A DNA stretch of 64,000 nucleotides from the NCBI GenBank assembly GCA_963721765.1, contig CAVRJP010000001.1, positions 1,445,145-1,509,144 on the forward strand, written 5' to 3'. The notes below the pieces were generated by a model. That model made no database searches, was not told where the DNA came from, and was given only the letters and a program-made list of their open reading frames with translations. The first letter of the stretch is position 1; each line of letters opens with the position of its first letter. Source of the stretch: an uncultured Chloroflexia bacterium (lineage in GTDB: Bacteria > Chloroflexota > Limnocylindria > Limnocylindrales > CSP1-4). Shown here piece by piece: positions 1-64,000 of this stretch. Both the position numbers and the translations under genes were made by a program.

Positions 1-1047
1 TCAGGTTGTGGAGGGTCGCCAGCCGGTAGCCGAGAAGCTCCTTCGCGCGGAACAGGTGCGCGACATAGGCCCTCGAGAACCGCCGGCAGGCGAGACACGC
101 GCAGTCCTCCTGGATCGGGCCGGCCTCGTCCAGCAGGAACGCCTTGCGCATATCCAGCCGGCCGCCTGGGATCCAAACCTGGCCGGTCCGGGCGACCCGG
201 GATGGGAGCACGGAATCGAACAGGTCGATGCCCTGGTCGACAGCGTCCAGCAGGTCCGCCGGCGACCCGAGGCCCATGAGGTAGCGCGGCCGCGGATCAT
301 CCGCGAGCAGGTCGACGACCGTATCGATCGCCTCGCGCCGCTGCGCCGGCGTCTCGTCGCCCGCGAGGCCGCCGATGTTCAGGCCGTCGAACGGCAAGCC
401 GGCGATGACCTCGGTCGAACGCGCGCGAAGGTCGGGCTCGAGCCCGCCCTGGATCACGCCGAACAGCGCCTGGTCCGACGCGGCGGTGGGCGGCCAGCGA
501 GCGTTCGGCCCAGCGATGCGTCCGGTCGGTCGCGTCGATCGACGACCTTCCGATCCGACGAGGGGTACACGGGGTGGTCGAACGCGACTGCCACGTCGGC
601 GCCCAGTGCCTCCTGGATCGCGATCGCGGACTCAGGTGTGAGCCGGTGGGTGGAGCCGTCGATGTGGCTGCGGAAGGTCGCGCCGTCGTCGTCGATCTTG
701 CGCCAGTCGGCGAGCGAGACGACCTGGAAGCCGCCCGAGTCGGTGAGGATCGGCCGATCCCAGGCCATGAACCGATGCAGCCCGCCGAGCCGCTCGATGC
801 GCTCGTGTCCCGGGCGCAGGTACAGGTGGTAGGTGTTCGCGAGCACGATCGTCGCGCCCGTCGCCTCGATGTCGTCCGGGTCGAGCGCCTTGACCGTCGC
901 GTTCGTGCCGACCGGCATGAACTGGGGCGTCTCGACGACCCCGTGGGGCAGCGTGAGGCGACCAAGCCGGGCACGCGTCGGTGCGTCGCGCGGCGTTGGC
1001 TGGAGGATCTCGAACGACGCCGGGCGCGCGGGTGCGACGGCGATCAC
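1..1047 (-). CDS. tgt: tRNA-guanine transglycosylase (partial at left edge, frameshifted)
   Basis: [40 protein letters not shown] motifs; frame breaks near 520-470; GTG start overlaps ruvB stop (GTGA). Confidence 0.92.
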
Positions 1048-2129
1048 GAGCCCCCGATGCTGTGGCTCGGCTCCTCCCACAGCGGGAGCACCTCGGGCTC
1101 GGCGCGCCGCGGTGGCGGGATCTCGTAGCCGAGGCTCGCGAGGTGCGCTCGCGCGGCTTCCGTCGCGATGCGGCCCTGCGGCGTTCGATCGAGGAAGCCG
1201 AGCCTGAGCAGGTACGGCTCGTAGACGTCCTCGATCGTCTCGATCTCCTCCGACAGCACGGCGGCGAGGGCCGCAACTCCGACGGGGCCCGAGGCGAACT
1301 TCTGGACGATCGCGGCGAGCAGCTTTCGGTCGGTCGAGTCGAGGCCGGCGTCGTCGATCTCGAGGAGGCGCATGGCTTCGACGGCGGCCGGCTCGTCCAC
1401 GGTCCCCGTGCCGATGACCTCGGAGTGATCGCGGACTCGCTTGAGGAGGCGATTCACGATCCGGGGCGTGCCCCGGCCCCGCCTCGCGATGGCCACCGCC
1501 GCATCGTGATTGATCTCGATGGCGAGAATCCTCGCCGACCGCTCGACGATCTCCGTCAGCTCGGCCTCCTCGTAGAAGTCGAGCCGGTACGTTGCCCCGA
1601 ACCGGTCACGAAGGGGTGAGGAAATGCGGCCGGCCCTGGTTGTTGCGCCGACGACCGTGAACGGCTTGAGGCTCAGCCGGAGGCTTCGCGCGCTCGGCCC
1701 CTTGCCGATCATCACGTCGAGCGCGTAGTCCTCCATCGCCGGGTAGAGGATCTCCTCGACCGCGCGGTTGAGCCGGTGGATCTCGTCGATGAACAGGACG
1801 TCGCGCTCCTCGAGGCTCGTCAGGACCGCGGCGAGGTCACCCGGCCGCTCGACCGCCGGGCCAGATGTGTATCGGACGTTCACGCCGAGCTCGCGGGCGA
1901 TGATCGTCGCGAGCGTCGTCTTGCCGAGTCCGGGCGGGCCATAGAGCAGGACGTGGTCCGCCGCCTCTCCCCTCGCCCGCGCCGCGGTCAGCAGGATCGA
2001 GAGGTTCGCCTTGACCTCGCGCTGCCCGATGTACTCGTCGAGATTCCGCGGCCGCAGCGAGCTCTCGACGACGACATCCGCGTCGTGGAGGTCCGCCGCC
2101 AGGATCCGCTGGGCGTCGTCAACCATCAT
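1044..2129 (-). CDS. ruvB: Holliday junction branch migration helicase RuvB
   Basis: [49 protein letters not shown]. Confidence 0.97.
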
Positions 2130-2133
2130 TCTG

Positions 2134-2142
2134 ATTCTACCA
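2134..2142 (-). promoter_or_regulatory. extended -10 promoter for probably leaderless ruvB
   Basis: TGG-TAGAAT 7 nt before ATG at 2126; no Shine-Dalgarno. Confidence 0.55.
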
Positions 2143-2196
2143 GTCCGCACGCGGTTTCGTACAGATGTTCTATCTCGATCGGCCTACGGTTTCGAC

Positions 2197-2436
2197 GTGA
2201 CCGTGGTTGCCTGGGCGGTGACCGCCCTTGTGCTCGTTGGCGTTGGGATTCGCCTCGTTACGTGGCGTCGCTATGTCGATGCGTACGCCAGGCGATACTC
2301 CAGCGCTCCGCCGCGCGGTTGGCTCTGGACGTCAGACAAGGACGCAGAGGTCGAGCGACTGCGGCGAATCATGGCTTTTGGTTCAGTCCTGGCGATTGCC
2401 GGGCTGATCCTTCTCGTGGTCGACAGGTTCACGTGA
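2197..2436 (+). CDS. small two-TM membrane protein, paralog of 3552..3803
   Basis: two hydrophobic segments around RRYVDAYARRYSSAPPRGWLWTSDKDAEVERLR; GTG start inferred. Confidence 0.6.
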   Translation: MTVVAWAVTALVLVGVGIRLVTWRRYVDAYARRYSSAPPRGWLWTSDKDAEVERLRRIMAFGSVLAIAGLILLVVDRFT

Positions 2437-2750
2437 GCGTCGCTCGCAGCGGCGGCGAATGCTTGTGCGGATCAAGACCCAGCAGAACGGGACCCACCCG
2501 TCGAGCCCAAGCCGCAGCCCAAGCCGTCCGTGCGAATTGAGGCTCGGGCCAACCTGGACGCGTCCCTATCGTCCCCAGAATTGTCCCGACCGTATGAGGT
2601 CGCTATAGGCGGACAGGCAGCCCCTGCTTGTCGTGTCCGGATCGTTCCAGGAACTGACCCACGCTCGATCGGTCCGATAAGCCGCGATCGGGTCAGCGGT
2701 GATCCGAAGCTAAGCGCCAGCAAAGGGCCCTTGGCAATTCTGTAGGCGAT

Positions 2751-3500
2751 ATGTCGAGGCGTAGGCAGCCTGAGCTCCGGGCCGAAGCGGCTCGACGCAA
2801 CCAGGAGGGCCTCGCCTGGCTCGGCGGCGAGCTTCGCCGGTCGAGACTTCGTCGACGCATGACCCAGGCCGAGCTCGCGAGCATCGTCGGCCTGACGCAG
2901 TCGACGATCAGCGTGATGGAGCGCGGTCGAGGCGGGAGCTTTTCGCTGGACCTTTGGCAGAGGGCCTTCACCGCTGTCGACCGGCACCTCCGGTTCGAGC
3001 CGACACGAGATGCGGTCGACGATGTCGCCGACGCCGCGCATCTCATGATCCAGAACCTGATCCTGCGGCTCGGTCGACAGAACGGCTACGCAGGAACCTT
3101 TGAGCTCCCGTCGAAGCCGGCCGACCCGAACCGTTCCACCGACGTCGGACTCCGCGACGATCGCCGCCGCATCCTGATTCTCGCGGAGTGCTGGAACACC
3201 TTCGGCGACATCGGTGCGAGTGCCAGATCGACGAATCGCAAGCTCGCGGAGGCCGATGCCTTCGCCGCGTACGCCTGGGGCGAGGAGCCATACCGGGTCG
3301 CAAGCGTCTGGGTCGTACGCACGACTCGTCGAAATCGTGAGCTCGTGGCGAGATATGGAGACGTGTTCGCGGCGAGGTTCCCGGGATCGTCTGCCCGATG
3401 GGTCGCGTCGCTCGCCGCCGGAGCGGATCCGCCCGTCCAGCCCGGACTCGTGTGGTGTGACGTCCGCGGGACGAGGCTGTTCGCGTGGCGCCGACGCTGA
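2751..3500 (+). CDS. XRE-family HTH protein with C-terminal PD-(D/E)xK-like domain
   Basis: LRRSRLRRRMTQAELASIVGLTQSTISVMERG HTH; STDVGL...ILILAECWN beta-strand D...E pattern. Confidence 0.75.
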   Translation: MSRRRQPELRAEAARRNQEGLAWLGGELRRSRLRRRMTQAELASIVGLTQSTISVMERGRGGSFSLDLWQRAFTAVDRHLRFEPTRDAVDDVADAAHLMIQNLILRLGRQNGYAGTFELPSKPADPNRSTDVGLRDDRRRILILAECWNTFGDIGASARSTNRKLAEADAFAAYAWGEEPYRVASVWVVRTTRRNRELVARYGDVFAARFPGSSARWVASLAAGADPPVQPGLVWCDVRGTRLFAWRRR

Positions 3501-3551
3501 GCGTCAGCCCGCGAGGAACGCTCGCGACGCGGCGACAAATCGAAGCGACGA

Positions 3552-3803
3552 ATGAGGCACGATCTCCGCGTGAACCAAATTGGACTCCTCGCCCTCGCGG
3601 TTCTCACTGTGGCGAGCGTCGCGCTGTGGGTGGCCGGACAGCGATTTACGCGTCGTTACGTCACCTTGCATCGTGCGCGGCCGCCACTGACCTGGATGTT
3701 CCGCAAGACGGACGACCCCGAGCTCGAGCGCTCTCGTCTCGCTGCCCTGGTCATCCTCCCGATCGACCTGATCGCCCTCGCGGCCTATCTGTTCCGACCC
3801 TGA
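3552..3803 (+). CDS. small two-TM membrane protein
   Basis: two TM segments around QRFTRRYVTLHRARPPLTWMFRKTDDPELERSR; start may be GTG 3570. Confidence 0.6.
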   Translation: MRHDLRVNQIGLLALAVLTVASVALWVAGQRFTRRYVTLHRARPPLTWMFRKTDDPELERSRLAALVILPIDLIALAAYLFRP

Positions 3804-3842
3804 ACGTTCCCGTCGATCGCGGCCGCCGCGAGGTCCCCTGCC

Positions 3843-4703
3843 CTAGCCCTTGATGGCTCCGCTCAGCCCGGCGCCGTTCAGGAACAGGCGCTGGAACAGC
3901 AGGAACAGCAGGATCGGGATAAGGCTCGAGATGGCGAGCGCGGCAATGAACACGCCGAGGTCGGTCGACACCTGGAGCGTGGGCAGGCGCACCGACAGCG
4001 GCTGGAGGTTCGGGTTTCGGATCACCAGGAACGGCCAGAGGTAGTCCTTCCAGGTCGCCGTGATCGCGAAGACCGAGACGACCCCGAGGATCGGGCGCGA
4101 CAGCGGGAGCACGATCGACCAGAAGAGCCGCAGCGGCCCGGCGCCATCGACCCTGGCGGCCTCGAAGATCTCGCGCGGCAGGTTGTCGAAGAAGCGCTTG
4201 ACGAGAATCACGTTCACCGCACTCGCGCCGGCGGGCAGCCAGATCGCCCAGTACGAGTCGATCAGCCCCTTCGGCCCGAGCGGGACCTGGACCACCGTCA
4301 GGTACAACGGCACGAGCAGCACGATCGGGGGCACGAACAGGGTCGCGACGATCAGTCCGGTGAGCAGCCCGCCGAGGCGTGGCCGCAGGACCGAGAGCGC
4401 ATACCCGCCCGTCGTCGCGACGAGGAGCTGGATCGCCCAGGAGCCGGCCGCGATGACGACCGTGTTGAGCAGGTACCGGTCGATATGCGTCCTCGACCAG
4501 GCGACGACCAGCTGGCCGAGGTCGATTCCATTCGGCCAAAGCGCCATCGGGAACCGGAGGGTGTCCTGGGTCGGCGTGACGGCGGCCTTGGCCATCCACA
4601 GGATCGGCCCCAGCCCGACGACGAGCAGGAACACGAGGACGCCGCCCTGCAGCGTGAGCATCGACCAGCGAGCCCGACCGCGGCGCCAGTCGGTCGGCGC
4701 CAT
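3843..4703 (-). CDS. carbohydrate ABC transporter permease (MalG-like)
   Basis: EIFEAARVDGAG EAA loop, multiple TM segments. Confidence 0.93.
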   Translation of the reverse strand: MAPTDWRRGRARWSMLTLQGGVLVFLLVVGLGPILWMAKAAVTPTQDTLRFPMALWPNGIDLGQLVVAWSRTHIDRYLLNTVVIAAGSWAIQLLVATTGGYALSVLRPRLGGLLTGLIVATLFVPPIVLLVPLYLTVVQVPLGPKGLIDSYWAIWLPAGASAVNVILVKRFFDNLPREIFEAARVDGAGPLRLFWSIVLPLSRPILGVVSVFAITATWKDYLWPFLVIRNPNLQPLSVRLPTLQVSTDLGVFIAALAISSLIPILLFLLFQRLFLNGAGLSGAIKG

Positions 4704-4754
4704 GATCCCGCGCTCGATGGCGGAGCTCCGCGGGTCCGCGGCGCCGCCGGCTGA

Positions 4755-5709
4755 TCACGAGGACGTGCTCCAGCCTCGCGTCAGCCGGTAGTAGCCGGCG
4801 GTGAAGAGCGCGAGGAACACGGCGAGCATGAGGCTCAGGGCCGCGGCCATGCCGTAGTCGCCGCCGAGGCTGTTCTGAAACGCGTAGCGGTAGATCAGGA
4901 GCAGGACGGTAAGGGTCGAGTTGTTCGGGCCGCCGCTCGTGAAGAGCAGCGGCTCCGTGAACAGCTGGGCCGTTGCGAGCAGCTGCAGGATGAGCGTCAC
5001 GAGCAGCACGGATCGGAGCTGCGGAAGCGTGACGTGGACGACCTTCTGCCAGATCGAGGCGCCGTCCACGTCGGCCGCGTCATACAGCTCGCGCGGGACG
5101 GCGATGAGCGCAGCGAGATAGATGATCACGGTCGCGCCGGCGTTTGCCCAGGTCGCCTCGATCACGATGGAGGGCATCGCCGTCGCCGCGCTCTGGAGCC
5201 ACGGCAACGGGTCCACCCCGACCCAGCCGAGGATCGTGTTGAACACGCCCCGCGGCGATGCGTCGTAGAAGAAGCGCCACAGCAGCACGGAGACCACGGG
5301 TGGGATGACGACGGGCAGGTAGGCCAGGGCCGAGTACAGGCCGCGGCCCCGCCTGACCTCGCTCATCACGACGGCGAGAACGATCGGAATCGGGAAGCCA
5401 AAGATCAGGGCGAGGAACGCAAACCAGGTCGTGTTGGTAACGGCGATGCCGAATTGCGGATCGGCGATGACCCGGGCGAAGTTCTCGAGTCCGATGAACG
5501 TCGGCGCCGAGACCGAGATTCGTCTCCTGAACGCTCATGACGAGCGCCCGGATGATCGGGAACCACGCGAAGAGCCCGAAGATGAGCAGGAGCGGCAGCA
5601 GGAAGGCGAAGGTGCCGAGGCCGTCGCGCGTCAGCCGGAAGTGCGACCCGGATCGCCGTCGGCGGGTCGTCGTCTCGGTGGCTGGAACTGCCTCGCTCAA
5701 CGCGCCCAT
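4755..5709 (-). CDS. carbohydrate ABC transporter permease (MalF-like), frameshifted near 5500
   Basis: N-part in ORF 5080..5709 (FLLPLLLIFGLFAWFP), C-part in 4755..5369 with ELYDAADVDGAS. Confidence 0.9.
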
Positions 5710-5792
5710 TCCACCTCATCGCGATCCGCGCTGGATCCAGCTCGCCCTCGAATGGGCGCACACCGATCATGGCCAGCGGGTCCAGGAACGAT

Positions 5793-5819
5793 ACGGGCCC
5801 CGGCGGAGCCGGGGCCCGT
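5793..5819 (-). terminator. GC-rich hairpin after the solute-binding protein gene (terminator or stabilizer)
   Basis: acgggccccggc-gga-gccggggcccgt, 12-bp perfect stem. Confidence 0.55.
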
Positions 5820-5838
5820 CGTCTTGAGGAGCCTGCGA

Positions 5839-7269
5839 TCAGCCCTCGTCGAGGATCGCCTGGACCTGCGCGTTGGCTTGATCGAGCAACGCGCCGATGC
5901 TGGCGTTCTGGTCGGTGAGGACGGCCTGCACGACGGGATCGAGGGCCGCGTACAGCTTCTGGGTTTCGACCGTCGGCTCGGTGACGATCGGCTGGTCGAA
6001 GATCTTCGACGTGAACGGCGTCATCTGCTCGGTGGGGACGTTGATGTACTCCTTGATCCACTCTTGGGAAGCGTCGTATGTTGCCTTGTCGAAGATCGGC
6101 AGCGACGGGACCCCGACCGGCTGATTGTTGGCCTTGAGGGCCTGTGCGTCGGCCACTGCACCCTCCTGGGTGAGGAGCTTCTGCAGGTAGTACCAGTCGA
6201 TCCACGCCACGGCGGCGTCGCGCTCCGCCTCGGTGGTGTTGGTCTTGACCGCGGCGAGTGTCCCGCCACCGAGGACGCCGGCATCGGGGCCCTCCAACGG
6301 GATCACCGAGACGCCGTAGTCCTCGGGCTTGAGGCTGTTGTTCTGGACCATGTTGGTGTACAGGTCGGAGCCGCCGGTGAACATCCCGATCTGGCCGGAG
6401 GCGAAGGCCTGGTTGATCGTGCCCCAGGCATAGTCGAAGGTCGAGCCCATCGAGTTGTCCTCCCAGCGCATCGCCTTGAGGCGCTCGAGGGCAGCCTTCG
6501 TCTGGGCGTTGTTGAGGGTCGCGGTCACCTTGCCGTCGTCCCCGATCGTCTGCATTCGGCCGCCCAGGGCGTAGGTCGCCGTCGTCAGCTGCCAGCCGCC
6601 GGTGTTCTCGGTGGCCATCTCCGCGAAGCCGGCGACGCCGGTCTTCTCGGCGATCGCCTTCGCCGCGGTGCGGACCTCGTCCCAGGTCGCGGGGGGCTGG
6701 TCTGGATCAAGCCCGGCCTGCGTGAACAGGGTTCGGTTGTAGGTCAGGGACATCCCATAGGCGGCGATGGGCACCGCCGAGATCGCGCCGTCCGCGCTCT
6801 GTCCGTTGACGAGGACGTTCGGGTTGAACCTGTCGGCGTAGCCAAGCGCGCGGACGCGCGAGTCGATGTTGACGATCTGGTCCTGGGCGATGAGCCCCTT
6901 GCCATCGGTGAAGGGGATCGTGAAGACGTCGGGCAGCGTGCCCGCCGCGAGCGCCGCGGTGAACGTGGGCGCCGTCCAGTTGTACTCCTCGGGCTCGACG
7001 GTGATCCACGGGTACTTCGCCTGGAACTGCTCGATCTGCAGGTACAGCGCGTCGACCGCTGCCTGCGTGGCACCCGGCCGGAGCACGCCCACCGTGATGG
7101 TGACCGGCTCCTGCGCGGCCGCCGTTGGTCCCGCGGTCGCGGGCTGGCCCGTGCTCGGGGCCGAGGCCGGCGGGGTCGCCGCGGGATTGCACGCCCCGAT
7201 GATCGCGACAAGGACCAGGGCGAACGCCGTGGTCATCACCGGTGGCCTTGCTTGTCTCCTCCACATCAC
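5839..7269 (-). CDS. sugar ABC transporter substrate-binding lipoprotein
   Basis: lipobox IIGAC, Pro/Ala/Thr linker, YNRTLFTQAGLDP..PPATWDE family-1 SBP motif. Confidence 0.93.
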   Translation of the reverse strand: MMWRRQARPPVMTTAFALVLVAIIGACNPAATPPASAPSTGQPATAGPTAAAQEPVTITVGVLRPGATQAAVDALYLQIEQFQAKYPWITVEPEEYNWTAPTFTAALAAGTLPDVFTIPFTDGKGLIAQDQIVNIDSRVRALGYADRFNPNVLVNGQSADGAISAVPIAAYGMSLTYNRTLFTQAGLDPDQPPATWDEVRTAAKAIAEKTGVAGFAEMATENTGGWQLTTATYALGGRMQTIGDDGKVTATLNNAQTKAALERLKAMRWEDNSMGSTFDYAWGTINQAFASGQIGMFTGGSDLYTNMVQNNSLKPEDYGVSVIPLEGPDAGVLGGGTLAAVKTNTTEAERDAAVAWIDWYYLQKLLTQEGAVADAQALKANNQPVGVPSLPIFDKATYDASQEWIKEYINVPTEQMTPFTSKIFDQPIVTEPTVETQKLYAALDPVVQAVLTDQNASIGALLDQANAQVQAILDEG

Positions 7270-7368
7270 GTTCTCTCCTCTCGCGTTGCCAATGGTGCTC
7301 CTTGCAATTCGGGATCGGTCGCTCGGGAGCTGGTCGTCATGCCATGCGCACCTCTCCCGTCACCCGGT

Positions 7369-9084
7369 TCACGAGTCGCTCCCGGGCGTCGTGCGCAGCC
7401 GCCACCAGCCGGTGGCATCGGTTGGCAGGCGTCCGTCGCGCAGGTCGTGGCTTGCTAACAGCAGCTCGCCGCCATCCGGCGCGGGCTCGTCCCGACCGCC
7501 GAAGTTCGTGATCGAGATGAACCCGGCGCCGCGACGGAAGGCGAGCACGTCGCTTCGGGACGGGAGCCAGGCGAACGCCTCGCCCGCCAGATCCGGATCG
7601 GTTCGTCGGATCGCGAGTGCGCGCCGGTACAGGGCCAGCATCGAACCGCCGTCTGCGCTCTGCGCCTCGACCGTGCGTGCGGCCCAGCGGTCCGGCTGCG
7701 GCAGCCACGGCTCGGCAGCGCCCTTCGGCGGGCTGAAACCGAAGGGCGGTGTCACCCCCGACCAGGGCAGCGGGACGCGACAGCCATCACGTCCTGGATC
7801 GACACCACCCGACCGGGCGACCATCGGATCCTGGAGGCGATCCGGAGGCAGGTCCTCGACCTCGTCGAGCCCGAGCTCATCGCCCTGGTAGATATAGAGG
7901 GAGCCCGGGAGCGCCGCCGCGAGGAGGGCCGCGGCCCGCGCCCGGTGCCGGCCAAGGTCGAGGTCCGTCATGGTCCCGCGACGCTTGGCCGTGAAGCTGA
8001 AGGATGAGTCTCGGCGGCCGTAGCGAGTCACGGGCCGCGTCACGTCGTGGTTCGAGAGGAGCCAGGTGGCAGGCGCGTTCACCGGGGCATGCGCAGCCCG
8101 CACCTGGTCGATGGACGTGCGAAGCTCGGACGCCGCCCAGGGCCGTGCAAGGAAATCGAAGTTGAAGGCCGTGTGGAGCTCGTCCGGGCGCAGGTACCGC
8201 ACGAACCGATCGATGTCGGCGAGCCAGACCTCGCCGACGAGTGCCTTCGGATCTGCGTACTCGTCCGCTACTGCCCGCCAGCTTCGATAGATGTCGTGGA
8301 TCTCATCGCGATCCACGTTCGGGTGATCGCCCGGCCCCGGCTCGTCGGGGACCTCGGGCAGGTCCGCGTCCTTGACGAGCAGGGCGGCTGAGTCGATGCG
8401 GATGCCGGCCGCACCGCGGTCGAACCAGAAGCGGAGGACGTCCTCGAACTCGCGACGGACATCGGGGTGGTTCCAGTTGAGGTCCGGCTGGTCCTCCGAG
8501 AAGAGGTGGAGGTACCACTCGGCGGGCTGGCCGTCGGCGGCCGACGGTGCGTGTCCACGTCGTGCCCGCCGAAGTTCGACACCCAGTCCGTCGGCATGAG
8601 CTGCCCGTCCTCCCCTCGACCGGGGCGGAACCAGAAGCGCGATCGCTCCGGTGATCCGGGCGTGAATCGAGCGCCGCGCGGAACCAGGGATGCTCGCTGG
8701 ACACGTGGTTGGGCACGACGTCGACGATCGTCCTGATGCCATGGGATCGCGGCCTCGGCAATCAGCGCCTCCGCCTCGGCGAGGGTGCCGAACGCCGGAT
8801 CGATCGAGCGGTAGTCCGCGACGTCGTAGCCGCCATCCGCGAGGGGCGAGGCGTACCAGGGCGTGAACCAGACGGCGTCGACGCCCAGGTCGCGCAGGTA
8901 GGGCAACCGAGATCGGACGCCCGCAAGGTCGCCGGTGCCGTCGCCATTCGCGTCCGCAAAGCTGCGGACGTAGACCTCGTAGATCACGGCGCGTCGCCAC
9001 CAACGTGGATCGGCGGCTCGGGCAAGGCTGGGGCGCGTCCGACGGACGGGCGCCGCCGAGATCTGCACGCTCGACAGCGGTCAC
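7369..9084 (-). CDS. GH13 alpha-glucosidase, frameshifted
   Basis: WWRRAVIYEVYVRSFADANGDGTGDL, DVVPNH, QPDLNW, GIRIDSA, SNHD, YQGDELGL, RDGCRVPLPW spread over several frames. Confidence 0.9.
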   Translation of the reverse strand: MTAVERADLGGARPSDAPQPCPSRRSTLVATRRDLRGLRPQLCGREWRRHRRPCGRPISVALPARPGRRRRLVHALVRLAPRGWRLRRRGLPLDRSGVRHPRRGGGADCRGRDPMASGRSSTSCPTTCPASIPGSARRSIHARITGAIALLVPPRSRGGRAAHADGLGVELRRARRGHAPSAADGQPAEWYLHLFSEDQPDLNWNHPDVRREFEDVLRFWFDRGAAGIRIDSAALLVKDADLPEVPDEPGPGDHPNVDRDEIHDIYRSWRAVADEYADPKALVGEVWLADIDRFVRYLRPDELHTAFNFDFLARPWAASELRTSIDQVRAAHAPVNAPATWLLSNHDVTRPVTRYGRRDSSFSFTAKRRGTMTDLDLGRHRARAAALLAAALPGSLYIYQGDELGLDEVEDLPPDRLQDPMVARSGGVDPGRDGCRVPLPWSGVTPPFGFSPPKGAAEPWLPQPDRWAARTVEAQSADGGSMLALYRRALAIRRTDPDLAGEAFAWLPSRSDVLAFRRGAGFISITNFGGRDEPAPDGGELLLASHDLRDGRLPTDATGWWRLRTTPGSDS

Positions 9085-9229
9085 GTGTGGCCTCGTTACG
9101 GTCCTGCGGGCTCGCCGCTCCACCGGCAAGTCGCGGTGCGCAACGTAACAGACCAGACAAAAAGATGCAAGAACTTTACAAGTTCGGGATCGCCCCCACG
9201 CGCCCGCCCTCGCCGTGGGATGGGCAGGG

Positions 9230-10238
9230 TCAGGCGGGAGCTGGCCCCGTCGAGGAACGGACGACGAGCTCGGGCTCGAACAGCATCTCGTCGTGCGTGA
9301 CCGCCGCGCCGGCGATCTGGGCGGTCAGCAGCTCGATCACCAGGCGACCCATCGCGTCGATCGGCTGGCGCACGGTGGTCAGCGGCGGGTCGACGCTGCT
9401 CATCAGCGCCGAGTCGTCGAACCCGATGACGGACACGTCGCCCGGCACGCTCAGCCCGGCGCGGCGGACAGCCCGGATGGCGCCGAGGGCCATGGGATCG
9501 CTCGCCGCCACGATCCCGGTCACGCCGGCGCGGATCAGTCGTGTGGCAGAAGCCTGTGCCGCCTCGAGGGAGTACAGCGAGTGGGCGATTCGATCCGGCC
9601 CGATCGGCGAAGCCCGCCGCGGCCGCAACCCGCAGCGCCGCTGCGAGCTTCCGCCGTGACGGAACGTGGTCGGGTGGGCCAAGCAGGAGCCCGATCCGCG
9701 TATGGCCGAGCGACAGGAGATGCTGGACCGCCTGTTCGGCGGCGCTGGCATCGTCACAGGACACCGTGGCAAATCCGAGGCCATCGATCGGTGCGTTGAC
9801 GAGGACGGTCGGCAGCTTGCGGGCGGTCAACCGGCGGTAATGGTCGTGCGGCGCGTCGGCCTGGGTATAGAGCCCTCCGGCGAACACGACGCCCGAGACC
9901 TGCTGCTGGAGGAGCAGGTCGACGTAGTCGGCTTCGGTGACTCCGCCGGCTGTCTGGGTGCACAGCACGGGCGTGAATCCCTGCTGCGCGAGCGCACTGC
10001 TCACGACCTCGGCGAACGCCGGAAAGATGGGGTTCTGGAGCTCCGGGAGGACGAGGCCCACGAGGCGGGCGCGCTCGCCGCGGAGCTTCGTCGGCCGCTC
10101 GTAGCCCAGGACGTCGAGGGCCGTGAGGATCCGCTGGCGCGTTGCATCCGAGACGCCGGGCTTCTCGTTCAGGACGCGACTGACGGTCGCCTCGGACACG
10201 CCAACCTTCTTCGCCACGTCCGCAAGTCGTCCCGTCAT
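9230..10238 (-). CDS. LacI-family transcriptional regulator, frameshifted near 9610
   Basis: LADVAKKVGVSEATVSRVLN HTH; C-terminal VSVIGFDD..PPLTTVRQP in ORF 9230..9784. Confidence 0.92.
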
Positions 10239-10320
10239 GCGCACATTCTATGCAACATTGCGCAAGAAGTTGCAAGCCCTCACCGAGTCTGCCCGCCATA
10301 CCCGGCCGCGCCGTGGCCCG

Positions 10321-10914
10321 CTAGTCGCGAGCGAGCACCCGCAGCGCAGCCTTGACCCGATCCTCGAGCGAGGCGCCGACGCCGGCCATGCCGATGGCGA
10401 CGCGCGAAGCCTCACGTGCCTCGGGCAGCGAGTAGCCGAGGGCCTGGAGCGCGCCGACGACATCGCCTTCGCCGCCACCGGCCTGGCCCAGGATCGAGAT
10501 CGCGGCCACACCTGCCGCCGCGACCTTCTCCTTCAGCTCGAAGATGACGCGCTCGGCGAGCTTCTTGCCGATCCCCGGGATCGAGACGAGCACGGCCTGG
10601 TCCTGCTGCATGATCGCGAGCTGGAGCTCCGCGGTGGGGCGCGAGCCGACGATCGCCATCGCGACCTTCGGGCCCACGCCGGTTACCGTCAGCAAGAGCC
10701 CGAAGAACCCGAGCTCCTCCACCGAGCGGAACCCGTACAGGGCCTGCAGGTCCTCGCGGACGACGTGGTGGGTGAACAGCTTGAGCTGGCCGCCCGCGGC
10801 AGCGGTTGCGAGCACCGACGGGGACACGTAGACGCGATAGCCGACGCCGCCGACCTCGAGGATCACGGAGTCGAGCGCCACCGCTGCGACCTGGCCCGCG
10901 AGCGAGGCGATCAC
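10321..10914 (-). CDS. ruvA: Holliday junction DNA-binding subunit RuvA
   Basis: MIASLAG, VGGVGY, VREDLQALYGF, GVGPK, PGIGKK. Confidence 0.96.
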   Translation of the reverse strand: MIASLAGQVAAVALDSVILEVGGVGYRVYVSPSVLATAAAGGQLKLFTHHVVREDLQALYGFRSVEELGFFGLLLTVTGVGPKVAMAIVGSRPTAELQLAIMQQDQAVLVSIPGIGKKLAERVIFELKEKVAAAGVAAISILGQAGGGEGDVVGALQALGYSLPEAREASRVAIGMAGVGASLEDRVKAALRVLARD

Positions 10915-11531
10915 GATCGGCGGCCCGACTCCTCGCGCGCGAGGGCATCCTTCACGGCGCGGTCATAGCTCGAGCCGTTCCCGGCCTTGCCATTCCCGCC
11001 GCTCGCTGCCATCGGGTCGACCGAGGCTCGATCGAGCACCGCAGACCGTCGCTCGGTCCCCGGTCGTTCCGCGTTTGCGGCCCAGATCGCGACGGCGAGC
11101 GCGTCGGCGGTGTCGTCGGGATGCGGCGGCGCCTCGAGCGAGAGGCACGCGGCGACCATCCGGCCCACCTGCTCCTTGTCCGCGTTCCCGTAGCCCGTGA
11201 CCGCGACCTTCACGGCGTTCGGCGTGGCCTCGCGGACCGGCACCTCGGCCTGCGCCGCCGCCAGGAGCACGACGCCGCGCGCCTGTCCCACGGCGAACGC
11301 GGTCTGGGCGTTCTTCGAGAAGAACAGTCGCTCGACCGCCAGGAGGTCGGGCTTATGGAGCGCGATGAGCTCGTCGAGGAGCGCGTGGATCACGAGGAGT
11401 CGCTGCGGGAGCGATGCGTCCGGCTTCGTGACGAGACAGCCGGCATCGATCATTCGAAGGCGGCCGCTCCGGCTCTCGACGATCCCCCAGCCCATCGCCG
11501 CCGTCCCCGGGTCGATTCCGAGGACGATCAT
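10911..11531 (-). CDS. ruvC: crossover junction endodeoxyribonuclease RuvC
   Basis: VLGIDPG, VERLFF, GQARGV, TGYGNADKEQV, DDTADALA. Confidence 0.96.
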   Translation of the reverse strand: MIVLGIDPGTAAMGWGIVESRSGRLRMIDAGCLVTKPDASLPQRLLVIHALLDELIALHKPDLLAVERLFFSKNAQTAFAVGQARGVVLLAAAQAEVPVREATPNAVKVAVTGYGNADKEQVGRMVAACLSLEAPPHPDDTADALAVAIWAANAERPGTERRSAVLDRASVDPMAASGGNGKAGNGSSYDRAVKDALAREESGRRS

Positions 11532-11544
11532 CGGGCCCGAAACT

Positions 11545-12297
11545 TCACCCAGCGACCTCGGCGAAGAGCTCCTCGGGGATGTCGAAGTTGGCCGTCACGC
11601 GCTGGACGTCGTCGAGATCCTCCAGCGACTCCACGAGCCGCAGGTTCTGGCGGGCGCGCTGCTCGTCGACCTCGACCGTGTTCCTGGCGATCATCGTGCT
11701 CTCGGCGTGCTCGACCGGCATGCCCGCCGCATCGAGCGCCTTGCGGACCTGCTCGAGCCCGCCCGGCGTGGTGTACACCTCGACCAGCTCCTGGTCGCTC
11801 GTGTCCACGTCCTCGGCGCCCGCGTCGATGGCCGCCAGCGCGACGTCGTCATGGTCCTGGCCCTTGGCCTTGACGGTGATGAGACCCCGTGGCTCGAACT
11901 GCCAGGCAACGGCGCCGGAGCCGGCGAGCTGGCCACCGGCCTTGGTGAAGATGGCCCGCACGTCGGCGGCGGTTCGGTTCTTGTTGTCCGTCGCGGTCTC
12001 GACGAGGAAAGCGACGCCGCCCGGTCCGTAGCCCTCGTAGATGATCTCTTCGAATTGCTCGCCATCGCCGCCGCCGGTCGCCTTCTCGATCGCGCGCTTG
12101 ATGTTGTCGGCGGGCATGTTGACGGAGCGCGCCTTGTCGATCGCAAGCCGCAGCCGGTAGTTCGCGTCGGGGTCGCCGCCACCCGCCCGCGCGGCGATGC
12201 CGATCTCGCGCGCGACCTTGGTGAAGATGGCCCCCCGCTTGGCGTCATTGGCGCCCTTCTGGCGCTTGATGGTCGACCATTTGGAGTGACCTGACAT
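11545..12297 (-). CDS. yebC: YebC/PmpR family regulator
   Basis: MSGHSKWSTIKRQK, YEGYGPGG, TDNKNRT, LEDLDDVQ. Confidence 0.96.
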   Translation of the reverse strand: MSGHSKWSTIKRQKGANDAKRGAIFTKVAREIGIAARAGGGDPDANYRLRLAIDKARSVNMPADNIKRAIEKATGGGDGEQFEEIIYEGYGPGGVAFLVETATDNKNRTAADVRAIFTKAGGQLAGSGAVAWQFEPRGLITVKAKGQDHDDVALAAIDAGAEDVDTSDQELVEVYTTPGGLEQVRKALDAAGMPVEHAESTMIARNTVEVDEQRARQNLRLVESLEDLDDVQRVTANFDIPEELFAEVAG

Positions 12298-12356
12298 CGC
12301 TCGGGAGTATATCGCCGCGATATTGGGGAACCCGCACCCGACCAAGGGCGATCAAG

Positions 12357-13706
12357 GTGCCGAGCGACGCCTCCGGCGGGGCTATCCTCGACGTCCAGCG
12401 CACGTTCTCGGAGCCCTCCTTGGCGACGCCGTCCGCCGCATCGCTCGCACCCGAATCGAGCGACCTGCTGCTCCCGCCCGGGACGCGGCTCCTGCACATC
12501 GGACCGCCCAAGACCGGCACGACCGCGATCCAGTCCGCATTCCACCTGGCCAGGAAGGCTGCTCGCCGGCAGGGCGTCCACTACGCCGGCTTCGGTCGCC
12601 ATTCGTCGACCGAGGTTCGGGCAGTCCTCGGGCTCCGATCGCACTGGGACGAGCGCGACAAGCCACCGAGCATCCGCCACTGGAACCGGCTGGTCCGAGA
12701 GATCCGGTCGTCCGACGCACGGTGCGTCGTTCTCAGCAGCGAGAACCTGGCCCGGGCAGAAGCGCCGGCGATCGAACGCGTCATCCGCGACATCGCGCCC
12801 GATGGAACGCCGGTGCACGTTGCGGTCACGCTGCGGCCCGTTGCGCGCCTCCTGACGTCCCGGTGGCAGCAGTCCGTCCAGAACCGCCTCGTCAAGCCCT
12901 TCGACTCGTGGCTCGTCGAGGCCCTGAGGTCCAGCGATGGGAGGCCCGCCGTCGATTTCGGCGGCCGCCCCAGGGATGATGTGATGATTCGGCGCTGGGT
13001 CGAGATCGTCGGTGCAGGCAACGTCACCGTGATCGTCCTCGACGAAGGCGATCCGGGCCTCCTGTATCGGACGTTCGAGGCGCTCGTCGGGCTTGCGCCG
13101 GGGACGCTTGCGCCCGACCCCGACCTGTCGAACCGGTCGCTCACGGTGCCCGAGATCGAGGCGATCAGGGCGTTCAACGTCCAGTCTCGAGCGGAGAGGC
13201 TCCCGAGGACGCTCTACACCAGGGTGATCCGCCGGGGCGCCGCGGCCCTGATGGAGCGCCGCCGGCCGGACCCGAGCGAGCCGCGCATCGAGCTGCCGCC
13301 ATGGTCAATCGAGCCAATCAGTGCGATGGCCCGGGAGATCGTGGCCGGGACCCGCGACGCAGGCGTGCGCGTCATCGGCGATCTCGACCGCTTGCTCGAG
13401 GTTCGGACCACGCGGACCGAGGCTCCGCAGGATGCCGTCATCCCGGCGGACGTCGCCGCGGCGCTGGCGATGGGCGTCCTCGTCGCGACCGGCGCTGCAC
13501 GGGGCGCTTCGACCGCCGAGGTCGACGACGACCCGAAACCCGGCACCCGGTCGGAGCTCGCGCGCCCGTATGCCGAGCCACCGGAGCTGCTGCGGATCTC
13601 GACGCCCCACCTGCTGCTGACGGTCGCCCGACGAGCGAGGGCAAGCCTGTTCCACCGCCTCGCGCACCCGTTCCGGCGCCGAGGCCCGGGCGGCCGACCG
13701 GAATAG
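12357..13706 (+). CDS. sulfotransferase-like P-loop protein
   Basis: LLHIGPPKTGTTAIQ PAPS-binding-like motif, VVLSSENL, TLRP..LLTSRWQQ. Confidence 0.65.
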   Translation: MPSDASGGAILDVQRTFSEPSLATPSAASLAPESSDLLLPPGTRLLHIGPPKTGTTAIQSAFHLARKAARRQGVHYAGFGRHSSTEVRAVLGLRSHWDERDKPPSIRHWNRLVREIRSSDARCVVLSSENLARAEAPAIERVIRDIAPDGTPVHVAVTLRPVARLLTSRWQQSVQNRLVKPFDSWLVEALRSSDGRPAVDFGGRPRDDVMIRRWVEIVGAGNVTVIVLDEGDPGLLYRTFEALVGLAPGTLAPDPDLSNRSLTVPEIEAIRAFNVQSRAERLPRTLYTRVIRRGAAALMERRRPDPSEPRIELPPWSIEPISAMAREIVAGTRDAGVRVIGDLDRLLEVRTTRTEAPQDAVIPADVAAALAMGVLVATGAARGASTAEVDDDPKPGTRSELARPYAEPPELLRISTPHLLLTVARRARASLFHRLAHPFRRRGPGGRPE

Positions 13707-13753
13707 AATGGGCGGACCCGTTCGACCTTGGCTACACGAGGCAGAGCCTGCTC

Positions 13754-15838
13754 ATGAACACCAAGAGCGTCGATCTCCCCCACCTTCGGAGCGTCGTGTT
13801 GGCGGGCCACGCAGGTGCCGGCAAGACGACGCTCGGCGAGCAGCTGCTGCACAAGTCCGGCGCCGTCGGGCGCGTCGGGAAGGTCGATGACGGGACTTCC
13901 CACCTGGATTTCGAGCCCGAGGAGCAGAAGCGGCGGGAGTCGCTGAGCCTGGCGGTCGCGACCTTCGAGACCGATGGGACGCGCATCACGATCGTCGACA
14001 CGCCGGGCTACCTCGACTTCATCGCCGAGGTGATCTCGGGCTTCGAGGCGGCGGACGGGGCGATCCTCGTGATGGACGCGACGGGCGGGGTCGAGGCGGG
14101 GCTCGAGCAGGCGGTGTCGTTCGGTCGGAGCACGGGCACCGCAGCGTGCTTCTTCATCAACAAGTGCGACAAGGAGAACGCCGACCCCACGGCCGCGCTC
14201 GACGCGCTGCGCGCGACGTTCGGCAACAAGATCGCGCCGCTCCAGATCGCGATCGGCTCGGCGCACGACTTCAGCGGCTATGTCGACCTCGTCCACCGCA
14301 AGGCGTACACGCTCGAGGGCGGCAAGGAGGTCGAGGCACCGATCCCCGACGGCATGGCCGACGAGGTGGCACGGCGGCGAGACCAGTTGCTCGAGGCCGC
14401 GGCCGAGGCAGACGACGACGTGCTGATGAAGTACCTCGAGGGCGAGGAGGTCGCCGACGCCGAGCTTGAGGCGTGCCTGCGCAAGGGCGTGAAAGAGTCG
14501 ATTCTCGCTCCCGTGCTGGTCGGCTCGTCGATGACCGGCGTCGGTCTCCAGGCGCTCCTCGACGCGATCGTCCGTTATCTCCCCTCCCCTGCCGACGAGG
14601 GCCCGGCGAAGGCGCTCGACAAGGCCGGCGCGACCGTGGAGGTCCCGCCGGACCCGGAAGGGCCACTCCTCGCGCGCGTGTTCAAGACGGCAGCGGACCC
14701 GTTCGTTGGTCGGCTCACGTACCTCCGAGTCCTCTCGGGAACGCTCAAGTCCCAGGGGCACGCCTGGAACGCGGCACGGGAGCACGAGGAACGCATCGGC
14801 CAGCTGCTGCTGCTCCACGGCAAGGAGCAGGAGCCGACCGGCGAGCTGAAGGCCGGCGAGATCGGCGCCATCGCGAAGCTGTCCGTCACCTCGACCGGCG
14901 ACGCGCTGTCGTCGAAGGAGAAGCCGTTCACGCTCCCGCCGCTCGCCTTCCCCGAGCCGACACTGATCATGGCGATCGAGCCGCAGACGAAGACCGACCT
15001 CGACAAGATGGGGCCCGCGCTCCAGCGGATGCTCGAGGAGGAGCCGTCGGCGCGCGTGGAGCGGAGCGAGACGGGCGAGCAGATCCTGCGGACCCTCGGC
15101 GACGCCCAGGCGGCGGTGATCATCGAGCGGCTGAAGCGCAAGTTCGGCGCCGCGATCATGACCCACACGCCGCGCGTCCCGTATCGGGAGTCGATCCGGG
15201 GCACGGCCAAGGCCCACGGTCGATACAAGAAGCAGACCGGCGGCCACGGGATGTTCGGGGATGTGTGGCTGGAGATCGAGCCGAACCCGGGTGGTGGCGT
15301 CGCGTTCGCCGAAAAGGTCGTCGGCGGCTCGGTGCCGCGCCAGTTCTTCCCGGGTGTCGAGAAGGGCGTCCGCGAGACCGCGGCCGAGGGTGTCGTCGCG
15401 GGCTACCCGCTGTCGGACTTCAAGGCGACGCTCTACGACGGCTCCTTCCACACGGTCGACTCGAACGAGCTGTCGTTCAAGATCGCGGCGTCGATGGCGC
15501 TCAAGGACGGCATCCTCCAAGCGAAGCCCGTCCTCCTCGAGCCGATCATGAACGTCGAGATCCGAGTGCCCGAGGCCTTCCTCGGCGAGGTCAACCGCGA
15601 TCTCAACGGGCGCCGGGGGCGAGTCCTCGGGATGGACAGCCAGAACGGCTTCCAGGTGATCAGCGCGAGCGTGCCCCAGTCGGAGCTGTTCACCTACGCG
15701 ACCGAGCTCAAGTCACTCACCGGCGGCCGCGGCACGTTCAGCTCCACGCTCGACCGCTATGACGAGCTGCCGTCGCACCTCACCGAGAAGGTTGTCGCGG
15801 CACACAAGAAGGATGGCCCGGACTCGTCGGGCCACTGA
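13754..15838 (+). CDS. fusA: elongation factor G paralog (EF-G II type)
   Basis: GHAGAGKTT, DTPGY, NKCD, YKKQTGGHG, DGSFHTVDS, LLEPIM; outside an str operon. Confidence 0.9.
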   Translation: MNTKSVDLPHLRSVVLAGHAGAGKTTLGEQLLHKSGAVGRVGKVDDGTSHLDFEPEEQKRRESLSLAVATFETDGTRITIVDTPGYLDFIAEVISGFEAADGAILVMDATGGVEAGLEQAVSFGRSTGTAACFFINKCDKENADPTAALDALRATFGNKIAPLQIAIGSAHDFSGYVDLVHRKAYTLEGGKEVEAPIPDGMADEVARRRDQLLEAAAEADDDVLMKYLEGEEVADAELEACLRKGVKESILAPVLVGSSMTGVGLQALLDAIVRYLPSPADEGPAKALDKAGATVEVPPDPEGPLLARVFKTAADPFVGRLTYLRVLSGTLKSQGHAWNAAREHEERIGQLLLLHGKEQEPTGELKAGEIGAIAKLSVTSTGDALSSKEKPFTLPPLAFPEPTLIMAIEPQTKTDLDKMGPALQRMLEEEPSARVERSETGEQILRTLGDAQAAVIIERLKRKFGAAIMTHTPRVPYRESIRGTAKAHGRYKKQTGGHGMFGDVWLEIEPNPGGGVAFAEKVVGGSVPRQFFPGVEKGVRETAAEGVVAGYPLSDFKATLYDGSFHTVDSNELSFKIAASMALKDGILQAKPVLLEPIMNVEIRVPEAFLGEVNRDLNGRRGRVLGMDSQNGFQVISASVPQSELFTYATELKSLTGGRGTFSSTLDRYDELPSHLTEKVVAAHKKDGPDSSGH

Positions 15839-15891
15839 GCCTCGGTCCGCACCTTCGTTGAGCCCGACTTGCGCGTGTTGAGTCCGCGTCC

Positions 15892-17047
15892 ATGAGCCCG
15901 ACGCCGGTCTCCTTCGCCTCGCCGATCAAGCCCGCGGGCTGGTCCTGGGAGGCCACGAGCGAGGAGGTCGCGAGGCGCTACGGGCTCCCGGTCGACCAGG
16001 TCGTCCGGTTCGACCAGAACACCGCTCCGACTCCACCGGGCGCCGTCCACGACCTGCTCCGCGCGGGCTCGTTCGAGGTCGAGCTGTCCGAGTACCCGCC
16101 GTCGGACTACGGCCGGCTCATCGACGCCGCCGCCGCGCGCTACGGCGTGGCGCGCGAGGAGCTGCTCGTGGGCGCGGGCGCCGACGAGATCCTGGACCTC
16201 GTCGCGAAGACGTTCATCCCGCCGGGCGGCGCCGCGATCGTGCCGGTCCCGACCTACCCGATGTACGGGATCCTCACCGAGCAGCGCGGCGCGAGCGTCA
16301 TCCGCGTCGCGCGGCGCCGGCTCGAAGACGGATTCGCGCTCGACGTCGCCGCGGTCCGTGCGGCTGCAGCGACCCCCGACGCTCGCGGCGCGTTCCCGGG
16401 CCTCATCTGGCTGTGCAATCCGAACAACCCGACCGCGACGAGTGAGCCAGCAGGCCGGATCGCCGCCCTCCTCGACGGGCTCGCTACCGATGCCGCCGCT
16501 GCGGACCGCCCGGCCCCGATCGTGCTCCTCGACGAGGCGTACATCGAGTTCGGCACGCCGACGTCGCTGCCGCTCCGCAAGCAGTACGCGGGCCTCGTGG
16601 TGACGCGGACGCTGTCAAAGGCATACGGGATCGCGGGATTGCGCGTCGGGTTCGCGATCGCCACGCCCGGAGCGGATCGACGACATCGCGACGTACCGCC
16701 CGCCGGGCTCGGTGTCGATCGTCTCGGTCGAGGTCGGCACGGCGCTCCTGCGCGACGAGCGCGTCGTGGGGGATCGCGTCGAGACCCTGGTCGCCGAGCG
16801 CCGCCGCTTCGCCGAAGGGCTCGGCGCTGCGGGTTGGACCGTCCACCCGTCCTCGACGAACTTCCTGCTCGTCAGCTTCTCGTCACCCGCGGCGGCGGAC
16901 CTCGCGGCCGAGGCGCTGCTCGCTCGCGGCCTCGTGCCCCGGACATTCCCCGCCGGTCACCCGCTCGACCACTGCCTGCGTCTGACGGTGCGCAACCGCG
17001 ACCAGGACGACCGCCTCATCGAGGCCGCGCGCGCGATCCGGATCTGA
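15892..17047 (+). CDS. hisC: histidinol-phosphate aminotransferase, frameshifted near 16670
   Basis: GAGADE, LCNPNNPT, LDEAYIEF, RTLSKAYGIAGLRVG; C-terminal TNFLLV..CLRLTV in ORF 16712..17047. Confidence 0.85.
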
Positions 17048-17054
17048 GCTCTGG

Positions 17055-17277
17055 CTGCTCGCCGGGCGAGCAGAACTGCGATCGAGTTGGCGATCTCGAG
17101 CGCTTCGTCATCGGTCTGCTCGCTGGGCGAGCACTACGACGAACGACGCGGTGAATGAGTCGGGCATGAGTCTCTCCGACGTCGATCTGCTCGCCGGGAG
17201 AGCAGGACGGCGGCTGATCGGGCATCCGGGGGCTGGTTTCGAGCCGCCGGGCGTCATAGGGCGCGCTGGGCGAGCAG
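17055..17277. repeat. mini-array of four 19-bp palindromes (CTGCTCGCCGGGCGAGCAG consensus)
   Basis: copies at 17055, 17116, 17187 and degenerate 17259; periods 61, 71, 72 bp; unique spacers. Confidence 0.8.
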
Positions 17278-17292
17278 CCAGCGAGGATCCGA

Positions 17293-18666
17293 TCAGGCGC
17301 AGCGCCGCCCGACCCGCACGCGCCGTTTCCCGAGGCGCACCACGTACCACTCGCCAAGAAGCTCCTCGGGCAGCGCGTCATCCGGCGACGCGATCCGGAC
17401 GTTATTGATCGTCACGGCGCCGCCAGTCATGGCACGGCGAGCCTCGCCGTTGGAGGTATAGCTGCCGGTCGAGACCAGGAAGCCGACGGGACCGCTACCG
17501 ACATCGGCAGCTGTGTAGTCGAAGCCGTCGGCCGTCTTGTGGAGCGTCTCCAACGACGCCGGGTCGCTGAGCTGATCGCGCGAAAACGCCGCGTTGGACG
17601 CGGTAACGGCGGCACGCGCCGCCTCGTCGCCGTGGACCCGCGCCGTGAGGTCGAAGGCGAGGGCACGCTGCGCCTCGCGCGCGCCGGGTCGATCGGCGAG
17701 GGCAGCCTCGAGCGCCAGGATCTGCTCCGGCGGGAACGTCGTGAACCAGCGCAGGTACGTCGAAACGTCGCGATCGTCGGCGTTCAGCCAGTGCTGGTAG
17801 AAGGCGTACGGCGACGTCCCGTCCGCGTGCAGCCACACGGAGTCGCCGGTCTCGGACTTGCCGAACTTGGCGCCCGACTGGTTCAGCAGCAACGGGTACG
17901 ACATGGCGTACGCGAGCGGCAAGGACCCTCCGCCACCGCCTCCGCCACCAGCACTGCCTCCGCCACCACCAGCTCCGCCGCCTCCACCAGCTGCCTCGGT
18001 CCGACGGATGAGCTCCAGGCCCGCGGTGATGTTGCCCCACTGGTCGGCGCCGCCCATCTGCAGCTCGCAGTCGAGCGTCCGGTACAGGTGCTGGAAGTCG
18101 AACGACTGGATGAGCATGTAGCTGAACTCGGTGAACGAGAGGCCGGCGTCGAGCCGCACCTGGACGGAGTCCTTGGCGAGCATGTACGGGATCGTGAAGT
18201 GCTTGCCGACGTCGCGCAGGAAGTCGAGCAGGTGGATGGGCTCGAGCCAGTCGAGGTTGTTCTCCATCCGCGCCGCGTGCGGGCCCGAGAAGTCGAGGAA
18301 GCGCTCGAGCTGCGGACGGATCGAGGCCACGTTCGCTTCGAGGCGCTCGCGCGAGAGCAGGTTGCGCTCGCTGGACTTGCCGCTCGGGTCGCCGATCATG
18401 CCCGTCCCACCACCGACCAGCGCGATCGGGCGGCCGCCGTGCTGCTGGAGACGGATCAGCCCGAAGATCGGCACGAGGTGGCCGATATGCAGCCACGGGC
18501 CGGACGGGTCGAACCCGATGTACGCCGTGATCGACCGGTTCGTGGCGAGCCTCGCTTCGAGGCCGTCCGAGGCTGCGTGGAACATGCCCCGCCAGCGCAT
18601 CTCGGGCAGGAATCCGGTGAGCCCCGCGTCGAACGTGGGCACCGTTCGATCGGGTTCGAGCGTCAC
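17293..18666 (-). CDS. tyrS: tyrosine--tRNA ligase
   Basis: YIGFDPS, LHIGH, GMIGDPSGK, QMGGADQWGNI, KFGKS, C-terminal S4-like domain; start approximate. Confidence 0.96.
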   Translation of the reverse strand: MTLEPDRTVPTFDAGLTGFLPEMRWRGMFHAASDGLEARLATNRSITAYIGFDPSGPWLHIGHLVPIFGLIRLQQHGGRPIALVGGGTGMIGDPSGKSSERNLLSRERLEANVASIRPQLERFLDFSGPHAARMENNLDWLEPIHLLDFLRDVGKHFTIPYMLAKDSVQVRLDAGLSFTEFSYMLIQSFDFQHLYRTLDCELQMGGADQWGNITAGLELIRRTEAAGGGGGAGGGGGSAGGGGGGGGSLPLAYAMSYPLLLNQSGAKFGKSETGDSVWLHADGTSPYAFYQHWLNADDRDVSTYLRWFTTFPPEQILALEAALADRPGAREAQRALAFDLTARVHGDEAARAAVTASNAAFSRDQLSDPASLETLHKTADGFDYTAADVGSGPVGFLVSTGSYTSNGEARRAMTGGAVTINNVRIASPDDALPEELLGEWYVVRLGKRRVRVGRRCA

Positions 18667-18748
18667 AGGAGGGTCCCGAGGGCCGTCGTGAACGCGACCC
18701 GATGGGGGGAAAGGGCCCTCACGGACCCTATGGTATCGTCGCCGCCGC

Positions 18749-21628
18749 ATGCAGACAGCGCTCCAGAGGCGCCAGCGGCACCGCCGCAATGGTGCCGCGA
18801 GGCGCGGACGCGGAGGTGGCTCCGCCCGCCGCATCGCCCTTGCCATCCCCCTTCTCCTGTTCTCCAGCTTCCTCACGCTCGGCGGCGTGGGGTTCATCGG
18901 CACGGTCAGCGCGTACGCGTACTACAGCAACGGCCTGCCCGATCCCCAGGACGCCCTGAGCGAGATCGACTTCGAGCAGCCGTCGATCATTCGTGACCGA
19001 ACCGGCACGATCGAGCTGGCCCGATTCGGCGTGCTCCGTCGAGAGCTCGCGAACTACGCGGAGATCCCGCCGGAGCTGATCGACGCGACGACGGCGGTCG
19101 AGGACAAGGACTACTGGACGAACCCCGGCTTCGACATCAGCGCGATCGTGTCCGCCGGGCTGGACACCCTGCAAGGCCGCCCGCGCGGCGCCTCGACGAT
19201 CACCCAGCAGCTCGTCCGCGCCCGCCTCCTGGAGCCGCAGCACTTCGAGGGCTCGCTCTACGACCGAAAGATCCGGGAGATCATCCAGTCGATCCGGCTG
19301 ACCCAGGCGTATCCCGGCCAGGCCGGCAAAGAGACGATCATGCAGTACTACCTCAACCAGAACTTCTACGGCAACCAGAGCTACGGCGTGAAGGCCGCCT
19401 CGATCGGCTACTGGGGTAAGGAGCTCGAGGACCTCACGCTCGCCCAGTACGCGGTCCTCGCGGCCATCCCCAAGTCGCCGAGCGAGTACGACCTCGTTCG
19501 CAATGCCGACCGCGACTGCGCCGTCGTGGTCGCTGAGGAGGAGCCCTGCCCCGACGACCAGGTGACGCTCACGGTCCCGGCGGACTCGGCGATCGTCGTC
19601 CGTCGCAACAAGGTCCTCGAGGACATGAAGACGCGGAGCGTCCTCACCGCCGGCGACTACACGATCGCCCAGTACGACGAGGCGATGAAGGAGCCGCTGA
19701 TCCTCACGCCGGTCGAGGCGCCGCCGTGGAAGGCTCCCCACTTCGTGTGGCAGGTCCGCAAGCAGCTCGGCACGCTCCTGTGCGGGGCGGAGAACGCGGA
19801 GACTTGCGAGGCGGTCGACACCGGCGGTTACCAGGTCACGACGACGGTCGACATGGAGAAGCAGGCAATCGTCGAGAAGTGGCTATACGCGGCGGCCCGC
19901 GCGCCGCTGGCGAAGGGCGTGGACGGGACGCGCAACGTCCTCGAGCGCCTCGGCATCCCGAAGCGCGACTGGTCGTGGGTCCTCAACCTGCGCGGCAAGA
20001 ACATCCACAACGCGGCAGGGGCCGTGATGGACTACCGCACAGGCGAGGTGCTTGCCGTCGGCGGCAGCGCCGACTACTACCTGCAGGTCAAGGACAAGTC
20101 CTTCTCGCCGCAGTACGACGTCATGTTCGACGCCTTCCGCCAGCCCGGATCGTCGATCAAGCCGCTCTCGTACATCACCGGCCTTGACGACCGGACGATG
20201 ACCGCGGCGACGATGTTCATGGACGTCGTCACCGAGTTCCAGAAGAACTGGACGCCGGCCGACGCCGACCGCCTCGAGCGCGGACCCGTGCGCATGCGCC
20301 CGGCGCTCCAGTTCTCGTTGAACATCCCGGCGATCAAGTCGCTGTACATCAACGGCATCGACCACCTGTTCGCGAGATTCAAGGAGTTCGGCCTTCGGGT
20401 GGACGAAGGAGTCCTCGTGTCGCCGGCCATGGCCATCGGCACGATGGAGATCCACATGATCGACCTGCTCGGCGCCTACGGCGCGATCGCCAACGGCGGC
20501 GTGCTGATGCCCCAGCAGGTCATCCTCGAGGTCAAGGACCACACCGGCAAGGTCGTATACCCGACCCCGGAGACCGCGCCCGTCGGCAAGCGGGTGGCGA
20601 GCCCGCAAGCCTCGTACATCATCACCGACATCCTCGAGGGCAACACGATCAAGAGCGTCAACGCCTACTGGGCGACGTGGGCGCCCCAGGAGGATGGGAA
20701 GCGCCGGCCTGCTGCGTACAAGACGGGCACGACCGACGAGAACAAGGACATCGATGCATTCGGCTACGTCGCGCCACCGAACGATCCGGATGCCCCTGCC
20801 CTCGCCGTCGGCGTGTGGCTGGGCAACTCGGATGCGAAACCGATCAACCCGGTGACGTCGGTCGCGAGCTCCGCGCCGCTGTGGTCGCACATCATGAGCG
20901 AGGTCACCGAGGGCACCCCGATCGCCAAGTTCAAGCAGCCCGATGGGCTCGTCGAGGTCGAGGTCGACGCGTTCAGCGGCATGAAGCCGGGACCGGGCAC
21001 CGTGCGGACGGTGAAGGAGCTGTTCATCAAGGGCACCGAGGAGTCACTCCGGCGCGACGACATGCATGTCGAGCGCCAGATCGACGGGGCCACGGGCCTC
21101 CTGTGGGCAGAAGGCTGCACCGGGCCGGTCCAGAACAAGTACTTCCTCGATTTCAGCAACGTCGAGTCGCGGTTCCCGCAATGGCAGCGCTACACGCAGG
21201 GCTGGGCGCAGCGCGCGGCGCGGGGGCCCGGAGTGCGAGGTGGCCCCGATCGGACGCCCACGGCGTACTTCTTCGACGGCTTCCTGGTGCCCTTCGGGCG
21301 GACATGGGGCGGCCAGTTCGCGCCGAAGGAGGTCTGCACCTTCCAGCCGCCACCGTGCCCCGACCCGGGCGCCGAGCCCACGCCCGTGCCGTCGGTCATC
21401 CTGCCGTGCATCACCCCGGAGCCGACGGTGCCCGCCCCGACCGCGACACCAGAGTTCCCGATCCCGACGATCCAGGTGCAGCCCGCCGATCCGATCGCCG
21501 GCGGAGTCCCGCCGTTAGCGCTGTTCCCGTTGCTCATTCCGCTCGGGACGATGCTCGCGAGCCGGCTGCTGAAGCCGGATCGGGCGATGCGAACCGGCAG
21601 GATCTTCCGCTCGAAGCGGGGTCGCTGA
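18749..21628 (+). CDS. class A penicillin-binding protein (transglycosylase/transpeptidase)
   Basis: N-terminal TM; EDKDY, GASTITQQL, RKIRE, YLNQNFYG; QPGSSIK (SxxK), SLN, KTGT. Confidence 0.93.
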   Translation: MQTALQRRQRHRRNGAARRGRGGGSARRIALAIPLLLFSSFLTLGGVGFIGTVSAYAYYSNGLPDPQDALSEIDFEQPSIIRDRTGTIELARFGVLRRELANYAEIPPELIDATTAVEDKDYWTNPGFDISAIVSAGLDTLQGRPRGASTITQQLVRARLLEPQHFEGSLYDRKIREIIQSIRLTQAYPGQAGKETIMQYYLNQNFYGNQSYGVKAASIGYWGKELEDLTLAQYAVLAAIPKSPSEYDLVRNADRDCAVVVAEEEPCPDDQVTLTVPADSAIVVRRNKVLEDMKTRSVLTAGDYTIAQYDEAMKEPLILTPVEAPPWKAPHFVWQVRKQLGTLLCGAENAETCEAVDTGGYQVTTTVDMEKQAIVEKWLYAAARAPLAKGVDGTRNVLERLGIPKRDWSWVLNLRGKNIHNAAGAVMDYRTGEVLAVGGSADYYLQVKDKSFSPQYDVMFDAFRQPGSSIKPLSYITGLDDRTMTAATMFMDVVTEFQKNWTPADADRLERGPVRMRPALQFSLNIPAIKSLYINGIDHLFARFKEFGLRVDEGVLVSPAMAIGTMEIHMIDLLGAYGAIANGGVLMPQQVILEVKDHTGKVVYPTPETAPVGKRVASPQASYIITDILEGNTIKSVNAYWATWAPQEDGKRRPAAYKTGTTDENKDIDAFGYVAPPNDPDAPALAVGVWLGNSDAKPINPVTSVASSAPLWSHIMSEVTEGTPIAKFKQPDGLVEVEVDAFSGMKPGPGTVRTVKELFIKGTEESLRRDDMHVERQIDGATGLLWAEGCTGPVQNKYFLDFSNVESRFPQWQRYTQGWAQRAARGPGVRGGPDRTPTAYFFDGFLVPFGRTWGGQFAPKEVCTFQPPPCPDPGAEPTPVPSVILPCITPEPTVPAPTATPEFPIPTIQVQPADPIAGGVPPLALFPLLIPLGTMLASRLLKPDRAMRTGRIFRSKRGR

Positions 21629-21646
21629 GGGGGCCTCGGTACTCCC

Positions 21647-24037
21647 CTAGCCCAGCTCGACGACGGTCACGCCGTCGCCACCCTCGCCGCGGTCGCCGGG
21701 ACGCACGGCACGGACGAGCGGATGCGCCGCCGAGTCTCCACGAACGGCGTCGCGCAACGCCCCCGTTCCGAGGCCATGGATCACCGTGACCCGAGCCAGG
21801 CCGGCGACCGACGCGTCGTCCAGGTAACGCGACAGCGCCGACAGCGCCTCCTCGACGCGGGCGCCGCGCAGGTCGAGTGACATCGGGACCGAGGTCGCCC
21901 GGCCGAGCCGGAGCGCGGCGACGTTGGTCGCCGGGCCGTCATCCGGCCCGGTTGAGGCGCGGCCCGGGGCTGAGGCGCCCGCCGCCACGGGCTCCAGGTC
22001 CGCGACCTCCACGCTGACGCGCAGGGCGCCCGCCTCGATCGTGGCGCGGCGATGAGACTTGTCGAGCGAGGCGATGCGGCCGGTCCAGCCGCCTGAGCGG
22101 CTCCGCGCTTCGTCGCCGACGCGCCACGCCGGCATAGACGCGGCCGCTGTGGCGCTCTCTCCGCGGCGGCTCCCGGCCGGGGCGGGCCGGGCAGCGGGGA
22201 CCGGCACGCGAGCGAGACGGTCCTCGGCCCGCTCGAGGACCGTGTCGATGGCCGGCGCGGTGAGCTGCCCTCGCTCGAGCGACCGGCGCGCCTGCTCCAG
22301 CTCGGCCCGAAGCTCGGCCACGAGGCGCTCGGCCTCGTCCCGCGCGATCCGCTCCGTGTCCGCCCGGGATTGCTGCGCGCGACGGCGCTCCTCGGCGGCC
22401 GCGCGAAGGGCCTCGCCCGCGCGCAGCTCGGCCTCGCGGGCGCGAGCCTTCGATTCGGTCGTCTCGCCCTCTGCCTCGCGGATGCGGGCGAGCGTCGCCT
22501 CGAAGGCGAGCTCCGACTCCGAGAGCCGCGATCGCGCGTCGGCGACCAGCGCCGCCGGCAGCCCGAGGCGCTCCGCGATCGCGAACGCCTGCGAGCCACC
22601 CGGGAGCCCGATCGTCAGGTGGTAGGTCGGGCTCAGCGTCTCAAGGTCGAACTCGACCGACGCGTTCATCGACCCCGGCGTCGTGTGCGCGTAGGCCTTC
22701 AGCTCGGCGTAGTGGGTCGTGGCGGCGACGAGCGCGCCGGCCTTGATGAAGTGGTCGAGCAGGGCCTGGGCGAGGGCCGATCCTTCGGTGGGGTCCGTGC
22801 CTGCGCCGAGCTCGTCGAGCAGGACGAGCGTGCCCGGGCCCGCTGCATCCACGATCCGGATGATCGAGCGCATGTGGCCGGAGAACGTCGACAGCGACTG
22901 GGCGATCGACTGCTCGTCGCCGATGTCCGCAAAGACGTCGCGGAACACCGGCAGTCGCGAGCCGGGCGCGGCCGGGATGTGCAGACCAGCCTGGTGCATC
23001 AGCGCGAGGAGCCCGAGCGTCCGCAGCGTCACGGTCTTGCCGCCCGTGTTCGGGCCGGTCACGACGAGGGCTGTGAAGCCGTCGCCGAGCCGGACGTCGA
23101 TCGGCACGACGCGCCCGGTCAGGCCCGGATGCCGCGCGGAGTACAGCGCGACCTCGGGGCGGGACGCGGTCTCGGCGCGGGCGGCGCCCATCTCGCCCGA
23201 AAGCTGGGCCTTGGCAGCCCAGAAGTCGAACCGCGCCAGCGAGCCGAGCGTCTCACGGAGCGGGCCGACGTTCGCGCCGACGAGCGCCGACAGCTCGTCG
23301 AGGATCCGCTCGATCTCCTCCTGCTCGGCGAGCTGCGCCTCGCGCCACGCGTTGCCGAGCTCCACGACGACGAGCGGCTCGATGAACAGCGTCTGGCCGC
23401 TGCCCGAAGAGTCGTGGACGATGCCCTTGACCCTGCTCTTCGCGTCGGCGCGGACGGGCACGACGTAGCGCCCGTTGCGGAGCGTGATGATCGGCTCCTG
23501 GAGGGCGTTGCCGAGCTCGGAGGCAACGAGCGAATCGAGGCGACGCTTCAGGCGGTCGAACGCGATCCGCACGGCGGCGCGAAGGCCGCCGAGGCGCGGC
23601 GAGGCGGTATCGAGCAGCTCGCCGGCCGGGTCGAACGAGCGCGCCAGCGTCGAGGTGATCGCCGGGAGCGGGTGGAGCAGCAGGCCCAGGTCCCGCAGGA
23701 GCGGGCGGCGCGCGTCGGCGAGGTCCGGCTTCAGCGCGGCGGTGGCGTCGAGCGTCGCCCAGACGTCGAGGAACTGCGCCGGATCGAGTCGGCCACCGCG
23801 CGCGGCCCGCTCGATCGCGGGGCCGATGTCGCGCGCGCCCGCTATCCCGGTGCCGGGCCGCTCTTCGAACAGGGCTCGGGCCTCGTCGGTCTCGTCGAGC
23901 CCGCGCGTCACGAGCACCGGATCGGATTCGGGGACGAGGGCCTCGGCGAGGCGGCGGCTCGGGCCGAACGAGGTCCGCTCGGCCAGCCGAGCGCGGACGA
24001 GCGGGAACTCCAGGATCTCGATCGAGCGCGGGTCCAT
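21647..24037 (-). CDS. mutS2: endonuclease MutS2 with Smr domain
   Basis: TGPNTGGKT, DIGDEQSIAQSLSTFSGH, DELGAGTDP, LDLRG..IHGLGTGALR. Confidence 0.95.
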   Translation of the reverse strand: MDPRSIEILEFPLVRARLAERTSFGPSRRLAEALVPESDPVLVTRGLDETDEARALFEERPGTGIAGARDIGPAIERAARGGRLDPAQFLDVWATLDATAALKPDLADARRPLLRDLGLLLHPLPAITSTLARSFDPAGELLDTASPRLGGLRAAVRIAFDRLKRRLDSLVASELGNALQEPIITLRNGRYVVPVRADAKSRVKGIVHDSSGSGQTLFIEPLVVVELGNAWREAQLAEQEEIERILDELSALVGANVGPLRETLGSLARFDFWAAKAQLSGEMGAARAETASRPEVALYSARHPGLTGRVVPIDVRLGDGFTALVVTGPNTGGKTVTLRTLGLLALMHQAGLHIPAAPGSRLPVFRDVFADIGDEQSIAQSLSTFSGHMRSIIRIVDAAGPGTLVLLDELGAGTDPTEGSALAQALLDHFIKAGALVAATTHYAELKAYAHTTPGSMNASVEFDLETLSPTYHLTIGLPGGSQAFAIAERLGLPAALVADARSRLSESELAFEATLARIREAEGETTESKARAREAELRAGEALRAAAEERRRAQQSRADTERIARDEAERLVAELRAELEQARRSLERGQLTAPAIDTVLERAEDRLARVPVPAARPAPAGSRRGESATAAASMPAWRVGDEARSRSGGWTGRIASLDKSHRRATIEAGALRVSVEVADLEPVAAGASAPGRASTGPDDGPATNVAALRLGRATSVPMSLDLRGARVEEALSALSRYLDDASVAGLARVTVIHGLGTGALRDAVRGDSAAHPLVRAVRPGDRGEGGDGVTVVELG

Positions 24038-24095
24038 CGCGGTGGTCGTCGTCGGTGTCGTCGGTTTCGTTGGAGTCGTCGGCGTCGCTGACGGA

Positions 24096-24764
24096 TCAGC
24101 CGGACACGGCAGCGCTGGCAGCATCGACGAACCGCCACGGAAGGCTCCGCCATGGCTCGGCGGCGTAGCCGATACCAATGCGCGCCGTGGCGACGACCTC
24201 GGCAGGCGCCGAACCTCGTTCCAGGCGGAGCGAGCCACGGGGATCGAGCAGGTCCGTCCCGGTATCGGTCCGGGTGATGTCGAACGCCGCCGCCAGCAAC
24301 CCAGGACCCGAGGCGAGCCTCGCCGTCGGGATCGCCGCAACGCGCGCGGCTGCACGCTCGCGTGCCTCCGGCGTGTGGGCCCGCCGCCACGCGTGGGTCA
24401 GGCGCGCCTCGCGCATGGCGGCCGCGCCCGCCACGGGCTCGACCGCCCGGATCAGGACCGCCGCGGGCGCGCCGTCAGGCTCGGTGACCACGTTGAGGCA
24501 TTCGTACATCCCGTAGACAAGGTACACGTAGGCAATCCCCGGGCTCCCGAACATGACCCCGTTGCGCGCGGTGCGCCCAAAGCGAGCGTGGGACGCCCGG
24601 TCGACGACCCCGATGTACGCCTCGACCTCGACGATCCGCCCGACCCGTGCTTCCGGCTGGATCCCCGCGACCTCGCGCACGAGTTGCGCCCCGATCAGGG
24701 CGCGCGCCGCATCGAGCGTCGGCCGGGCGAGGAGCTCGCGCGGGAGCGAGCTCCGGCTGTTCAG
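24096..24764 (-). CDS. mpg: 3-methyladenine DNA glycosylase (MPG family)
   Basis: ARALIG, GRIVEVEAY, AYVYLVYGMYECLN, VLIRA, SGPG, RIGI; start uncertain. Confidence 0.92.
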   Translation of the reverse strand: MNSRSSLPRELLARPTLDAARALIGAQLVREVAGIQPEARVGRIVEVEAYIGVVDRASHARFGRTARNGVMFGSPGIAYVYLVYGMYECLNVVTEPDGAPAAVLIRAVEPVAGAAAMREARLTHAWRRAHTPEARERAAARVAAIPTARLASGPGLLAAAFDITRTDTGTDLLDPRGSLRLERGSAPAEVVATARIGIGYAAEPWRSLPWRFVDAASAAVSG

Positions 24765-24771
24765 GGCGCGA

Positions 24772-25371
24772 TCAGATCCGGGCGACGAGCCAGCCGACCC
24801 GGATCGCGAACGCGTCGCGCACCTCCTGCGGGAACAGGATGCCCGCGACGCCGAGGATGAGCGGGATCACGTTGTCGCGCAGGATCGCGGCGGTGAGCGT
24901 CGGATCGAGGAACCCGTGGAGCGTCCGCAGCAGCGTGAACTCGCCGTTGGTCACCGCCTCGCGAACATCCGGCTGCGTGTAGTACGGATCGAGGATCAGG
25001 AGCACCGCGATCACGATCACGAAGCCCTCGATCACGCCGAGGATCCCGCCGACGATCTCGTCGAGCACCGGGTACCGGGTGAACAACGGCGCAGGCCGGT
25101 AGGTGATCTGGATGCCGATGCTGAGCGTTACGGCGGCGGCGATGAAGATCGCGCCGAACGCGACCATGTAGCTGTACGACGAGTCGATGCCCGCCCACTG
25201 CTGGGCCAGGTAGTCCCCGAGCGGCTGGCGCAGCTGGGCGCCGAGGATGATCGAGAACACGATCGCCGCGATCCCGAGCAGGCGCCGAATCACGCCCTGC
25301 GCGTAGCCGACGATGAACATCGCGAGCAACGACAGGAAGATGACCAGATCGAACGGTTGCAGCTGGTCCAT
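24772..25371 (-). CDS. cvpA: CvpA family membrane protein
   Basis: D...GYAQGVIR, LDEIVGGILGVIEG; position between pheT and mutS2. Confidence 0.75.
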   Translation of the reverse strand: MDQLQPFDLVIFLSLLAMFIVGYAQGVIRRLLGIAAIVFSIILGAQLRQPLGDYLAQQWAGIDSSYSYMVAFGAIFIAAAVTLSIGIQITYRPAPLFTRYPVLDEIVGGILGVIEGFVIVIAVLLILDPYYTQPDVREAVTNGEFTLLRTLHGFLDPTLTAAILRDNVIPLILGVAGILFPQEVRDAFAIRVGWLVARI

Positions 25372-25422
25372 CGCTTCGGCTTCCCTCCCCGGTGGTCGTC
25401 GACGGCCCGCAATGTAGCAGGC

Positions 25423-27947
25423 TCAGGAGCGGATTCGCCCTCCCAGGCGGTGCTCCAACGCCCCGGTGATTGCGCCGATCGCTGCCTCGACCTCCGCGTC
25501 ACCCGGTACTCGATCCGGGGCTGCGAACAGCATCCGGAAGGTCAGGCTGCGCATGTCCGGTGGCAGCGGATGCCCGCGATACGTCCCGACGAGGGCCGCC
25601 GACTCGAGCAACGAGCCACCTGAATCCAGCACGGCGCGGGTCGCGTCGCCTGCCGTGACAGCGTCCGGGACGTCGACGGTGACGTCGCGCTCGATCGGCT
25701 GGGCGTGCGGCAGCGGCTCGGACTCGACGATCCGGAGCTGCCCGCCCGACAGCGCGGCGATGGACACCTCGGCTACGACGACCCGCCGCGTGCGCAGGTC
25801 CCACGCCTCGACGAGCCGGGGATGCAGCTCGCCGACCACGCCCGCGATCGCGAGCGAGCCGTCAGCGGCATCGGCGCTGATTGTGGCGCTCCGGCCGGGA
25901 TGCAGGATCGGCTCCGTCGGCGAGCGGGGCGTAGACGGGCTTGCCGGCTCCGATCACCCGAGCGACGAGCTCGATGGCGCCCTTGGCATCATCGATGTCC
26001 GCCTCTCGGCGGGGACGGTTCCAGCCCGGCTCGTCAAACGAGCCAGCGAGCGCGAGCCCGAGCCGCCACCACTCGGTCGGCTTGTCCCCCACCCGCCCGT
26101 AGCCCTTGCCGACCTCGAACGCGGCGACGTCGGCCTGGCCACGCCTGGCATTGCTGGCGACGACCTCGACCAGGCTGCCCACGATCGACTGGCGCAGGAG
26201 CTGGTGGTCCAACGAGAGCGGGTTGGTCACCGTGATCGCCGTGCCCTCGCGGCGCGCCTCCCCCGCGGCGGGTTGGTCGTCGAAGGTCCACCTGAATGCC
26301 TCGAGCTGGCGCGACGAGACCAGGGCATAGGTCACGGCCTCGGTGATTCCTGCGCCCACGAGCGCTTCGCGGACGGCATCCCGCAGCACGAGCGGCGACT
26401 CCCGCCAGGGCGGCATCGGCGTGCTCGGGCGTCGCGGCGGCACCTCCTCGTAGCCGTGGATCCGCGCCACTTCCTCCGCGATGTCCGCCTCGATCTCGAT
26501 GTCGCGGCGCCAGGTCGGCACGGTGGCGAGAATCGCCACTCCCGCGTCCGCGGCGACCGATTCGGCCTCGAGGCCGGCCGAGCCCGACGTGATCGCGACA
26601 TCGATCGCGCCCGCCGCAGCCTCGGTCTCGATCCCGACCCGGGCCAGCACGGCGCGCTGGCCGTCAGCACCGAGCTTGGTTCCGAGGAGTCGATCCACCC
26701 GCGCCGGCCGGAACGCGACCCGCCGCGGTGTCGGCTCGTCCGGCGCCGTGTCGACGCGACCGGTCGCCACGTCACCGCCTGCCCACCCGCGAATGAGCCG
26801 AGCCGCGCGGTCCGCGCCGAGGCGTGCGAGCCGGAACTCGTGGCCCTTCTCGAACCGCAGGCTCGCCTCCGACCGCAGGGCGTACCGGAACGCGGTCCGA
26901 CGAACGCTCACGGGATCGAAGATCGCCGATTCGACGATGACGTCGCGGGTCGAATCGGACACCTCGGACGCGGCGCCGCCCATGACCCCGGCGATCGCCA
27001 GCGGGCCGCTCGAGTCGGCGATGAGCAGCGTCTCCGGATCGAGCGCCCGATCGACGTGGTCGAGCGTCGCGAGCCGCTCCCCGGCCGCGGCGAGGCGCAC
27101 GAGCAGGCTCGCCCGGCCGCTCCCGTCCCGCGCCACGGCTGCCGCATCGAACGTGTGGATCGGCTTGCCGAGCTCGACCATCACGTAGTTCGAGGCGTCG
27201 ACGACGTTGCTGATCGGGCGGATGCCGGCGGCCATGAGCCGCATCTGGACGGCGTCGGGCGACGGTCCGACCGTCACGCCCTCGATCCAGCGACCCACGA
27301 AGCGCGTGCACAGGCGCGCGTCCGTCGACCCTGACCGTGAGTCGATCCTCGACGCTCGTGGCCGATTCCTCGACCTCGGTCTCGGGGACGCGGATCGGGT
27401 TGCCCGTGATCGCCGCCACCTCGCGCGCGATGCCGACCATCGAGAGCGCGTCGCCGCGATTTGGCTTGACGTCGATGTCGAGGACGACATCGCCGTAGAG
27501 GTCGGCGAGCCTCGCGCCGAGCGGCGTCTCGGGAGCGAGGATCAGGATTCCGTCGGCGTCGGTCGTGAGCGCCAGCTCGTCGCCCGAGCAGAGCATGCCG
27601 TTCGAGACGACGCCCATCTTCTCGGTGCGCTCGATCCGCCGGCCGCCCGGCAGCACCGCGCCCGGCAGCGCCACCGGCACGCGCTGCCCGACCGCGATGT
27701 TCGTCGCGCCGCACACGATCTCGAGCGGCTCCCCCACCCCAGTGGTCACCCGCGTCAGGGAGAGGCGATCCGCGCGCGGGTGCTTCTCGACGGCGAGGAG
27801 CTCGCCGACGACGACGTTCTCCCAGTCGGTCCCCCGCCGCTCGATGCCCTTGACCTCCATCCCGAGCAGCGTCAGCCGCTCCGCGAGCCGCTCCGGCTCG
27901 AGGTCGAACTCGACCAGCTCGCGCAGCCACGACAGCGGCACCCTCAT
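25423..27947 (-). CDS. pheT: phenylalanine--tRNA ligase beta subunit, frameshifted
   Basis: MRVPLSWLRE, HPRADRL, IVCGATN, PNRGDALS, ISNVVDASNYVM, PTWRRDI..EEVARIHGY, C-terminal RSLTFR; at least three frames. Confidence 0.93.
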
Positions 27948-28207
27948 CGCATGCGCCCCGCTGTGGCTCCGCGGCGATCATGCGCGTTCGCCTTGTCCCA
28001 ACTGCTCGCCGGGCGAGCAGAACCGAGATCGGAACCCCTCGCGACCTCCTCAGCTGACTCCAGGATCTCCAAGCTGCTCGCGGAGCGAGCAGAACGAGGC
28101 CTGAGGGAGCGTTTGGTCGGCTTGCGCGTCCTGTCGTTCGCTGATCTGCTCGCCGGGCGAGCAGCCCTACTGTGGGACCGCGACGGTCCGAGCGGGGGCA
28201 CCCTCAT
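27944..28207 (-). other. 87-codon ORF spanning the repeat insertion between pheS and pheT
   Basis: starts at ATGA overlap with pheS stop, ends at ATGA overlap with pheT start; begins MRVP like PheT. Confidence 0.45.
28002..28164. repeat. mini-array of three 19-bp palindromes, 72-bp period
   Basis: copies at 28002, 28074, 28146; flanked by 13-bp direct repeat ggcaccctcatcg at 27937-27949 and 28197-28209. Confidence 0.85.
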
Positions 28208-29268
28208 CGGAACTGGCCCAGGAAGCGGAGGTCGTTCTCGAGGAAGAGGCGCAGGTCGTTGATCTTGTGGCGGAGCATGGAGATGCGCTCGGGGCCCATC
28301 CCGAAGGCGAAGCCCTGGTAGCGCTCGGGGTCCAGGCCGCCGTGGCGCAGGACCACGGGGTGGACCATGCCCGCGCCGAGGATCGTCATCCAGCCACTCC
28401 GCCCGCACGCCGGGCAGCCGACGCCGCCGCACACGAGGCACTCCACGTCGAACGCGACCGACGGCTCGGTGAACGGGTAGTAGCCGGGCCGGAACCGCGT
28501 TCGCTTGCCGGCTCCGAACATGGCGTGGGCGAACTCGTCGAGCAGGCCCCGGAGATCGCCCAGGGTCGTGCCCTCGTCGACCATCAGCCCCTCGACCTGG
28601 AAGAACTCCGAGCCGTGCGATGCGTCGATCGCCTCGTACCGGAAGCACCGCCCGGGCAGGAGCGCGCGGATCGGCGGCTTGACCGTGCGCATCACGTGGA
28701 TCTGGCCCGGCGACGTGTGGGTGCGCAGCAGGTAGCCCGGGACGTCCACATAGAGCGTGTCCCATAGGTCGCGGGCCGGGTGGTCCGGCGGGATGTTCAG
28801 CATCTGGAAGTTGGTGAGGTCGTCCTCGATCTCGGGGCTCTCGTACACCTGGAAACCGAACTGGCCGAAGATCCGGGCGATCTCGGCCATCGACTCGATG
28901 CTCGGGTGGAGCGCGCCGCGGCGGATCGGGCGACCGGGCGTGGTGACGTCGATCGTCTCCGCTCGCAGGCGCGCCTCGAGCTCCGCCGATCCCAGGACGG
29001 TCCGCCGCGCCGCGATGGCACCTTCGATCTGCCCCCGCACCCGGTTGGCGACCGCGCCGACCTTCGGGCGGTCCTCTGCGGGGAGCCCGCCGATGCCACG
29101 CAGGACCCCGGTGAGCCGGCCCTTCTTGCCGAGGACGTCGAGCTCGATGGCATCCACGGCGGCGACGTCAGCCGCGCCGGCGAGCGCCGCCTCGGCCTCC
29201 GAGGCGAGCGTCTCGAGATCGTGCGTCAGCTGGGCGAGGTCCACGGGCTCCTTCTCGGTTCGGCGCAT
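28204..29268 (-). CDS. pheS: phenylalanine--tRNA ligase alpha subunit
   Basis: LGKKG, HPARDLWDT, LRTHTSPGQ, FFQVEG, YPFTEPS, GAGMVHP, GFAFGMG. Confidence 0.97.
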   Translation of the reverse strand: MRRTEKEPVDLAQLTHDLETLASEAEAALAGAADVAAVDAIELDVLGKKGRLTGVLRGIGGLPAEDRPKVGAVANRVRGQIEGAIAARRTVLGSAELEARLRAETIDVTTPGRPIRRGALHPSIESMAEIARIFGQFGFQVYESPEIEDDLTNFQMLNIPPDHPARDLWDTLYVDVPGYLLRTHTSPGQIHVMRTVKPPIRALLPGRCFRYEAIDASHGSEFFQVEGLMVDEGTTLGDLRGLLDEFAHAMFGAGKRTRFRPGYYPFTEPSVAFDVECLVCGGVGCPACGRSGWMTILGAGMVHPVVLRHGGLDPERYQGFAFGMGPERISMLRHKINDLRLFLENDLRFLGQFR

Positions 29269-29351
29269 CGATGGTACGGGCTGGAATGGGCTCGAAAATG
29301 ATCGAGCCCCCGATCAGTCGATCGAGGGCTCGTCGGGCGGTGGGGTTGCCG

Positions 29352-29702
29352 TCAGCTCCCCTTCGCCGCCTCGACGATCTTCGTAAACGTGCCGGCGTCG
29401 CGCACCGCGAGGTCGGCGAGGATCTTGCGGTCGAGCGCGATGTCGGCCTTCTTGAGGCCCTGGATGAACCGGCCGTACGTCAGGCCCTGTGCGCGGACCG
29501 CCGCGTTGATGCGGACGATCCACAGGCCGCGGAAGTCGCGCTTGCGCTGCTTCCGGTCCCGGGTCGCGTAGGCGAGGGCGTGGAGGAGTGCCTCGCGCGC
29601 CGGCTTGACCAGCCGCGAGCGGGTGCCCTTCCGACCCTCGGCGTCCTGGAGGAGGCGCTTGTGCCGCGCGTGCGCGGTGACGCCTCGCTTGACTCGTGCC
29701 AT
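29352..29702 (-). CDS. rplT: 50S ribosomal protein L20
   Basis: [38 protein letters not shown]. Confidence 0.97.
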
Positions 29703-29721
29703 GTCGTGCTCGCTCCGGTTC

Positions 29722-29919
29722 CTAGAGGTACGGCAGCAGGCGCTTGACCTGCTTGGCGTGAACGGGGTTCATGGTCGAGTTCCCGGCGTAGCGGCGCGTG
29801 CGGCGAGACGACTTGATCTCGAGGTGATGGCCGCGCCAGGCGTTGACGCGGATGACCTTGCCGGAGCCGGTCACGCCGATCCGCTTCTGTGCCGCCTTGT
29901 GGCTCTTCATCTTCGGCAT
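29722..29919 (-). CDS. rpmI: 50S ribosomal protein L35
   Basis: [22 protein letters not shown]. Confidence 0.96.
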
Positions 29920-29929
29920 CGTTGTCTCG

Positions 29930-30827
29930 TCAGTCTCCGCTCGTCGTGCTGGCCGTCTGCGGGATCTCCGCCCCGTTGGCCGGCGCTGCCGCGGCTGCCG
30001 CCGCCTTCGTTGCCGGTGCAGGCTTTGCTGCTGGCTCGGGCTTTGCCGCAGGCTCAGCCTTTGCCGCCGGTTCCGCCTTGGCCTCCGGTTCCGGTTTCGT
30101 CGCCGCCTCTGGCTTCTCTCCCGGTTCCGGCTTTGCCGCCGTGGCTGCCTTCGCTGCCGCGTCTGGCTTAGCCGCCGTCGCCGCCTTCGCCGCTGGTTCT
30201 GATTTCGCCGCTGGCTCGGGTTTCGCTGCAGGCTCTGGTTGCCCGGCTGCTTCCGGTTCTCCCTCTGCCTCGTCGTCGGCTCGCGGCGGTCGCGGGACCG
30301 CCTCGACGAACTTCGGCTTGTGGGTCGAGGCCAGGACGATGAACATCGACTTGCCCTCGAGGACCGGCTGCCGCTCGATGACCCCGTGCTCCTCCACCTG
30401 CTTCGAGAACCGCTCCAGGAGGACGCGACCCAGCTCGGGGTGGCTGAGCTCGCGGCCGCGGAAGCGGACCGTCACCTTGATTCGATCGCCGTCCTCGAGG
30501 AACTCCGTCGCCCGATGAACCTTCGTGAGGAAGTCGCCCGACGCCGATCTTCGGCGAGAGTCGAACCTCCTTGAAGGTCACCGAGCGCTGTCGGCGCTTG
30601 GCCTCTTTCTCGCGCTTCGTCAGCTCGTACTTGTACTGCCCGAAGTCGAGGAAGCGGGCCACCGGCGGAGCCGCCATCGGTGCGACCTCGACCAGGTCGA
30701 GGCCCCGCTCCTGCGCCATCTCGAGGGCTCGCGGCGTGGGCATGACGCCCAGCTGGTTCCCCTCGTCATCGATCACCCGAACCTGTGGGATCCGGATCAT
30801 CTCGTTCACGCGCAGGTCTCGGCTGAT
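29930..30827 (-). CDS. infC: translation initiation factor IF-3 with repetitive C-terminal tail, frameshifted near 30540
   Basis: VNEMIRIPQVRVI, GLDLVEVAP, KEVRL, VRFRGRE; probable ATC start at 30827 behind GAGGGGAG. Confidence 0.93.
29990..30260 (-). repeat. degenerate 18-bp coding tandem repeat (AAKPEP-like hexapeptides)
   Basis: PEPAAKPEPAAKSEPAAKAATAAKPDAAAK...AAKPEPAAKPAP. Confidence 0.85.
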
Positions 30828-30906
30828 GGTTGCTCCCCTCTCGAACGACGCTCTGGGTGCTCCCGGCGCAGGGTCGGCAAAGCCGCGCCGCTCCGGTCGC
30901 CGCGGG

Positions 30907-30915
30907 ATAGTAGCA
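30907..30915 (-). promoter_or_regulatory. extended -10 promoter of infC-rpmI-rplT
   Basis: TGc-TACTAT just after thrS stop. Confidence 0.55.
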
Positions 30916-30922
30916 CAGGGGC

Positions 30923-32820
30923 TCAGGCGCCCCGGGCGGCGGCCTCCCCGGCGAACCGATCGGCCAGCTCATCCCAGCCCAGCGTCTCCTGGGCGGCGCC
31001 CTTCTCCTCGCCGCGGCGCCGGACGGTGGCGGTTCGAGCCTCCGCCTCGCGGTCGCCGAGGACGAGCATGTACGGCACCTTCTGTTCCTGCGCGAGCCGG
31101 ATCTTGTTCTGCATCCGGCCGTCGGAGGCGTCAACGTCGACACGCAACCCGCGCGCGCGGAGCACGGTGGCGAGCTCCTCCGCGGGCCCGAGGTGCCGGT
31201 CGGCGATCGGGATGACCACCGCCTGCACGGGCGCGACCCACATCGGGAAGGCACCCGCGAAATGCTCGATGAGGATGCCGATGAAGCGCTCGAGGCTGCC
31301 GTAGATCGCGCGATGGATGGCGATCGGGCGAACGGCCGAGCCCGATTCGTCGATGTACGTCAGGTCGAACCGCTCGGGCAGCATCGTCAGGTCGATCTGA
31401 ATGGTCGCCATCTGCCACTCGCGCCCGAGGGCGTCGTCGATGTAGATGTCGATCTTCGGCGCGTAGAACGTGCCGTCCTTGGGCTTCAGCTCGTAGCTGA
31501 TGTCCGCGGCGGCGAACGCCTCCTTGGTGAGCTGCTCCGCGCGCTCCCACAGCGCCGGGTCCCCGATCGCCTTGTCCGGTTTCGTGGCAAACGAGAACCG
31601 AGGCTGGAGCCCGAACCAGCCGTACGACTCGCGGACCTCGCCGAGCATCGCGATGATCTCGTCGGTCAGCTGGTCCGGCCGGACGAAGAGGTGGGCATCG
31701 TCCTGGATGAACTGGCGCACGCGCGTGAGGCCCGAGAGCGTCCCCGAGCGCTCGTTCCGATGGAGCCGCCCGTACTCGTTGAAGCGCAGCGGCAGGTCGC
31801 GGTACGAGCGCAGCTTCGAGCGATAGATGAACGTCGACTCGGGGCAGTTCATCGGCTTGAGGCTGAACGTCTGGTTCTCGGACTCGACGAGGAACATGTT
31901 CTCCTTGTACAGGTCCCAATGGCCCGACTGGCGCCACAGCCGCTCGCTCACGACGATCGGGGTCGACACCTCCTGGTAGCCGCGCTTGACCTGGAGCTCG
32001 CGCATCGCGCCTTCGAGCAGGCGCCAGATCGTCTGGCCCTTCGGGTGCCAGAACGCCGCGCCCGGGCTCACGTCGTGGAAGCTGAACAGGTCGAGCTGGA
32101 CGCCGAGGCGGCGGTGGTCGCGCTTCTTCGCCTCGTCGCGCCGCCAGAGGAACGCCGCGAGCTCCTCGTCGGTGCGCCAGACCGTGCCGTAGACGCGCTG
32201 GAGCATCGGCCGGTGCTCGTCGCCCCGCCAGTACGCGCCCGCGACCGACAGGAGCTTGAACGGCCCGATCTTCCCGGTCGATGCGACGTGCGGCCCGCGG
32301 CACAGGTCGCTGAACGGGCCGTGCTCGTAGAACGTGATCTGCGGCGCTTCCTCGCCCGCCGCCTTCGCCTTCGAGGCGAGGTCGTCGAGGATCTCGACCT
32401 TGTACGTCTGGCCGGCGCCCTCGACCACGGCGCGGCCGTCGTCGAACGGGACCTCCTTGCGGGCGAACGCGTGGTCCGCGCCGACGCTCGCGCGCATTCG
32501 CTCCTCGATCGCCTCCAGGTCCGCCGGGCGTCAGCGGCGCGGGCAGGTCGAAGTCGTAGTAGAAGCCGTCGGCGACCGCCGGCCCGATGCCCAGCTTCGC
32601 GCCCGGGAAGAGGTCGAGGACCGCCTCGGCCATGACGTGCGCGGTCGAGTGGCGCATCGCGTCCAGCTCGTCGTGGGCGCCCGCGTCGAGCAGCTCGTCG
32701 ACCGAGCCTCGATCCGGCGCCGCGAGCAGCTCCTCGTCGCCGGCCTCGTCGCTGGCGCCTCGGTCGCGCTCGCCGGGACCCGCCGCGCTACCCGATGCTC
32801 TGCTGGTCCTCGTCCGCCAC
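30923..32820 (-). CDS. thrS: threonine--tRNA ligase, frameshifted in the N-terminal part
   Basis: [57 protein letters not shown] start inferred behind GGAGG. Confidence 0.95.
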
Positions 32821-32835
32821 GTCCACCTCCCGAGA

Positions 32836-33082
32836 ATCGAAACGACCCCTCGTCCCGACAGGACGAGAGGTCGATGGCTCGACATCCCGCGGTTCCACCC
32901 GCCTTCACGACGCCGACCCGGCTGGGTCGAGGCCATGCGCTTGAACCCGCGCTAACGGGCGGACCCGGGCCGGTTCACCGGCCGCTCACGGGTGGTGCGA
33001 TGGCGGGGCTCGATGCCGGGCTTCCAGCCGCGTCCCGACTCTCTGGAGATCGTGCGCCCGATCGCGTGTCCCGATCGCTGCG
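32836..33082 (-). promoter_or_regulatory. Thr T-box riboswitch leader of thrS
   Basis: AGAGAG/GCTGGAAG stem I, specifier ACC (~32994-32996), CCGTTA, T-box AAGGCGGGTGGAACCGCG (32888-32905), -10 TATAGT near 33092. Confidence 0.88.
32843..32873 (-). terminator. T-box intrinsic terminator
   Basis: cgaccucucgucc-ugucg-ggacgaggggucg followed by uuucgauu. Confidence 0.8.
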
Positions 33083-33144
33083 TTGGGCCGGACTATAGCG
33101 CACGAGCAGGGGGCGCCCACGGCACGTCCGGCCCCACCGGATCG

Positions 33145-33228
33145 TCAGATCTTGATGATCCCGATGAGCAGCAGCAGGATGATGATGACCCCCGGCACGC
33201 CGAGGATCCACAGAAGCAGAGGAACCAT
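33145..33228 (-). CDS. 27-aa hydrophobic small protein
   Basis: MVPLLLWILGVPGVIIILLLLIGIIKI with strong RBS AGGAGGG. Confidence 0.7.
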   Translation of the reverse strand: MVPLLLWILGVPGVIIILLLLIGIIKI

Positions 33229-33389
33229 GTGTTCCCTCCTTTCCGCACAGACTTTGCGATGGACACCGTGACAGCAACGCATCCGGCGAGCCTGCGCGGC
33301 TTGCAGTTCGGACCCCGGAAACCTCGAGGGCGCGTTACAGGCGAGGCTGTGACCATCGACCTGGCACGACGCTCGACCACGCTGCAGAC

Positions 33390-34368
33390 ATGACACGGCA
33401 GCGACGGATCCTCGCGATCGACGGTGGTGGCGTGCGCGGGATCATCCCCGCGCTGTGCCTGGAGGCGCTCGAGCGGGTAACCGGCCGGCCGGCGCGCGAG
33501 AGCTTCGACTTCCTGGCCGGGACCTCCACCGGCGCCGTCATCGCGGCGGCCCTGGCAGCGGGCATCCCCGCCGAGCGAATCGCCTCGCTCTACCGGCGAC
33601 GTGGGCCGGAGCTCTTTCGACAGACGCCGATCCTCGGCGTCCTGCGCCGAATCACGACCGGCCATCTCTATGACGTCGCGACGTTGCGCCGGATGATCGG
33701 CGAGGAGCTCGGCGAGCACGGAGCCTGGCGGATCAACGACGTCCCGAACGACATCATGCTGACCGCGAAGGGCCTCGACGACGGGCACCCGTGGTACTTC
33801 GTCAAGGATCGCGCGGAGACCGACAACGATCGGACCGGCGACCTGCTCCTCGCCGACTGTGTCACCGCCTCTGCCGCCGCGCCGACCTACTTCGCGCCGT
33901 GGTCGGTGGCGAGCATCGGGCTCTTGGTGGACGGTGGCGTCGGCGTTGCCGGCAATCCCGTGTACCAGGCCTGCGTCGAGGCATTCGAGTACACGTCGTC
34001 CTACGAGCCGTCGCAGTCGATCGTCGTCTCGCTCGGCACGGGCCGGTTCCTGGACCGCCCTCGACCGACGTGGCTGTGGTCGTGGGTCGAGTGGGTTCTC
34101 GGCGAGATGTTCCGATCACCGGGCGAGCAGCAGACCGAGCTCGTCCAACGCCACTACGGTGATGCGGCGCTCTACCGGATCGACGTCCGCCTCCCGCGCG
34201 ACTACCCGCTCGACACCCTCGGCGCGCGGCTTCGACGAGCTCGAGGACATCGGCCGCCGCCTCGCGGCGCTCATCGACTGGCCGGCGATCCTCGACGGCC
34301 GCGACGGCACCTTCAGGATCGGCCCGGGCGAGGCTCGCCCGGAGGCATACTGCCGCTACGTCAGCTGA
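33390..34368 (+). CDS. patatin-like phospholipase, frameshifted near 34230
   Basis: DGGGVRG, GTSTG, SAAAPTYF, DGGV. Confidence 0.9.
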
Positions 34369-34481
34369 CGTCCTGGGGCCTGTCCCTCTGCGACAATCGA
34401 CGCGTCCGCGACCACCGACGACGCGGCCAAGCGCCACGTCCCCCACATCTCGGCGCGCGCGGCAGAGCACGGAGGGCCACG

Positions 34482-34961
34482 ATGCCCACGAAGCATTCCC
34501 GCGTCCGGCTGGCGGCCGCCACCTTGTCCCTGTTGGTGCTGCTCGTTGCCGCTGGACCCACGCAAGGCGCAAGCCCGCCCCGACACGAGATCGACCTCTT
34601 CCAGTGCGCCCAGGCCGGCGGCTCGATCACGGTCCCCAGCGGAACCCCGTTCTACGTCGTCGACGGGTGGTTCGCCAAGACCCTCTGGCAGCAGGCAATG
34701 TTCCTGCTCAGCGTGAAGGTTCAGGTTGGAGTGGACGGAACGCCGATTGCCCACCCATTCCGCTACTGGACGAAGCCCACCTTCTCGGACGAGGATGGCC
34801 TCTGGTTCCTCCTTTGGAAGTACCCGCACGCGGCGCTCGGCCCAGGCGAATCGATCGTCTTCACGGAGGCATGGACCTTCCGTTTCCCGATCTATGACGG
34901 GTTCGAGTGGTTCCCCCGTGGCACCTTCCTTGACGAGACGTGCGTGATCACGGGCGCGTAG
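34482..34961 (+). CDS. secreted hypothetical protein
   Basis: RBS GGAGGG, signal peptide MPTKHSRVRLAAATLSLLVLLVAAG, aromatic-rich mature part. Confidence 0.65.
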   Translation: MPTKHSRVRLAAATLSLLVLLVAAGPTQGASPPRHEIDLFQCAQAGGSITVPSGTPFYVVDGWFAKTLWQQAMFLLSVKVQVGVDGTPIAHPFRYWTKPTFSDEDGLWFLLWKYPHAALGPGESIVFTEAWTFRFPIYDGFEWFPRGTFLDETCVITGA

Positions 34962-35021
34962 TCGTGTGAGCCCAGACGTCCTCAGACCCTGAGGCCCCGG
35001 CTCTCGGCCCGGGCCGTTCGG

Positions 35022-35405
35022 CTATGAACGCTCGGGCTCTCCGTGGCGCGCGGACGCATCCTGAAACCGGCCGCGGGCCTCCGCTTCGTCGACATCGGCC
35101 ATGGCGCTCTCGGCGTCCGCATCGGCCAGGTCAACCTGCGTGGTCTCGACGAGGAGCCGAGCCGCGGCGGCCGTCTTGACTGCGCTCGCCTCAGCCAGCG
35201 AGGCTGCGGCAAGGGCTGCTCTTGAGGCATCCGCGGTTGCAGTCGCAGCTTCCACCGCATCCTGCGCCGCGCGCGTCGCGACTTCGGCCGCGAGCTTTCC
35301 ACGGCGAGCGACGGCGGCCGCCCGTTCTGCTTCTCGCCACTCATTCAGGGCCTCGGGGATTCTCGACGACATCCGCACTGACTGATCTGACATTCGGAGC
35401 TCCAT
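35022..35405 (-). CDS. Ala-rich coiled-coil hypothetical protein
   Basis: [24 protein letters not shown]... helical composition. Confidence 0.6.
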
Positions 35406-35497
35406 TCTGCCTGCGCAGGTCAGCGTGACAGATGCTTGGATGCGAACGAGCGAGCCTTACCGCGTGCGTCGTAGGCAACGTGTTTTTGACGAGAGGG

Positions 35498-35574
35498 TGG
35501 TGGGCGACACTGGACTCGAACCAGTGACCTCTTGCATGTCAAGCAAGTGCTCTAACCAGCTGAGCTAGCCGCCC
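35498..35574 (-). tRNA. tRNA-Val(GAC)
   Basis: GGGCGGC/GTCGCCC acceptor stem, GCTC/GAGC D stem, CTTGC-TTGACAT-GCAAG anticodon arm, GGTTCGAGTCC T arm, encoded CCA. Confidence 0.97.
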
Positions 35575-35578
35575 CAGG

Positions 35579-35620
35579 TGCGACGCGAGTTCCGTCGCGC
35601 CGCCGAGGCATTCTAGCGCA
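35579..35620 (-). promoter_or_regulatory. tRNA-Val leader hairpin and -10 box
   Basis: TAGAAT (35610-35615) then CGCGA-CGGAAC-TCGCG hairpin; repeated three more times. Confidence 0.7.
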
Positions 35621-35700
35621 GGGTCGACCCCGGCTCGGCGCGACCATAATCTCCCCGGGGAGCACGGTCGGTACGCACGACATCGAGGTATCCCAGAGCG

Positions 35701-36795
35701 GTGCTTGACGTTGACGTCCTCGTGGTGGGCGCGCGGGTCGCGGGCTCGGTGACGGCCGCGCTCCTTGGGGATGCCGGCTACCGCGTCCTGCTTGTGGATG
35801 CGGCGACGTTTCCCAGCGATACGATCTCGACCCATTTCTTCCGTGGAGCCGGCTTGGGCGGTGTACTGTCCCGCCTCGGCCTTCTCGATCGCGTGCTCGC
35901 CCTTGGCTGTCCACCGCTGACAGTCGAATACGACTATGCCGGGGCAGACCCCGAGCCAACGGTCGGGCCGCCGCAGGATCCGGGTGACGTCGGGTTTTGC
36001 CTCTCCTGTCGAAGGCTCACCCTCGATGCGCTTCTCGTCGACCGTGCAAGGTCGAGCCCGGGAGTCGAGGTCTGGCAAGCCGCACTGGCGAGCCGCCTCC
36101 TCTTCGAGGATGGCCGCGCCACCGGCGCATTCGTGGAGCGCGCGGGATCTGGTGTCGACGTCCGGGCCCGCCTCGTCGTGGGCGCGGATGGCCGCGGGTC
36201 GCGCATCGCGCGCTGGGTCGAGGCCGGCGAGGTTCGGCGGGAGACCGCCTCGCGAGGTTTGTATTTCCGGTATTTCGCCGGATTTCCGCCACCCCGGGCG
36301 ATCGCGGACGGACCGGAGTTCTCCGTCGTCGGAGACGAGATGGCCTATGTCTTCCCGAGCGACGACGGCGTCACGTGCATCGCGGTATCGATCAACCTCG
36401 ACGTCTTTCAGCAGTTCCGCACCGACCGCGACACCGCCTTCGAGGCACGGCTCGCCCGCCACATTGGCCTCTTCGATCGCTACCGGGCTGCGTCTCCCGT
36501 AAGCGCGGTTCTCGGGTCCGGACCTGTTGACGCCATCTGCCGACAGCCATCAGGCGCGGGGTGGGCTCTCGTCGGGGACGCTGGCATGCATCAGGATCCG
36601 TGGACGGGATTGGGCATGGACAACGCAAGCATGCATGCGACCTTCCTCGTCGATGCGATCGACGACTGGCTGTCGGGCCGCTCTGGCGAGGGCGCGGCAT
36701 TCGCCGAGTACGGCCGGCGACGGGACGACCACGCGCTGGAGGGCTTCAACGAGACTGCCCGACTGGGCCGGGATCTCTCGCAGCTCGTCAGTTAG
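35701..36795 (+). CDS. FAD-dependent oxidoreductase (geranylgeranyl reductase/monooxygenase-like)
   Basis: DVLVVGARVAG, VVGADG, LVGDAG..DPWTGLG. Confidence 0.85.
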   Translation: MLDVDVLVVGARVAGSVTAALLGDAGYRVLLVDAATFPSDTISTHFFRGAGLGGVLSRLGLLDRVLALGCPPLTVEYDYAGADPEPTVGPPQDPGDVGFCLSCRRLTLDALLVDRARSSPGVEVWQAALASRLLFEDGRATGAFVERAGSGVDVRARLVVGADGRGSRIARWVEAGEVRRETASRGLYFRYFAGFPPPRAIADGPEFSVVGDEMAYVFPSDDGVTCIAVSINLDVFQQFRTDRDTAFEARLARHIGLFDRYRAASPVSAVLGSGPVDAICRQPSGAGWALVGDAGMHQDPWTGLGMDNASMHATFLVDAIDDWLSGRSGEGAAFAEYGRRRDDHALEGFNETARLGRDLSQLVS

Positions 36796-36798
36796 ACC

Positions 36799-36960
36799 AC
36801 GATAACTCGCCCATTCTCGCTCGCCGAGATCGTGCTGAGAGCTGCCGACCCTACACCGCTCAGGGGCGGGAGGCATGTCAAGCAAGTGCTCTAACCAACT
36901 GAGCTAGCCGCCCGAGAGTGCGACGTGAGTTCCGTCACGCCGCCGGCGAATTCTAACGCA
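36799..36960 (-). repeat. tRNA-Val-derived repeat 1 (promoter + leader + 5' 41 nt of tRNA + conserved arm)
   Basis: 36873-36913 matches tRNA 35534-35574 at 40/41 nt; leader and -10 TAGAAT retained. Confidence 0.93.
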
Positions 36961-37159
36961 CGCGTTTGCGACGCCGACCGGAGCGCCGAGCGAACTCCGC
37001 AGGCTTGAAGCCGAACTCGATCACGTCCGAGATCCGTCGATGGTCGCCATGCCCAGGAGCTTGATCGGTCGCACGAGCTTCGACGCGGATGAAGCCTTAG
37101 CCACGGTTTCGCCGTTTGGCAGGATGATAGATTCATCTCCTCGCTGGAGGAGTCGACCG

Positions 37160-37636
37160 ATGTGGGCGTTCGTCATCGCACGGGGGCGCCACGTCGGGTT
37201 GGTGCTCGGGCTCGGCCTGCTGGCGGCCTGCGGAGGCGGCGGCCCCACAGTCACGGGCTCCCCATCGACGCCAGGGCCTGGTCCGGCGACGCCTCCACCC
37301 TCCTCCGTCGTTAGTACCGGGCAGGGTGTTGGCGCGGAAGGCACGGCGCGTGTCGTGGCCGAGGGAGTGACGACCACGCTCGGTGTCGACGATTGCACCA
37401 TGGTGTCGAGCACGATCATCGTCGTCGCGACGAATGCCGCAGACGGCGCGAGCCTCTCCATGGCGGGGACCGCCGGCGCCGCGAGCATCGAATTCAGACG
37501 AGGGGGCGATCAGTGGGTCGCGGCGGGGGCGACCGTCACGATCAGCGGGTCCACCATCTCCTACGACGGCGTCGCATTGAAGGCGGGCGGAGACCCGCCA
37601 GAGGCCCAGATCTCGCTCGAGGTCGTCTGCCAATAG
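37160..37636 (+). CDS. lipoprotein
   Basis: RBS GGAGG, lipobox LAAC, Pro/Thr linker. Confidence 0.75.
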   Translation: MWAFVIARGRHVGLVLGLGLLAACGGGGPTVTGSPSTPGPGPATPPPSSVVSTGQGVGAEGTARVVAEGVTTTLGVDDCTMVSSTIIVVATNAADGASLSMAGTAGAASIEFRRGGDQWVAAGATVTISGSTISYDGVALKAGGDPPEAQISLEVVCQ

Positions 37637-37749
37637 CCGGGTAGATTGACCCGCGGACAGCGACCGGCCCACCGCGGCGGAGGCGATCGCGATCGGCGGG
37701 TCGACGATCGCCGCGCTTGGTCCGCCAACCGGCCCTCGATCCCGAATAC

Positions 37750-37912
37750 CGCGATAACTCGGGCGCGTTCGCTCGCGGACCTGTGTTCGAAAGAAGTCGA
37801 CCTACACCGCTCGTGGGCGGGAGGCATGTCAAGCAAGTGCTCTAACCAACTGAGCTAGCCGCCCACGCGGTGCGACGCGAGTTCCGTCGCGCCGCCGGCG
37901 AATGATATCGCA
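37750..37912 (-). repeat. tRNA-Val-derived repeat 2
   Basis: 37824-37864 matches tRNA at 40/41 nt; arm gataactcg..gctcgc..cctacaccgctc..gggcgggag shared with repeat 1; -10 TATCAT. Confidence 0.93.
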
Positions 37913-37934
37913 GCCCTCTTCTCCGGCTCTCGAG

Positions 37935-38642
37935 TCAGCCCAACAGCAGGGCAATCCCCAGGGCAATGAGCCAGAGCGACCAGCTGATGTACGCGAGCGG
38001 CACGATCGCGCCGGCGAGCGGCCAGCCGCGCTCTTCGTTCGGGCCGACGAACTCGAGCGTTCCGATCAGCAGCGCAACGCCGACCGGGATGCCGACCAGG
38101 CCGAGCCAGCCGGGCAGAACCGCGGTCGACAGGATTGACCAGGCGACGAGGAGCGTCCACAGGCCCGTGAGGAGGTAGCCGAGGTGCTCGCCGATCCCGA
38201 CCCCGAGGAGGCGATGAAGCGTCGCGAAGACGACCTTAATCGTCCGGCGGGTGGCCGCCGCGTCGGCGGCCTCCGCGGCGTCCGCGGCGACGTACTGTCG
38301 AGCGAGCTCGGGCACGGCGAACGGCCAGCGCACGAGGCCGAGTGCTTGCACCAAGGCCGCGCCGGCGCCGATGACGATCGAGGCGACGCCTAGCGCCACC
38401 GGCGGCGCCAGCGCGACCGCAACCAGTGCGACGAGCGGCAGCATCGCGAGCGCGCTGACCAGGAGCGCCTGCCAGCGCAGGATTAGGCCGGAGCCACCCG
38501 CGTGGAATCTGCGAAGGATCACGTCTGGCTCCTTGCGCAGGATGTTCGGGTACTCGAACGCTCGGCCCAGCTCAAAGAACGCGAGATTGAAGGCGAGGGG
38601 CACCATGATCAGGAGGACCCCCGCCGCGAGCTCAACGCTCAT
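37935..38642 (-). CDS. multi-pass membrane protein (DUF4386-like)
   Basis: FEYPNILRKEP, LGLVRWPFAVP, GVGIGEHLGYL; about six TM segments. Confidence 0.7.
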   Translation of the reverse strand: MSVELAAGVLLIMVPLAFNLAFFELGRAFEYPNILRKEPDVILRRFHAGGSGLILRWQALLVSALAMLPLVALVAVALAPPVALGVASIVIGAGAALVQALGLVRWPFAVPELARQYVAADAAEAADAAATRRTIKVVFATLHRLLGVGIGEHLGYLLTGLWTLLVAWSILSTAVLPGWLGLVGIPVGVALLIGTLEFVGPNEERGWPLAGAIVPLAYISWSLWLIALGIALLLG

Positions 38643-39045
38643 GGTCAATCCTTCGCGTGGCCAAGACCATGCGAATGGCAGCGGCGACAGCGATGAACAA
38701 GCCCACCACGTGCATAACGCTGCCAACGAGAACACCGATCCTGGCCGTGTCGGTCAGCTGTTCGATAAAGGTGCCCGTCATGACCGCGGCGACGATTGCG
38801 CCGACGCCCAGAACCAGCGGTACAACAAGCGCTAGGTACGCGGTCCACCTGCCGGGTCGCAGCAGCACGATGAAGGCAGCAACGAGCAGGACGATTGGGC
38901 CGGCAAAGCTCGGATAGAGCGACGATCCGGCGGCGATCTGCAGCACCATGCCGGCGGCAGTGAGAACAAGGCCCGTCGCGCTTCCCTTGGCCGCATTTGA
39001 GAGCTGGTGGCCCGGATCGATGGCGACGCGTACGGGAGTGGTCAC
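38632..39045 (-). CDS. small membrane protein
   Basis: four hydrophobic segments, RBS AGGAGG, overlaps next start. Confidence 0.65.
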   Translation of the reverse strand: MTTPVRVAIDPGHQLSNAAKGSATGLVLTAAGMVLQIAAGSSLYPSFAGPIVLLVAAFIVLLRPGRWTAYLALVVPLVLGVGAIVAAVMTGTFIEQLTDTARIGVLVGSVMHVVGLFIAVAAAIRMVLATRRIDHER

Positions 39046-39090
39046 GGTCAACCTCCTTCTCTCGGACACTGTGCCCCGTTCCGCTGAGGT

Positions 39091-40017
39091 TCAGACCGCG
39101 CAAGTCCCGCTGTTGGACGCGTGCAGGCTGTTCAGGCTGGCGCCCAATGCCTCTTGTGGGATCAGTGTGCGCCCGCGAGCGTCGCTTACTAGCGTCCGAC
39201 GGACTTGGGCCGTTGCGCAGCGGTCGTGTGACTGGACATATCCTTCCTCGACGAATACTCCAGAATTCGCCACGCCGGACCCTGGCGAATAGTTCGGAGT
39301 GGGCGGGTCAGCAGGCGTCTCGAGCGTGGGCGTGGGTTCCGGCGTTGCCGGAGGGTCGGCCGGCGTGGCCGGCGGCGCCGTAGGGACCCTGTCGAAGTTC
39401 GCCACGAGGAGAGCCTTCTGCTTCTTCTGCGTGAACGTGATCGGCGAGCAATCGTCGTGACGCTCGGTCGAGTAGTCCTCCCAGATGACGTAGAAGTACG
39501 TGCACACGGAATCCGCACGGTGGGCGGCGGTCGCGGTCACCTCGGTGCCGGGCGGAACCTCGTAGTAGCAGCTCGCAGGCCTCGAGCGGGTCGTGCAGCG
39601 GTAGGTGTCGCCGGCTGCCACCACGGTCACCCTGCCGAAGCCGACATCGGCGTCGGTACTGCCATTGGTCGTGATGAGCACGGACACGTACGGGTACACG
39701 GGCATGATCGTCGGATCACATGGCGTGACGTACGGGTTGCATCCGGATGGCGGGCTTGTTCGTCGCGGGGTTGCGCGTGCGCTTGGTGACGGCAGCGCAC
39801 TCGGATCGTCCGATGCCTCGCCGATCTCGGTCGGCGCGGGACTTGGCTGGATGTCGATGAAGGACTCAGGCGGCTCAGTCTGCCCGCGTGATGGCACAAC
39901 GCCGACTGCGCCGACGGGTGGGCTCGACGGGATTGGCTGCCGAACGGACGTCGCTACCACGGCGACGGCACTGAGGGCCACGGCGGCGAGGACGCTGCTG
40001 ATCGATGCACGGCGCAT
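39091..40017 (-). CDS. exported Pro/Thr-rich protein with Cys-containing beta domain
   Basis: N-terminal hydrophobic segment, Pro-rich linkers, CTTRSRPASCYYEVPPGTEVTATA. Confidence 0.55.
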   Translation of the reverse strand: MRRASISSVLAAVALSAVAVVATSVRQPIPSSPPVGAVGVVPSRGQTEPPESFIDIQPSPAPTEIGEASDDPSALPSPSARATPRRTSPPSGCNPYVTPCDPTIMPVYPYVSVLITTNGSTDADVGFGRVTVVAAGDTYRCTTRSRPASCYYEVPPGTEVTATAAHRADSVCTYFYVIWEDYSTERHDDCSPITFTQKKQKALLVANFDRVPTAPPATPADPPATPEPTPTLETPADPPTPNYSPGSGVANSGVFVEEGYVQSHDRCATAQVRRTLVSDARGRTLIPQEALGASLNSLHASNSGTCAV

Positions 40018-40141
40018 GGCACCGCCCGATGTCAGCGCGGACGGAGTGAGGTCCGACGACGTCTCGACGGCGGCTTCCTGATGGTCCGGAGGGCGCACGG
40101 CGCGCAGTGTACGGGTCGGATCGGTCGAGACCGGTGCCTGC

Positions 40142-40193
40142 GGGCGACGAGGCATGTTTAAGCACGTGCTCTAGCCAGCTGAGCTAGCCGCCC
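40142..40193 (-). repeat. tRNA-Val-derived repeat 3 (degenerate, no adjacent leader)
   Basis: 40152-40193 differs from the tRNA by 3 substitutions and 1 insertion; followed by CTC-GTCGCCC. Confidence 0.85.
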
Positions 40194-40294
40194 GAGGTTC
40201 GAACTCAAGTACCCACATTGCCCTGCGTTCTTACGTCATCGGGTCTGCCTACACGCGGATGGCCCAAAGTCACGATTTCCGGTGACACCAGCCG

Positions 40295-41107
40295 GTGCTA
40301 ACGTCCGCCAACGCTACTGGGGGTTACGTGCGCCGGAAGGCCTTGATCGTCCGCGCGACAACCATCGTCCTCGCGGGGATCGTGCTCGCGGTGGTCGGGT
40401 CCTGGGCCGTCAAGACGATCGAAGATCGAAATGAAACTGCACGCACCACCGAGCGCTTCGATCCGCCGGTCTGGGCTGGGCAGAACTTCCTGGCTGGATG
40501 CGCCGGAGGGTTCTACGCCCGCCACGAGTCCACGATCGTGCTCGTCATGAGCGCGCATTGCGGCTATCCAGGACTCGAGCTTCGAGACGAACAACAGGGC
40601 CAGGTGATCGGCGTCCTCGGCCCGCGCGCCGAGCTCGCTGACTGTCCGGAGGGCCGCTTCTGCGCACCGTCCGACATCCTCACGCTCGCCCTGGCGCCCG
40701 ACCGTATCCCGTGGGGCCACCTGAACATGGTCGACATGGGCGCCGGTGGCTACCGGACGTTCGACGCCGGAACCAAGCCACTCGCCTGTTCCGATATCGC
40801 CGTCGGCGACCGATTGGAGATCAACGGTCGGGAGCACTATCGCTCGGGGACCGTGATCGAGATCGGGTCGTACGAGCACGAGACGGACACGATCTTCCCG
40901 TGCATGGTCGTCGGCGACCGCATCGTCACGGTCGGCGACTCCGGCGGCGCCGTGCTGGTGCGAGGCTTGCCGGCGGGGATCGTCGCGCGCGAGCTCGGCG
41001 GGAAATTTGGGTTCACGCCGCTCGCGGAGGGCCTCGACAACCTGAATCTGAGCCTGTGCACGACGCCCGACTGCGACTTGTCTCCGGATCGGGCGGTCCA
41101 GCCCTGA
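40295..41107 (+). CDS. S1 (trypsin-like) serine protease, membrane-anchored or secreted
   Basis: CAGG..SAHC, SDILTL, GDSGG catalytic motifs; N-terminal TM. Confidence 0.75.
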   Translation: MLTSANATGGYVRRKALIVRATTIVLAGIVLAVVGSWAVKTIEDRNETARTTERFDPPVWAGQNFLAGCAGGFYARHESTIVLVMSAHCGYPGLELRDEQQGQVIGVLGPRAELADCPEGRFCAPSDILTLALAPDRIPWGHLNMVDMGAGGYRTFDAGTKPLACSDIAVGDRLEINGREHYRSGTVIEIGSYEHETDTIFPCMVVGDRIVTVGDSGGAVLVRGLPAGIVARELGGKFGFTPLAEGLDNLNLSLCTTPDCDLSPDRAVQP

Positions 41108-41112
41108 TTCAG

Positions 41113-41136
41113 CGGGCGGCCCGAATGGGCCGCCCG
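41113..41136. terminator. hairpin between convergent genes
   Basis: cgggcggccc-gaat-gggccgcccg. Confidence 0.6.
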
Positions 41137-41144
41137 TTCCACAT

Positions 41145-42053
41145 CTATTCGAAGGTCATCGACTCGACGATGGCGTCCATCTCGTCGACGACGGCCTGCG
41201 GGGTTCCCTCGTAGTACCCGGCATCGATGACCACGAGCTCCCCGTCGACTTCCAGGATCCAGAGCTTGTCGATCTGACCCGGACCCTGGTGGTAGCGCGC
41301 CGGCGTTGTTTCGGAGTTCGCGCCCCAGCTCCCGAAGAGGCCAAAGTCGCACGCGGCGAAATCGGCTTCATTGGGAACGTGGAGGGTCATCGACTTGCCT
41401 GCGATCCCGCCGAGCGTGACGTCCACCGGGGCGGCCGCCGCCCGAGATGCCTGGGCTGACATGGCGGCGACGAACGCGTCCACCGAGGTGGATGGGCTGT
41501 CCGGCTTGGTCGTTTCCCACATGCAGGGGTCGCCGTAGACGTACAGGTCGTCGCCGGCGAAGACGATCAGCCCGGCACCTGCGGGAGGGTTGGGATTGTC
41601 ATGCTTGGTCAGAATCCCTCCTCCTTGTTCGCCGAACCAGTCTGTAGCCGGGATAGTGACGCTCATCGGCACGCCTTGACCCAGCAGGACGTGCCGTCCC
41701 TCGTCGAGCAGACCTTGCGGTCGATTGGTTGGCCTTGTCGTCGGCGCGGCGGACGGCGGCTGAACCGTCGGCTCTGCCGACGGTTGCGGCGATGTCCCGC
41801 CGAAGCCCGGCGTTCTTGGCAGGAAGTTGAATGCCGCGACGGCGACCACCACGACGATGGCAGCGCCACCAAGCATGAGAACGGATCGGTTCATCGGAAT
41901 TCTCCCCAGGAGCACGCCCCAGCCTCGCTGCTGCCGCGTCCTGCGCGTCTGGTCGAAGGTCGCGCGGAGGACACGATCGGGCAGGCGGCTCGGAGCGTCG
42001 GCCTCGAGCCATCCGCTGATCGTTCGGTCGAGCTTTCGATCGGCTGACATCAC
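41145..42053 (-). CDS. probable anti-sigma factor with TM and extracytoplasmic domain
   Basis: coupled to ECF sigma; LDRTISGWLE..PDRVL..TRQ N-terminus, one TM, Pro linker. Confidence 0.7.
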   Translation of the reverse strand: MMSADRKLDRTISGWLEADAPSRLPDRVLRATFDQTRRTRQQRGWGVLLGRIPMNRSVLMLGGAAIVVVVAVAAFNFLPRTPGFGGTSPQPSAEPTVQPPSAAPTTRPTNRPQGLLDEGRHVLLGQGVPMSVTIPATDWFGEQGGGILTKHDNPNPPAGAGLIVFAGDDLYVYGDPCMWETTKPDSPSTSVDAFVAAMSAQASRAAAAPVDVTLGGIAGKSMTLHVPNEADFAACDFGLFGSWGANSETTPARYHQGPGQIDKLWILEVDGELVVIDAGYYEGTPQAVVDEMDAIVESMTFE

Positions 42054-42601
42054 GCAGTCCTGTTCTGGGCGGCCGTCGGCTTACGCAGATCGGCTTCGAG
42101 GGCCGCCCGCATTGCCTCCGTCGCATAGTGAAGTCGTGATCTGGCAGTTCCCGGCGGAATGCCCAGCATCTGTGCGATCTCGGACGCCGAGAACCCGCTG
42201 TAGTAGTGCAGAACCATCACTGACCGCTGTTCGGGCTTGAGTCGGCTGAACCCGCGCTCCAGCTGATCCCGATCGGCGACAGATCCGGTGTCGTCGGCGA
42301 TCGCAGTTTCGAGCACGAGCGGTCGTACCTGCTCCGACCGGCGCCGCAGCTGACGACCCTGGTCGGCGCAGGCATTGACCACGAGGCGATAGAGCCAGGC
42401 GTCGAACCGGTCGGGATCGCGCAGTCCGGGAAGCTGCTGCCACGCGCGTACCAGCGCTTCCTGCACCGCGTCCTCCGCGAGGTCCGTCGACCGAAGGATC
42501 AGGCGCGCAACCGCGTACAAGCGGTCGCCGGCGGAGGTCGCGAGGACTTCGAATGCCTCGTGGTCTCCGTGACGAGCCGCCTCGATGAGATCGCGCCTCA
42601 T
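42050..42601 (-). CDS. ECF sigma-70 factor
   Basis: GDHEAF, AEDAVQEA, FDAWLYR, EIAQMLGIPPGTARSRL. Confidence 0.93.
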   Translation of the reverse strand: MRRDLIEAARHGDHEAFEVLATSAGDRLYAVARLILRSTDLAEDAVQEALVRAWQQLPGLRDPDRFDAWLYRLVVNACADQGRQLRRRSEQVRPLVLETAIADDTGSVADRDQLERGFSRLKPEQRSVMVLHYYSGFSASEIAQMLGIPPGTARSRLHYATEAMRAALEADLRKPTAAQNRTA

Positions 42602-42747
42602 TCCCTCTCCATCACCAACGCGGCCTCGATGACCGCGCTGGTTGTTATGACGGACGTGGCAGTCTCATCTACTCAATCACCGCCGCGACGGGACGGATCG
42701 GTCTTGGCCGAGATCCGCGATGACGCAGGGCGGTCGCATTGTGGGTT

Positions 42748-42963
42748 TCACGCGTTGTGAGCCCCGGCCCCGGTATGGTCCTGAAAGATCTCCTCGATCG
42801 ACAGTCCGAAGAGCCGCGCCAACCTGAACGCCAGCGGCAGGCTGGGGTCGTACTTGCCGGTTTCGATGGCGTTGACGGTCTGTCGCGACACCTCTAGCGC
42901 ATCCGCCAGGTCTGCCTGAGTCCAGTCGCGCTCCGCGCGCAGGACCTTGAGTCGGTTCTTCAA
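42748..42963 (-). CDS. small XRE/Cro HTH regulator
   Basis: LKNRLKVLRAERDWTQADLADALEVSRQTVNAIETGKYDPSLPLAF; TTG start overlaps upstream stop. Confidence 0.9.
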   Translation of the reverse strand: MKNRLKVLRAERDWTQADLADALEVSRQTVNAIETGKYDPSLPLAFRLARLFGLSIEEIFQDHTGAGAHNA

Positions 42964-43403
42964 CGGTACCGTCGCGAGCCGGCGATGCATCCGACCACGT
43001 AGACGACCGACATGAACGCGATCAGGTGCCCGATCTCCGCCTCGAACGCGACCAGGTCGTGCCGATCGAGCAGCGCCCAGGCCACGCCTCCGACCAGCCC
43101 GGCGCCAAGCGTCCACGCCATCGCCTCGAGCTGGACGGTGCGCTGCAATTCGTCCATTGCGTGCAGGTAGCGCTTGTACGAGAGCAGCATGCCGGCGCCG
43201 ACCACCACGCTGAAGGCGAGCGCCAACACGGTCGGCGCGGGCTGGTCGTTCCAGAGGATTCGCGGTCCAAAGTTGGCGAGGACGACGCTCGCGACCCATG
43301 CCGCGGTCCAGGCGACCAGGCCCAAGGCGCCACGGATGCTCCGCAACATCCAGGCATCAGCGTTCGCAGGCGGCGTGTTCACGGTGTCGATCCTCCTTGT
43401 CAT
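42960..43403 (-). CDS. membrane protein partner of the XRE regulator
   Basis: four TM segments, MDELQRTVQLEA motif. Confidence 0.75.
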   Translation of the reverse strand: MTRRIDTVNTPPANADAWMLRSIRGALGLVAWTAAWVASVVLANFGPRILWNDQPAPTVLALAFSVVVGAGMLLSYKRYLHAMDELQRTVQLEAMAWTLGAGLVGGVAWALLDRHDLVAFEAEIGHLIAFMSVVYVVGCIAGSRRYR

Positions 43404-43531
43404 TTAGTCAAGTTAGCACGACACAATGCTGCCATGGCCCGGGCACAGACGTCAAGGGTCATTGACACGGCCCTGCGGCGCAAACCAGCCCAACCTGGCG
43501 CCCTCGTCAGCGGTACCGAATGATCGTCGAC

Positions 43532-44251
43532 CTAGCTAGCCGCGTTCGCGGCCCGCTTCGTGGCCACGACCAGGATCGTCATCGGGTACTCCGGGTCCTG
43601 CACGTCGAGCTTGGCGGTCGAGACCTCTTCCAGCGCGATTCCGCGGAGGAAGCTGGTGGCCGCGTAGACGTTGCCGCGGTAGTCGACGCTGACGTTGGCG
43701 GCGCCGAAGACGTCCCCGAACGCGCGCGCCGCGGATTGAGGCGTGAAGCGCCAGAAGTCGCCCCAGCGATCGGCATCGCCCTTCGAGATCTGGCTGATGC
43801 CGGCAAGCGTCGCCAGCAGCACGCCGCCCGGAGCGAGCAGGTGGTGGGCGCCGCGAATCGCGGCGTGCGCGTCGTAGATGTAGTTGAACGTCTGCGTGCA
43901 GATGAAGCAGTCGATCACCCCGGCCGGCAGCGTAGACGTGTCGGTCAGGTCGCCGACGATCGTCGCGTCGGGATGGCCTGCCACGTGCAGCATCCCGAAC
44001 TGCGTGACGTTGTCGCCGCCGTATCGCCGGGTGTATGTAGTCTCGGCGACCTCCAGGACCCTTCCGCGGACAAGTCCGCGGTGCCGCTCGAGGAAGCCCT
44101 CGATGTAGTACCGGTCGAGCGGGGTGCCCCGTTCGCGACCGAAGAGCCGCCCTACGGGTTCAGTCGAGCTCTCGAGCAGGCGGCTCGGGCGGAAGAGGTT
44201 CCGATTGACGATCGCGAGGACCTTGCGGGCGATGGCGATCATCCGGGACAT
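43532..44251 (-). CDS. class I SAM-dependent methyltransferase
   Basis: GTPLDRYYIE, GRVLEV, DCFICTQT, LAPGGVLL, WRFT. Confidence 0.8.
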   Translation of the reverse strand: MSRMIAIARKVLAIVNRNLFRPSRLLESSTEPVGRLFGRERGTPLDRYYIEGFLERHRGLVRGRVLEVAETTYTRRYGGDNVTQFGMLHVAGHPDATIVGDLTDTSTLPAGVIDCFICTQTFNYIYDAHAAIRGAHHLLAPGGVLLATLAGISQISKGDADRWGDFWRFTPQSAARAFGDVFGAANVSVDYRGNVYAATSFLRGIALEEVSTAKLDVQDPEYPMTILVVATKRAANAAS

Positions 44252-44292
44252 GCGCGCCACGATAGCCCGGCCGCCCCCGGGAATCATGGAAA

Positions 44293-44334
44293 TGCGACGT
44301 GAGTTCCGTCACGCCGCCGACGAATCCTAGCGCA
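44293..44334 (-). repeat. orphan copy of the tRNA-Val leader hairpin and -10 box
   Basis: tgcgacgtgagttccgtcacgccgccg..aatcctagcgca, near-identical to 36919-36960, no tRNA fragment attached. Confidence 0.88.
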
Positions 44335-44452
44335 TGCCCCCCGAGGGCGACCGAACCTGCGAACCGCGCGGCGGATAATCGAACCGAAGACCCTGCCACA
44401 GCATCGTACGAGTCGAGCGGACCTGCCAAGAGGGCCGCACCGAGGTCGAGAC

Positions 44453-44998
44453 GTGGAGCGCGAGTTCGTGGAGCAGGCGCAGAACGGCAATCAAGCGGCT
44501 TTTGCGGAGATCGCCTTCGCCGTGAGCCCGCGGCTGTTCGCCGTGGCGCAGCGGATCCTCCGCGACTATCACCTCGCCGAGGACGCGACGCAGCAGGCGA
44601 TCGTCCTCATCTGGCGGAAGCTGCCGCAGCTTACCGACCCGGAGCAGTTCGACGGCTGGGCGTACCGGATCCTCGTGAACTCGTGCTACGCGGAAGCTCG
44701 CCGTGGTCGTCGCACCGTCTCGGCGATCCATCTCCTGGAATCCGATGCAACGGCCGCTGACACCCAGTTGACCGTCGCCGACCGCGACCAGCTGGATCGA
44801 GCCTTCGTTCGCCTATCCACGGAGCAGCGGGCGGTTCTGGTTCTGCAGTACTACCTGCAGCTGGACCAGCCGAGGATCGCGGAGGTCCTCGGCATCCCGA
44901 TCGGCACGGTCAAGTCACGGTCATCGAGCGGCCGAAGCGTGCTTCGTTCTGCCCTGGAGGCCGACGCGCGCCCTGGCATCAGGAGCCGGACGGCATGA
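44453..44998 (+). CDS. ECF sigma-70 factor
   Basis: GNQAAF, AEDATQQA, FDGWAYR, IAEVLGIPIGTVKSR. Confidence 0.93.
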   Translation: MEREFVEQAQNGNQAAFAEIAFAVSPRLFAVAQRILRDYHLAEDATQQAIVLIWRKLPQLTDPEQFDGWAYRILVNSCYAEARRGRRTVSAIHLLESDATAADTQLTVADRDQLDRAFVRLSTEQRAVLVLQYYLQLDQPRIAEVLGIPIGTVKSRSSSGRSVLRSALEADARPGIRSRTA

Positions 44999-46428
44999 CT
45001 GGCAACGAGGAATTCATGCGCAATTCCGACCTCGACGCCCTCCTGGGAGCGTGGTTGAGGGAAGGCGACGACGGTGCTTCCGACCGGATCGCCGAGCGTG
45101 CCCTGCTTGAAGTTGCCGCGACGCTTCAGGAGGGCCGGCCGCGGCAGTCTCTTTGGGCATCGTTCGCGCGAAGCCGGCCGACATCGATCGCCGCGGCCTT
45201 CGGGGCGGTCGCGGTGGCTGTCGCTTTGGGCGTCGTGACAAGCGTGCCGCTGATCGGACCCGGGCCTCCCCCGATCATGAGCCCAAGCCCCCGGCCGAGC
45301 CCCACGGTTGACCCGGATGCCCTCGTCCTGTTCACGTCGCCCGACAACGGCTATGAGGTCTTGATTCCCGTCTCGTGGAGCGAGGTCGAGTCCGGCGCGC
45401 CGGACGCTCGGAAGTGGGTCGGACCCGACGGTGAGCTGATGGTCAGCTACGGGACGTCGATCTTCGATGGCGGCGAGGTCACGGCGTGCGCACCACCACT
45501 GTCGGACTACAACACCTGCATGACCCTCGAGCACGGCTACTCCGTTCCCTTCGATCCGAAGGTCGACGGCGTCGGCCCGATCTCGATGGAGGTCTGGCTC
45601 GATCGGTGTGACGGCGCGTGTCCCGTAACCGCCACCCCGTCCAGTCTCGACCAGGAGGTCGCCGGTCAGGACCGCGCTGTGATCGCGGGTCGGCAGCTGA
45701 CCTACGTCTCGACCTTCCACAACCGACGTCCGGTCATCGTGTACTGGAGCGAACCCATCGCCCTGGCTGACGAAGCGCGCGTCGAAGAGATGCGGAGCAG
45801 CTTCCGATTCCTCGACCCCGCGCCTGGCGCCAGCGAAACGCCATTCGTCGATCCGACCGAGCTCGTAGAGTTCAGGAACGACGACGATGCGTACCGGCTG
45901 CTCCTGCCGCGGTTCTGGCTGAACTCCAGCCCGGGCTCGCCGTCGCCAGATCCGGATCATCCCAGGGTTCGCACGTTCGGGTTCGGTGGTGGCGCCGGCA
46001 CGAGGGGCTCGCCAGCCCTCACGATCAGCATCGGTGAACCGGACGGATCGGTGTCCTTTTGCGTGGGACGCTGTCGCACCGTCGTTGCCACGACGCTCGA
46101 CGAGCTCGAGGCCGAGCTGGTCAGCTTGTTGTCCGATGCTGGTTCGGCAGGAATCGAGGAGCTTCACGGCGAGGTCATGCTGGGCGGTGAGGCGGGCAGG
46201 TTCGAGCGGCCCGACTACGCCAACCACGGCGGGCCGGATTCCATCCTGGGAACGGGAGGGACAAGCGGCAGCAACTGCCTCGGCTGTCCCGGAATGCTGT
46301 ACCAGGCCTACGCGTTCCACGACGGTCGGCCCGTGGTCCTCGCGTTCGACTACTGGACCCTCGCGTTCGAGCGGATCAGCTCGGAGTACGCCGTCCAGAT
46401 CCTCGAAAGCTTCGAGTTCCTGGACTAG
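44995..46428 (+). CDS. probable anti-sigma factor with two extracytoplasmic domains
   Basis: ATGA-coupled to ECF sigma; LDALLGAWLRE N-terminus, TM, repeated VDP..LV.F...D..Y....P..W and ending SFRFLD/SFEFLD. Confidence 0.7.
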   Translation: MTGNEEFMRNSDLDALLGAWLREGDDGASDRIAERALLEVAATLQEGRPRQSLWASFARSRPTSIAAAFGAVAVAVALGVVTSVPLIGPGPPPIMSPSPRPSPTVDPDALVLFTSPDNGYEVLIPVSWSEVESGAPDARKWVGPDGELMVSYGTSIFDGGEVTACAPPLSDYNTCMTLEHGYSVPFDPKVDGVGPISMEVWLDRCDGACPVTATPSSLDQEVAGQDRAVIAGRQLTYVSTFHNRRPVIVYWSEPIALADEARVEEMRSSFRFLDPAPGASETPFVDPTELVEFRNDDDAYRLLLPRFWLNSSPGSPSPDPDHPRVRTFGFGGGAGTRGSPALTISIGEPDGSVSFCVGRCRTVVATTLDELEAELVSLLSDAGSAGIEELHGEVMLGGEAGRFERPDYANHGGPDSILGTGGTSGSNCLGCPGMLYQAYAFHDGRPVVLAFDYWTLAFERISSEYAVQILESFEFLD

Positions 46429-46558
46429 GCCTCGATGGGACACCCGATGGATCAGAACGATCGCACCAGGATCCGGGGCCTTCGCCACCAATCATTGCGC
46501 GCATCGAGGGCGGGAGGCCGCCCGGCGCGGCTGGAGGCAGCGATCGGGACTCTTGCGC

Positions 46559-46897
46559 CTAGTCGATCTCGATCGACTCGCGGCCGGTGGCGGCTCGGGA
46601 GCGAGCTTCGGCATCCTCGATGCGGTTGAGCCAGAAGTCGAGGATCGAGCGCAGGCCCAGCAGCTGTTCGCGGCCCGCGTTGCGGAAGTGTTGGGATGCC
46701 TCGGGCGGCATGACCCGATCCATCATCCGCCGGCCGCGCTCCCGCAGGGTCGGCTCGCCCTCGAGACGGGCGAGCCGCTCCTCGAGCTCGGCCATGCGGA
46801 GCTCCGCACCTGCCTCGGGCAGCCCGGGCGAGGCCGTCCCGCTCGATCGCCGCTTCGACCCGGCTCGCGCGCCCGCGCCGCCCCGACCCTCGCTCAT
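46559..46897 (-). CDS. small helical protein downstream of ArsA-like ATPase
   Basis: MPPEASQHFRNAGREQLLGLRSILD; translationally coupled. Confidence 0.65.
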   Translation of the reverse strand: MSEGRGGAGARAGSKRRSSGTASPGLPEAGAELRMAELEERLARLEGEPTLRERGRRMMDRVMPPEASQHFRNAGREQLLGLRSILDFWLNRIEDAEARSRAATGRESIEID

Positions 46898-48102
46898 CGT
46901 CGTCCTCCACGCTTCGCCGGCGCCGCGTCGCCGCGGCCCTGGAACCGGATTCGCAGCACGCCGTCGTCCATCTTCGCACCGATCGTCGGCGCGTCCACCA
47001 GCGCGCGCGGCAGCACGATCGTGCGTCGCAGGCCATCGACCTGGAGCGAGAGCTCGTCGCCGTCGCGCTTGAGCTGGATCGCCTCGCGCGAGGTGAACGG
47101 CAAGGCAACCTCGAGGACGAGATCCTTTCCTTCGGTTCGGACCTGGTAGGGCCGGCCGCGGTAGAAGAACTCGGTCGGGTCGTCCTCGCCGAACAGCGCC
47201 GCGCCGATCTCCGCCAGTCGGTCGAGCCCGATCATCTCCCGGTCGAACTGGGGCACCGTCCGGACCGGCACGGGCGCGTACTGCGCGATCACCTCGGGCA
47301 GGTAGCGCTGCTGCGTCGCGCGGAGGGTGCCGAACGTCCCGTCGCCGGCCATCTCAGAAGGAAGCACGCGGTTGCAGACCACCAGGTCGGCGGGATAACC
47401 GAACAGGTGGAAGTACGTGAACGAGCGCTGCGCCTCGACGATCGACAGCTTCTCGAGGTTCAGCGCGATTCGCACCGACGACTGTTCCGGATCGGCCAGC
47501 AGGCGATGGACCTTGTCGAGCCGGTTGAGCAGCCGCTCGGCTGCCGCGAAGACCTCGTCGCGCGGCATCGGCACGCCGATCATCCGCTCGAGCATCGGCC
47601 GTCCGATGCGGCTGACCCGTCGCCCGATCGGCGCGATGCGCTCGATCCACCACCGGCTCGCTTCCGGCAACGACAACAGGCGCAGCGTCTCGCCCGTGGG
47701 CGCGGCGTCGACGACGATCACGTCGTAGTCACCCGACTCCACGTGATCGGCGATCCACAGCAGGTTGCCGAGCTCGTCCATGCCGGGCAGGACGGTCATC
47801 TCCTCGGCGAGCACCTCGTCGAGCCCGCGCCAGCTGAACAGCTCGGCCATGTACCGCTGGATCGTCTTCCAGTAGCGCTCGATGTTGTGGTAGACGTCCG
47901 GCTCCTGGCCCCACAGGTTCGGCGCGATCAGCGTCGGCTCGGGACCGAGCGGCAGCTCGAACGCGTCGGCCAGGCTGTGCGCGATGTCCGTCGACAGGAC
48001 CATCGTCCGATGGCCGCGCTTCGCGCTCAGCACCGCCGTCGCCGCGGCGATGCTCGTCTTGCCGACGCCACCTTTGCCCGTGTACAGGAGGATCCGGGTC
48101 AT
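46894..48102 (-). CDS. ArsA/Get3 family ATPase with C-terminal HSP20-like domain
   Basis: TGKGGVGKTS, STDIAHSL, VDAAPTGETLRLL, C-terminal LALPF..RTIVLP..AKMDDGVLRIRF. Confidence 0.88.
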   Translation of the reverse strand: MTRILLYTGKGGVGKTSIAAATAVLSAKRGHRTMVLSTDIAHSLADAFELPLGPEPTLIAPNLWGQEPDVYHNIERYWKTIQRYMAELFSWRGLDEVLAEEMTVLPGMDELGNLLWIADHVESGDYDVIVVDAAPTGETLRLLSLPEASRWWIERIAPIGRRVSRIGRPMLERMIGVPMPRDEVFAAAERLLNRLDKVHRLLADPEQSSVRIALNLEKLSIVEAQRSFTYFHLFGYPADLVVCNRVLPSEMAGDGTFGTLRATQQRYLPEVIAQYAPVPVRTVPQFDREMIGLDRLAEIGAALFGEDDPTEFFYRGRPYQVRTEGKDLVLEVALPFTSREAIQLKRDGDELSLQVDGLRRTIVLPRALVDAPTIGAKMDDGVLRIRFQGRGDAAPAKRGGRR

Positions 48103-48121
48103 CGCGGTCCATCATGGACCG

Positions 48122-49000
48122 ATGGCGTCGAACGCGAGCAGGGCCGAACGGACCGAACGGGCCGGCTGCGCGCTGCTCGACGCGGGCGAGGGGCGGCGCT
48201 TGGAACGCTTCGGCGATTGGGTGGTCGATCGGCCGGCGCCGACGGCGGTCGCCTGGCGTCGGGCGCCCGACTCGTGGAACTCGGCCGATCTCCGCTTCGA
48301 TGGCGGGCTCGGATGGCTCCTGGGTGGCGCGCCGGTCGAGGCAGCCGAGGTCGATCCGTGGACGGTCGAGGTCGATGGCCTGACGATGGAGCTGCGGCTC
48401 ACGACGTCGGGCGGCGTGGGGCTGTATCCGGAGCACCGTTCGAACCTCGCCTGGCTGGAACGGCAGATCGGCTCGCGCCTCCAAGACGGCCGCGCGCCGA
48501 CGGTGCTCAACCTGTTCGCGCATACGGGCCTCGCCACGCTCGCCGCGGCTCGGGCGGGAGCGGCGGTCACGCACGTCGACGGCGCGCGCGGTGTCGTGGC
48601 CTGGGCACGTCGTAACGCGGAGCTGTCCGGGCTCGCCGACCGGCCGATCCGCTGGATCGTCGACGACGCGGCCGCGTTCGTGGCCCGCGAGGCGCGCCGC
48701 GGCCGAAGCTACGACGGGATGGTCATCGACCCGCCGTCATTCGGTCACGCGAAGGGTCGTCGCTGGCACCTCGAGGACGAGCTGCCCCGGCTCCTCGATG
48801 CGTGCCGAGCGGTGGCCACCGACGATGCCTTCGCGCTGCTGACCGCGCACACCACCGGCCTCGACGGCTCGACGCTCGAGCGGTGGCTCGGGAGTGCGTT
48901 CCCCTCCCCCGCCGGGCGCCTCGACGGCTCCGCGCTCAAGCTCGAAGCCGAATCCGGCGCTCGCTTGGACCTCGGTTGGTCCGTGCGGCTCGGGAACTGA
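48122..49000 (+). CDS. class I SAM methyltransferase (RlmI/RlmK-like)
   Basis: LLDAGEGRRLERFG, VLNLFAHTG, WARRN, IDPPSFG. Confidence 0.85.
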   Translation: MASNASRAERTERAGCALLDAGEGRRLERFGDWVVDRPAPTAVAWRRAPDSWNSADLRFDGGLGWLLGGAPVEAAEVDPWTVEVDGLTMELRLTTSGGVGLYPEHRSNLAWLERQIGSRLQDGRAPTVLNLFAHTGLATLAAARAGAAVTHVDGARGVVAWARRNAELSGLADRPIRWIVDDAAAFVAREARRGRSYDGMVIDPPSFGHAKGRRWHLEDELPRLLDACRAVATDDAFALLTAHTTGLDGSTLERWLGSAFPSPAGRLDGSALKLEAESGARLDLGWSVRLGN

Positions 49001-49020
49001 GCACTCGTCGGATGAGGGTC

Positions 49021-49202
49021 GGAGCGCATCGGTCGACTGCCAGTCGAGTCCGCCGAACAGCGTGTGACGCAACCCTACTGGTGGTCGCACGTGAGACCGT
49101 TGCGAGGTGGTTCGCGACCCCGGCCCGCCCGAAAGCCGATCCGCAGTAGCGGATCGTCACCCGATGGTCGCCAGAACCGACTGGCAACCGGCTGGGCGCT
49201 TC
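49021..49202. ncRNA. candidate structured RNA, 6S-like architecture
   Basis: closing stem ggagcgc/gcgcttc and tgccagtcg/cgactggca, 17-nt/17-nt internal bubble, gtgacg/cgtcac inner stem, terminal hairpins; no sequence signature recognised. Confidence 0.3.
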
Positions 49203-49292
49203 GCGGCCCCCGGCTAGTTTCCGGGAAATTTGCTGCGTGCACGAGCGGTGGTCGCGTCGACGCGCGACGGGCATGATTCACACGTGACAGCC

Positions 49293-50153
49293 ATGGGTCG
49301 AGTTCGAGCAGCCGCGTCGATCGACAGTCCGTCGAATCCGCGGATCAAGGCCGCGGCGCGCCTGCGTGAGCGGCGCGAACGCGAGGCCACTGGCCTGACC
49401 CTGGTCGACGGCGGGCGCGAGGCGCTGCGCGCGATGGAGGCGGGCGCGACCGTCGAGGCGGCATTCGTCTGCCCGGCGCTGATCGGGTCGCGGGAGGCGA
49501 GCCGCGTGTTCGAGAAGGTCGAGCAGTCGTTCGGGCCGTTCGGCGCCTCGATCGAGCTCATCGAGGTCGGCGAGCGCGCATTCGAGCGCCTCGCCTTTGG
49601 GGATCGAGCCGATGGCGTGATCCTCGTCGTCCGTGCGCCCGGAACCAGCCTCGATGACCTGGAGCTGCCGCCGAACCCGCTCGTCGTGGTGACCGAGGAC
49701 GTCGAGAAGCCGGGGAACGTGGGCGCGATCCTCCGCTCCGCCGATGCCGTCGGCGCCGCTGCGGTGATCGCGGTGGGCGGCACGGACCTGTTCAATCCCA
49801 ACGTGATCCGCGCGAGCATCGGCACCGTGTTCAGCGTCCCCCTCGCCACGGGATCGGCCGCCGAGGTGGTCGCGTGGCTGCGAGCGCGCGGCCTGCGCCT
49901 CGTGGCGTCGCGCGTGGATGCCGAGCGGCTTCATGTCGACGCCGACCTGCGCGGACCCGTCGCACTCGTGCTCGGCAGCGAATTGGACGGCCTCTCCGAG
50001 GCCTGGCTGGGCGAGGATGTCGAGGCGATTCGCCTGCCCATGGCCGGCGTCGCGGACAGCCTGAACGTCTCGGCGGCGGCTGCGGTGCTGCTGTATGAGG
50101 CATGGCGCCAGCGTCACGCGGCCGACACCCGAGCCGCGCCACACTCCGGGTGA
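49293..50153 (+). CDS. TrmH/SpoU RNA methyltransferase
   Basis: SPSNPRIK, EKPGNVGAILRSADA, LGSELDGL, DSLNVS. Confidence 0.92.
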   Translation: MGRVRAAASIDSPSNPRIKAAARLRERREREATGLTLVDGGREALRAMEAGATVEAAFVCPALIGSREASRVFEKVEQSFGPFGASIELIEVGERAFERLAFGDRADGVILVVRAPGTSLDDLELPPNPLVVVTEDVEKPGNVGAILRSADAVGAAAVIAVGGTDLFNPNVIRASIGTVFSVPLATGSAAEVVAWLRARGLRLVASRVDAERLHVDADLRGPVALVLGSELDGLSEAWLGEDVEAIRLPMAGVADSLNVSAAAAVLLYEAWRQRHAADTRAAPHSG

Positions 50154-51557
50154 TGGCAGAGAAGGCCAAGCACGACACGTCGTTCGACTTCGTCGTCATC
50201 GGCGCGGGTCCGGCCGGCGAATCGGCCGCGTTCGAGGCCCGCGAGCGAGGCGCGGCCGTGGCGGTCGTCGATCGGCGCTGGTTCGGCGGCAGCTGCCCGC
50301 ACATCGGCTGCATCCCGTCGAAGTCGCTGCTCAACTCGGCCGACCGGCACCACACGAATCCCAAGAGCTGGTCGTGGCAGCAGGCCTCGGAACGGCGCGA
50401 CTACATGGTCAACCGCGAGCGCGACGCCGACGAGCCGGACGACAAGAGCCACGTGGAGGCCCTCGAGAAGGCAGGCGTCGTCGTGTATCGCGGGACCGGC
50501 CACCTCGTCACCCGGGGCGTCGTCGAGGTTCGGCACGATGGCAAAGCCCATCGGCTCGAGGCGAAGCACGTCGTCATCGCCGTCGGCTCGACCTCCAAGC
50601 GACCGCCGATCCCGGGGCTCGAATTCTGTCCCGATCTGGACGAACCGCGAGGCGACCCTCGCCCGCGAGCTGCCGCGCAGCCTGCTCGTGCTCGGCGGTG
50701 GCCCGACGGGTTGCGAGCTCGCGCAGGCCTACGCGCGGTTCGACGTGCCCGTCGCAATCGTCCAGTCGGGCGACCGGCTCATGCCCACGGATCACCCGCG
50801 CAACTCGGCCGTCGTGACCGAGGCGCTGCGCGAGGACGGCATCGACGTCCGACTCGGCGTGCGCGCCGTAGGCGCCCGAGCCGGGGGCGCCAAGGACGGC
50901 GCGCACGCGATCGACCTCTCGGACGGGTCGACCGCCGAGGGTCACGCGATCCTGCTCGCCGTCGGGCGCGAGTTCCCGATCGACGACCTGGGGCTCGAGT
51001 GCTACGGCGTCGACACGACGGGGCGCACGCCGTTCCCGCGCGATGGTCGCCTCCGAATCGCGGACGGCTTGTGGGTCATCGGCGACCCAGCGGGCCCCGA
51101 GCTGCACACTCACCAGGCGCACTACCAGGGCGAGCTCGCGATCCGGATGGCGCTCGGCGACGACGTCCGGCCCGACTACCGCGCCCTCCCGCGCGCGAGC
51201 TACACGGACCCCGAGGCTGCGTTCGTCGGGCAGAGCGTGGAGCAGGCGAAGGCGGACGGCATCGACGCGGTCGAGTTCGTCGCCGACTTCGCGACGTCGT
51301 CACGCGGCTACGGCATCCAGGCCCGCCGCGGCCACGTGACGATCGTTTTGGATCGGAACTCGCGCACCCTCGTCGGCGCCGCCATGGCCTGTCCCGACGC
51401 CTCCGCCGCGATCCACGAATGCGTCCTCGCAATTCGCGCCCGCGTGCCGCTCGAGGTCCTCGCCGACACGATCCACGCCTTCCCCTCGACCTCGCGCATC
51501 CTCAACGGACTCTTCGCCGACGCGCTCCGCGCCATCGGCCCGGTGACGTCACCCTGA
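50153..51557 (+). CDS. pyridine nucleotide-disulfide oxidoreductase, frameshifted near 50625
   Basis: VIGAGPAG, GGSCPHIGCIPSK, LGGGPTGCE, IGD, IHAFPS. Confidence 0.88.
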
Positions 51558-51563
51558 CCGAGT

Positions 51564-52025
51564 TTGATGAGTGCGATTCGCGCTCGGGATGAACCCGACG
51601 CGCCCCACGACCCAAAGGGTTTGGTGATCCAATCCCTGCGGACGTCTGCGCCGGACTTCGACGCGCCGTGGCGCGAGCTCGCTTCTGACTGGCATCCAGA
51701 GGACGTCCCCAGCTATGTCGCGGCCGGAGTGTTCGCGAGGCACCTCGTGGCGCAGCTCGAAGCCGACCGCATCGACGAGTTTCCAGCCGTCTTCAGCGCG
51801 ATCGAGGGACTGCTCATTGATGGTGATCCCGGGATCCGCTACCTGGTGACTTGGGGGCTGTTGGAGGGTCTCGGCAACGTTGCGGCGAACCAACACGGAT
51901 GGCCGTTCGCGCGCCGCTTTCGCGAGTGGCTCGGTCCAGTTTCGACGACTGCTTGGGACGAAGTCCATCGGACGTGGGGCACCAGCCCCCACGACCCACC
52001 AACGCGTGACATTCGCCGACGCTGA
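51564..52025 (+). CDS. hypothetical protein
   Basis: FSAIEGLLIDGD..GLLEGL..WLGPVS..W pattern, protein-like composition. Confidence 0.6.
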   Translation: MMSAIRARDEPDAPHDPKGLVIQSLRTSAPDFDAPWRELASDWHPEDVPSYVAAGVFARHLVAQLEADRIDEFPAVFSAIEGLLIDGDPGIRYLVTWGLLEGLGNVAANQHGWPFARRFREWLGPVSTTAWDEVHRTWGTSPHDPPTRDIRRR

Positions 52026-52075
52026 GTGATCGCCACCGACGTCACGCTTTCGCGTAGCTGGATGTCTGAGGGCTG

Positions 52076-52531
52076 GTGAACCGAGTCCGCGCTCGACTGG
52101 TGATGGTTGTGGTGCTCGCATGCGTACCTGTTGCCGCATGCGGAGGAGTGGCCACGCATGCCGAGGTCCAGGGCCGAATAGCCGAGTTCCTCGTGGCGAT
52201 CCGCGACCGGGCCGACGCGTTGGGTTGGGATCAGTTGCGGGACGACGTACGGGCGAGCTACCCGGGCCGGCGGGCCGCCTGGATTCAGGCGATGGGCGCG
52301 GGCGACACGAGTGAATTGACCTGGCGGATCGATGATGTCTCGGTCGACGACTACGTCGGCTGTGCCCGGGTTGACTTCGGCGAGAGCCGCCACGGGGTTC
52401 CAACCACCTTGTTCGACGACAACCTGCCCGCGCTGGCCCGGGTGGCCAGCCCGCTCGACAAAGGTGCGTTCTACGTCTGCGCGACGGTCGGACCATTGCC
52501 CTTCGATACCGGCGTACATGGAGTCGGGTGA
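52076..52531 (+). CDS. putative lipoprotein
   Basis: signal peptide with VAAC. Confidence 0.6.
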   Translation: MNRVRARLVMVVVLACVPVAACGGVATHAEVQGRIAEFLVAIRDRADALGWDQLRDDVRASYPGRRAAWIQAMGAGDTSELTWRIDDVSVDDYVGCARVDFGESRHGVPTTLFDDNLPALARVASPLDKGAFYVCATVGPLPFDTGVHGVG

Positions 52532-53313
52532 TGAGGCGCAATGACCAAACCAGCGCGCGACACGCGGCCGGGCGCACGACTCTCGTCCTGGTCGTCGTCG
52601 CGATCTGGATTCTGGGCTGTGCGCCGACCGTCGACGTGCCGTCTCCCTCTGCCGTTCTCGCGACGTCGGTCGCGACGCGGCCACCGCCGACTGCCACGCA
52701 ATCGTCGAGCCCCGCGCTCTCGTCCGAGCCATCGCCGAAGGCCGCGACGATCGGGATGACCGAGCGCGAGCGATCCGACTGGTTCTGGAGCCAGGTGACG
52801 CACTACGGCAACTACCGCGAGTTCGCCTCGCTCGCGGAAATCACGAAGGAGGCCCATCTCGTCATTCGCGGACGCGTGACGGGCCGCGTCGACGGTGAGC
52901 TCGAGCTCTTCAGCGCCGACGTGGCGAATGTTCGATGGGGTGTGGTCACGATCGACGAGGTCCTGAAGGGAAGCCCAATCGAGAAGGCCCCTGGGTCTGT
53001 TCTCGTCGAGGACCTGGGCGCGGCCGCCGTGAGCTCCGATATCCCCAAGGGCGAGGTGATCCTGTTCCTGTGGAACTACGCGCAGCTCCGTGTCGACGTC
53101 GGCAACCCGCCTTCGCGGGACGCCGACGACCGCTATTACTACGGACGTCCCAACGGCTACCAAGGTGTGCTCCGTGACCTCGACGGGGTTGTCCGGGTCC
53201 CCAAGCCGTTCAACTGGAACGGCGATCTCGGGGCGTTCCTGGGGCGGATCGACGGCGAGCCATACGACGAGGTCGTCGACCGGATCCGCTCGTTTGGCGA
53301 GGACGACGCGTGA
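52528..53313 (+). CDS. putative lipoprotein
   Basis: signal peptide with ILGC, Pro/Ser linker. Confidence 0.6.
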   Translation: MMRRNDQTSARHAAGRTTLVLVVVAIWILGCAPTVDVPSPSAVLATSVATRPPPTATQSSSPALSSEPSPKAATIGMTERERSDWFWSQVTHYGNYREFASLAEITKEAHLVIRGRVTGRVDGELELFSADVANVRWGVVTIDEVLKGSPIEKAPGSVLVEDLGAAAVSSDIPKGEVILFLWNYAQLRVDVGNPPSRDADDRYYYGRPNGYQGVLRDLDGVVRVPKPFNWNGDLGAFLGRIDGEPYDEVVDRIRSFGEDDA

Positions 53314-53439
53314 AGCCGGGACAGGGCGGCTAGCTCTCGAGCACGACCTCGCCGGCGAGCATGGTGAGGCGCGGGCGCTGCGCTAGCCATCGACGCCGCG
53401 ATCGCGGCGCAGGCTTCGCGACCGACGGCGGGCATCAGA

Positions 53440-54645
53440 TCACGCCATGAGCCGGTCCGGTGCGAGTGGGCCGATGTCCAGGGGAGGATCGGTGCCGCCG
53501 ATGATGTCGGCGACGATCCGGCCCGTCACGACCAATTCGGTGATCCCTTCGCCGCCATGGCCGGTCGCGAGGATGACACCCGGGTGACGCCGCGATTCGC
53601 CAATGAGGGGCAAGCCGTCGGGGGTCCAGGGACGGAATCCGACGTAGGTTCGAATCACCCTGAGGTCCCGGAGGCCAGGAACCATCCGAATCGCCCTGGT
53701 CGCGATCATCCGGACTGTCTCCGCGCTGATCGAGAGGTCGAAACCCGCGAACTGGCGGCTTCCACCGATCAGCAGCTGGCCGCTCGGAAGTGGCTGGATG
53801 ACGCCGAATGCGCTCGGCGGACCTGGCGCTGGGCCGTCGTCGTGCAGAGCGGGCGGCAATGCTGCCCTGCCATAGCCGAAGTCGACGACCGGACGACGCA
53901 GCATGCCTCTGGCGGGCTCGGCAACGAGCACGTGGCCCTTCCTCGGCCAAACCGGGATCGCGATGCCAAGCCGCGCGCCGACCTCTCGGCTCCAGGACCC
54001 GGCGGCGACCACGACGCGATCGACACGGACCTGGCCGCTGCTTGTCTCGATGACCATCCGCCCGGCATTCGTTCGTTCGAGCCCGAGGATCGTCGTCCGC
54101 GTCCGGACCCGCGCCCCATGCCCGATGGCGGCGCGGGCGAGCGCATTCGCCAGGCGCATCGGCGAGACCTGCGCCAGCTCCGGCAGGAACGCTCCTCCGG
54201 GACCGTCCGCGGCCACGGATGGTTCCAGCTCGAGCAGCTCTGCCCGGGACAGAGCCCGGCACGCGAGGCCGCGCACACGTCGACTCTCCACGGCGATTCC
54301 GAGGGCATCCTCATCGGCCGCGTTTTCCGGCACGACCAGTGCCCCCTGCCGGTCAAAATCGAACTCCAGGCCGGTGGCGACGATCTCGTCGTGGGCGCGC
54401 ATCGCCGCGATCTGCAGGTCGAGGTGGTAGCCGTCGCCGCCGAGCCCATAGCCGACGAGGCTCTGCGTTGCACTGCTGGAGCCGGCTGCGATCCCCGCCT
54501 GTTCGACGAGCACGACCTTCAAGCCCCGCCGAGCCAGGTGGTACGCACATGCCGTGCCGACGACGCCACCGCCCACCACGAGGACATCTGCCGCGTCGGG
54601 AAGGATCGAGGAGCGCTCGAGCGCCTCGCTGTCGGCGAGCCTCAT
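53440..54645 (-). CDS. DAO-family FAD oxidoreductase (HcnC/opine or proline dehydrogenase beta-like)
   Basis: VVGGGVVG, VVVAAGSWS, GFRPWTPDGLPLIG, ATGHGGEG. Confidence 0.88.
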   Translation of the reverse strand: MRLADSEALERSSILPDAADVLVVGGGVVGTACAYHLARRGLKVVLVEQAGIAAGSSSATQSLVGYGLGGDGYHLDLQIAAMRAHDEIVATGLEFDFDRQGALVVPENAADEDALGIAVESRRVRGLACRALSRAELLELEPSVAADGPGGAFLPELAQVSPMRLANALARAAIGHGARVRTRTTILGLERTNAGRMVIETSSGQVRVDRVVVAAGSWSREVGARLGIAIPVWPRKGHVLVAEPARGMLRRPVVDFGYGRAALPPALHDDGPAPGPPSAFGVIQPLPSGQLLIGGSRQFAGFDLSISAETVRMIATRAIRMVPGLRDLRVIRTYVGFRPWTPDGLPLIGESRRHPGVILATGHGGEGITELVVTGRIVADIIGGTDPPLDIGPLAPDRLMA

Positions 54646-54676
54646 CGACAACGAGGACGTTGCGCGAGGCAGGCGA

Positions 54677-55417
54677 TCAGGCCGATGTGGACCCGGAGCT
54701 CTCGAGGCCGCGCAGGTGGTTCTCCATCGCGACGCGAATCATGTCCGGATCGCGACTCTCGATGGCTTGGAGGGTTTCTTCGTGGGTCACGATGACGCTC
54801 TCGATGTCCTGATACTGGTCCTCGTAGTCGTCGAGCGCCTTTGCCAGGTACTCGAGGATCTGGTGCTGGTAATACGCGAGCATTTCACTCCGCGCAGCGC
54901 GCCCGAGGGCGTAGTGAAACAAGTGGTCGGCCCGGAGGATCGTCATCCGGTCCCCGCTCGGCGCCGATCGGGCGAGCTCCTCGACCCCGGCGCGGAGGGT
55001 CGCCAGATCCTCGACCGTCGCGCGCTCGCCGGCGAGCAGGGCGATCTGCATCTCGACGGGCCGGCGTGCCTCCAGGAGCTCTCGTAACGCGGGTTCACGC
55101 CATCCTGCCGACAGGCGCATCAACGTCACCGGGATGTCCGCGGTGACGACGGTGATCCCGCCCATCGCCCCTCGGTCGGCCCTGACAACCCCCGCGTCGC
55201 TCAGCGTCTTGATCGCGATCCCGACCGTCGGCTTGCTGACGTGCAGCGCCGTTGCGAGGAGAGCCATGGTGGGGAGTCGATCGCCGGCCCGGTAGCGTCC
55301 CGATCGAATCGCGAACGTGATCTGGTCGACGACCTCCTCGAAGGCCCGCGATCCCGTGATCTCGTGGAATGGCGAATCCCCCGCCCCGAGGTCGGGATCC
55401 GCCTGGGTTGCGCTCAT
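54677..55417 (-). CDS. GntR/FadR family regulator
   Basis: GDRLP..LHVSKPTV HTH, ELLEARRPVE, DHLFH FCD domain. Confidence 0.9.
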   Translation of the reverse strand: MSATQADPDLGAGDSPFHEITGSRAFEEVVDQITFAIRSGRYRAGDRLPTMALLATALHVSKPTVGIAIKTLSDAGVVRADRGAMGGITVVTADIPVTLMRLSAGWREPALRELLEARRPVEMQIALLAGERATVEDLATLRAGVEELARSAPSGDRMTILRADHLFHYALGRAARSEMLAYYQHQILEYLAKALDDYEDQYQDIESVIVTHEETLQAIESRDPDMIRVAMENHLRGLESSGSTSA

Positions 55418-57060
55418 CGCGCCACCACGCCGTGCATTCCGGCACCGGTTGCGGCCGCTGCGGCGCCGGCGCGGATCATGCGACCTGACCGGTCGCCCTC
55501 GATCTTGCCGTCGCGAAGCGCGATGCGGCCATTCACGATCACCGTTTCGATCCCCTCGGGAAGCGCCTGGATGACGATGTCGGTGGTTCGATCGCGGATC
55601 CGCGCCGGGTCGAACACCACGACGTCCGCGACGGCGCCAACTCGGAGAACCCCACGGTCGACGAGGCCGGCGGCGGCGGCCGGGAGCGAGGTCATTCGCC
55701 GCACCCCCTCTTCGATCGGAAACAGCTGTCGGTCGCGGACCAGCTCACCGAGGACTCGGGCTGTGTACCCGTACGTGGACCGGTTCATGGTCATGTCGCT
55801 CAGCTCTCCATCAGGCGCCGCCACCACGCCATCGCTTTCGAACGCGCACATGGGATCGCGGTAGAGATCATCGAGCGCGGAGTCGGTGGCATACCGGTGC
55901 TGAATCAGGACACTGTAGAAATCCTCCCGCTCATCGCGCAAGAGGCGACATGCGACGTCGGCGAGGTGGACCCCCCACGCCGCACTGATCTCGCCGAGCG
56001 TTCGGCCGACCACCTCCGGATGGGCACGCGACGCGCTCAGGCGAAGGTCGCCCCCCGGCGTCGTTCGGAGGAGGCGGCTATCAGATTGCTCGAATGCCGC
56101 TCGGGCGGCTTCCAGGACTGCTGGGTCCTCGAGCCGCCGAACGACGTCCTGCCACGGTCCATCGGTGAACCATGGCGGCAGGATGGACGGGAGCGGGCTC
56201 GGGCCCCACGCATCCGGGAACGTGTCGATGGTGACCGACATGCCACGTCGACGGGCGTCGTCGATCAGCTCATGGACGCGGCTGGTGTCATCGGCGGTGG
56301 CGTACGGGCGCGGGGCAAGGTGCGACAAGAGAAGTCTTGTCCCGCCGGCCTCCGCAATGCCGATCGCCTCCTGAACAGCGTCAATGAACGCCTCGCCACG
56401 ATTGCGGATGTGGGAGGCGTACGTCCCGCCGTGTCGACCGACGATTACGGCAAGTCGGGTGAGCTCCAGGGTGTCTGCGTGCATTCCGGGAACGTATTCC
56501 AGGCCGCTTGACATCCCGATCGCCCCGGCGGCCATGCCCTCGTCCAACAGTCGTTCCATCGTCGCGAGCTCGGCATCGGTCGCGGGGCGGTCGTCGGTAC
56601 CCATGGCCGAGAGACGGATCGCTCCGTGGGCGACGTATGCCGCGATGTTCACCCCCGGCCGAATGGCCTCCAGGCTGGCGAAGTACTCGGCATAGGTGCG
56701 CCAGCCGAGATCCAGGCCCCACCTCGCTCGGAAGCCGATGATCGCCGCGGCTTCCTGGCCCGGAAAAGCACCAATCGCAACGCCGTGCCCGCAATTTCCG
56801 ATGACGACGGTGGTAACCCCCTGGGCCAGCGCACTGACGCATCGCGCATCGACCAACGGCGTGAGATCACCGTGCTGGTGAACGTCGATGAACCCGGGCG
56901 CGACAGCCAGCCCATCGAGGTCGAGCGACTCCACGGCGTTCGACGTCCCGAGATCGTCAACCGAGACAATTCGGCCGTCCGCGATCCCGACATCTGCGAC
57001 TCTCGGCACATCACCGGATCCGTCGATCAGGAGGCCACGGCGCAGTGCCAGGTCAAGCAC
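55414..57060 (-). CDS. N-acyl-D-amino-acid deacylase (D-aminoacylase)
   Basis: APGFIDVHQH, QGVTTVVIGNCG, SSGLEYVPG, SHIR, ADVVVFD. Confidence 0.88.
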   Translation of the reverse strand: MLDLALRRGLLIDGSGDVPRVADVGIADGRIVSVDDLGTSNAVESLDLDGLAVAPGFIDVHQHGDLTPLVDARCVSALAQGVTTVVIGNCGHGVAIGAFPGQEAAAIIGFRARWGLDLGWRTYAEYFASLEAIRPGVNIAAYVAHGAIRLSAMGTDDRPATDAELATMERLLDEGMAAGAIGMSSGLEYVPGMHADTLELTRLAVIVGRHGGTYASHIRNRGEAFIDAVQEAIGIAEAGGTRLLLSHLAPRPYATADDTSRVHELIDDARRRGMSVTIDTFPDAWGPSPLPSILPPWFTDGPWQDVVRRLEDPAVLEAARAAFEQSDSRLLRTTPGGDLRLSASRAHPEVVGRTLGEISAAWGVHLADVACRLLRDEREDFYSVLIQHRYATDSALDDLYRDPMCAFESDGVVAAPDGELSDMTMNRSTYGYTARVLGELVRDRQLFPIEEGVRRMTSLPAAAAGLVDRGVLRVGAVADVVVFDPARIRDRTTDIVIQALPEGIETVIVNGRIALRDGKIEGDRSGRMIRAGAAAAATGAGMHGVVAR

Positions 57061-57087
57061 AGTTCAAAATCCCGGCGGGGAGGCGCA

Positions 57088-57891
57088 TCACTGCGTGGGG
57101 ATCTCAGCCTCCGCTTTCAGCGGATTCAGCAGTCGTCCGAGGAAACGCCGCGTGCGGTCCTGCCTGGGCGAGGTGAAGAACTCTCGCGGCGCGGCCTGCT
57201 CGAGAATGACACCCTCATCGATGAAGAGGACTCGATCGCCGACTTCACTCGCAAATCCCATCTCGTGCGTGACGACGACCATCGTCATCCCTTCATCAGC
57301 GAGCTTCTTCATCACGATCAGAACCTCCCCGACGAGCTCTGGATCGAGCGACGCCGTCGGCTCATCGAACAGCATGATCTTCGGGTTCATCGCCAGGGCC
57401 CGGCAGATCGCAACCCGCTGCTGCTGACCGCCCGAGAGCTGGCTCGGGAACTTCTCGGCATGCGCACTGAGCCCGAACCTCGTCAGCAGGCTCATCGCCT
57501 CAGTCCGGGCGGCACTCCTGCCCGTCTTCCGGACGTAGACCGGGCCTTCGACGACGTTCTCGATCACGCGACGGTGCGGGAAGAGGTTGATGTGCTGGAA
57601 GACCGTGCCGATCTCCGTGCGCACGCGGCTCAGGTCCGAGAGACGCACGTCAGGCTGGCTTGGGACGCCACGCCGGAAGATCGTCTGTCCATCCACCCAG
57701 ATCTCGCCCTCGTCGGGAGGGCCGAGGAGATTGATCGTGCGGAGGAGGGTGCTCTTGCCACCGCCGCTCGGGCCCACCACCACGACGACCTCGCCTGCCG
57801 CAACCTCGAGATCCACGCCTTTCAGCACTTCGTGTGCGCCATAGCTCTTCCGAACGCGGGTGACCTTGATGAGCGGCTGGTTTGCCGTCAT
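57088..57891 (-). CDS. polar amino acid ABC transporter ATP-binding protein
   Basis: [45 protein letters not shown]. Confidence 0.93.
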
Positions 57892-59276
57892 GACGGCAAG
57901 CCGCCGAGCGCACCGGACCCTCTTCCCAGGGCGGCGCTGACAGCGGTGAGTCCGGCAACGATGCGGTCGGCCATCTCCCGGATGTTCTCCTCGGTGAAGG
58001 TCAGCGGCGGGTAGAGCGAGATGATGTCCCCGCGGGTCCCGTCGGCCATGCCCGAACCCGGGTACGTGACAACGCCGGCATCGAGGCAGGCATCGCGAAC
58101 CATCGGAGCGATCCGAAGCTCTGACGGAAACGGCTCACGGGTCGCCCGATCGGCAACGAACTCGATGCCGGCCATGAAGCCGATGCTGCGGACGTCGCCG
58201 ACGAAATCGAACGCGCGCAGCGGCTCGAGCGCCGCGGCGAACGCACCGGCGAGCGAGGCAACGTGTTCCGTCAGCCGTTCCCGAAGCCAGATGTCGATGA
58301 CGACGACCCCGACGGCGGCGGCGATCGGGTTGCCACCATACGTGAACACGTGCTCGAACGGCGCACCGGTGTCGATGAAGACCTGGTGGATGGCGGCGCT
58401 CGCGGCAACGGCGCCCAGCGGCGCGTAGCCGCCACTGAGGCCCTTGCCGAGGACCATCAAGTCGGGCACAACATTCCAGTGCTCCATCGCGAACGCCTTG
58501 CCCGTCCGCCCGAAGCCCGTGACCACCTCGTCGACGATGAGCAGGACGCCGTAGCGGTCGCAGATCGCGCGAATCTCCGGGAAATACTCTGGCTGGGGCG
58601 CGATCGTCCCCCCGACCGAGGCAACGATCGGCTCCACGATGAAGGCGGCGACGTTCTCGGGGCCCTCGGCGAGGATCGCTCGTTCGAGGTCGCTCGCGCA
58701 CGGGAGGCGGCAGCCCGGATACGTGAGGCCCCAGGGACAGCGGTAGCAGTACGCCGCGGGAATGTGCGGAGCATCGAGCAGGAGCGGCATGTACTTGCGC
58801 CGCCGGGGCTCGGCGCCGCCGTACGAAAGGCCTGCAATTGTCGCTCCGTGGTAGCTGACCTCGCGACCGATGACCTTGTGTCGCTGGGGGTCGCCGCGCT
58901 CGACGTGGTACTGGCGAGCCATCTTCACGGCGACTTCGATCGCCTCCGACCCACCGGACGTGAAGTGGATCCAGTCGAGGTCACCGGGCGTGATCGCCGC
59001 AACCGCTTTCGCGAGCTCGAGGACCGGCTCGTTGGCGAAGATGTTGCCGGCCGCGAACGGCAAGCGAGTCGCCTGGTTGGTCAGCGCGGCCACGACTTCC
59101 GCACGACCGTAGCCCAAGGTGACGGTCGCGATGCCGGCGATCGCATCGAGATACCGCCGGCCTTCGGTGTCCCACACGTAGACGCCTTCACCTCGTGCGA
59201 GAACCGGGTAGATGCGCTTCGGGTCGAGCGCGAACAGGTTGCCGGAAGCACCCGGAATCCCAACCTGTTCCAGCAC
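57888..59276 (-). CDS. class III aminotransferase
   Basis: [50 protein letters not shown] start behind GGAGGGAG. Confidence 0.92.
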
Positions 59277-59383
59277 CGGCGTACTCCCTCCGAGCCGAGT
59301 GCTCCGCCTCTCGGCCCGGCGATGATAGCCGTCGTTTGGCACAATAGTCAAAGGCGTAGAACTTTGAGCACTCGGCGGTCGGG

Positions 59384-60316
59384 ATGAGCGCGGCACCTGT
59401 TTTCGGAGCGGTCTGCTGGGGCCAGTACACGACCTGGGATCCGCTCCTGGAGGCGGCCCGGGCGGTGGACCGCCTCGGCTACGGAAGCCTTTGGTGTACG
59501 GACCACCTGCAGAGCATCCATGGCACGTCGCCCGGGCCGATCTTCGAGGGCTGGGGCACGCTCGCCGCATGGGCCACGGCCACAAACCGCGTCCGCCTGG
59601 GCCTGCTCGTCGCCGCGAACACGTTCCGCGTCCCGGGGCTGACGGCAAAGCTCGCGACGACGCTCGACCACCTCTCCGGCGGTCGAGCCGTCCTCGGCGT
59701 CGGAGCGGGTTGGCATGAAGCCGAGCACCGAGCGTTCGGCCTGTCGTTCGGGTCATCGCCCGGAGAGCGATTGCGATGGCTCGACGAGGCCCTCGCGATC
59801 ATGCGCGCGTCGCTCGATGGGGAGGCCGCCCCCGCTCCGGGTCCGAGGTACCGTGGCTCGGGAGCCTGGAGCCGACCCCTGCCGGTCCAGGCGCACCTCC
59901 CCATCCTCGTCGGCGGTGGCGGGGAGCAGACGACGCTGCGGCTTGTCGCGAAGTGGGCCGACATGAGCAACTTCGGCGGGACGGTCGACGCCGTCCGCCG
60001 GAAGGAGGACGCTCTCCTTCGGCATTGCGAGTCGCTCGGGCGAGATCCCCGGGAGATCGAGCGGACGCTGAGCGTCGGGATCGTCGTCATTCGCGGGCGT
60101 CGCGAGGAGGCTGACGACGCGTATGCGTCAATCCTCGGGCACAACGGCAACGCGCGAATCGCTGCGCAGACGGTCGGCACGCCCGAGTCCCTGGCCGAGC
60201 AGCTCGCGCCGTACGTGGAGCTCGGCTACCGCCATCTCATCGCCGAGTTTCCTGCCCCATTCGATCACGAGTCGATCGAGCGGCTTGTCAACGAGGTTGG
60301 GCCACTCCTCGCCTGA
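59384..60316 (+). CDS. luciferase-like monooxygenase class (possibly F420-dependent) oxidoreductase
   Basis: LWCTDH, FEGW, TLDHLSGGRAVLGVGAGW, PILVGGGGE. Confidence 0.88.
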   Translation: MSAAPVFGAVCWGQYTTWDPLLEAARAVDRLGYGSLWCTDHLQSIHGTSPGPIFEGWGTLAAWATATNRVRLGLLVAANTFRVPGLTAKLATTLDHLSGGRAVLGVGAGWHEAEHRAFGLSFGSSPGERLRWLDEALAIMRASLDGEAAPAPGPRYRGSGAWSRPLPVQAHLPILVGGGGEQTTLRLVAKWADMSNFGGTVDAVRRKEDALLRHCESLGRDPREIERTLSVGIVVIRGRREEADDAYASILGHNGNARIAAQTVGTPESLAEQLAPYVELGYRHLIAEFPAPFDHESIERLVNEVGPLLA

Positions 60317-60324
60317 CCCCGGAC

Positions 60325-61692
60325 TCAGGGGCCTGCCAGGTCGGAAATCGGGACTGGGCTGATCGGTGGCCTGACCCGCCATGGACGCCCGATGCCCGCC
60401 GGAGCGTAGCCATGTGTCGCGCGGAGCCACTCGATGAGCAACGGGCTGCACGTGCGACCCTGGCACAGGCCCATGCCGATACGGGTCGCCGCCTTGACCG
60501 CGGCGGGGTCGGCGCCGCTCAGGGCCGCAGCGGTTTCCGCGGACCCGAACGAGACGTCCTCGCAGCGGCACAGGGTCGTTGCGTTCGAGGCGAGCTCCCA
60601 CAGACCGGGTCGTGGCGCGTAGGTGGTGCGGAGCCATTCGGCCGTTCGCCACAGGGTGCGCGCGCGGCGGAGGAGCGGCGTCCGGACCCGCGTGTCCGTG
60701 GCCTCGTCGATCAGGCCGGCGGCACGGGCGACCGTGAGGCCCGCGATCCGGCCCTCGACGTGCGCAACACGAACGCCGCCGATGCCGGTTACCTCCCCTG
60801 CCGCGAAAACGCGGGGGCTCGAGGAGACCATCGTCTCGTCAACGACGACGCGGTAGTCGCTGGAATCCACCTGGTACCCGATCTGCAGGTCGAGGAGCTG
60901 TGCGACGTCGAGGCGGGGCACGAACCCGAATCCCAGGCAGACCGCGTCCGCCTCGACCGTCCGATCGGTTGCGGGGATCGGGCGCCAGTCGCGGTCGAGC
61001 CGCTGGATCCGCGCCCCTTCCACCCGGTCCTGCCCAAGCACCTCGACGACCGCCCAGCCGTACCGAGGTCGAGCACGCCTCAGGGTCAGGCGGGCCATGT
61101 AGCCCGCCGCCTGCCCCAGGAGCTCCGGATCGCGAAAGAGCGCGGGAACGCCACGGACCTGCGCTCCGAATTGCGTGGCTTCCAGCGTCGTCACACGGCA
61201 CCCGAGCCGAACGAGCACATCCGCCACCGACAGGATGAACGGGCCGGCCCCGCTGACCACGATCCGCGACCCGGGCGCGGTGTGGTTCAGCTTCGCGAGC
61301 GTGTGCATCCCGCCCGCCGTCATCACGCCCGGCAGCGTCCAGCCAGGCAGCGCGACCGGCCGGTCGTAGCCGCCCGTCGCGAGCACCAGCCAGTCGTACG
61401 GCAGTGTCTCGAGCCGGCGCTCAGGGTGCCAGGTCGTGATGCTGCTGTCGCGAGCATCCACGACGGTCGTCTCGGCGCGGACGTCGACGGAGCTGTTGGC
61501 CCCTCTCCCGTTGCGGAACCACTCCGGCGATCCGAGATCAGCGGAGCCCTGGCGACCGTGGAAGTACTGCCCGCCGAGACGCGCGCCCTCATCGACCAGC
61601 GTGACGGCACCGCCGTGCCGTGCGGCCTCGGCTGCCGCCGACAGGCCTGCCGGACCGCCGCCGACGACGACGACGCGTGGTGCCCCCGACAC
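60325..61692 (-). CDS. FAD/NAD(P) oxidoreductase with C-terminal BFD-like 2Fe-2S domain (HcnB-like)
   Basis: VGGGPAG, LGGQY, ATGGYDRP..PGWTLPGV, CRCEDV..GMGLCQGRTC. Confidence 0.88.
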   Translation of the reverse strand: MSGAPRVVVVGGGPAGLSAAAEAARHGGAVTLVDEGARLGGQYFHGRQGSADLGSPEWFRNGRGANSSVDVRAETTVVDARDSSITTWHPERRLETLPYDWLVLATGGYDRPVALPGWTLPGVMTAGGMHTLAKLNHTAPGSRIVVSGAGPFILSVADVLVRLGCRVTTLEATQFGAQVRGVPALFRDPELLGQAAGYMARLTLRRARPRYGWAVVEVLGQDRVEGARIQRLDRDWRPIPATDRTVEADAVCLGFGFVPRLDVAQLLDLQIGYQVDSSDYRVVVDETMVSSSPRVFAAGEVTGIGGVRVAHVEGRIAGLTVARAAGLIDEATDTRVRTPLLRRARTLWRTAEWLRTTYAPRPGLWELASNATTLCRCEDVSFGSAETAAALSGADPAAVKAATRIGMGLCQGRTCSPLLIEWLRATHGYAPAGIGRPWRVRPPISPVPISDLAGP

Positions 61693-61697
61693 GTGGA

Positions 61698-61967
61698 CTA
61701 CGACCGGGTCGCGAGAACCTGCAGGCCGGGCGACGCCTCGACCTGGCACGCGCGACGATTCGAGCGTCCGTCGATCGTGACGAGGCAATCGTTGCAGACG
61801 CCGATGCCACAGAACACGCCGCGCGGTTCTCCGGTCAACGACGTGCGAAGGCCCAGGATTCCGGCGCGCATCAGACAGGACGCGACAGTGTCGAATGGCT
61901 GGATCTCGATGGGCCGCTCCTCGAACTGCAGGGTGCCCACGACCTCGATGCCCCGGGTCATGCGCAA
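61698..61967 (-). CDS. small 2Fe-2S subunit (HcnA-like)
   Basis: DTVASCL, PRGVFCGIGVCNDCLV..RAC. Confidence 0.85.
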   Translation of the reverse strand: MRMTRGIEVVGTLQFEERPIEIQPFDTVASCLMRAGILGLRTSLTGEPRGVFCGIGVCNDCLVTIDGRSNRRACQVEASPGLQVLATRS

Positions 61968-61988
61968 GATGTCCGAGAGGATGCGTCG

Positions 61989-63497
61989 CTAGTCACGCGC
62001 CCAGCCGATCGGCTCGTCATCGAGCCCCACCCAGACGCTCTTGATCCGGGTGTACTCCCGGACGGCCTCGAGGCCCTTCTCGCTCCCGATCCCGCTCTGC
62101 TTGAAGCCGCCGGCGGGCGAGCCCGGCGCCCCGGCGTGGATCGTATTGATCCAGATCATGCCGGCCTCGAGGCGCGACGCCGTCCGGTGCGCCCGCGTGA
62201 TGTCGCGCGTCCAGAGCGTCGCGGATAGGCCGTACGCGACATCGTTCGCCTTCGCGATCGCGTCCTCGTCATCCTCGAACGTCGAGACCGTCAAGACCGG
62301 CCCGAAGATCTCCTCGCGGGCGATGCGCATCGATGGTTGCACCTCGGTGAAGACCGTCGGTTCGAGGAAGTAGCCCCCATCGAGACCGGGCAGCTCGGGC
62401 GCCGCGCCCCCGGACGCGAGCCGAGCGCCTTCCTGAACCCCGGCGCTGATGTAGCCCTCGACCCGGGCGAGCTGTTCAGCCGACACGAGTGGGCCGAGCC
62501 GGGTCCGCGGGTCGATCGGGTCGCCGATGACGAGCGCTCGGCCGGCGCGCACCACTCGCTCGACAAACGCTTCCTCGATCGAGCGATCGATGATGACCCG
62601 CGTTCCAGCGGAACAGGTCTGGCCCTGGTTCCGGAATGCCGAATAGAGGCACGCTGCAACTGCCGCGTCGAGATCCCCATCGGCGAATACGATGTTCGCG
62701 CCCTTGCCGCCGAGCTCGAGCGTGAGCGATTTCACGCAATCGGCCGCCGCGCGCATGATCGACCGACCGACATCGGTTGATCCCGTGAATGCGATCTTCG
62801 GCACGTCCGGATGCTCGACGAGTCGCGTCCCGGCCCCCGGCCCGAAGCCCGGCACGACATTGAGCACGCCAGGGGGAAAGCCCGCCTCGACAGCGAGCGC
62901 CCCAAGCTCCAACGCCGAGAGCGGCGTCTGCTCCGCCGGCTTGAGGACCACGACATTGCCGCAAGCCAGGGCCGGTGCGACCTTCAGCACCGCGTTGTAC
63001 AGCGGGTAGTTCCACGGGATGATCGCGCCGACGACGCCGAAGGGCTCGATCGAGGTGTAGTTCAGGAATCCGGGCACTGGGATTTCCGATCCGCGCATCG
63101 TCTGGGCCACGCCGGCGAAGTACCGGAGGAGGCCGATCGCTCCCGGACCGTCGATCGTCCTGCCGTCGCGAATGGGCTTTCCGGCGTCAAGCGCGTCGAG
63201 TCGGACAAACTCCTCGAGCCGGGCCTGGACCAGATCGGCGAGATGCCACAGGAGCTGCGCCCGCCGCGCCCCTGACGCCCTCCCCCACTCGCCGGCCAGG
63301 GCCGCCTGCCCCGAGGCGACAGCGGCATCGACGTCTTCGGGTCCGGCTTCGCTGACCTCCGCGAGGACGGCCCCGGTGGCCGGGTTGAAGCTCGGGAACG
63401 TCCTGCCCGCCTGGCTTGCGGTGAAGGACCCGTCGATGAACAGGCCGCGCCGCGCGGCGCCTGCCGCCTCTGCCACCGCGTGGGTGCCGTCAGGCAT
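61989..63497 (-). CDS. aldehyde dehydrogenase
   Basis: IIPWNYP, KPAE, FTGST, LELGGK, NQGQTCSAG, EEIFGPV. Confidence 0.95.
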   Translation of the reverse strand: MPDGTHAVAEAAGAARRGLFIDGSFTASQAGRTFPSFNPATGAVLAEVSEAGPEDVDAAVASGQAALAGEWGRASGARRAQLLWHLADLVQARLEEFVRLDALDAGKPIRDGRTIDGPGAIGLLRYFAGVAQTMRGSEIPVPGFLNYTSIEPFGVVGAIIPWNYPLYNAVLKVAPALACGNVVVLKPAEQTPLSALELGALAVEAGFPPGVLNVVPGFGPGAGTRLVEHPDVPKIAFTGSTDVGRSIMRAAADCVKSLTLELGGKGANIVFADGDLDAAVAACLYSAFRNQGQTCSAGTRVIIDRSIEEAFVERVVRAGRALVIGDPIDPRTRLGPLVSAEQLARVEGYISAGVQEGARLASGGAAPELPGLDGGYFLEPTVFTEVQPSMRIAREEIFGPVLTVSTFEDDEDAIAKANDVAYGLSATLWTRDITRAHRTASRLEAGMIWINTIHAGAPGSPAGGFKQSGIGSEKGLEAVREYTRIKSVWVGLDDEPIGWARD

Positions 63498-64000
63498 CGG
63501 CTTCGACCATCACGGCAGCTGGCTTCGACACCTCGATACGCTGGAGCTGCCGGCCGAAGATTACCGGGCCATCAAACGTCGATCCCGCGACCTCCAGTGC
63601 TCGCTCGGCGTCCGCCGCGAGCGCGGCCCCCTGGTGGACCAGCACCAGCGTTCCAACCCCGGCCGCCGCGGCCATCTCGGCAGCCCGTCGCGGCCCGGAC
63701 TGGCCGCTGGCGATCCCCTTGCGCTCCATCGCCTCCTCGTGGTCATAGCACTCGGAGACGAGCACGTCGGCCCCCCCGGCGAGCTCGATGACGCTCGCGC
63801 ACGGCTCCGTGTCGCCCGTGAACACGACGCTCCCTGCACTGGAGTCGAAGCGATACGCCAGCGAATCGAGCCATGGCTGCGCATGGACCGCAGGGGCCGC
63901 CGTGACGCGCCAGGCGTCCGTTTCGGTGACCGGACCCGGACCGATGTCGCGAACGTCCACGGACGGCGGGAGGCGGGGTAGTGTGCCACCGCGGGCGACG
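63490..64000 (-). CDS. MBL-fold hydrolase (RNase Z-like), partial at right edge
   Basis: VH..SLAYRF, VFTGDT, ADVLVSEC, LVLVH. Confidence 0.75.
   Translation of the reverse strand, partial: VARGGTLPRLPPSVDVRDIGPGPVTETDAWRVTAAPAVHAQPWLDSLAYRFDSSAGSVVFTGDTEPCASVIELAGGADVLVSECYDHEEAMERKGIASGQSGPRRAAEMAAAAGVGTLVLVHQGAALAADAERALEVAGSTFDGPVIFGRQLQRIEVSKPAAVMVEADA

Follow-up and report, generated by a model that had tools for sequence, protein, structure and literature searches.

The repeated tRNA gene half

The window, i.e. the whole stretch of 64,000 nt analysed here, contains one intact tRNA gene and, upstream of it, a row of copies of that gene's 5′ half, which raises the question of how this row was formed. 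The tRNA-Val(GAC) gene (35498-35574, − strand) is the only tRNA in the window according to ARAGORN (Rfam RF00005, 68.5 bits). A first-pass annotation had reported three further copies of its 5′ 41 nt (35534-35574), all with unchanged orientation, at 36873, 37824 and 40152, which was confirmed by sequence and repeat searches. The copies at 36873-36913 and 37824-37864 have one mismatch each, while none of 100 dinucleotide shuffles contained any match. The copy at 40152-40193 is more diverged, has a 1-nt insertion and escapes detection at up to three mismatches, but was found by repeat search and blastn (88–90% identity over 45–51 nt). Successive copies are spaced by 1339, 951 and 2329 nt; the third value corrects the 2328 given before, whereas the first two stand.

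The break point is identical in all three copies, as had been stated earlier. Homology extends to ...TTGACATGC, 2 nt past the anticodon loop, beyond which the copies read CTC and the tRNA reads AAG. The repeat also takes in ~50 nt of promoter and leader upstream of the tRNA half (35579-35623, 36919-36963, 37871-37915), and this segment reappears at 44293-44337, where only the first few tRNA nucleotides ensue. The tRNA-half repeat has no further copy anywhere in the 3.30-Mb assembly. Sites c1 and c2 are ~90% alike, c3 reaches ~63–88% and sites farther out are fragmentary, so that decay is greater at more distal sites. The features of the locus are as follows.

33390..34961, + strand: conserved left flank, patatin-like protein whose conservation in relatives is limited to the N-terminal 276 aa
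35498..35574, − strand: intact tRNA-Val(GAC), the present target site; 5′ half, core and native 3′ half (ARAGORN, Rfam)
35575..35630, − strand: host-type left arm of the tRNA, extended −10 box TGCGCTAGAAT and leader hairpin of ~35 nt; repeat family D2
35701..36795, + strand: unit 1 cargo, FAD-dependent oxidoreductase, antisense to the tRNA (Pfam FAD_binding_3, 4.9e-15)
36780..36872, − strand: J arm of site c1, element P′ arm, with blocks TGAGCGGTGTAG, GAGCACG, GCGAGCGAGAA and AGTTATCGTGG (alignment with array copies and integrase-element attL)
36873..36968, − strand: site c1, tRNA 5′ half (36873-36913) and host-type left arm (repeat and arm comparison)
37040..37636, + strand: unit 2 cargo, putative lipoprotein of 198 aa (lipobox LLAAC in the translation)
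37730..37823, − strand: J arm of site c2 (alignment with other J copies)
37824..37920, − strand: site c2, tRNA 5′ half (37824-37864) and host-type left arm with −10 box TATCAT
37935..40155, − strand: unit 3 cargo, three genes running as the tRNA does
37935-38735, − strand: unit 3 DUF4386 membrane protein (Pfam)
38632-39069, − strand: unit 3 membrane protein
39091 to ~40017, − strand: unit 3 exported protein; the ATG at 40155, inside the tRNA fragment, is probably not its real start
40060..40193, − strand: site c3, decayed and of greater age; remains of J (40060-40151) and tRNA 5′ half with 1-nt insertion (40152-40193)
40194..40290, − strand: element-type left arm (P2) of site c3, aligning with the arm of G022 c1 and seven integrase-side arms
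40295..42601, both strands: unit 4a cargo, three genes
40295-41107, + strand: unit 4a protein of 270 aa
41145-42053, − strand: unit 4a putative anti-sigma factor
42050-42601, − strand: unit 4a ECF sigma factor (Pfam Sigma70_r2/r4_2)
42707..42765, − strand: probable remnant of a J arm (distal half), ~70% identical to the J of metagenome contig L125 including block ATCGCGG, with a shared leader downstream; tentatively, a probable fifth and largely deleted site splitting unit 4
42748..44287, − strand: unit 4b cargo, three genes
42748-42960, − strand: unit 4b HTH_3 regulator
42960-43403, − strand: unit 4b membrane protein
43532-44287, − strand: unit 4b methyltransferase
44262..44337, − strand: outermost site, degraded; host-type arm (44293-44337), then only GGGGGCGGC of the tRNA 5′ end
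46894..48102, − strand: conserved right flank, ArsA-type ATPase

The units accreted over 35575-44337 (8.8 kb) number at least four, probably five, and form an array that has no integrase. Scans with PF00589 and PF00239 gave no match within the window, where the first-pass annotation had recognised no integrase either, and the cargo is as unrelated as described there (flavoprotein, lipoprotein, membrane and exported proteins). The composition of the cargo is foreign, with GC3 values of 0.75–0.89 compared to 0.91–0.95 for the conserved left-flank genes; the oxidoreductase of unit 1 has 0.775. Its stop codon falls within the last conserved block of J. Among 65 other genomes of the genus, 5 contain homologues of this protein (~60% identity), in no case adjoining a tRNA or J. 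A Pfam search with the 198-aa protein of unit 2 gave no match.

Integrase-bearing elements at the same tRNA

Beyond the break, ~95 nt (designated J) are conserved across array copies and across species, a stretch that the first-pass annotation had overlooked. The same J was found in six other genomes (G340, G075, G161, G246, G313 and G128), where it belongs to attL of elements that carry an integrase and occupy the same tRNA. These elements measure 6.8–14.1 kb and are bordered on one side by a 5′-half copy with J, on the other by the intact tRNA-Val(GAC). In these related genera, ~90 nt separate the integrase gene from the tRNA 5′ end, and the gene is directed away from the tRNA. AttL and attR are identical over all 41 nt in five of the six genomes, and the identity always ends at position 41. 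The element family, which combines a tyrosine integrase with a Prim-Pol/AAA_25 replication module in 7–14 kb, occurs within the window's own family (the relatives are recorded as Chloroflexota or Ca. Limnocylindrales). A tRNA in the same arrangement was present at 25 of the 30 best integrase loci (8 tRNA-Val(GAC), 17 tRNA-Pro(TGG)); the remaining five had no tRNA within the stretch fetched.

Since integrase-bearing elements at this very tRNA have J as their attachment-site arm, we read the repeats, with moderate confidence, as attL-type scars of small integrative elements of 7–14 kb, whose integrase and P2 side (P2 being the element-specific left arm) was later lost. Elements without an int gene of their own had been proposed before, and larger integrase-bearing islands with this att site had been named in the same place as counting against that proposal; such islands are what was found.

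Decay intermediates are present in relatives. L100 retains only integrase residues 193-326, adjoined by part of the host flank gene together with a native arm and the tRNA, the integrase of G128 is split across two frames, and many integrase homologues contain in-frame stops. Genomes containing the integrase have one attL each and no arrays. The exception is G269, in which a 2-kb unit with the integrase alone lies between two sites, in tandem with other units.

Search for a recombinase

An alternative close to the first-pass annotation regards the units as non-autonomous cassettes: circles, each comprising a host-like promoter arm, the 5′ half and J together with, in most cases, a single gene, would be captured at the tRNA, which would serve like attI of an integron, and released by an integrase acting in trans. 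We consider this unlikely. The recombinase in trans, and its co-occurrence with arrays, found no counterpart in array-bearing genomes, as homologues of the cognate integrase (E ≤ 1e-20) were not found in G000 (this genome), G013, G022, G428 and G031. The best integrase homologues in genus g1 are 32–54% identical, and in all six genomes checked (G015, G006, G025, G325, G369, G011) the homologue and tRNA-Val(GAC) are on different contigs. The three PF00589 matches of this genome are located 71–151 kb past the window end, and its third tyrosine recombinase belongs to a separate 3.3-kb islet at tRNA-Pro(GGG), of the type displacing a 3′ fragment. The integrase-containing genomes, with one attL rather than an array save for G269, also speak against cassettes. 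However, absence of the integrase is not proven, because all genomes are metagenome assemblies and the array bearers are 81–91% complete.

No integrase-bearing element of this clade was observed at tRNA-Val(GAC) in genus g1 (31 genomes sampled, 5 re-examined). The lack of a visible donor element in g1 counts against the scar reading, as does J, which is complete at all 10 well-preserved sites of the genus, a feature that cassettes would explain.

Variability of the locus

The distance from the tRNA to the gene of the ArsA-type flank is 493 nt in G009, 1.8 kb in G015 and 11.3 kb in the window, where it comprises the 8.8-kb array (35575-44337) and 2.6 kb, likewise variable, beyond the outermost scar. 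Of the 13 proteins encoded in this interval of the window, none had a match (1e-5) in the arrays of G013, G022, G428 and G001. The cassette comparison at tRNA-Val(GAC) suggested in the first-pass annotation thus revealed cargo that changes completely from one species of the genus to another, along with two relatives that are nearly free of inserts.

Compared to G013, G428 has one additional unit with clean boundaries, located exactly at tRNA position 41 and consisting of an Abhydrolase_10 gene alone (GC 0.62). This is compatible with capture of a cassette. Likewise, the ECF sigma factor of unit 4a is 84% identical to that in the tRNA-proximal 1.85-kb unit of L125, and the sigma unit is missing in the closer relatives G013, G022 and G428. 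The unit common to G013 and G428, in contrast, shows 87–90% nucleotide identity compared to 85–88% for their core genes; being no more alike than the core genes, it gives no indication of recent transfer.

Eight of nine units in the arrays of the genus contain exactly one ORF, intact, with tight spacers and without gene fragments, and the small units of L093 (877 bp) and L108 (840 bp) also have a single ORF each. These values favour cassettes and render loss by random decay a strained assumption. On the other hand, cargo ORFs are orientated both ways and J lacks a fold signal (z −0.72 to +1.08), findings at odds with the cassette reading and with the integron analogy drawn earlier.

Misassembly of the repeats in a metagenome bin, or a local duplication of a tRNA fragment unrelated to mobile elements, is an extremely improbable explanation. 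All genomes are indeed metagenome bins, and G428 is 4% contaminated, with two versions of one core gene. The window, however, lies inside a 1.94-Mb contig of a 6-contig assembly, the same array architecture with other cargo is present in independent assemblies from different depositors, and both the shuffle control and the match of J to attL of integrase-bearing elements argue against chance. Short exact contig pieces (units 1, 3 and the region distal to c3) were also found in two further soil runs, with no junction spanned.

Two types of left arm

The left arm of c3 is homologous to the arm between integrase gene and tRNA in the integrase-bearing elements, with no match to native arms. This element-type P2 arm was found only at c3 of the window and c1 of G022, whereas the host-type arm is present at all other sites listed and at the tRNAs of G000, G013, G022 and G428. 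The G001 site has a TAGAAT box and lacks the leader hairpin; the partial site of G031 has no recognisable arm. Element-free genomes of the genus (G005, G009, G015) carry the host-type arm as well. The promoter role of 35575..35630 is putative, since a consensus promoter scan of this segment gave no match. The motif GAGCGGTGTAGG, which is common to P2 and J and absent from host-type arms, is probably an integrase binding site.

Simple accretion predicts P2 arms at the internal sites and at the tRNA, with which only c3 of the window and c1 of G022 comply. Host-type arms at most internal sites and the single-ORF units are the two features that the scar reading leaves unexplained, and both favour the earlier reading. 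With cassettes, the same left arm would be expected everywhere, and integration and excision would be one reaction. Lacking the GAGCGGTGTAGG motif, though, such circles would resemble attL and not attP, and there is no known route for first placing a host-type arm on a circle.

The host-type arm could instead reflect homologous recombination. The integrase would have acted only in a few founding insertions; thereafter, the ~190-nt module (host arm, 5′ half and J) and the conserved flank would serve as anchors, and unequal exchange with DNA of other strains would add or remove whole units without a site-specific recombinase. At the host-type sites of the genus, the left boundary of the repeated module is nearly constant (~-52); homology to arms of other genomes of the genus extends to at most ~-52, and homology to the window's outermost arm spans just 33–42 nt in three units and stops before the window's native flank. 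The arm type always follows the promoter of the host genus (long leader in g1, short-leader types in L093, L108 and L103), and L093 and L108 share two promoter alleles whose positions are interchanged. Exchange would also account for arrays in integrase-free genomes and for the cleanly bounded whole-unit difference between G013 and G428. The origin of the first unit with host-type arms on both sides is not accounted for, direct evidence for exchange is absent, and 93–190 nt is a short anchor. The shortness of the arm homology also counts against the scar reading, as repeated patching within a species should produce flank pieces of greater length and variety, such as that of L100. As an explanation of its own we deem homologous recombination quite unlikely; it is compatible with the scar reading and may form one step of it. 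In favour of the scar reading, both arm types occur with one and the same unit, as the arm of the ECF sigma unit is P2-type in the window but host-type in L125.

Comparison with known systems

Cis-mobilizable elements (CIMEs) and their site-specific accretion with ICEs or IMEs have been described for the Streptococcus ICESt1/ICESt3 family. They are usually single and several kb long. Like CIMEs, the units are bounded by att sites of an integrative family, lack recombination and transfer genes and lie in tandem at the target, and G269, with its integrase unit in tandem with other units, resembles CIME accretion. Unlike CIMEs, rows of single-gene units are present here, and mobilisation by a helper is only putative.

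Integrons share the succession of units that mostly contain one ORF and end in a recombination site, the newest being expected at the fixed-site end. They differ in that no intI-type gene lies beside the window array, the sites are a tRNA-gene half with integrase arms instead of folded attC hairpins, ORFs run both ways and integrase-bearing parent elements exist.

In the islands at the tmRNA gene ssrA of Dehalococcoides, the repeated part is reportedly the 3′ end of the gene, unlike the 5′ half in the window. Tandem islands are described there, in which site-specific insertion recurs at one small-RNA gene and the variable region thus built is delimited by direct repeats of the gene end (PMC3146451).

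[quoted passage not shown] Displacement of a 5′ half is not unheard of, however, as the Islander study already records a 5′ tDNA fragment in 159 of 3919 islands, as well as tandem islands (125 arrays of at least two, 4 of at least three; PMC4383910). Its 5′-fragment islands resemble the window in the intact tDNA with a same-orientation displaced upstream fragment, the tyrosine integrase, the crossover centred on the anticodon loop and the tandems. Islander requires an integrase and at least 2 kb per island, whereas the window units are integrase-free, two of them of 0.95 and 1.34 kb; in the window, moreover, promoter and leader are repeated in full, for the most part in the version of the host.

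Proposed origin of the array

Taken together, site-specific insertion at the anticodon-loop region, each event bringing a new 5′ half and rebuilding the tRNA with the newest unit adjoining it, as the first-pass annotation had put it, is supported by J as an attL arm, the variable cargo, the G428 unit at position 41 and the distal decay. According to the scar reading, attP would consist of three parts, the element-specific left arm P2 (~85 nt), the first 41 nt of tRNA-Val(GAC) and the right arm J (~95 nt). Crossover in the anticodon-loop region would displace the host promoter and 5′ half, which become joined to J, while the element's 5′ half would be joined to the host 3′ half, thereby rebuilding the tRNA. 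Insertion would have been repeated at least four, probably five, times, the unit next to the tRNA being the newest. After each insertion, the integrase and P2 side would have been lost, either by deletion, with the P2 arm remaining as at c3, or with a host-type promoter arm as replacement, as at c1, c2 and the tRNA itself. What remains would be J and the J-proximal cargo, with a usable target restored. The present array, which has no integrase of its own, would then be either fixed in place or reliant on an incoming helper.

Repeat structure at the tRNA-Val(GAC) locus

The only tRNA gene of the window, tRNA-Val(GAC), is located on the minus strand at 35498-35574. Its first 41 nt are repeated on the same strand at 36873-36913 (site c1) and 37824-37864 (site c2), with one mismatch each; no match to this 41-nt repeat was obtained in 100 shuffled sequences. 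A third repeat of the 5' half at 40152-40193 (site c3) is more diverged and has a 1-nt insertion. Identity of all copies extends to ...TTGACATGC, 2 nt beyond the anticodon loop, where CTC follows, and besides the 5' half the repeat takes in about 45-50 nt upstream of the tRNA. Repeats of the 5' half and its upstream region with a common break and CTC had been described in the first-pass annotation and are confirmed, with the third of the spacings (1339, 951 and 2329 nt) corrected from 2328. An additional copy of the upstream segment at 44293-44337 is followed by the first bases of the tRNA only. The fragments are found upstream of the intact tRNA gene on the same strand, which is the side fitting this fragment type. 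Within the genome harbouring the window (G000, a 3.30-Mb assembly of 6 contigs), the 5'-half repeat is restricted to this one locus. The tRNA of the array is not unique, as G000 has a second, different tRNA-Val(GAC) gene at C1:1932618-1932692; an 88-nt tRNA-Val call by ARAGORN at C5:27949-28036 is situated within an apparent coding sequence and is probably false.

Beyond the break, about 95 nt are conserved among the copies (arm J), a stretch that the first-pass annotation does not mention. The conserved blocks, TGAGCGGTGTAG, GAGCACG, GCGAGCGA and AGTTATCGTGG, are direct repeats of GAGCG. In the genus of the window, all ten well-preserved sites have a complete J. J was also considered as an RNA element, which was rejected: Rfam (E ≤ 1, 34500-47000) returned nothing besides the tRNA, single-sequence folding of three sites gave no signal (z of -0.72, +0.75 and +1.08), and RNAalifold yielded no consistent consensus helix for 15 copies, an alignment from which c3 was omitted as too diverged.

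Cargo and flanking genes

The segments between the sites (units, counted from the tRNA) contain the genes listed below, which were obtained by GC3-guided ORF calling and Pfam.

Cargo genes of the array in the window
35701-36795, plus strand: FAD oxidoreductase (ORF calling and Pfam)
37040-37636, plus strand: lipoprotein-like ORF (ORF calling)
37935-40155, minus strand: DUF4386 protein, membrane protein and exported protein (ORF calling and Pfam)
40295-44287: 270-aa protein, anti-sigma/ECF sigma pair, HTH_3 regulator, membrane protein and methyltransferase (ORF calling and Pfam)

GC3 of the cargo is 0.75-0.89, compared to 0.91-0.95 for the conserved genes of the left flank. Tyrosine and serine recombinases (PF00589, PF00239) had no match in the window, and tblastn of the integrase described below against 35000-47000 gave a best E value of 2.4 and no integrase remnant, which bears out the earlier statement that no integrase is recognisable in the window. 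Serine recombinases were found neither in G000 and its relatives G022, G031 and G001 nor on the array contig of G013.

The array ends at 44337, and an ECF sigma/anti-sigma pair (44453-44998 and 44995-46428) occupies the remainder up to an ArsA-type gene. This pair, situated beyond the outermost scar and before the conserved flank, is absent from the related genome G009; a second pair (42050-42601 and 41145-42053) lies on the opposite strand inside the array. The two sigma genes share an 81-nt inverted repeat of 72% identity (42200-42280 vs 44774-44854). On the other side, the patatin-like protein (33390-34961) is conserved among relatives in its N-terminal 276 aa only, and the stretch from the tRNA 3' end to the next conserved gene also differs between genomes.

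Comparison with related genomes

The flanks are kept across relatives, with the patatin-like gene and its upstream genes on one side and the ArsA-type ATPase gene and its neighbours on the other, while presence and content of the elements vary. The distance from the tRNA to the ArsA-type gene is 493 nt in G009, 1.8 kb in G015 and 11.3 kb in the window. Copies of the 5' half with J were found at tRNA-Val(GAC) in four further genomes of the genus, namely three in G022, two in G013, three distinct ones in G428 (spread over four contigs) and one in G001; G031 has a partial copy. Sites were surveyed by pattern search, in which matches with two mismatches were as frequent as in the reversed-pattern control and were disregarded; the unpublished genomes G141 and G250 enter family-wide tallies only.

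The 13 proteins encoded in the window from the tRNA to the flank gene had no match at 1e-5 in the arrays of G013, G022, G428 and G001; cargo content at tRNA-Val(GAC) differs between relatives. In G005, a 67% homologue of the DUF4386 protein is encoded at about 9.7 kb from the tRNA, and a 28% match to the window sigma factor occurs in G031. A unit with a cyclase/AAA/TPR gene is common to G013 and G428 at 87-90% nucleotide identity (core genes: 85-88%). G428 has an extra unit of 2.85 kb with an Abhydrolase_10 gene (GC 0.62); the insertion falls exactly behind tRNA position 41. The flavoprotein was also considered as cargo of other tRNA-Val arrays; this was rejected, since 5 of 65 genomes from the genus have homologues, none of them close to a tRNA or J.

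For 21 of 24 stretches, the related contigs are titled as Chloroflexota or Ca. Limnocylindrales. The other three (Actinomycetota, Allosphingosinicella and Solirubrobacterales) are, by our own estimate, at chance level for 19 fixed bases in that collection.

Integrase-bearing elements

In G340, which belongs to another genus, a copy of the 5' half and J is located 6.8 kb upstream of an intact tRNA-Val(GAC). The gene adjoining the tRNA codes for a tyrosine integrase (PF00589, 95 bits), lies 91 nt from the tRNA 5' end and is directed away from it. At E ≤ 1e-20, 224 of the 401 family genomes sampled have homologues; this threshold lets in distant tyrosine recombinases, down to about 32% identity among the matches checked. 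The geometry of G340 recurs, with a tRNA, at 25 of the best 30 loci, and the other five have no tRNA in the stretch analysed. The tRNA is tRNA-Val(GAC) at 8 of these 25 loci, with integrases 63-100% identical to the query (100% being G340 itself), and tRNA-Pro(TGG) at 17, with integrases about 60-63% identical. The integrases at tRNA-Pro(TGG) form a sister clade (17 loci among L052-L073) that shares the divergent placement, at about 90-190 nt from the tRNA 5' end, indicating that replacement of the 5' side is a property of the clade and not of one element.

Elements of 9.9-14.1 kb lie between attL (native arm, 5' half and J) and the tRNA in G075, G161, G246, G313 and G128. Replication genes (Prim-Pol and/or AAA_25) are present in G075, G161 and G246, and G340 has a primase-like match; cargo includes metal transporters, restriction-modification genes and a Mutator-family transposase. 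All 41 nt are common to attL and attR in five of the six genomes, and identity stops at position 41 in all six. J is conserved between the window copies and the attL of these elements. Based on the extent of attL/attR identity and the occurrence of J at integrase-bearing elements, we conclude that J is the P' arm of the element and that the window repeats are att scars of this family. The array is bounded by att sites of an integrative element family, without recombination and transfer genes. The first-pass annotation had proposed elements without an integrase of their own, a claim that is not supported in view of the larger integrase-bearing islands with the same att arm in these six genomes. 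Genomes with the integrase have a single attL each, G269 excepted.

Two types of left arm

The integrase-bearing elements have a specific arm of about 85 nt between integrase gene and tRNA (P2), which abuts the integrase start codon and contains the motif GAGCGGTGTAGG, also found in J. Their attL carries the upstream region of the host itself. An arm of the P2 type is present in the window at c3 only (40194-40290) and in G022 at its first site only. The host-type arm, which comprises an extended -10 box TGCGCTAGAAT (or a TATCAT variant) and a leader hairpin with compensatory changes, is found in the window at the tRNA, c1, c2 and the 44293 copy. The element-free genomes G005, G009 and G015 have it ahead of their tRNA as well, and it is found at the remaining printed sites and tRNAs of G013, G022 and G428; it is not visible at the G001 site or the partial G031 site. 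From its position and extended -10-like box, this arm is a putative promoter; a scan of 35300-44600 for sigma-70 consensus promoters returned no site.

The leader hairpins of the window are located at 35585-35615, 36925-36955, 37877-37907 and 44299-44329, with CGCGA...TCGCG in some and CGTGA...TCACG in others, and element-free genomes of the genus have the hairpin too. It could be a processing or regulatory signal.

Tandem accretion alone predicts P2 arms at internal sites, which is not what is seen. Integrase-less units with the native-type arm of their own genus at both ends were also found in other genera (L093, 877 bp; L108, 840 bp; L103, 2.5 kb). In L093 (5553-6520) and L108 (3933-4860), the promoter variants GTGCTACGAT and GCGTTATGAT have swapped positions between scar and tRNA.

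Probable loss of the integrase side

The most likely reading is that the repeats are attL-type scars of 7-14 kb elements whose integrase side would later have been lost. L100 retains only residues 193-326 of the integrase, which adjoin part of a gene from the host flank; the native arm and the tRNA come next. This junction indicates that a copy of the native upstream region has taken the place of the integrase 5' half and P2. In G128 the integrase is broken up into two frames, and G269 has a 2-kb integrase-only unit between a decayed and a good site, followed by more cargo. Many integrase homologues of the family contain a single in-frame TGA, TAG or TAA, which suggests widespread pseudogenisation; recoding is less likely.

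In metagenome contig L125, the 1.85-kb unit adjoining the tRNA consists of J, an ECF sigma factor, an anti-sigma factor and a host-type arm at its end. Its sigma factor is 84% identical to that of window gene 42050-42601, with anti-sigma factors at 36%. The window gene belongs to the unit ending in the P2-type arm of c3, so that one unit exists with either arm. The gene is preceded by a candidate distal half of J at about 42707-42765 (about 70% identical), and "unit 4" of the window is probably two units. The L125 sigma factor is 47% identical to that of 44453-44998.

A duplicated native flank of the L100 kind was also sought beside the host-type arms of the window and rejected: in three window units the homology stops at about -52, with no extension into the native flank.

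Origin of the units

Eight of nine units in the arrays of the genus have one intact ORF (four antisense and five sense to the tRNA among the nine), unit sizes are 0.95-4.06 kb, and spacers are tight. L093 and L108 each contain one lipoprotein-like ORF, unrelated in sequence. Simple decay fits poorly with single-ORF units, complete J and arm homology ending at about -52, and these features keep two further explanations in contention.

One is mobilisation of small modules by an integrase acting in trans, which we disfavour. No cognate integrase was found in G000, G013, G022, G428 and G031 (completeness 81-91%); the best homologues of the genus are 32-54% identical and, in six of six checked, lie on a contig other than that of tRNA-Val(GAC). 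The third tyrosine recombinase of G000 is part of a separate islet, at tRNA-Pro(GGG), and integrase genomes have a single attL apart from G269. From the insertion model of the first-pass annotation, sequential site-specific insertion that rebuilds the tRNA is retained; cassettes devoid of an integrase and moved in trans are unproven and less favoured. A Xer-type (IMEX-like) mechanism, raised since G022 has two tyrosine recombinases only, was dropped because integrase-bearing elements share the arm. The other explanation, a swap of whole units by homologous recombination, is kept as a live rival to scars with later loss of the integrase side.

It is rather doubtful that tRNA-Val(GAC) is a gene-capture platform, in which mostly single-gene modules bounded by host promoter arm, 5' half and J would be inserted and released at the tRNA by the trans-acting integrase of 7-14 kb elements that visit the genome, or through homologous exchange among strains. 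Four public runs contain 5-9% of the sampled words, all as contigs and in scattered short pieces. Two joints of 35530/35531 to 36887/36888 in these runs have 17 other letters between the sides and were read as other tRNAs.

Comparison with known systems

Like islands that target tDNA with a tyrosine integrase, the window has an intact tRNA and a displaced fragment in the same orientation on the correct side, shares J with mobile relatives and has a P2-type arm at c3; unlike them, it lacks the integrase, which is present in G340, G075, G161, G246, G313 and G128. In ICE biology, an integrase-less, att-bounded element is known as a CIME, which would be the nearest concept to the window array. Islander, as described in PMC4383910, records a 5' tDNA fragment in 159 of 3919 islands, along with 125 tandem arrays of at least two islands, four of them of at least three. 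By its definition an island has an integrase and measures at least 2 kb; the window array would fail both filters.

The integron-like character proposed earlier fails on integrase and site structure. The window has no tyrosine recombinase, and no intI-type integrase gene is found by the array. The sites are without the imperfect hairpin of attC (z -0.72, +0.75, +1.08). Eight of the nine units have a single ORF, and their orientation is mixed.

G000 also contains a 3.3-kb islet at tRNA-Pro(GGG) (C1:1577822-1581193), about 69 kb beyond the window end, with a displaced tRNA 3' fragment (nt 30-77, 98%) and the recombinase gene at C1:1580039-1580596. This islet displaces a 3' fragment, the classic type, whereas the tRNA-Val locus displaces a 5' fragment. 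A tRNA-Ser(TGA) 3' fragment (nt 33-86, 96% identical; C1:641768 and 643475-643529), 1.7 kb downstream of the gene, is a small att scar.

Significance

Islands that target tRNA genes and leave a 5' fragment are of a known kind; new are the mostly single-gene micro-units between 5' tDNA fragments and the recurrent return of the host promoter arm. The integrase clade of this uncultured soil and freshwater lineage consistently swaps the 5' half and promoter of its target tRNA, which is uncommon by the Islander counts. Island finders needing an integrase and a minimum length would overlook such arrays. Two features, the regular single-gene units and the return of the host-type arm, fall outside textbook accretion and decay and raise a testable question of unit origin and mobility. 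If the capture platform were true, a tRNA gene would be the base of an integron-like system, and each capture would also renew the tRNA promoter. The repeatedly used site holds small accessory genes that differ from species to species; many code for secreted proteins or lipoproteins, sigma factors and modifying enzymes.
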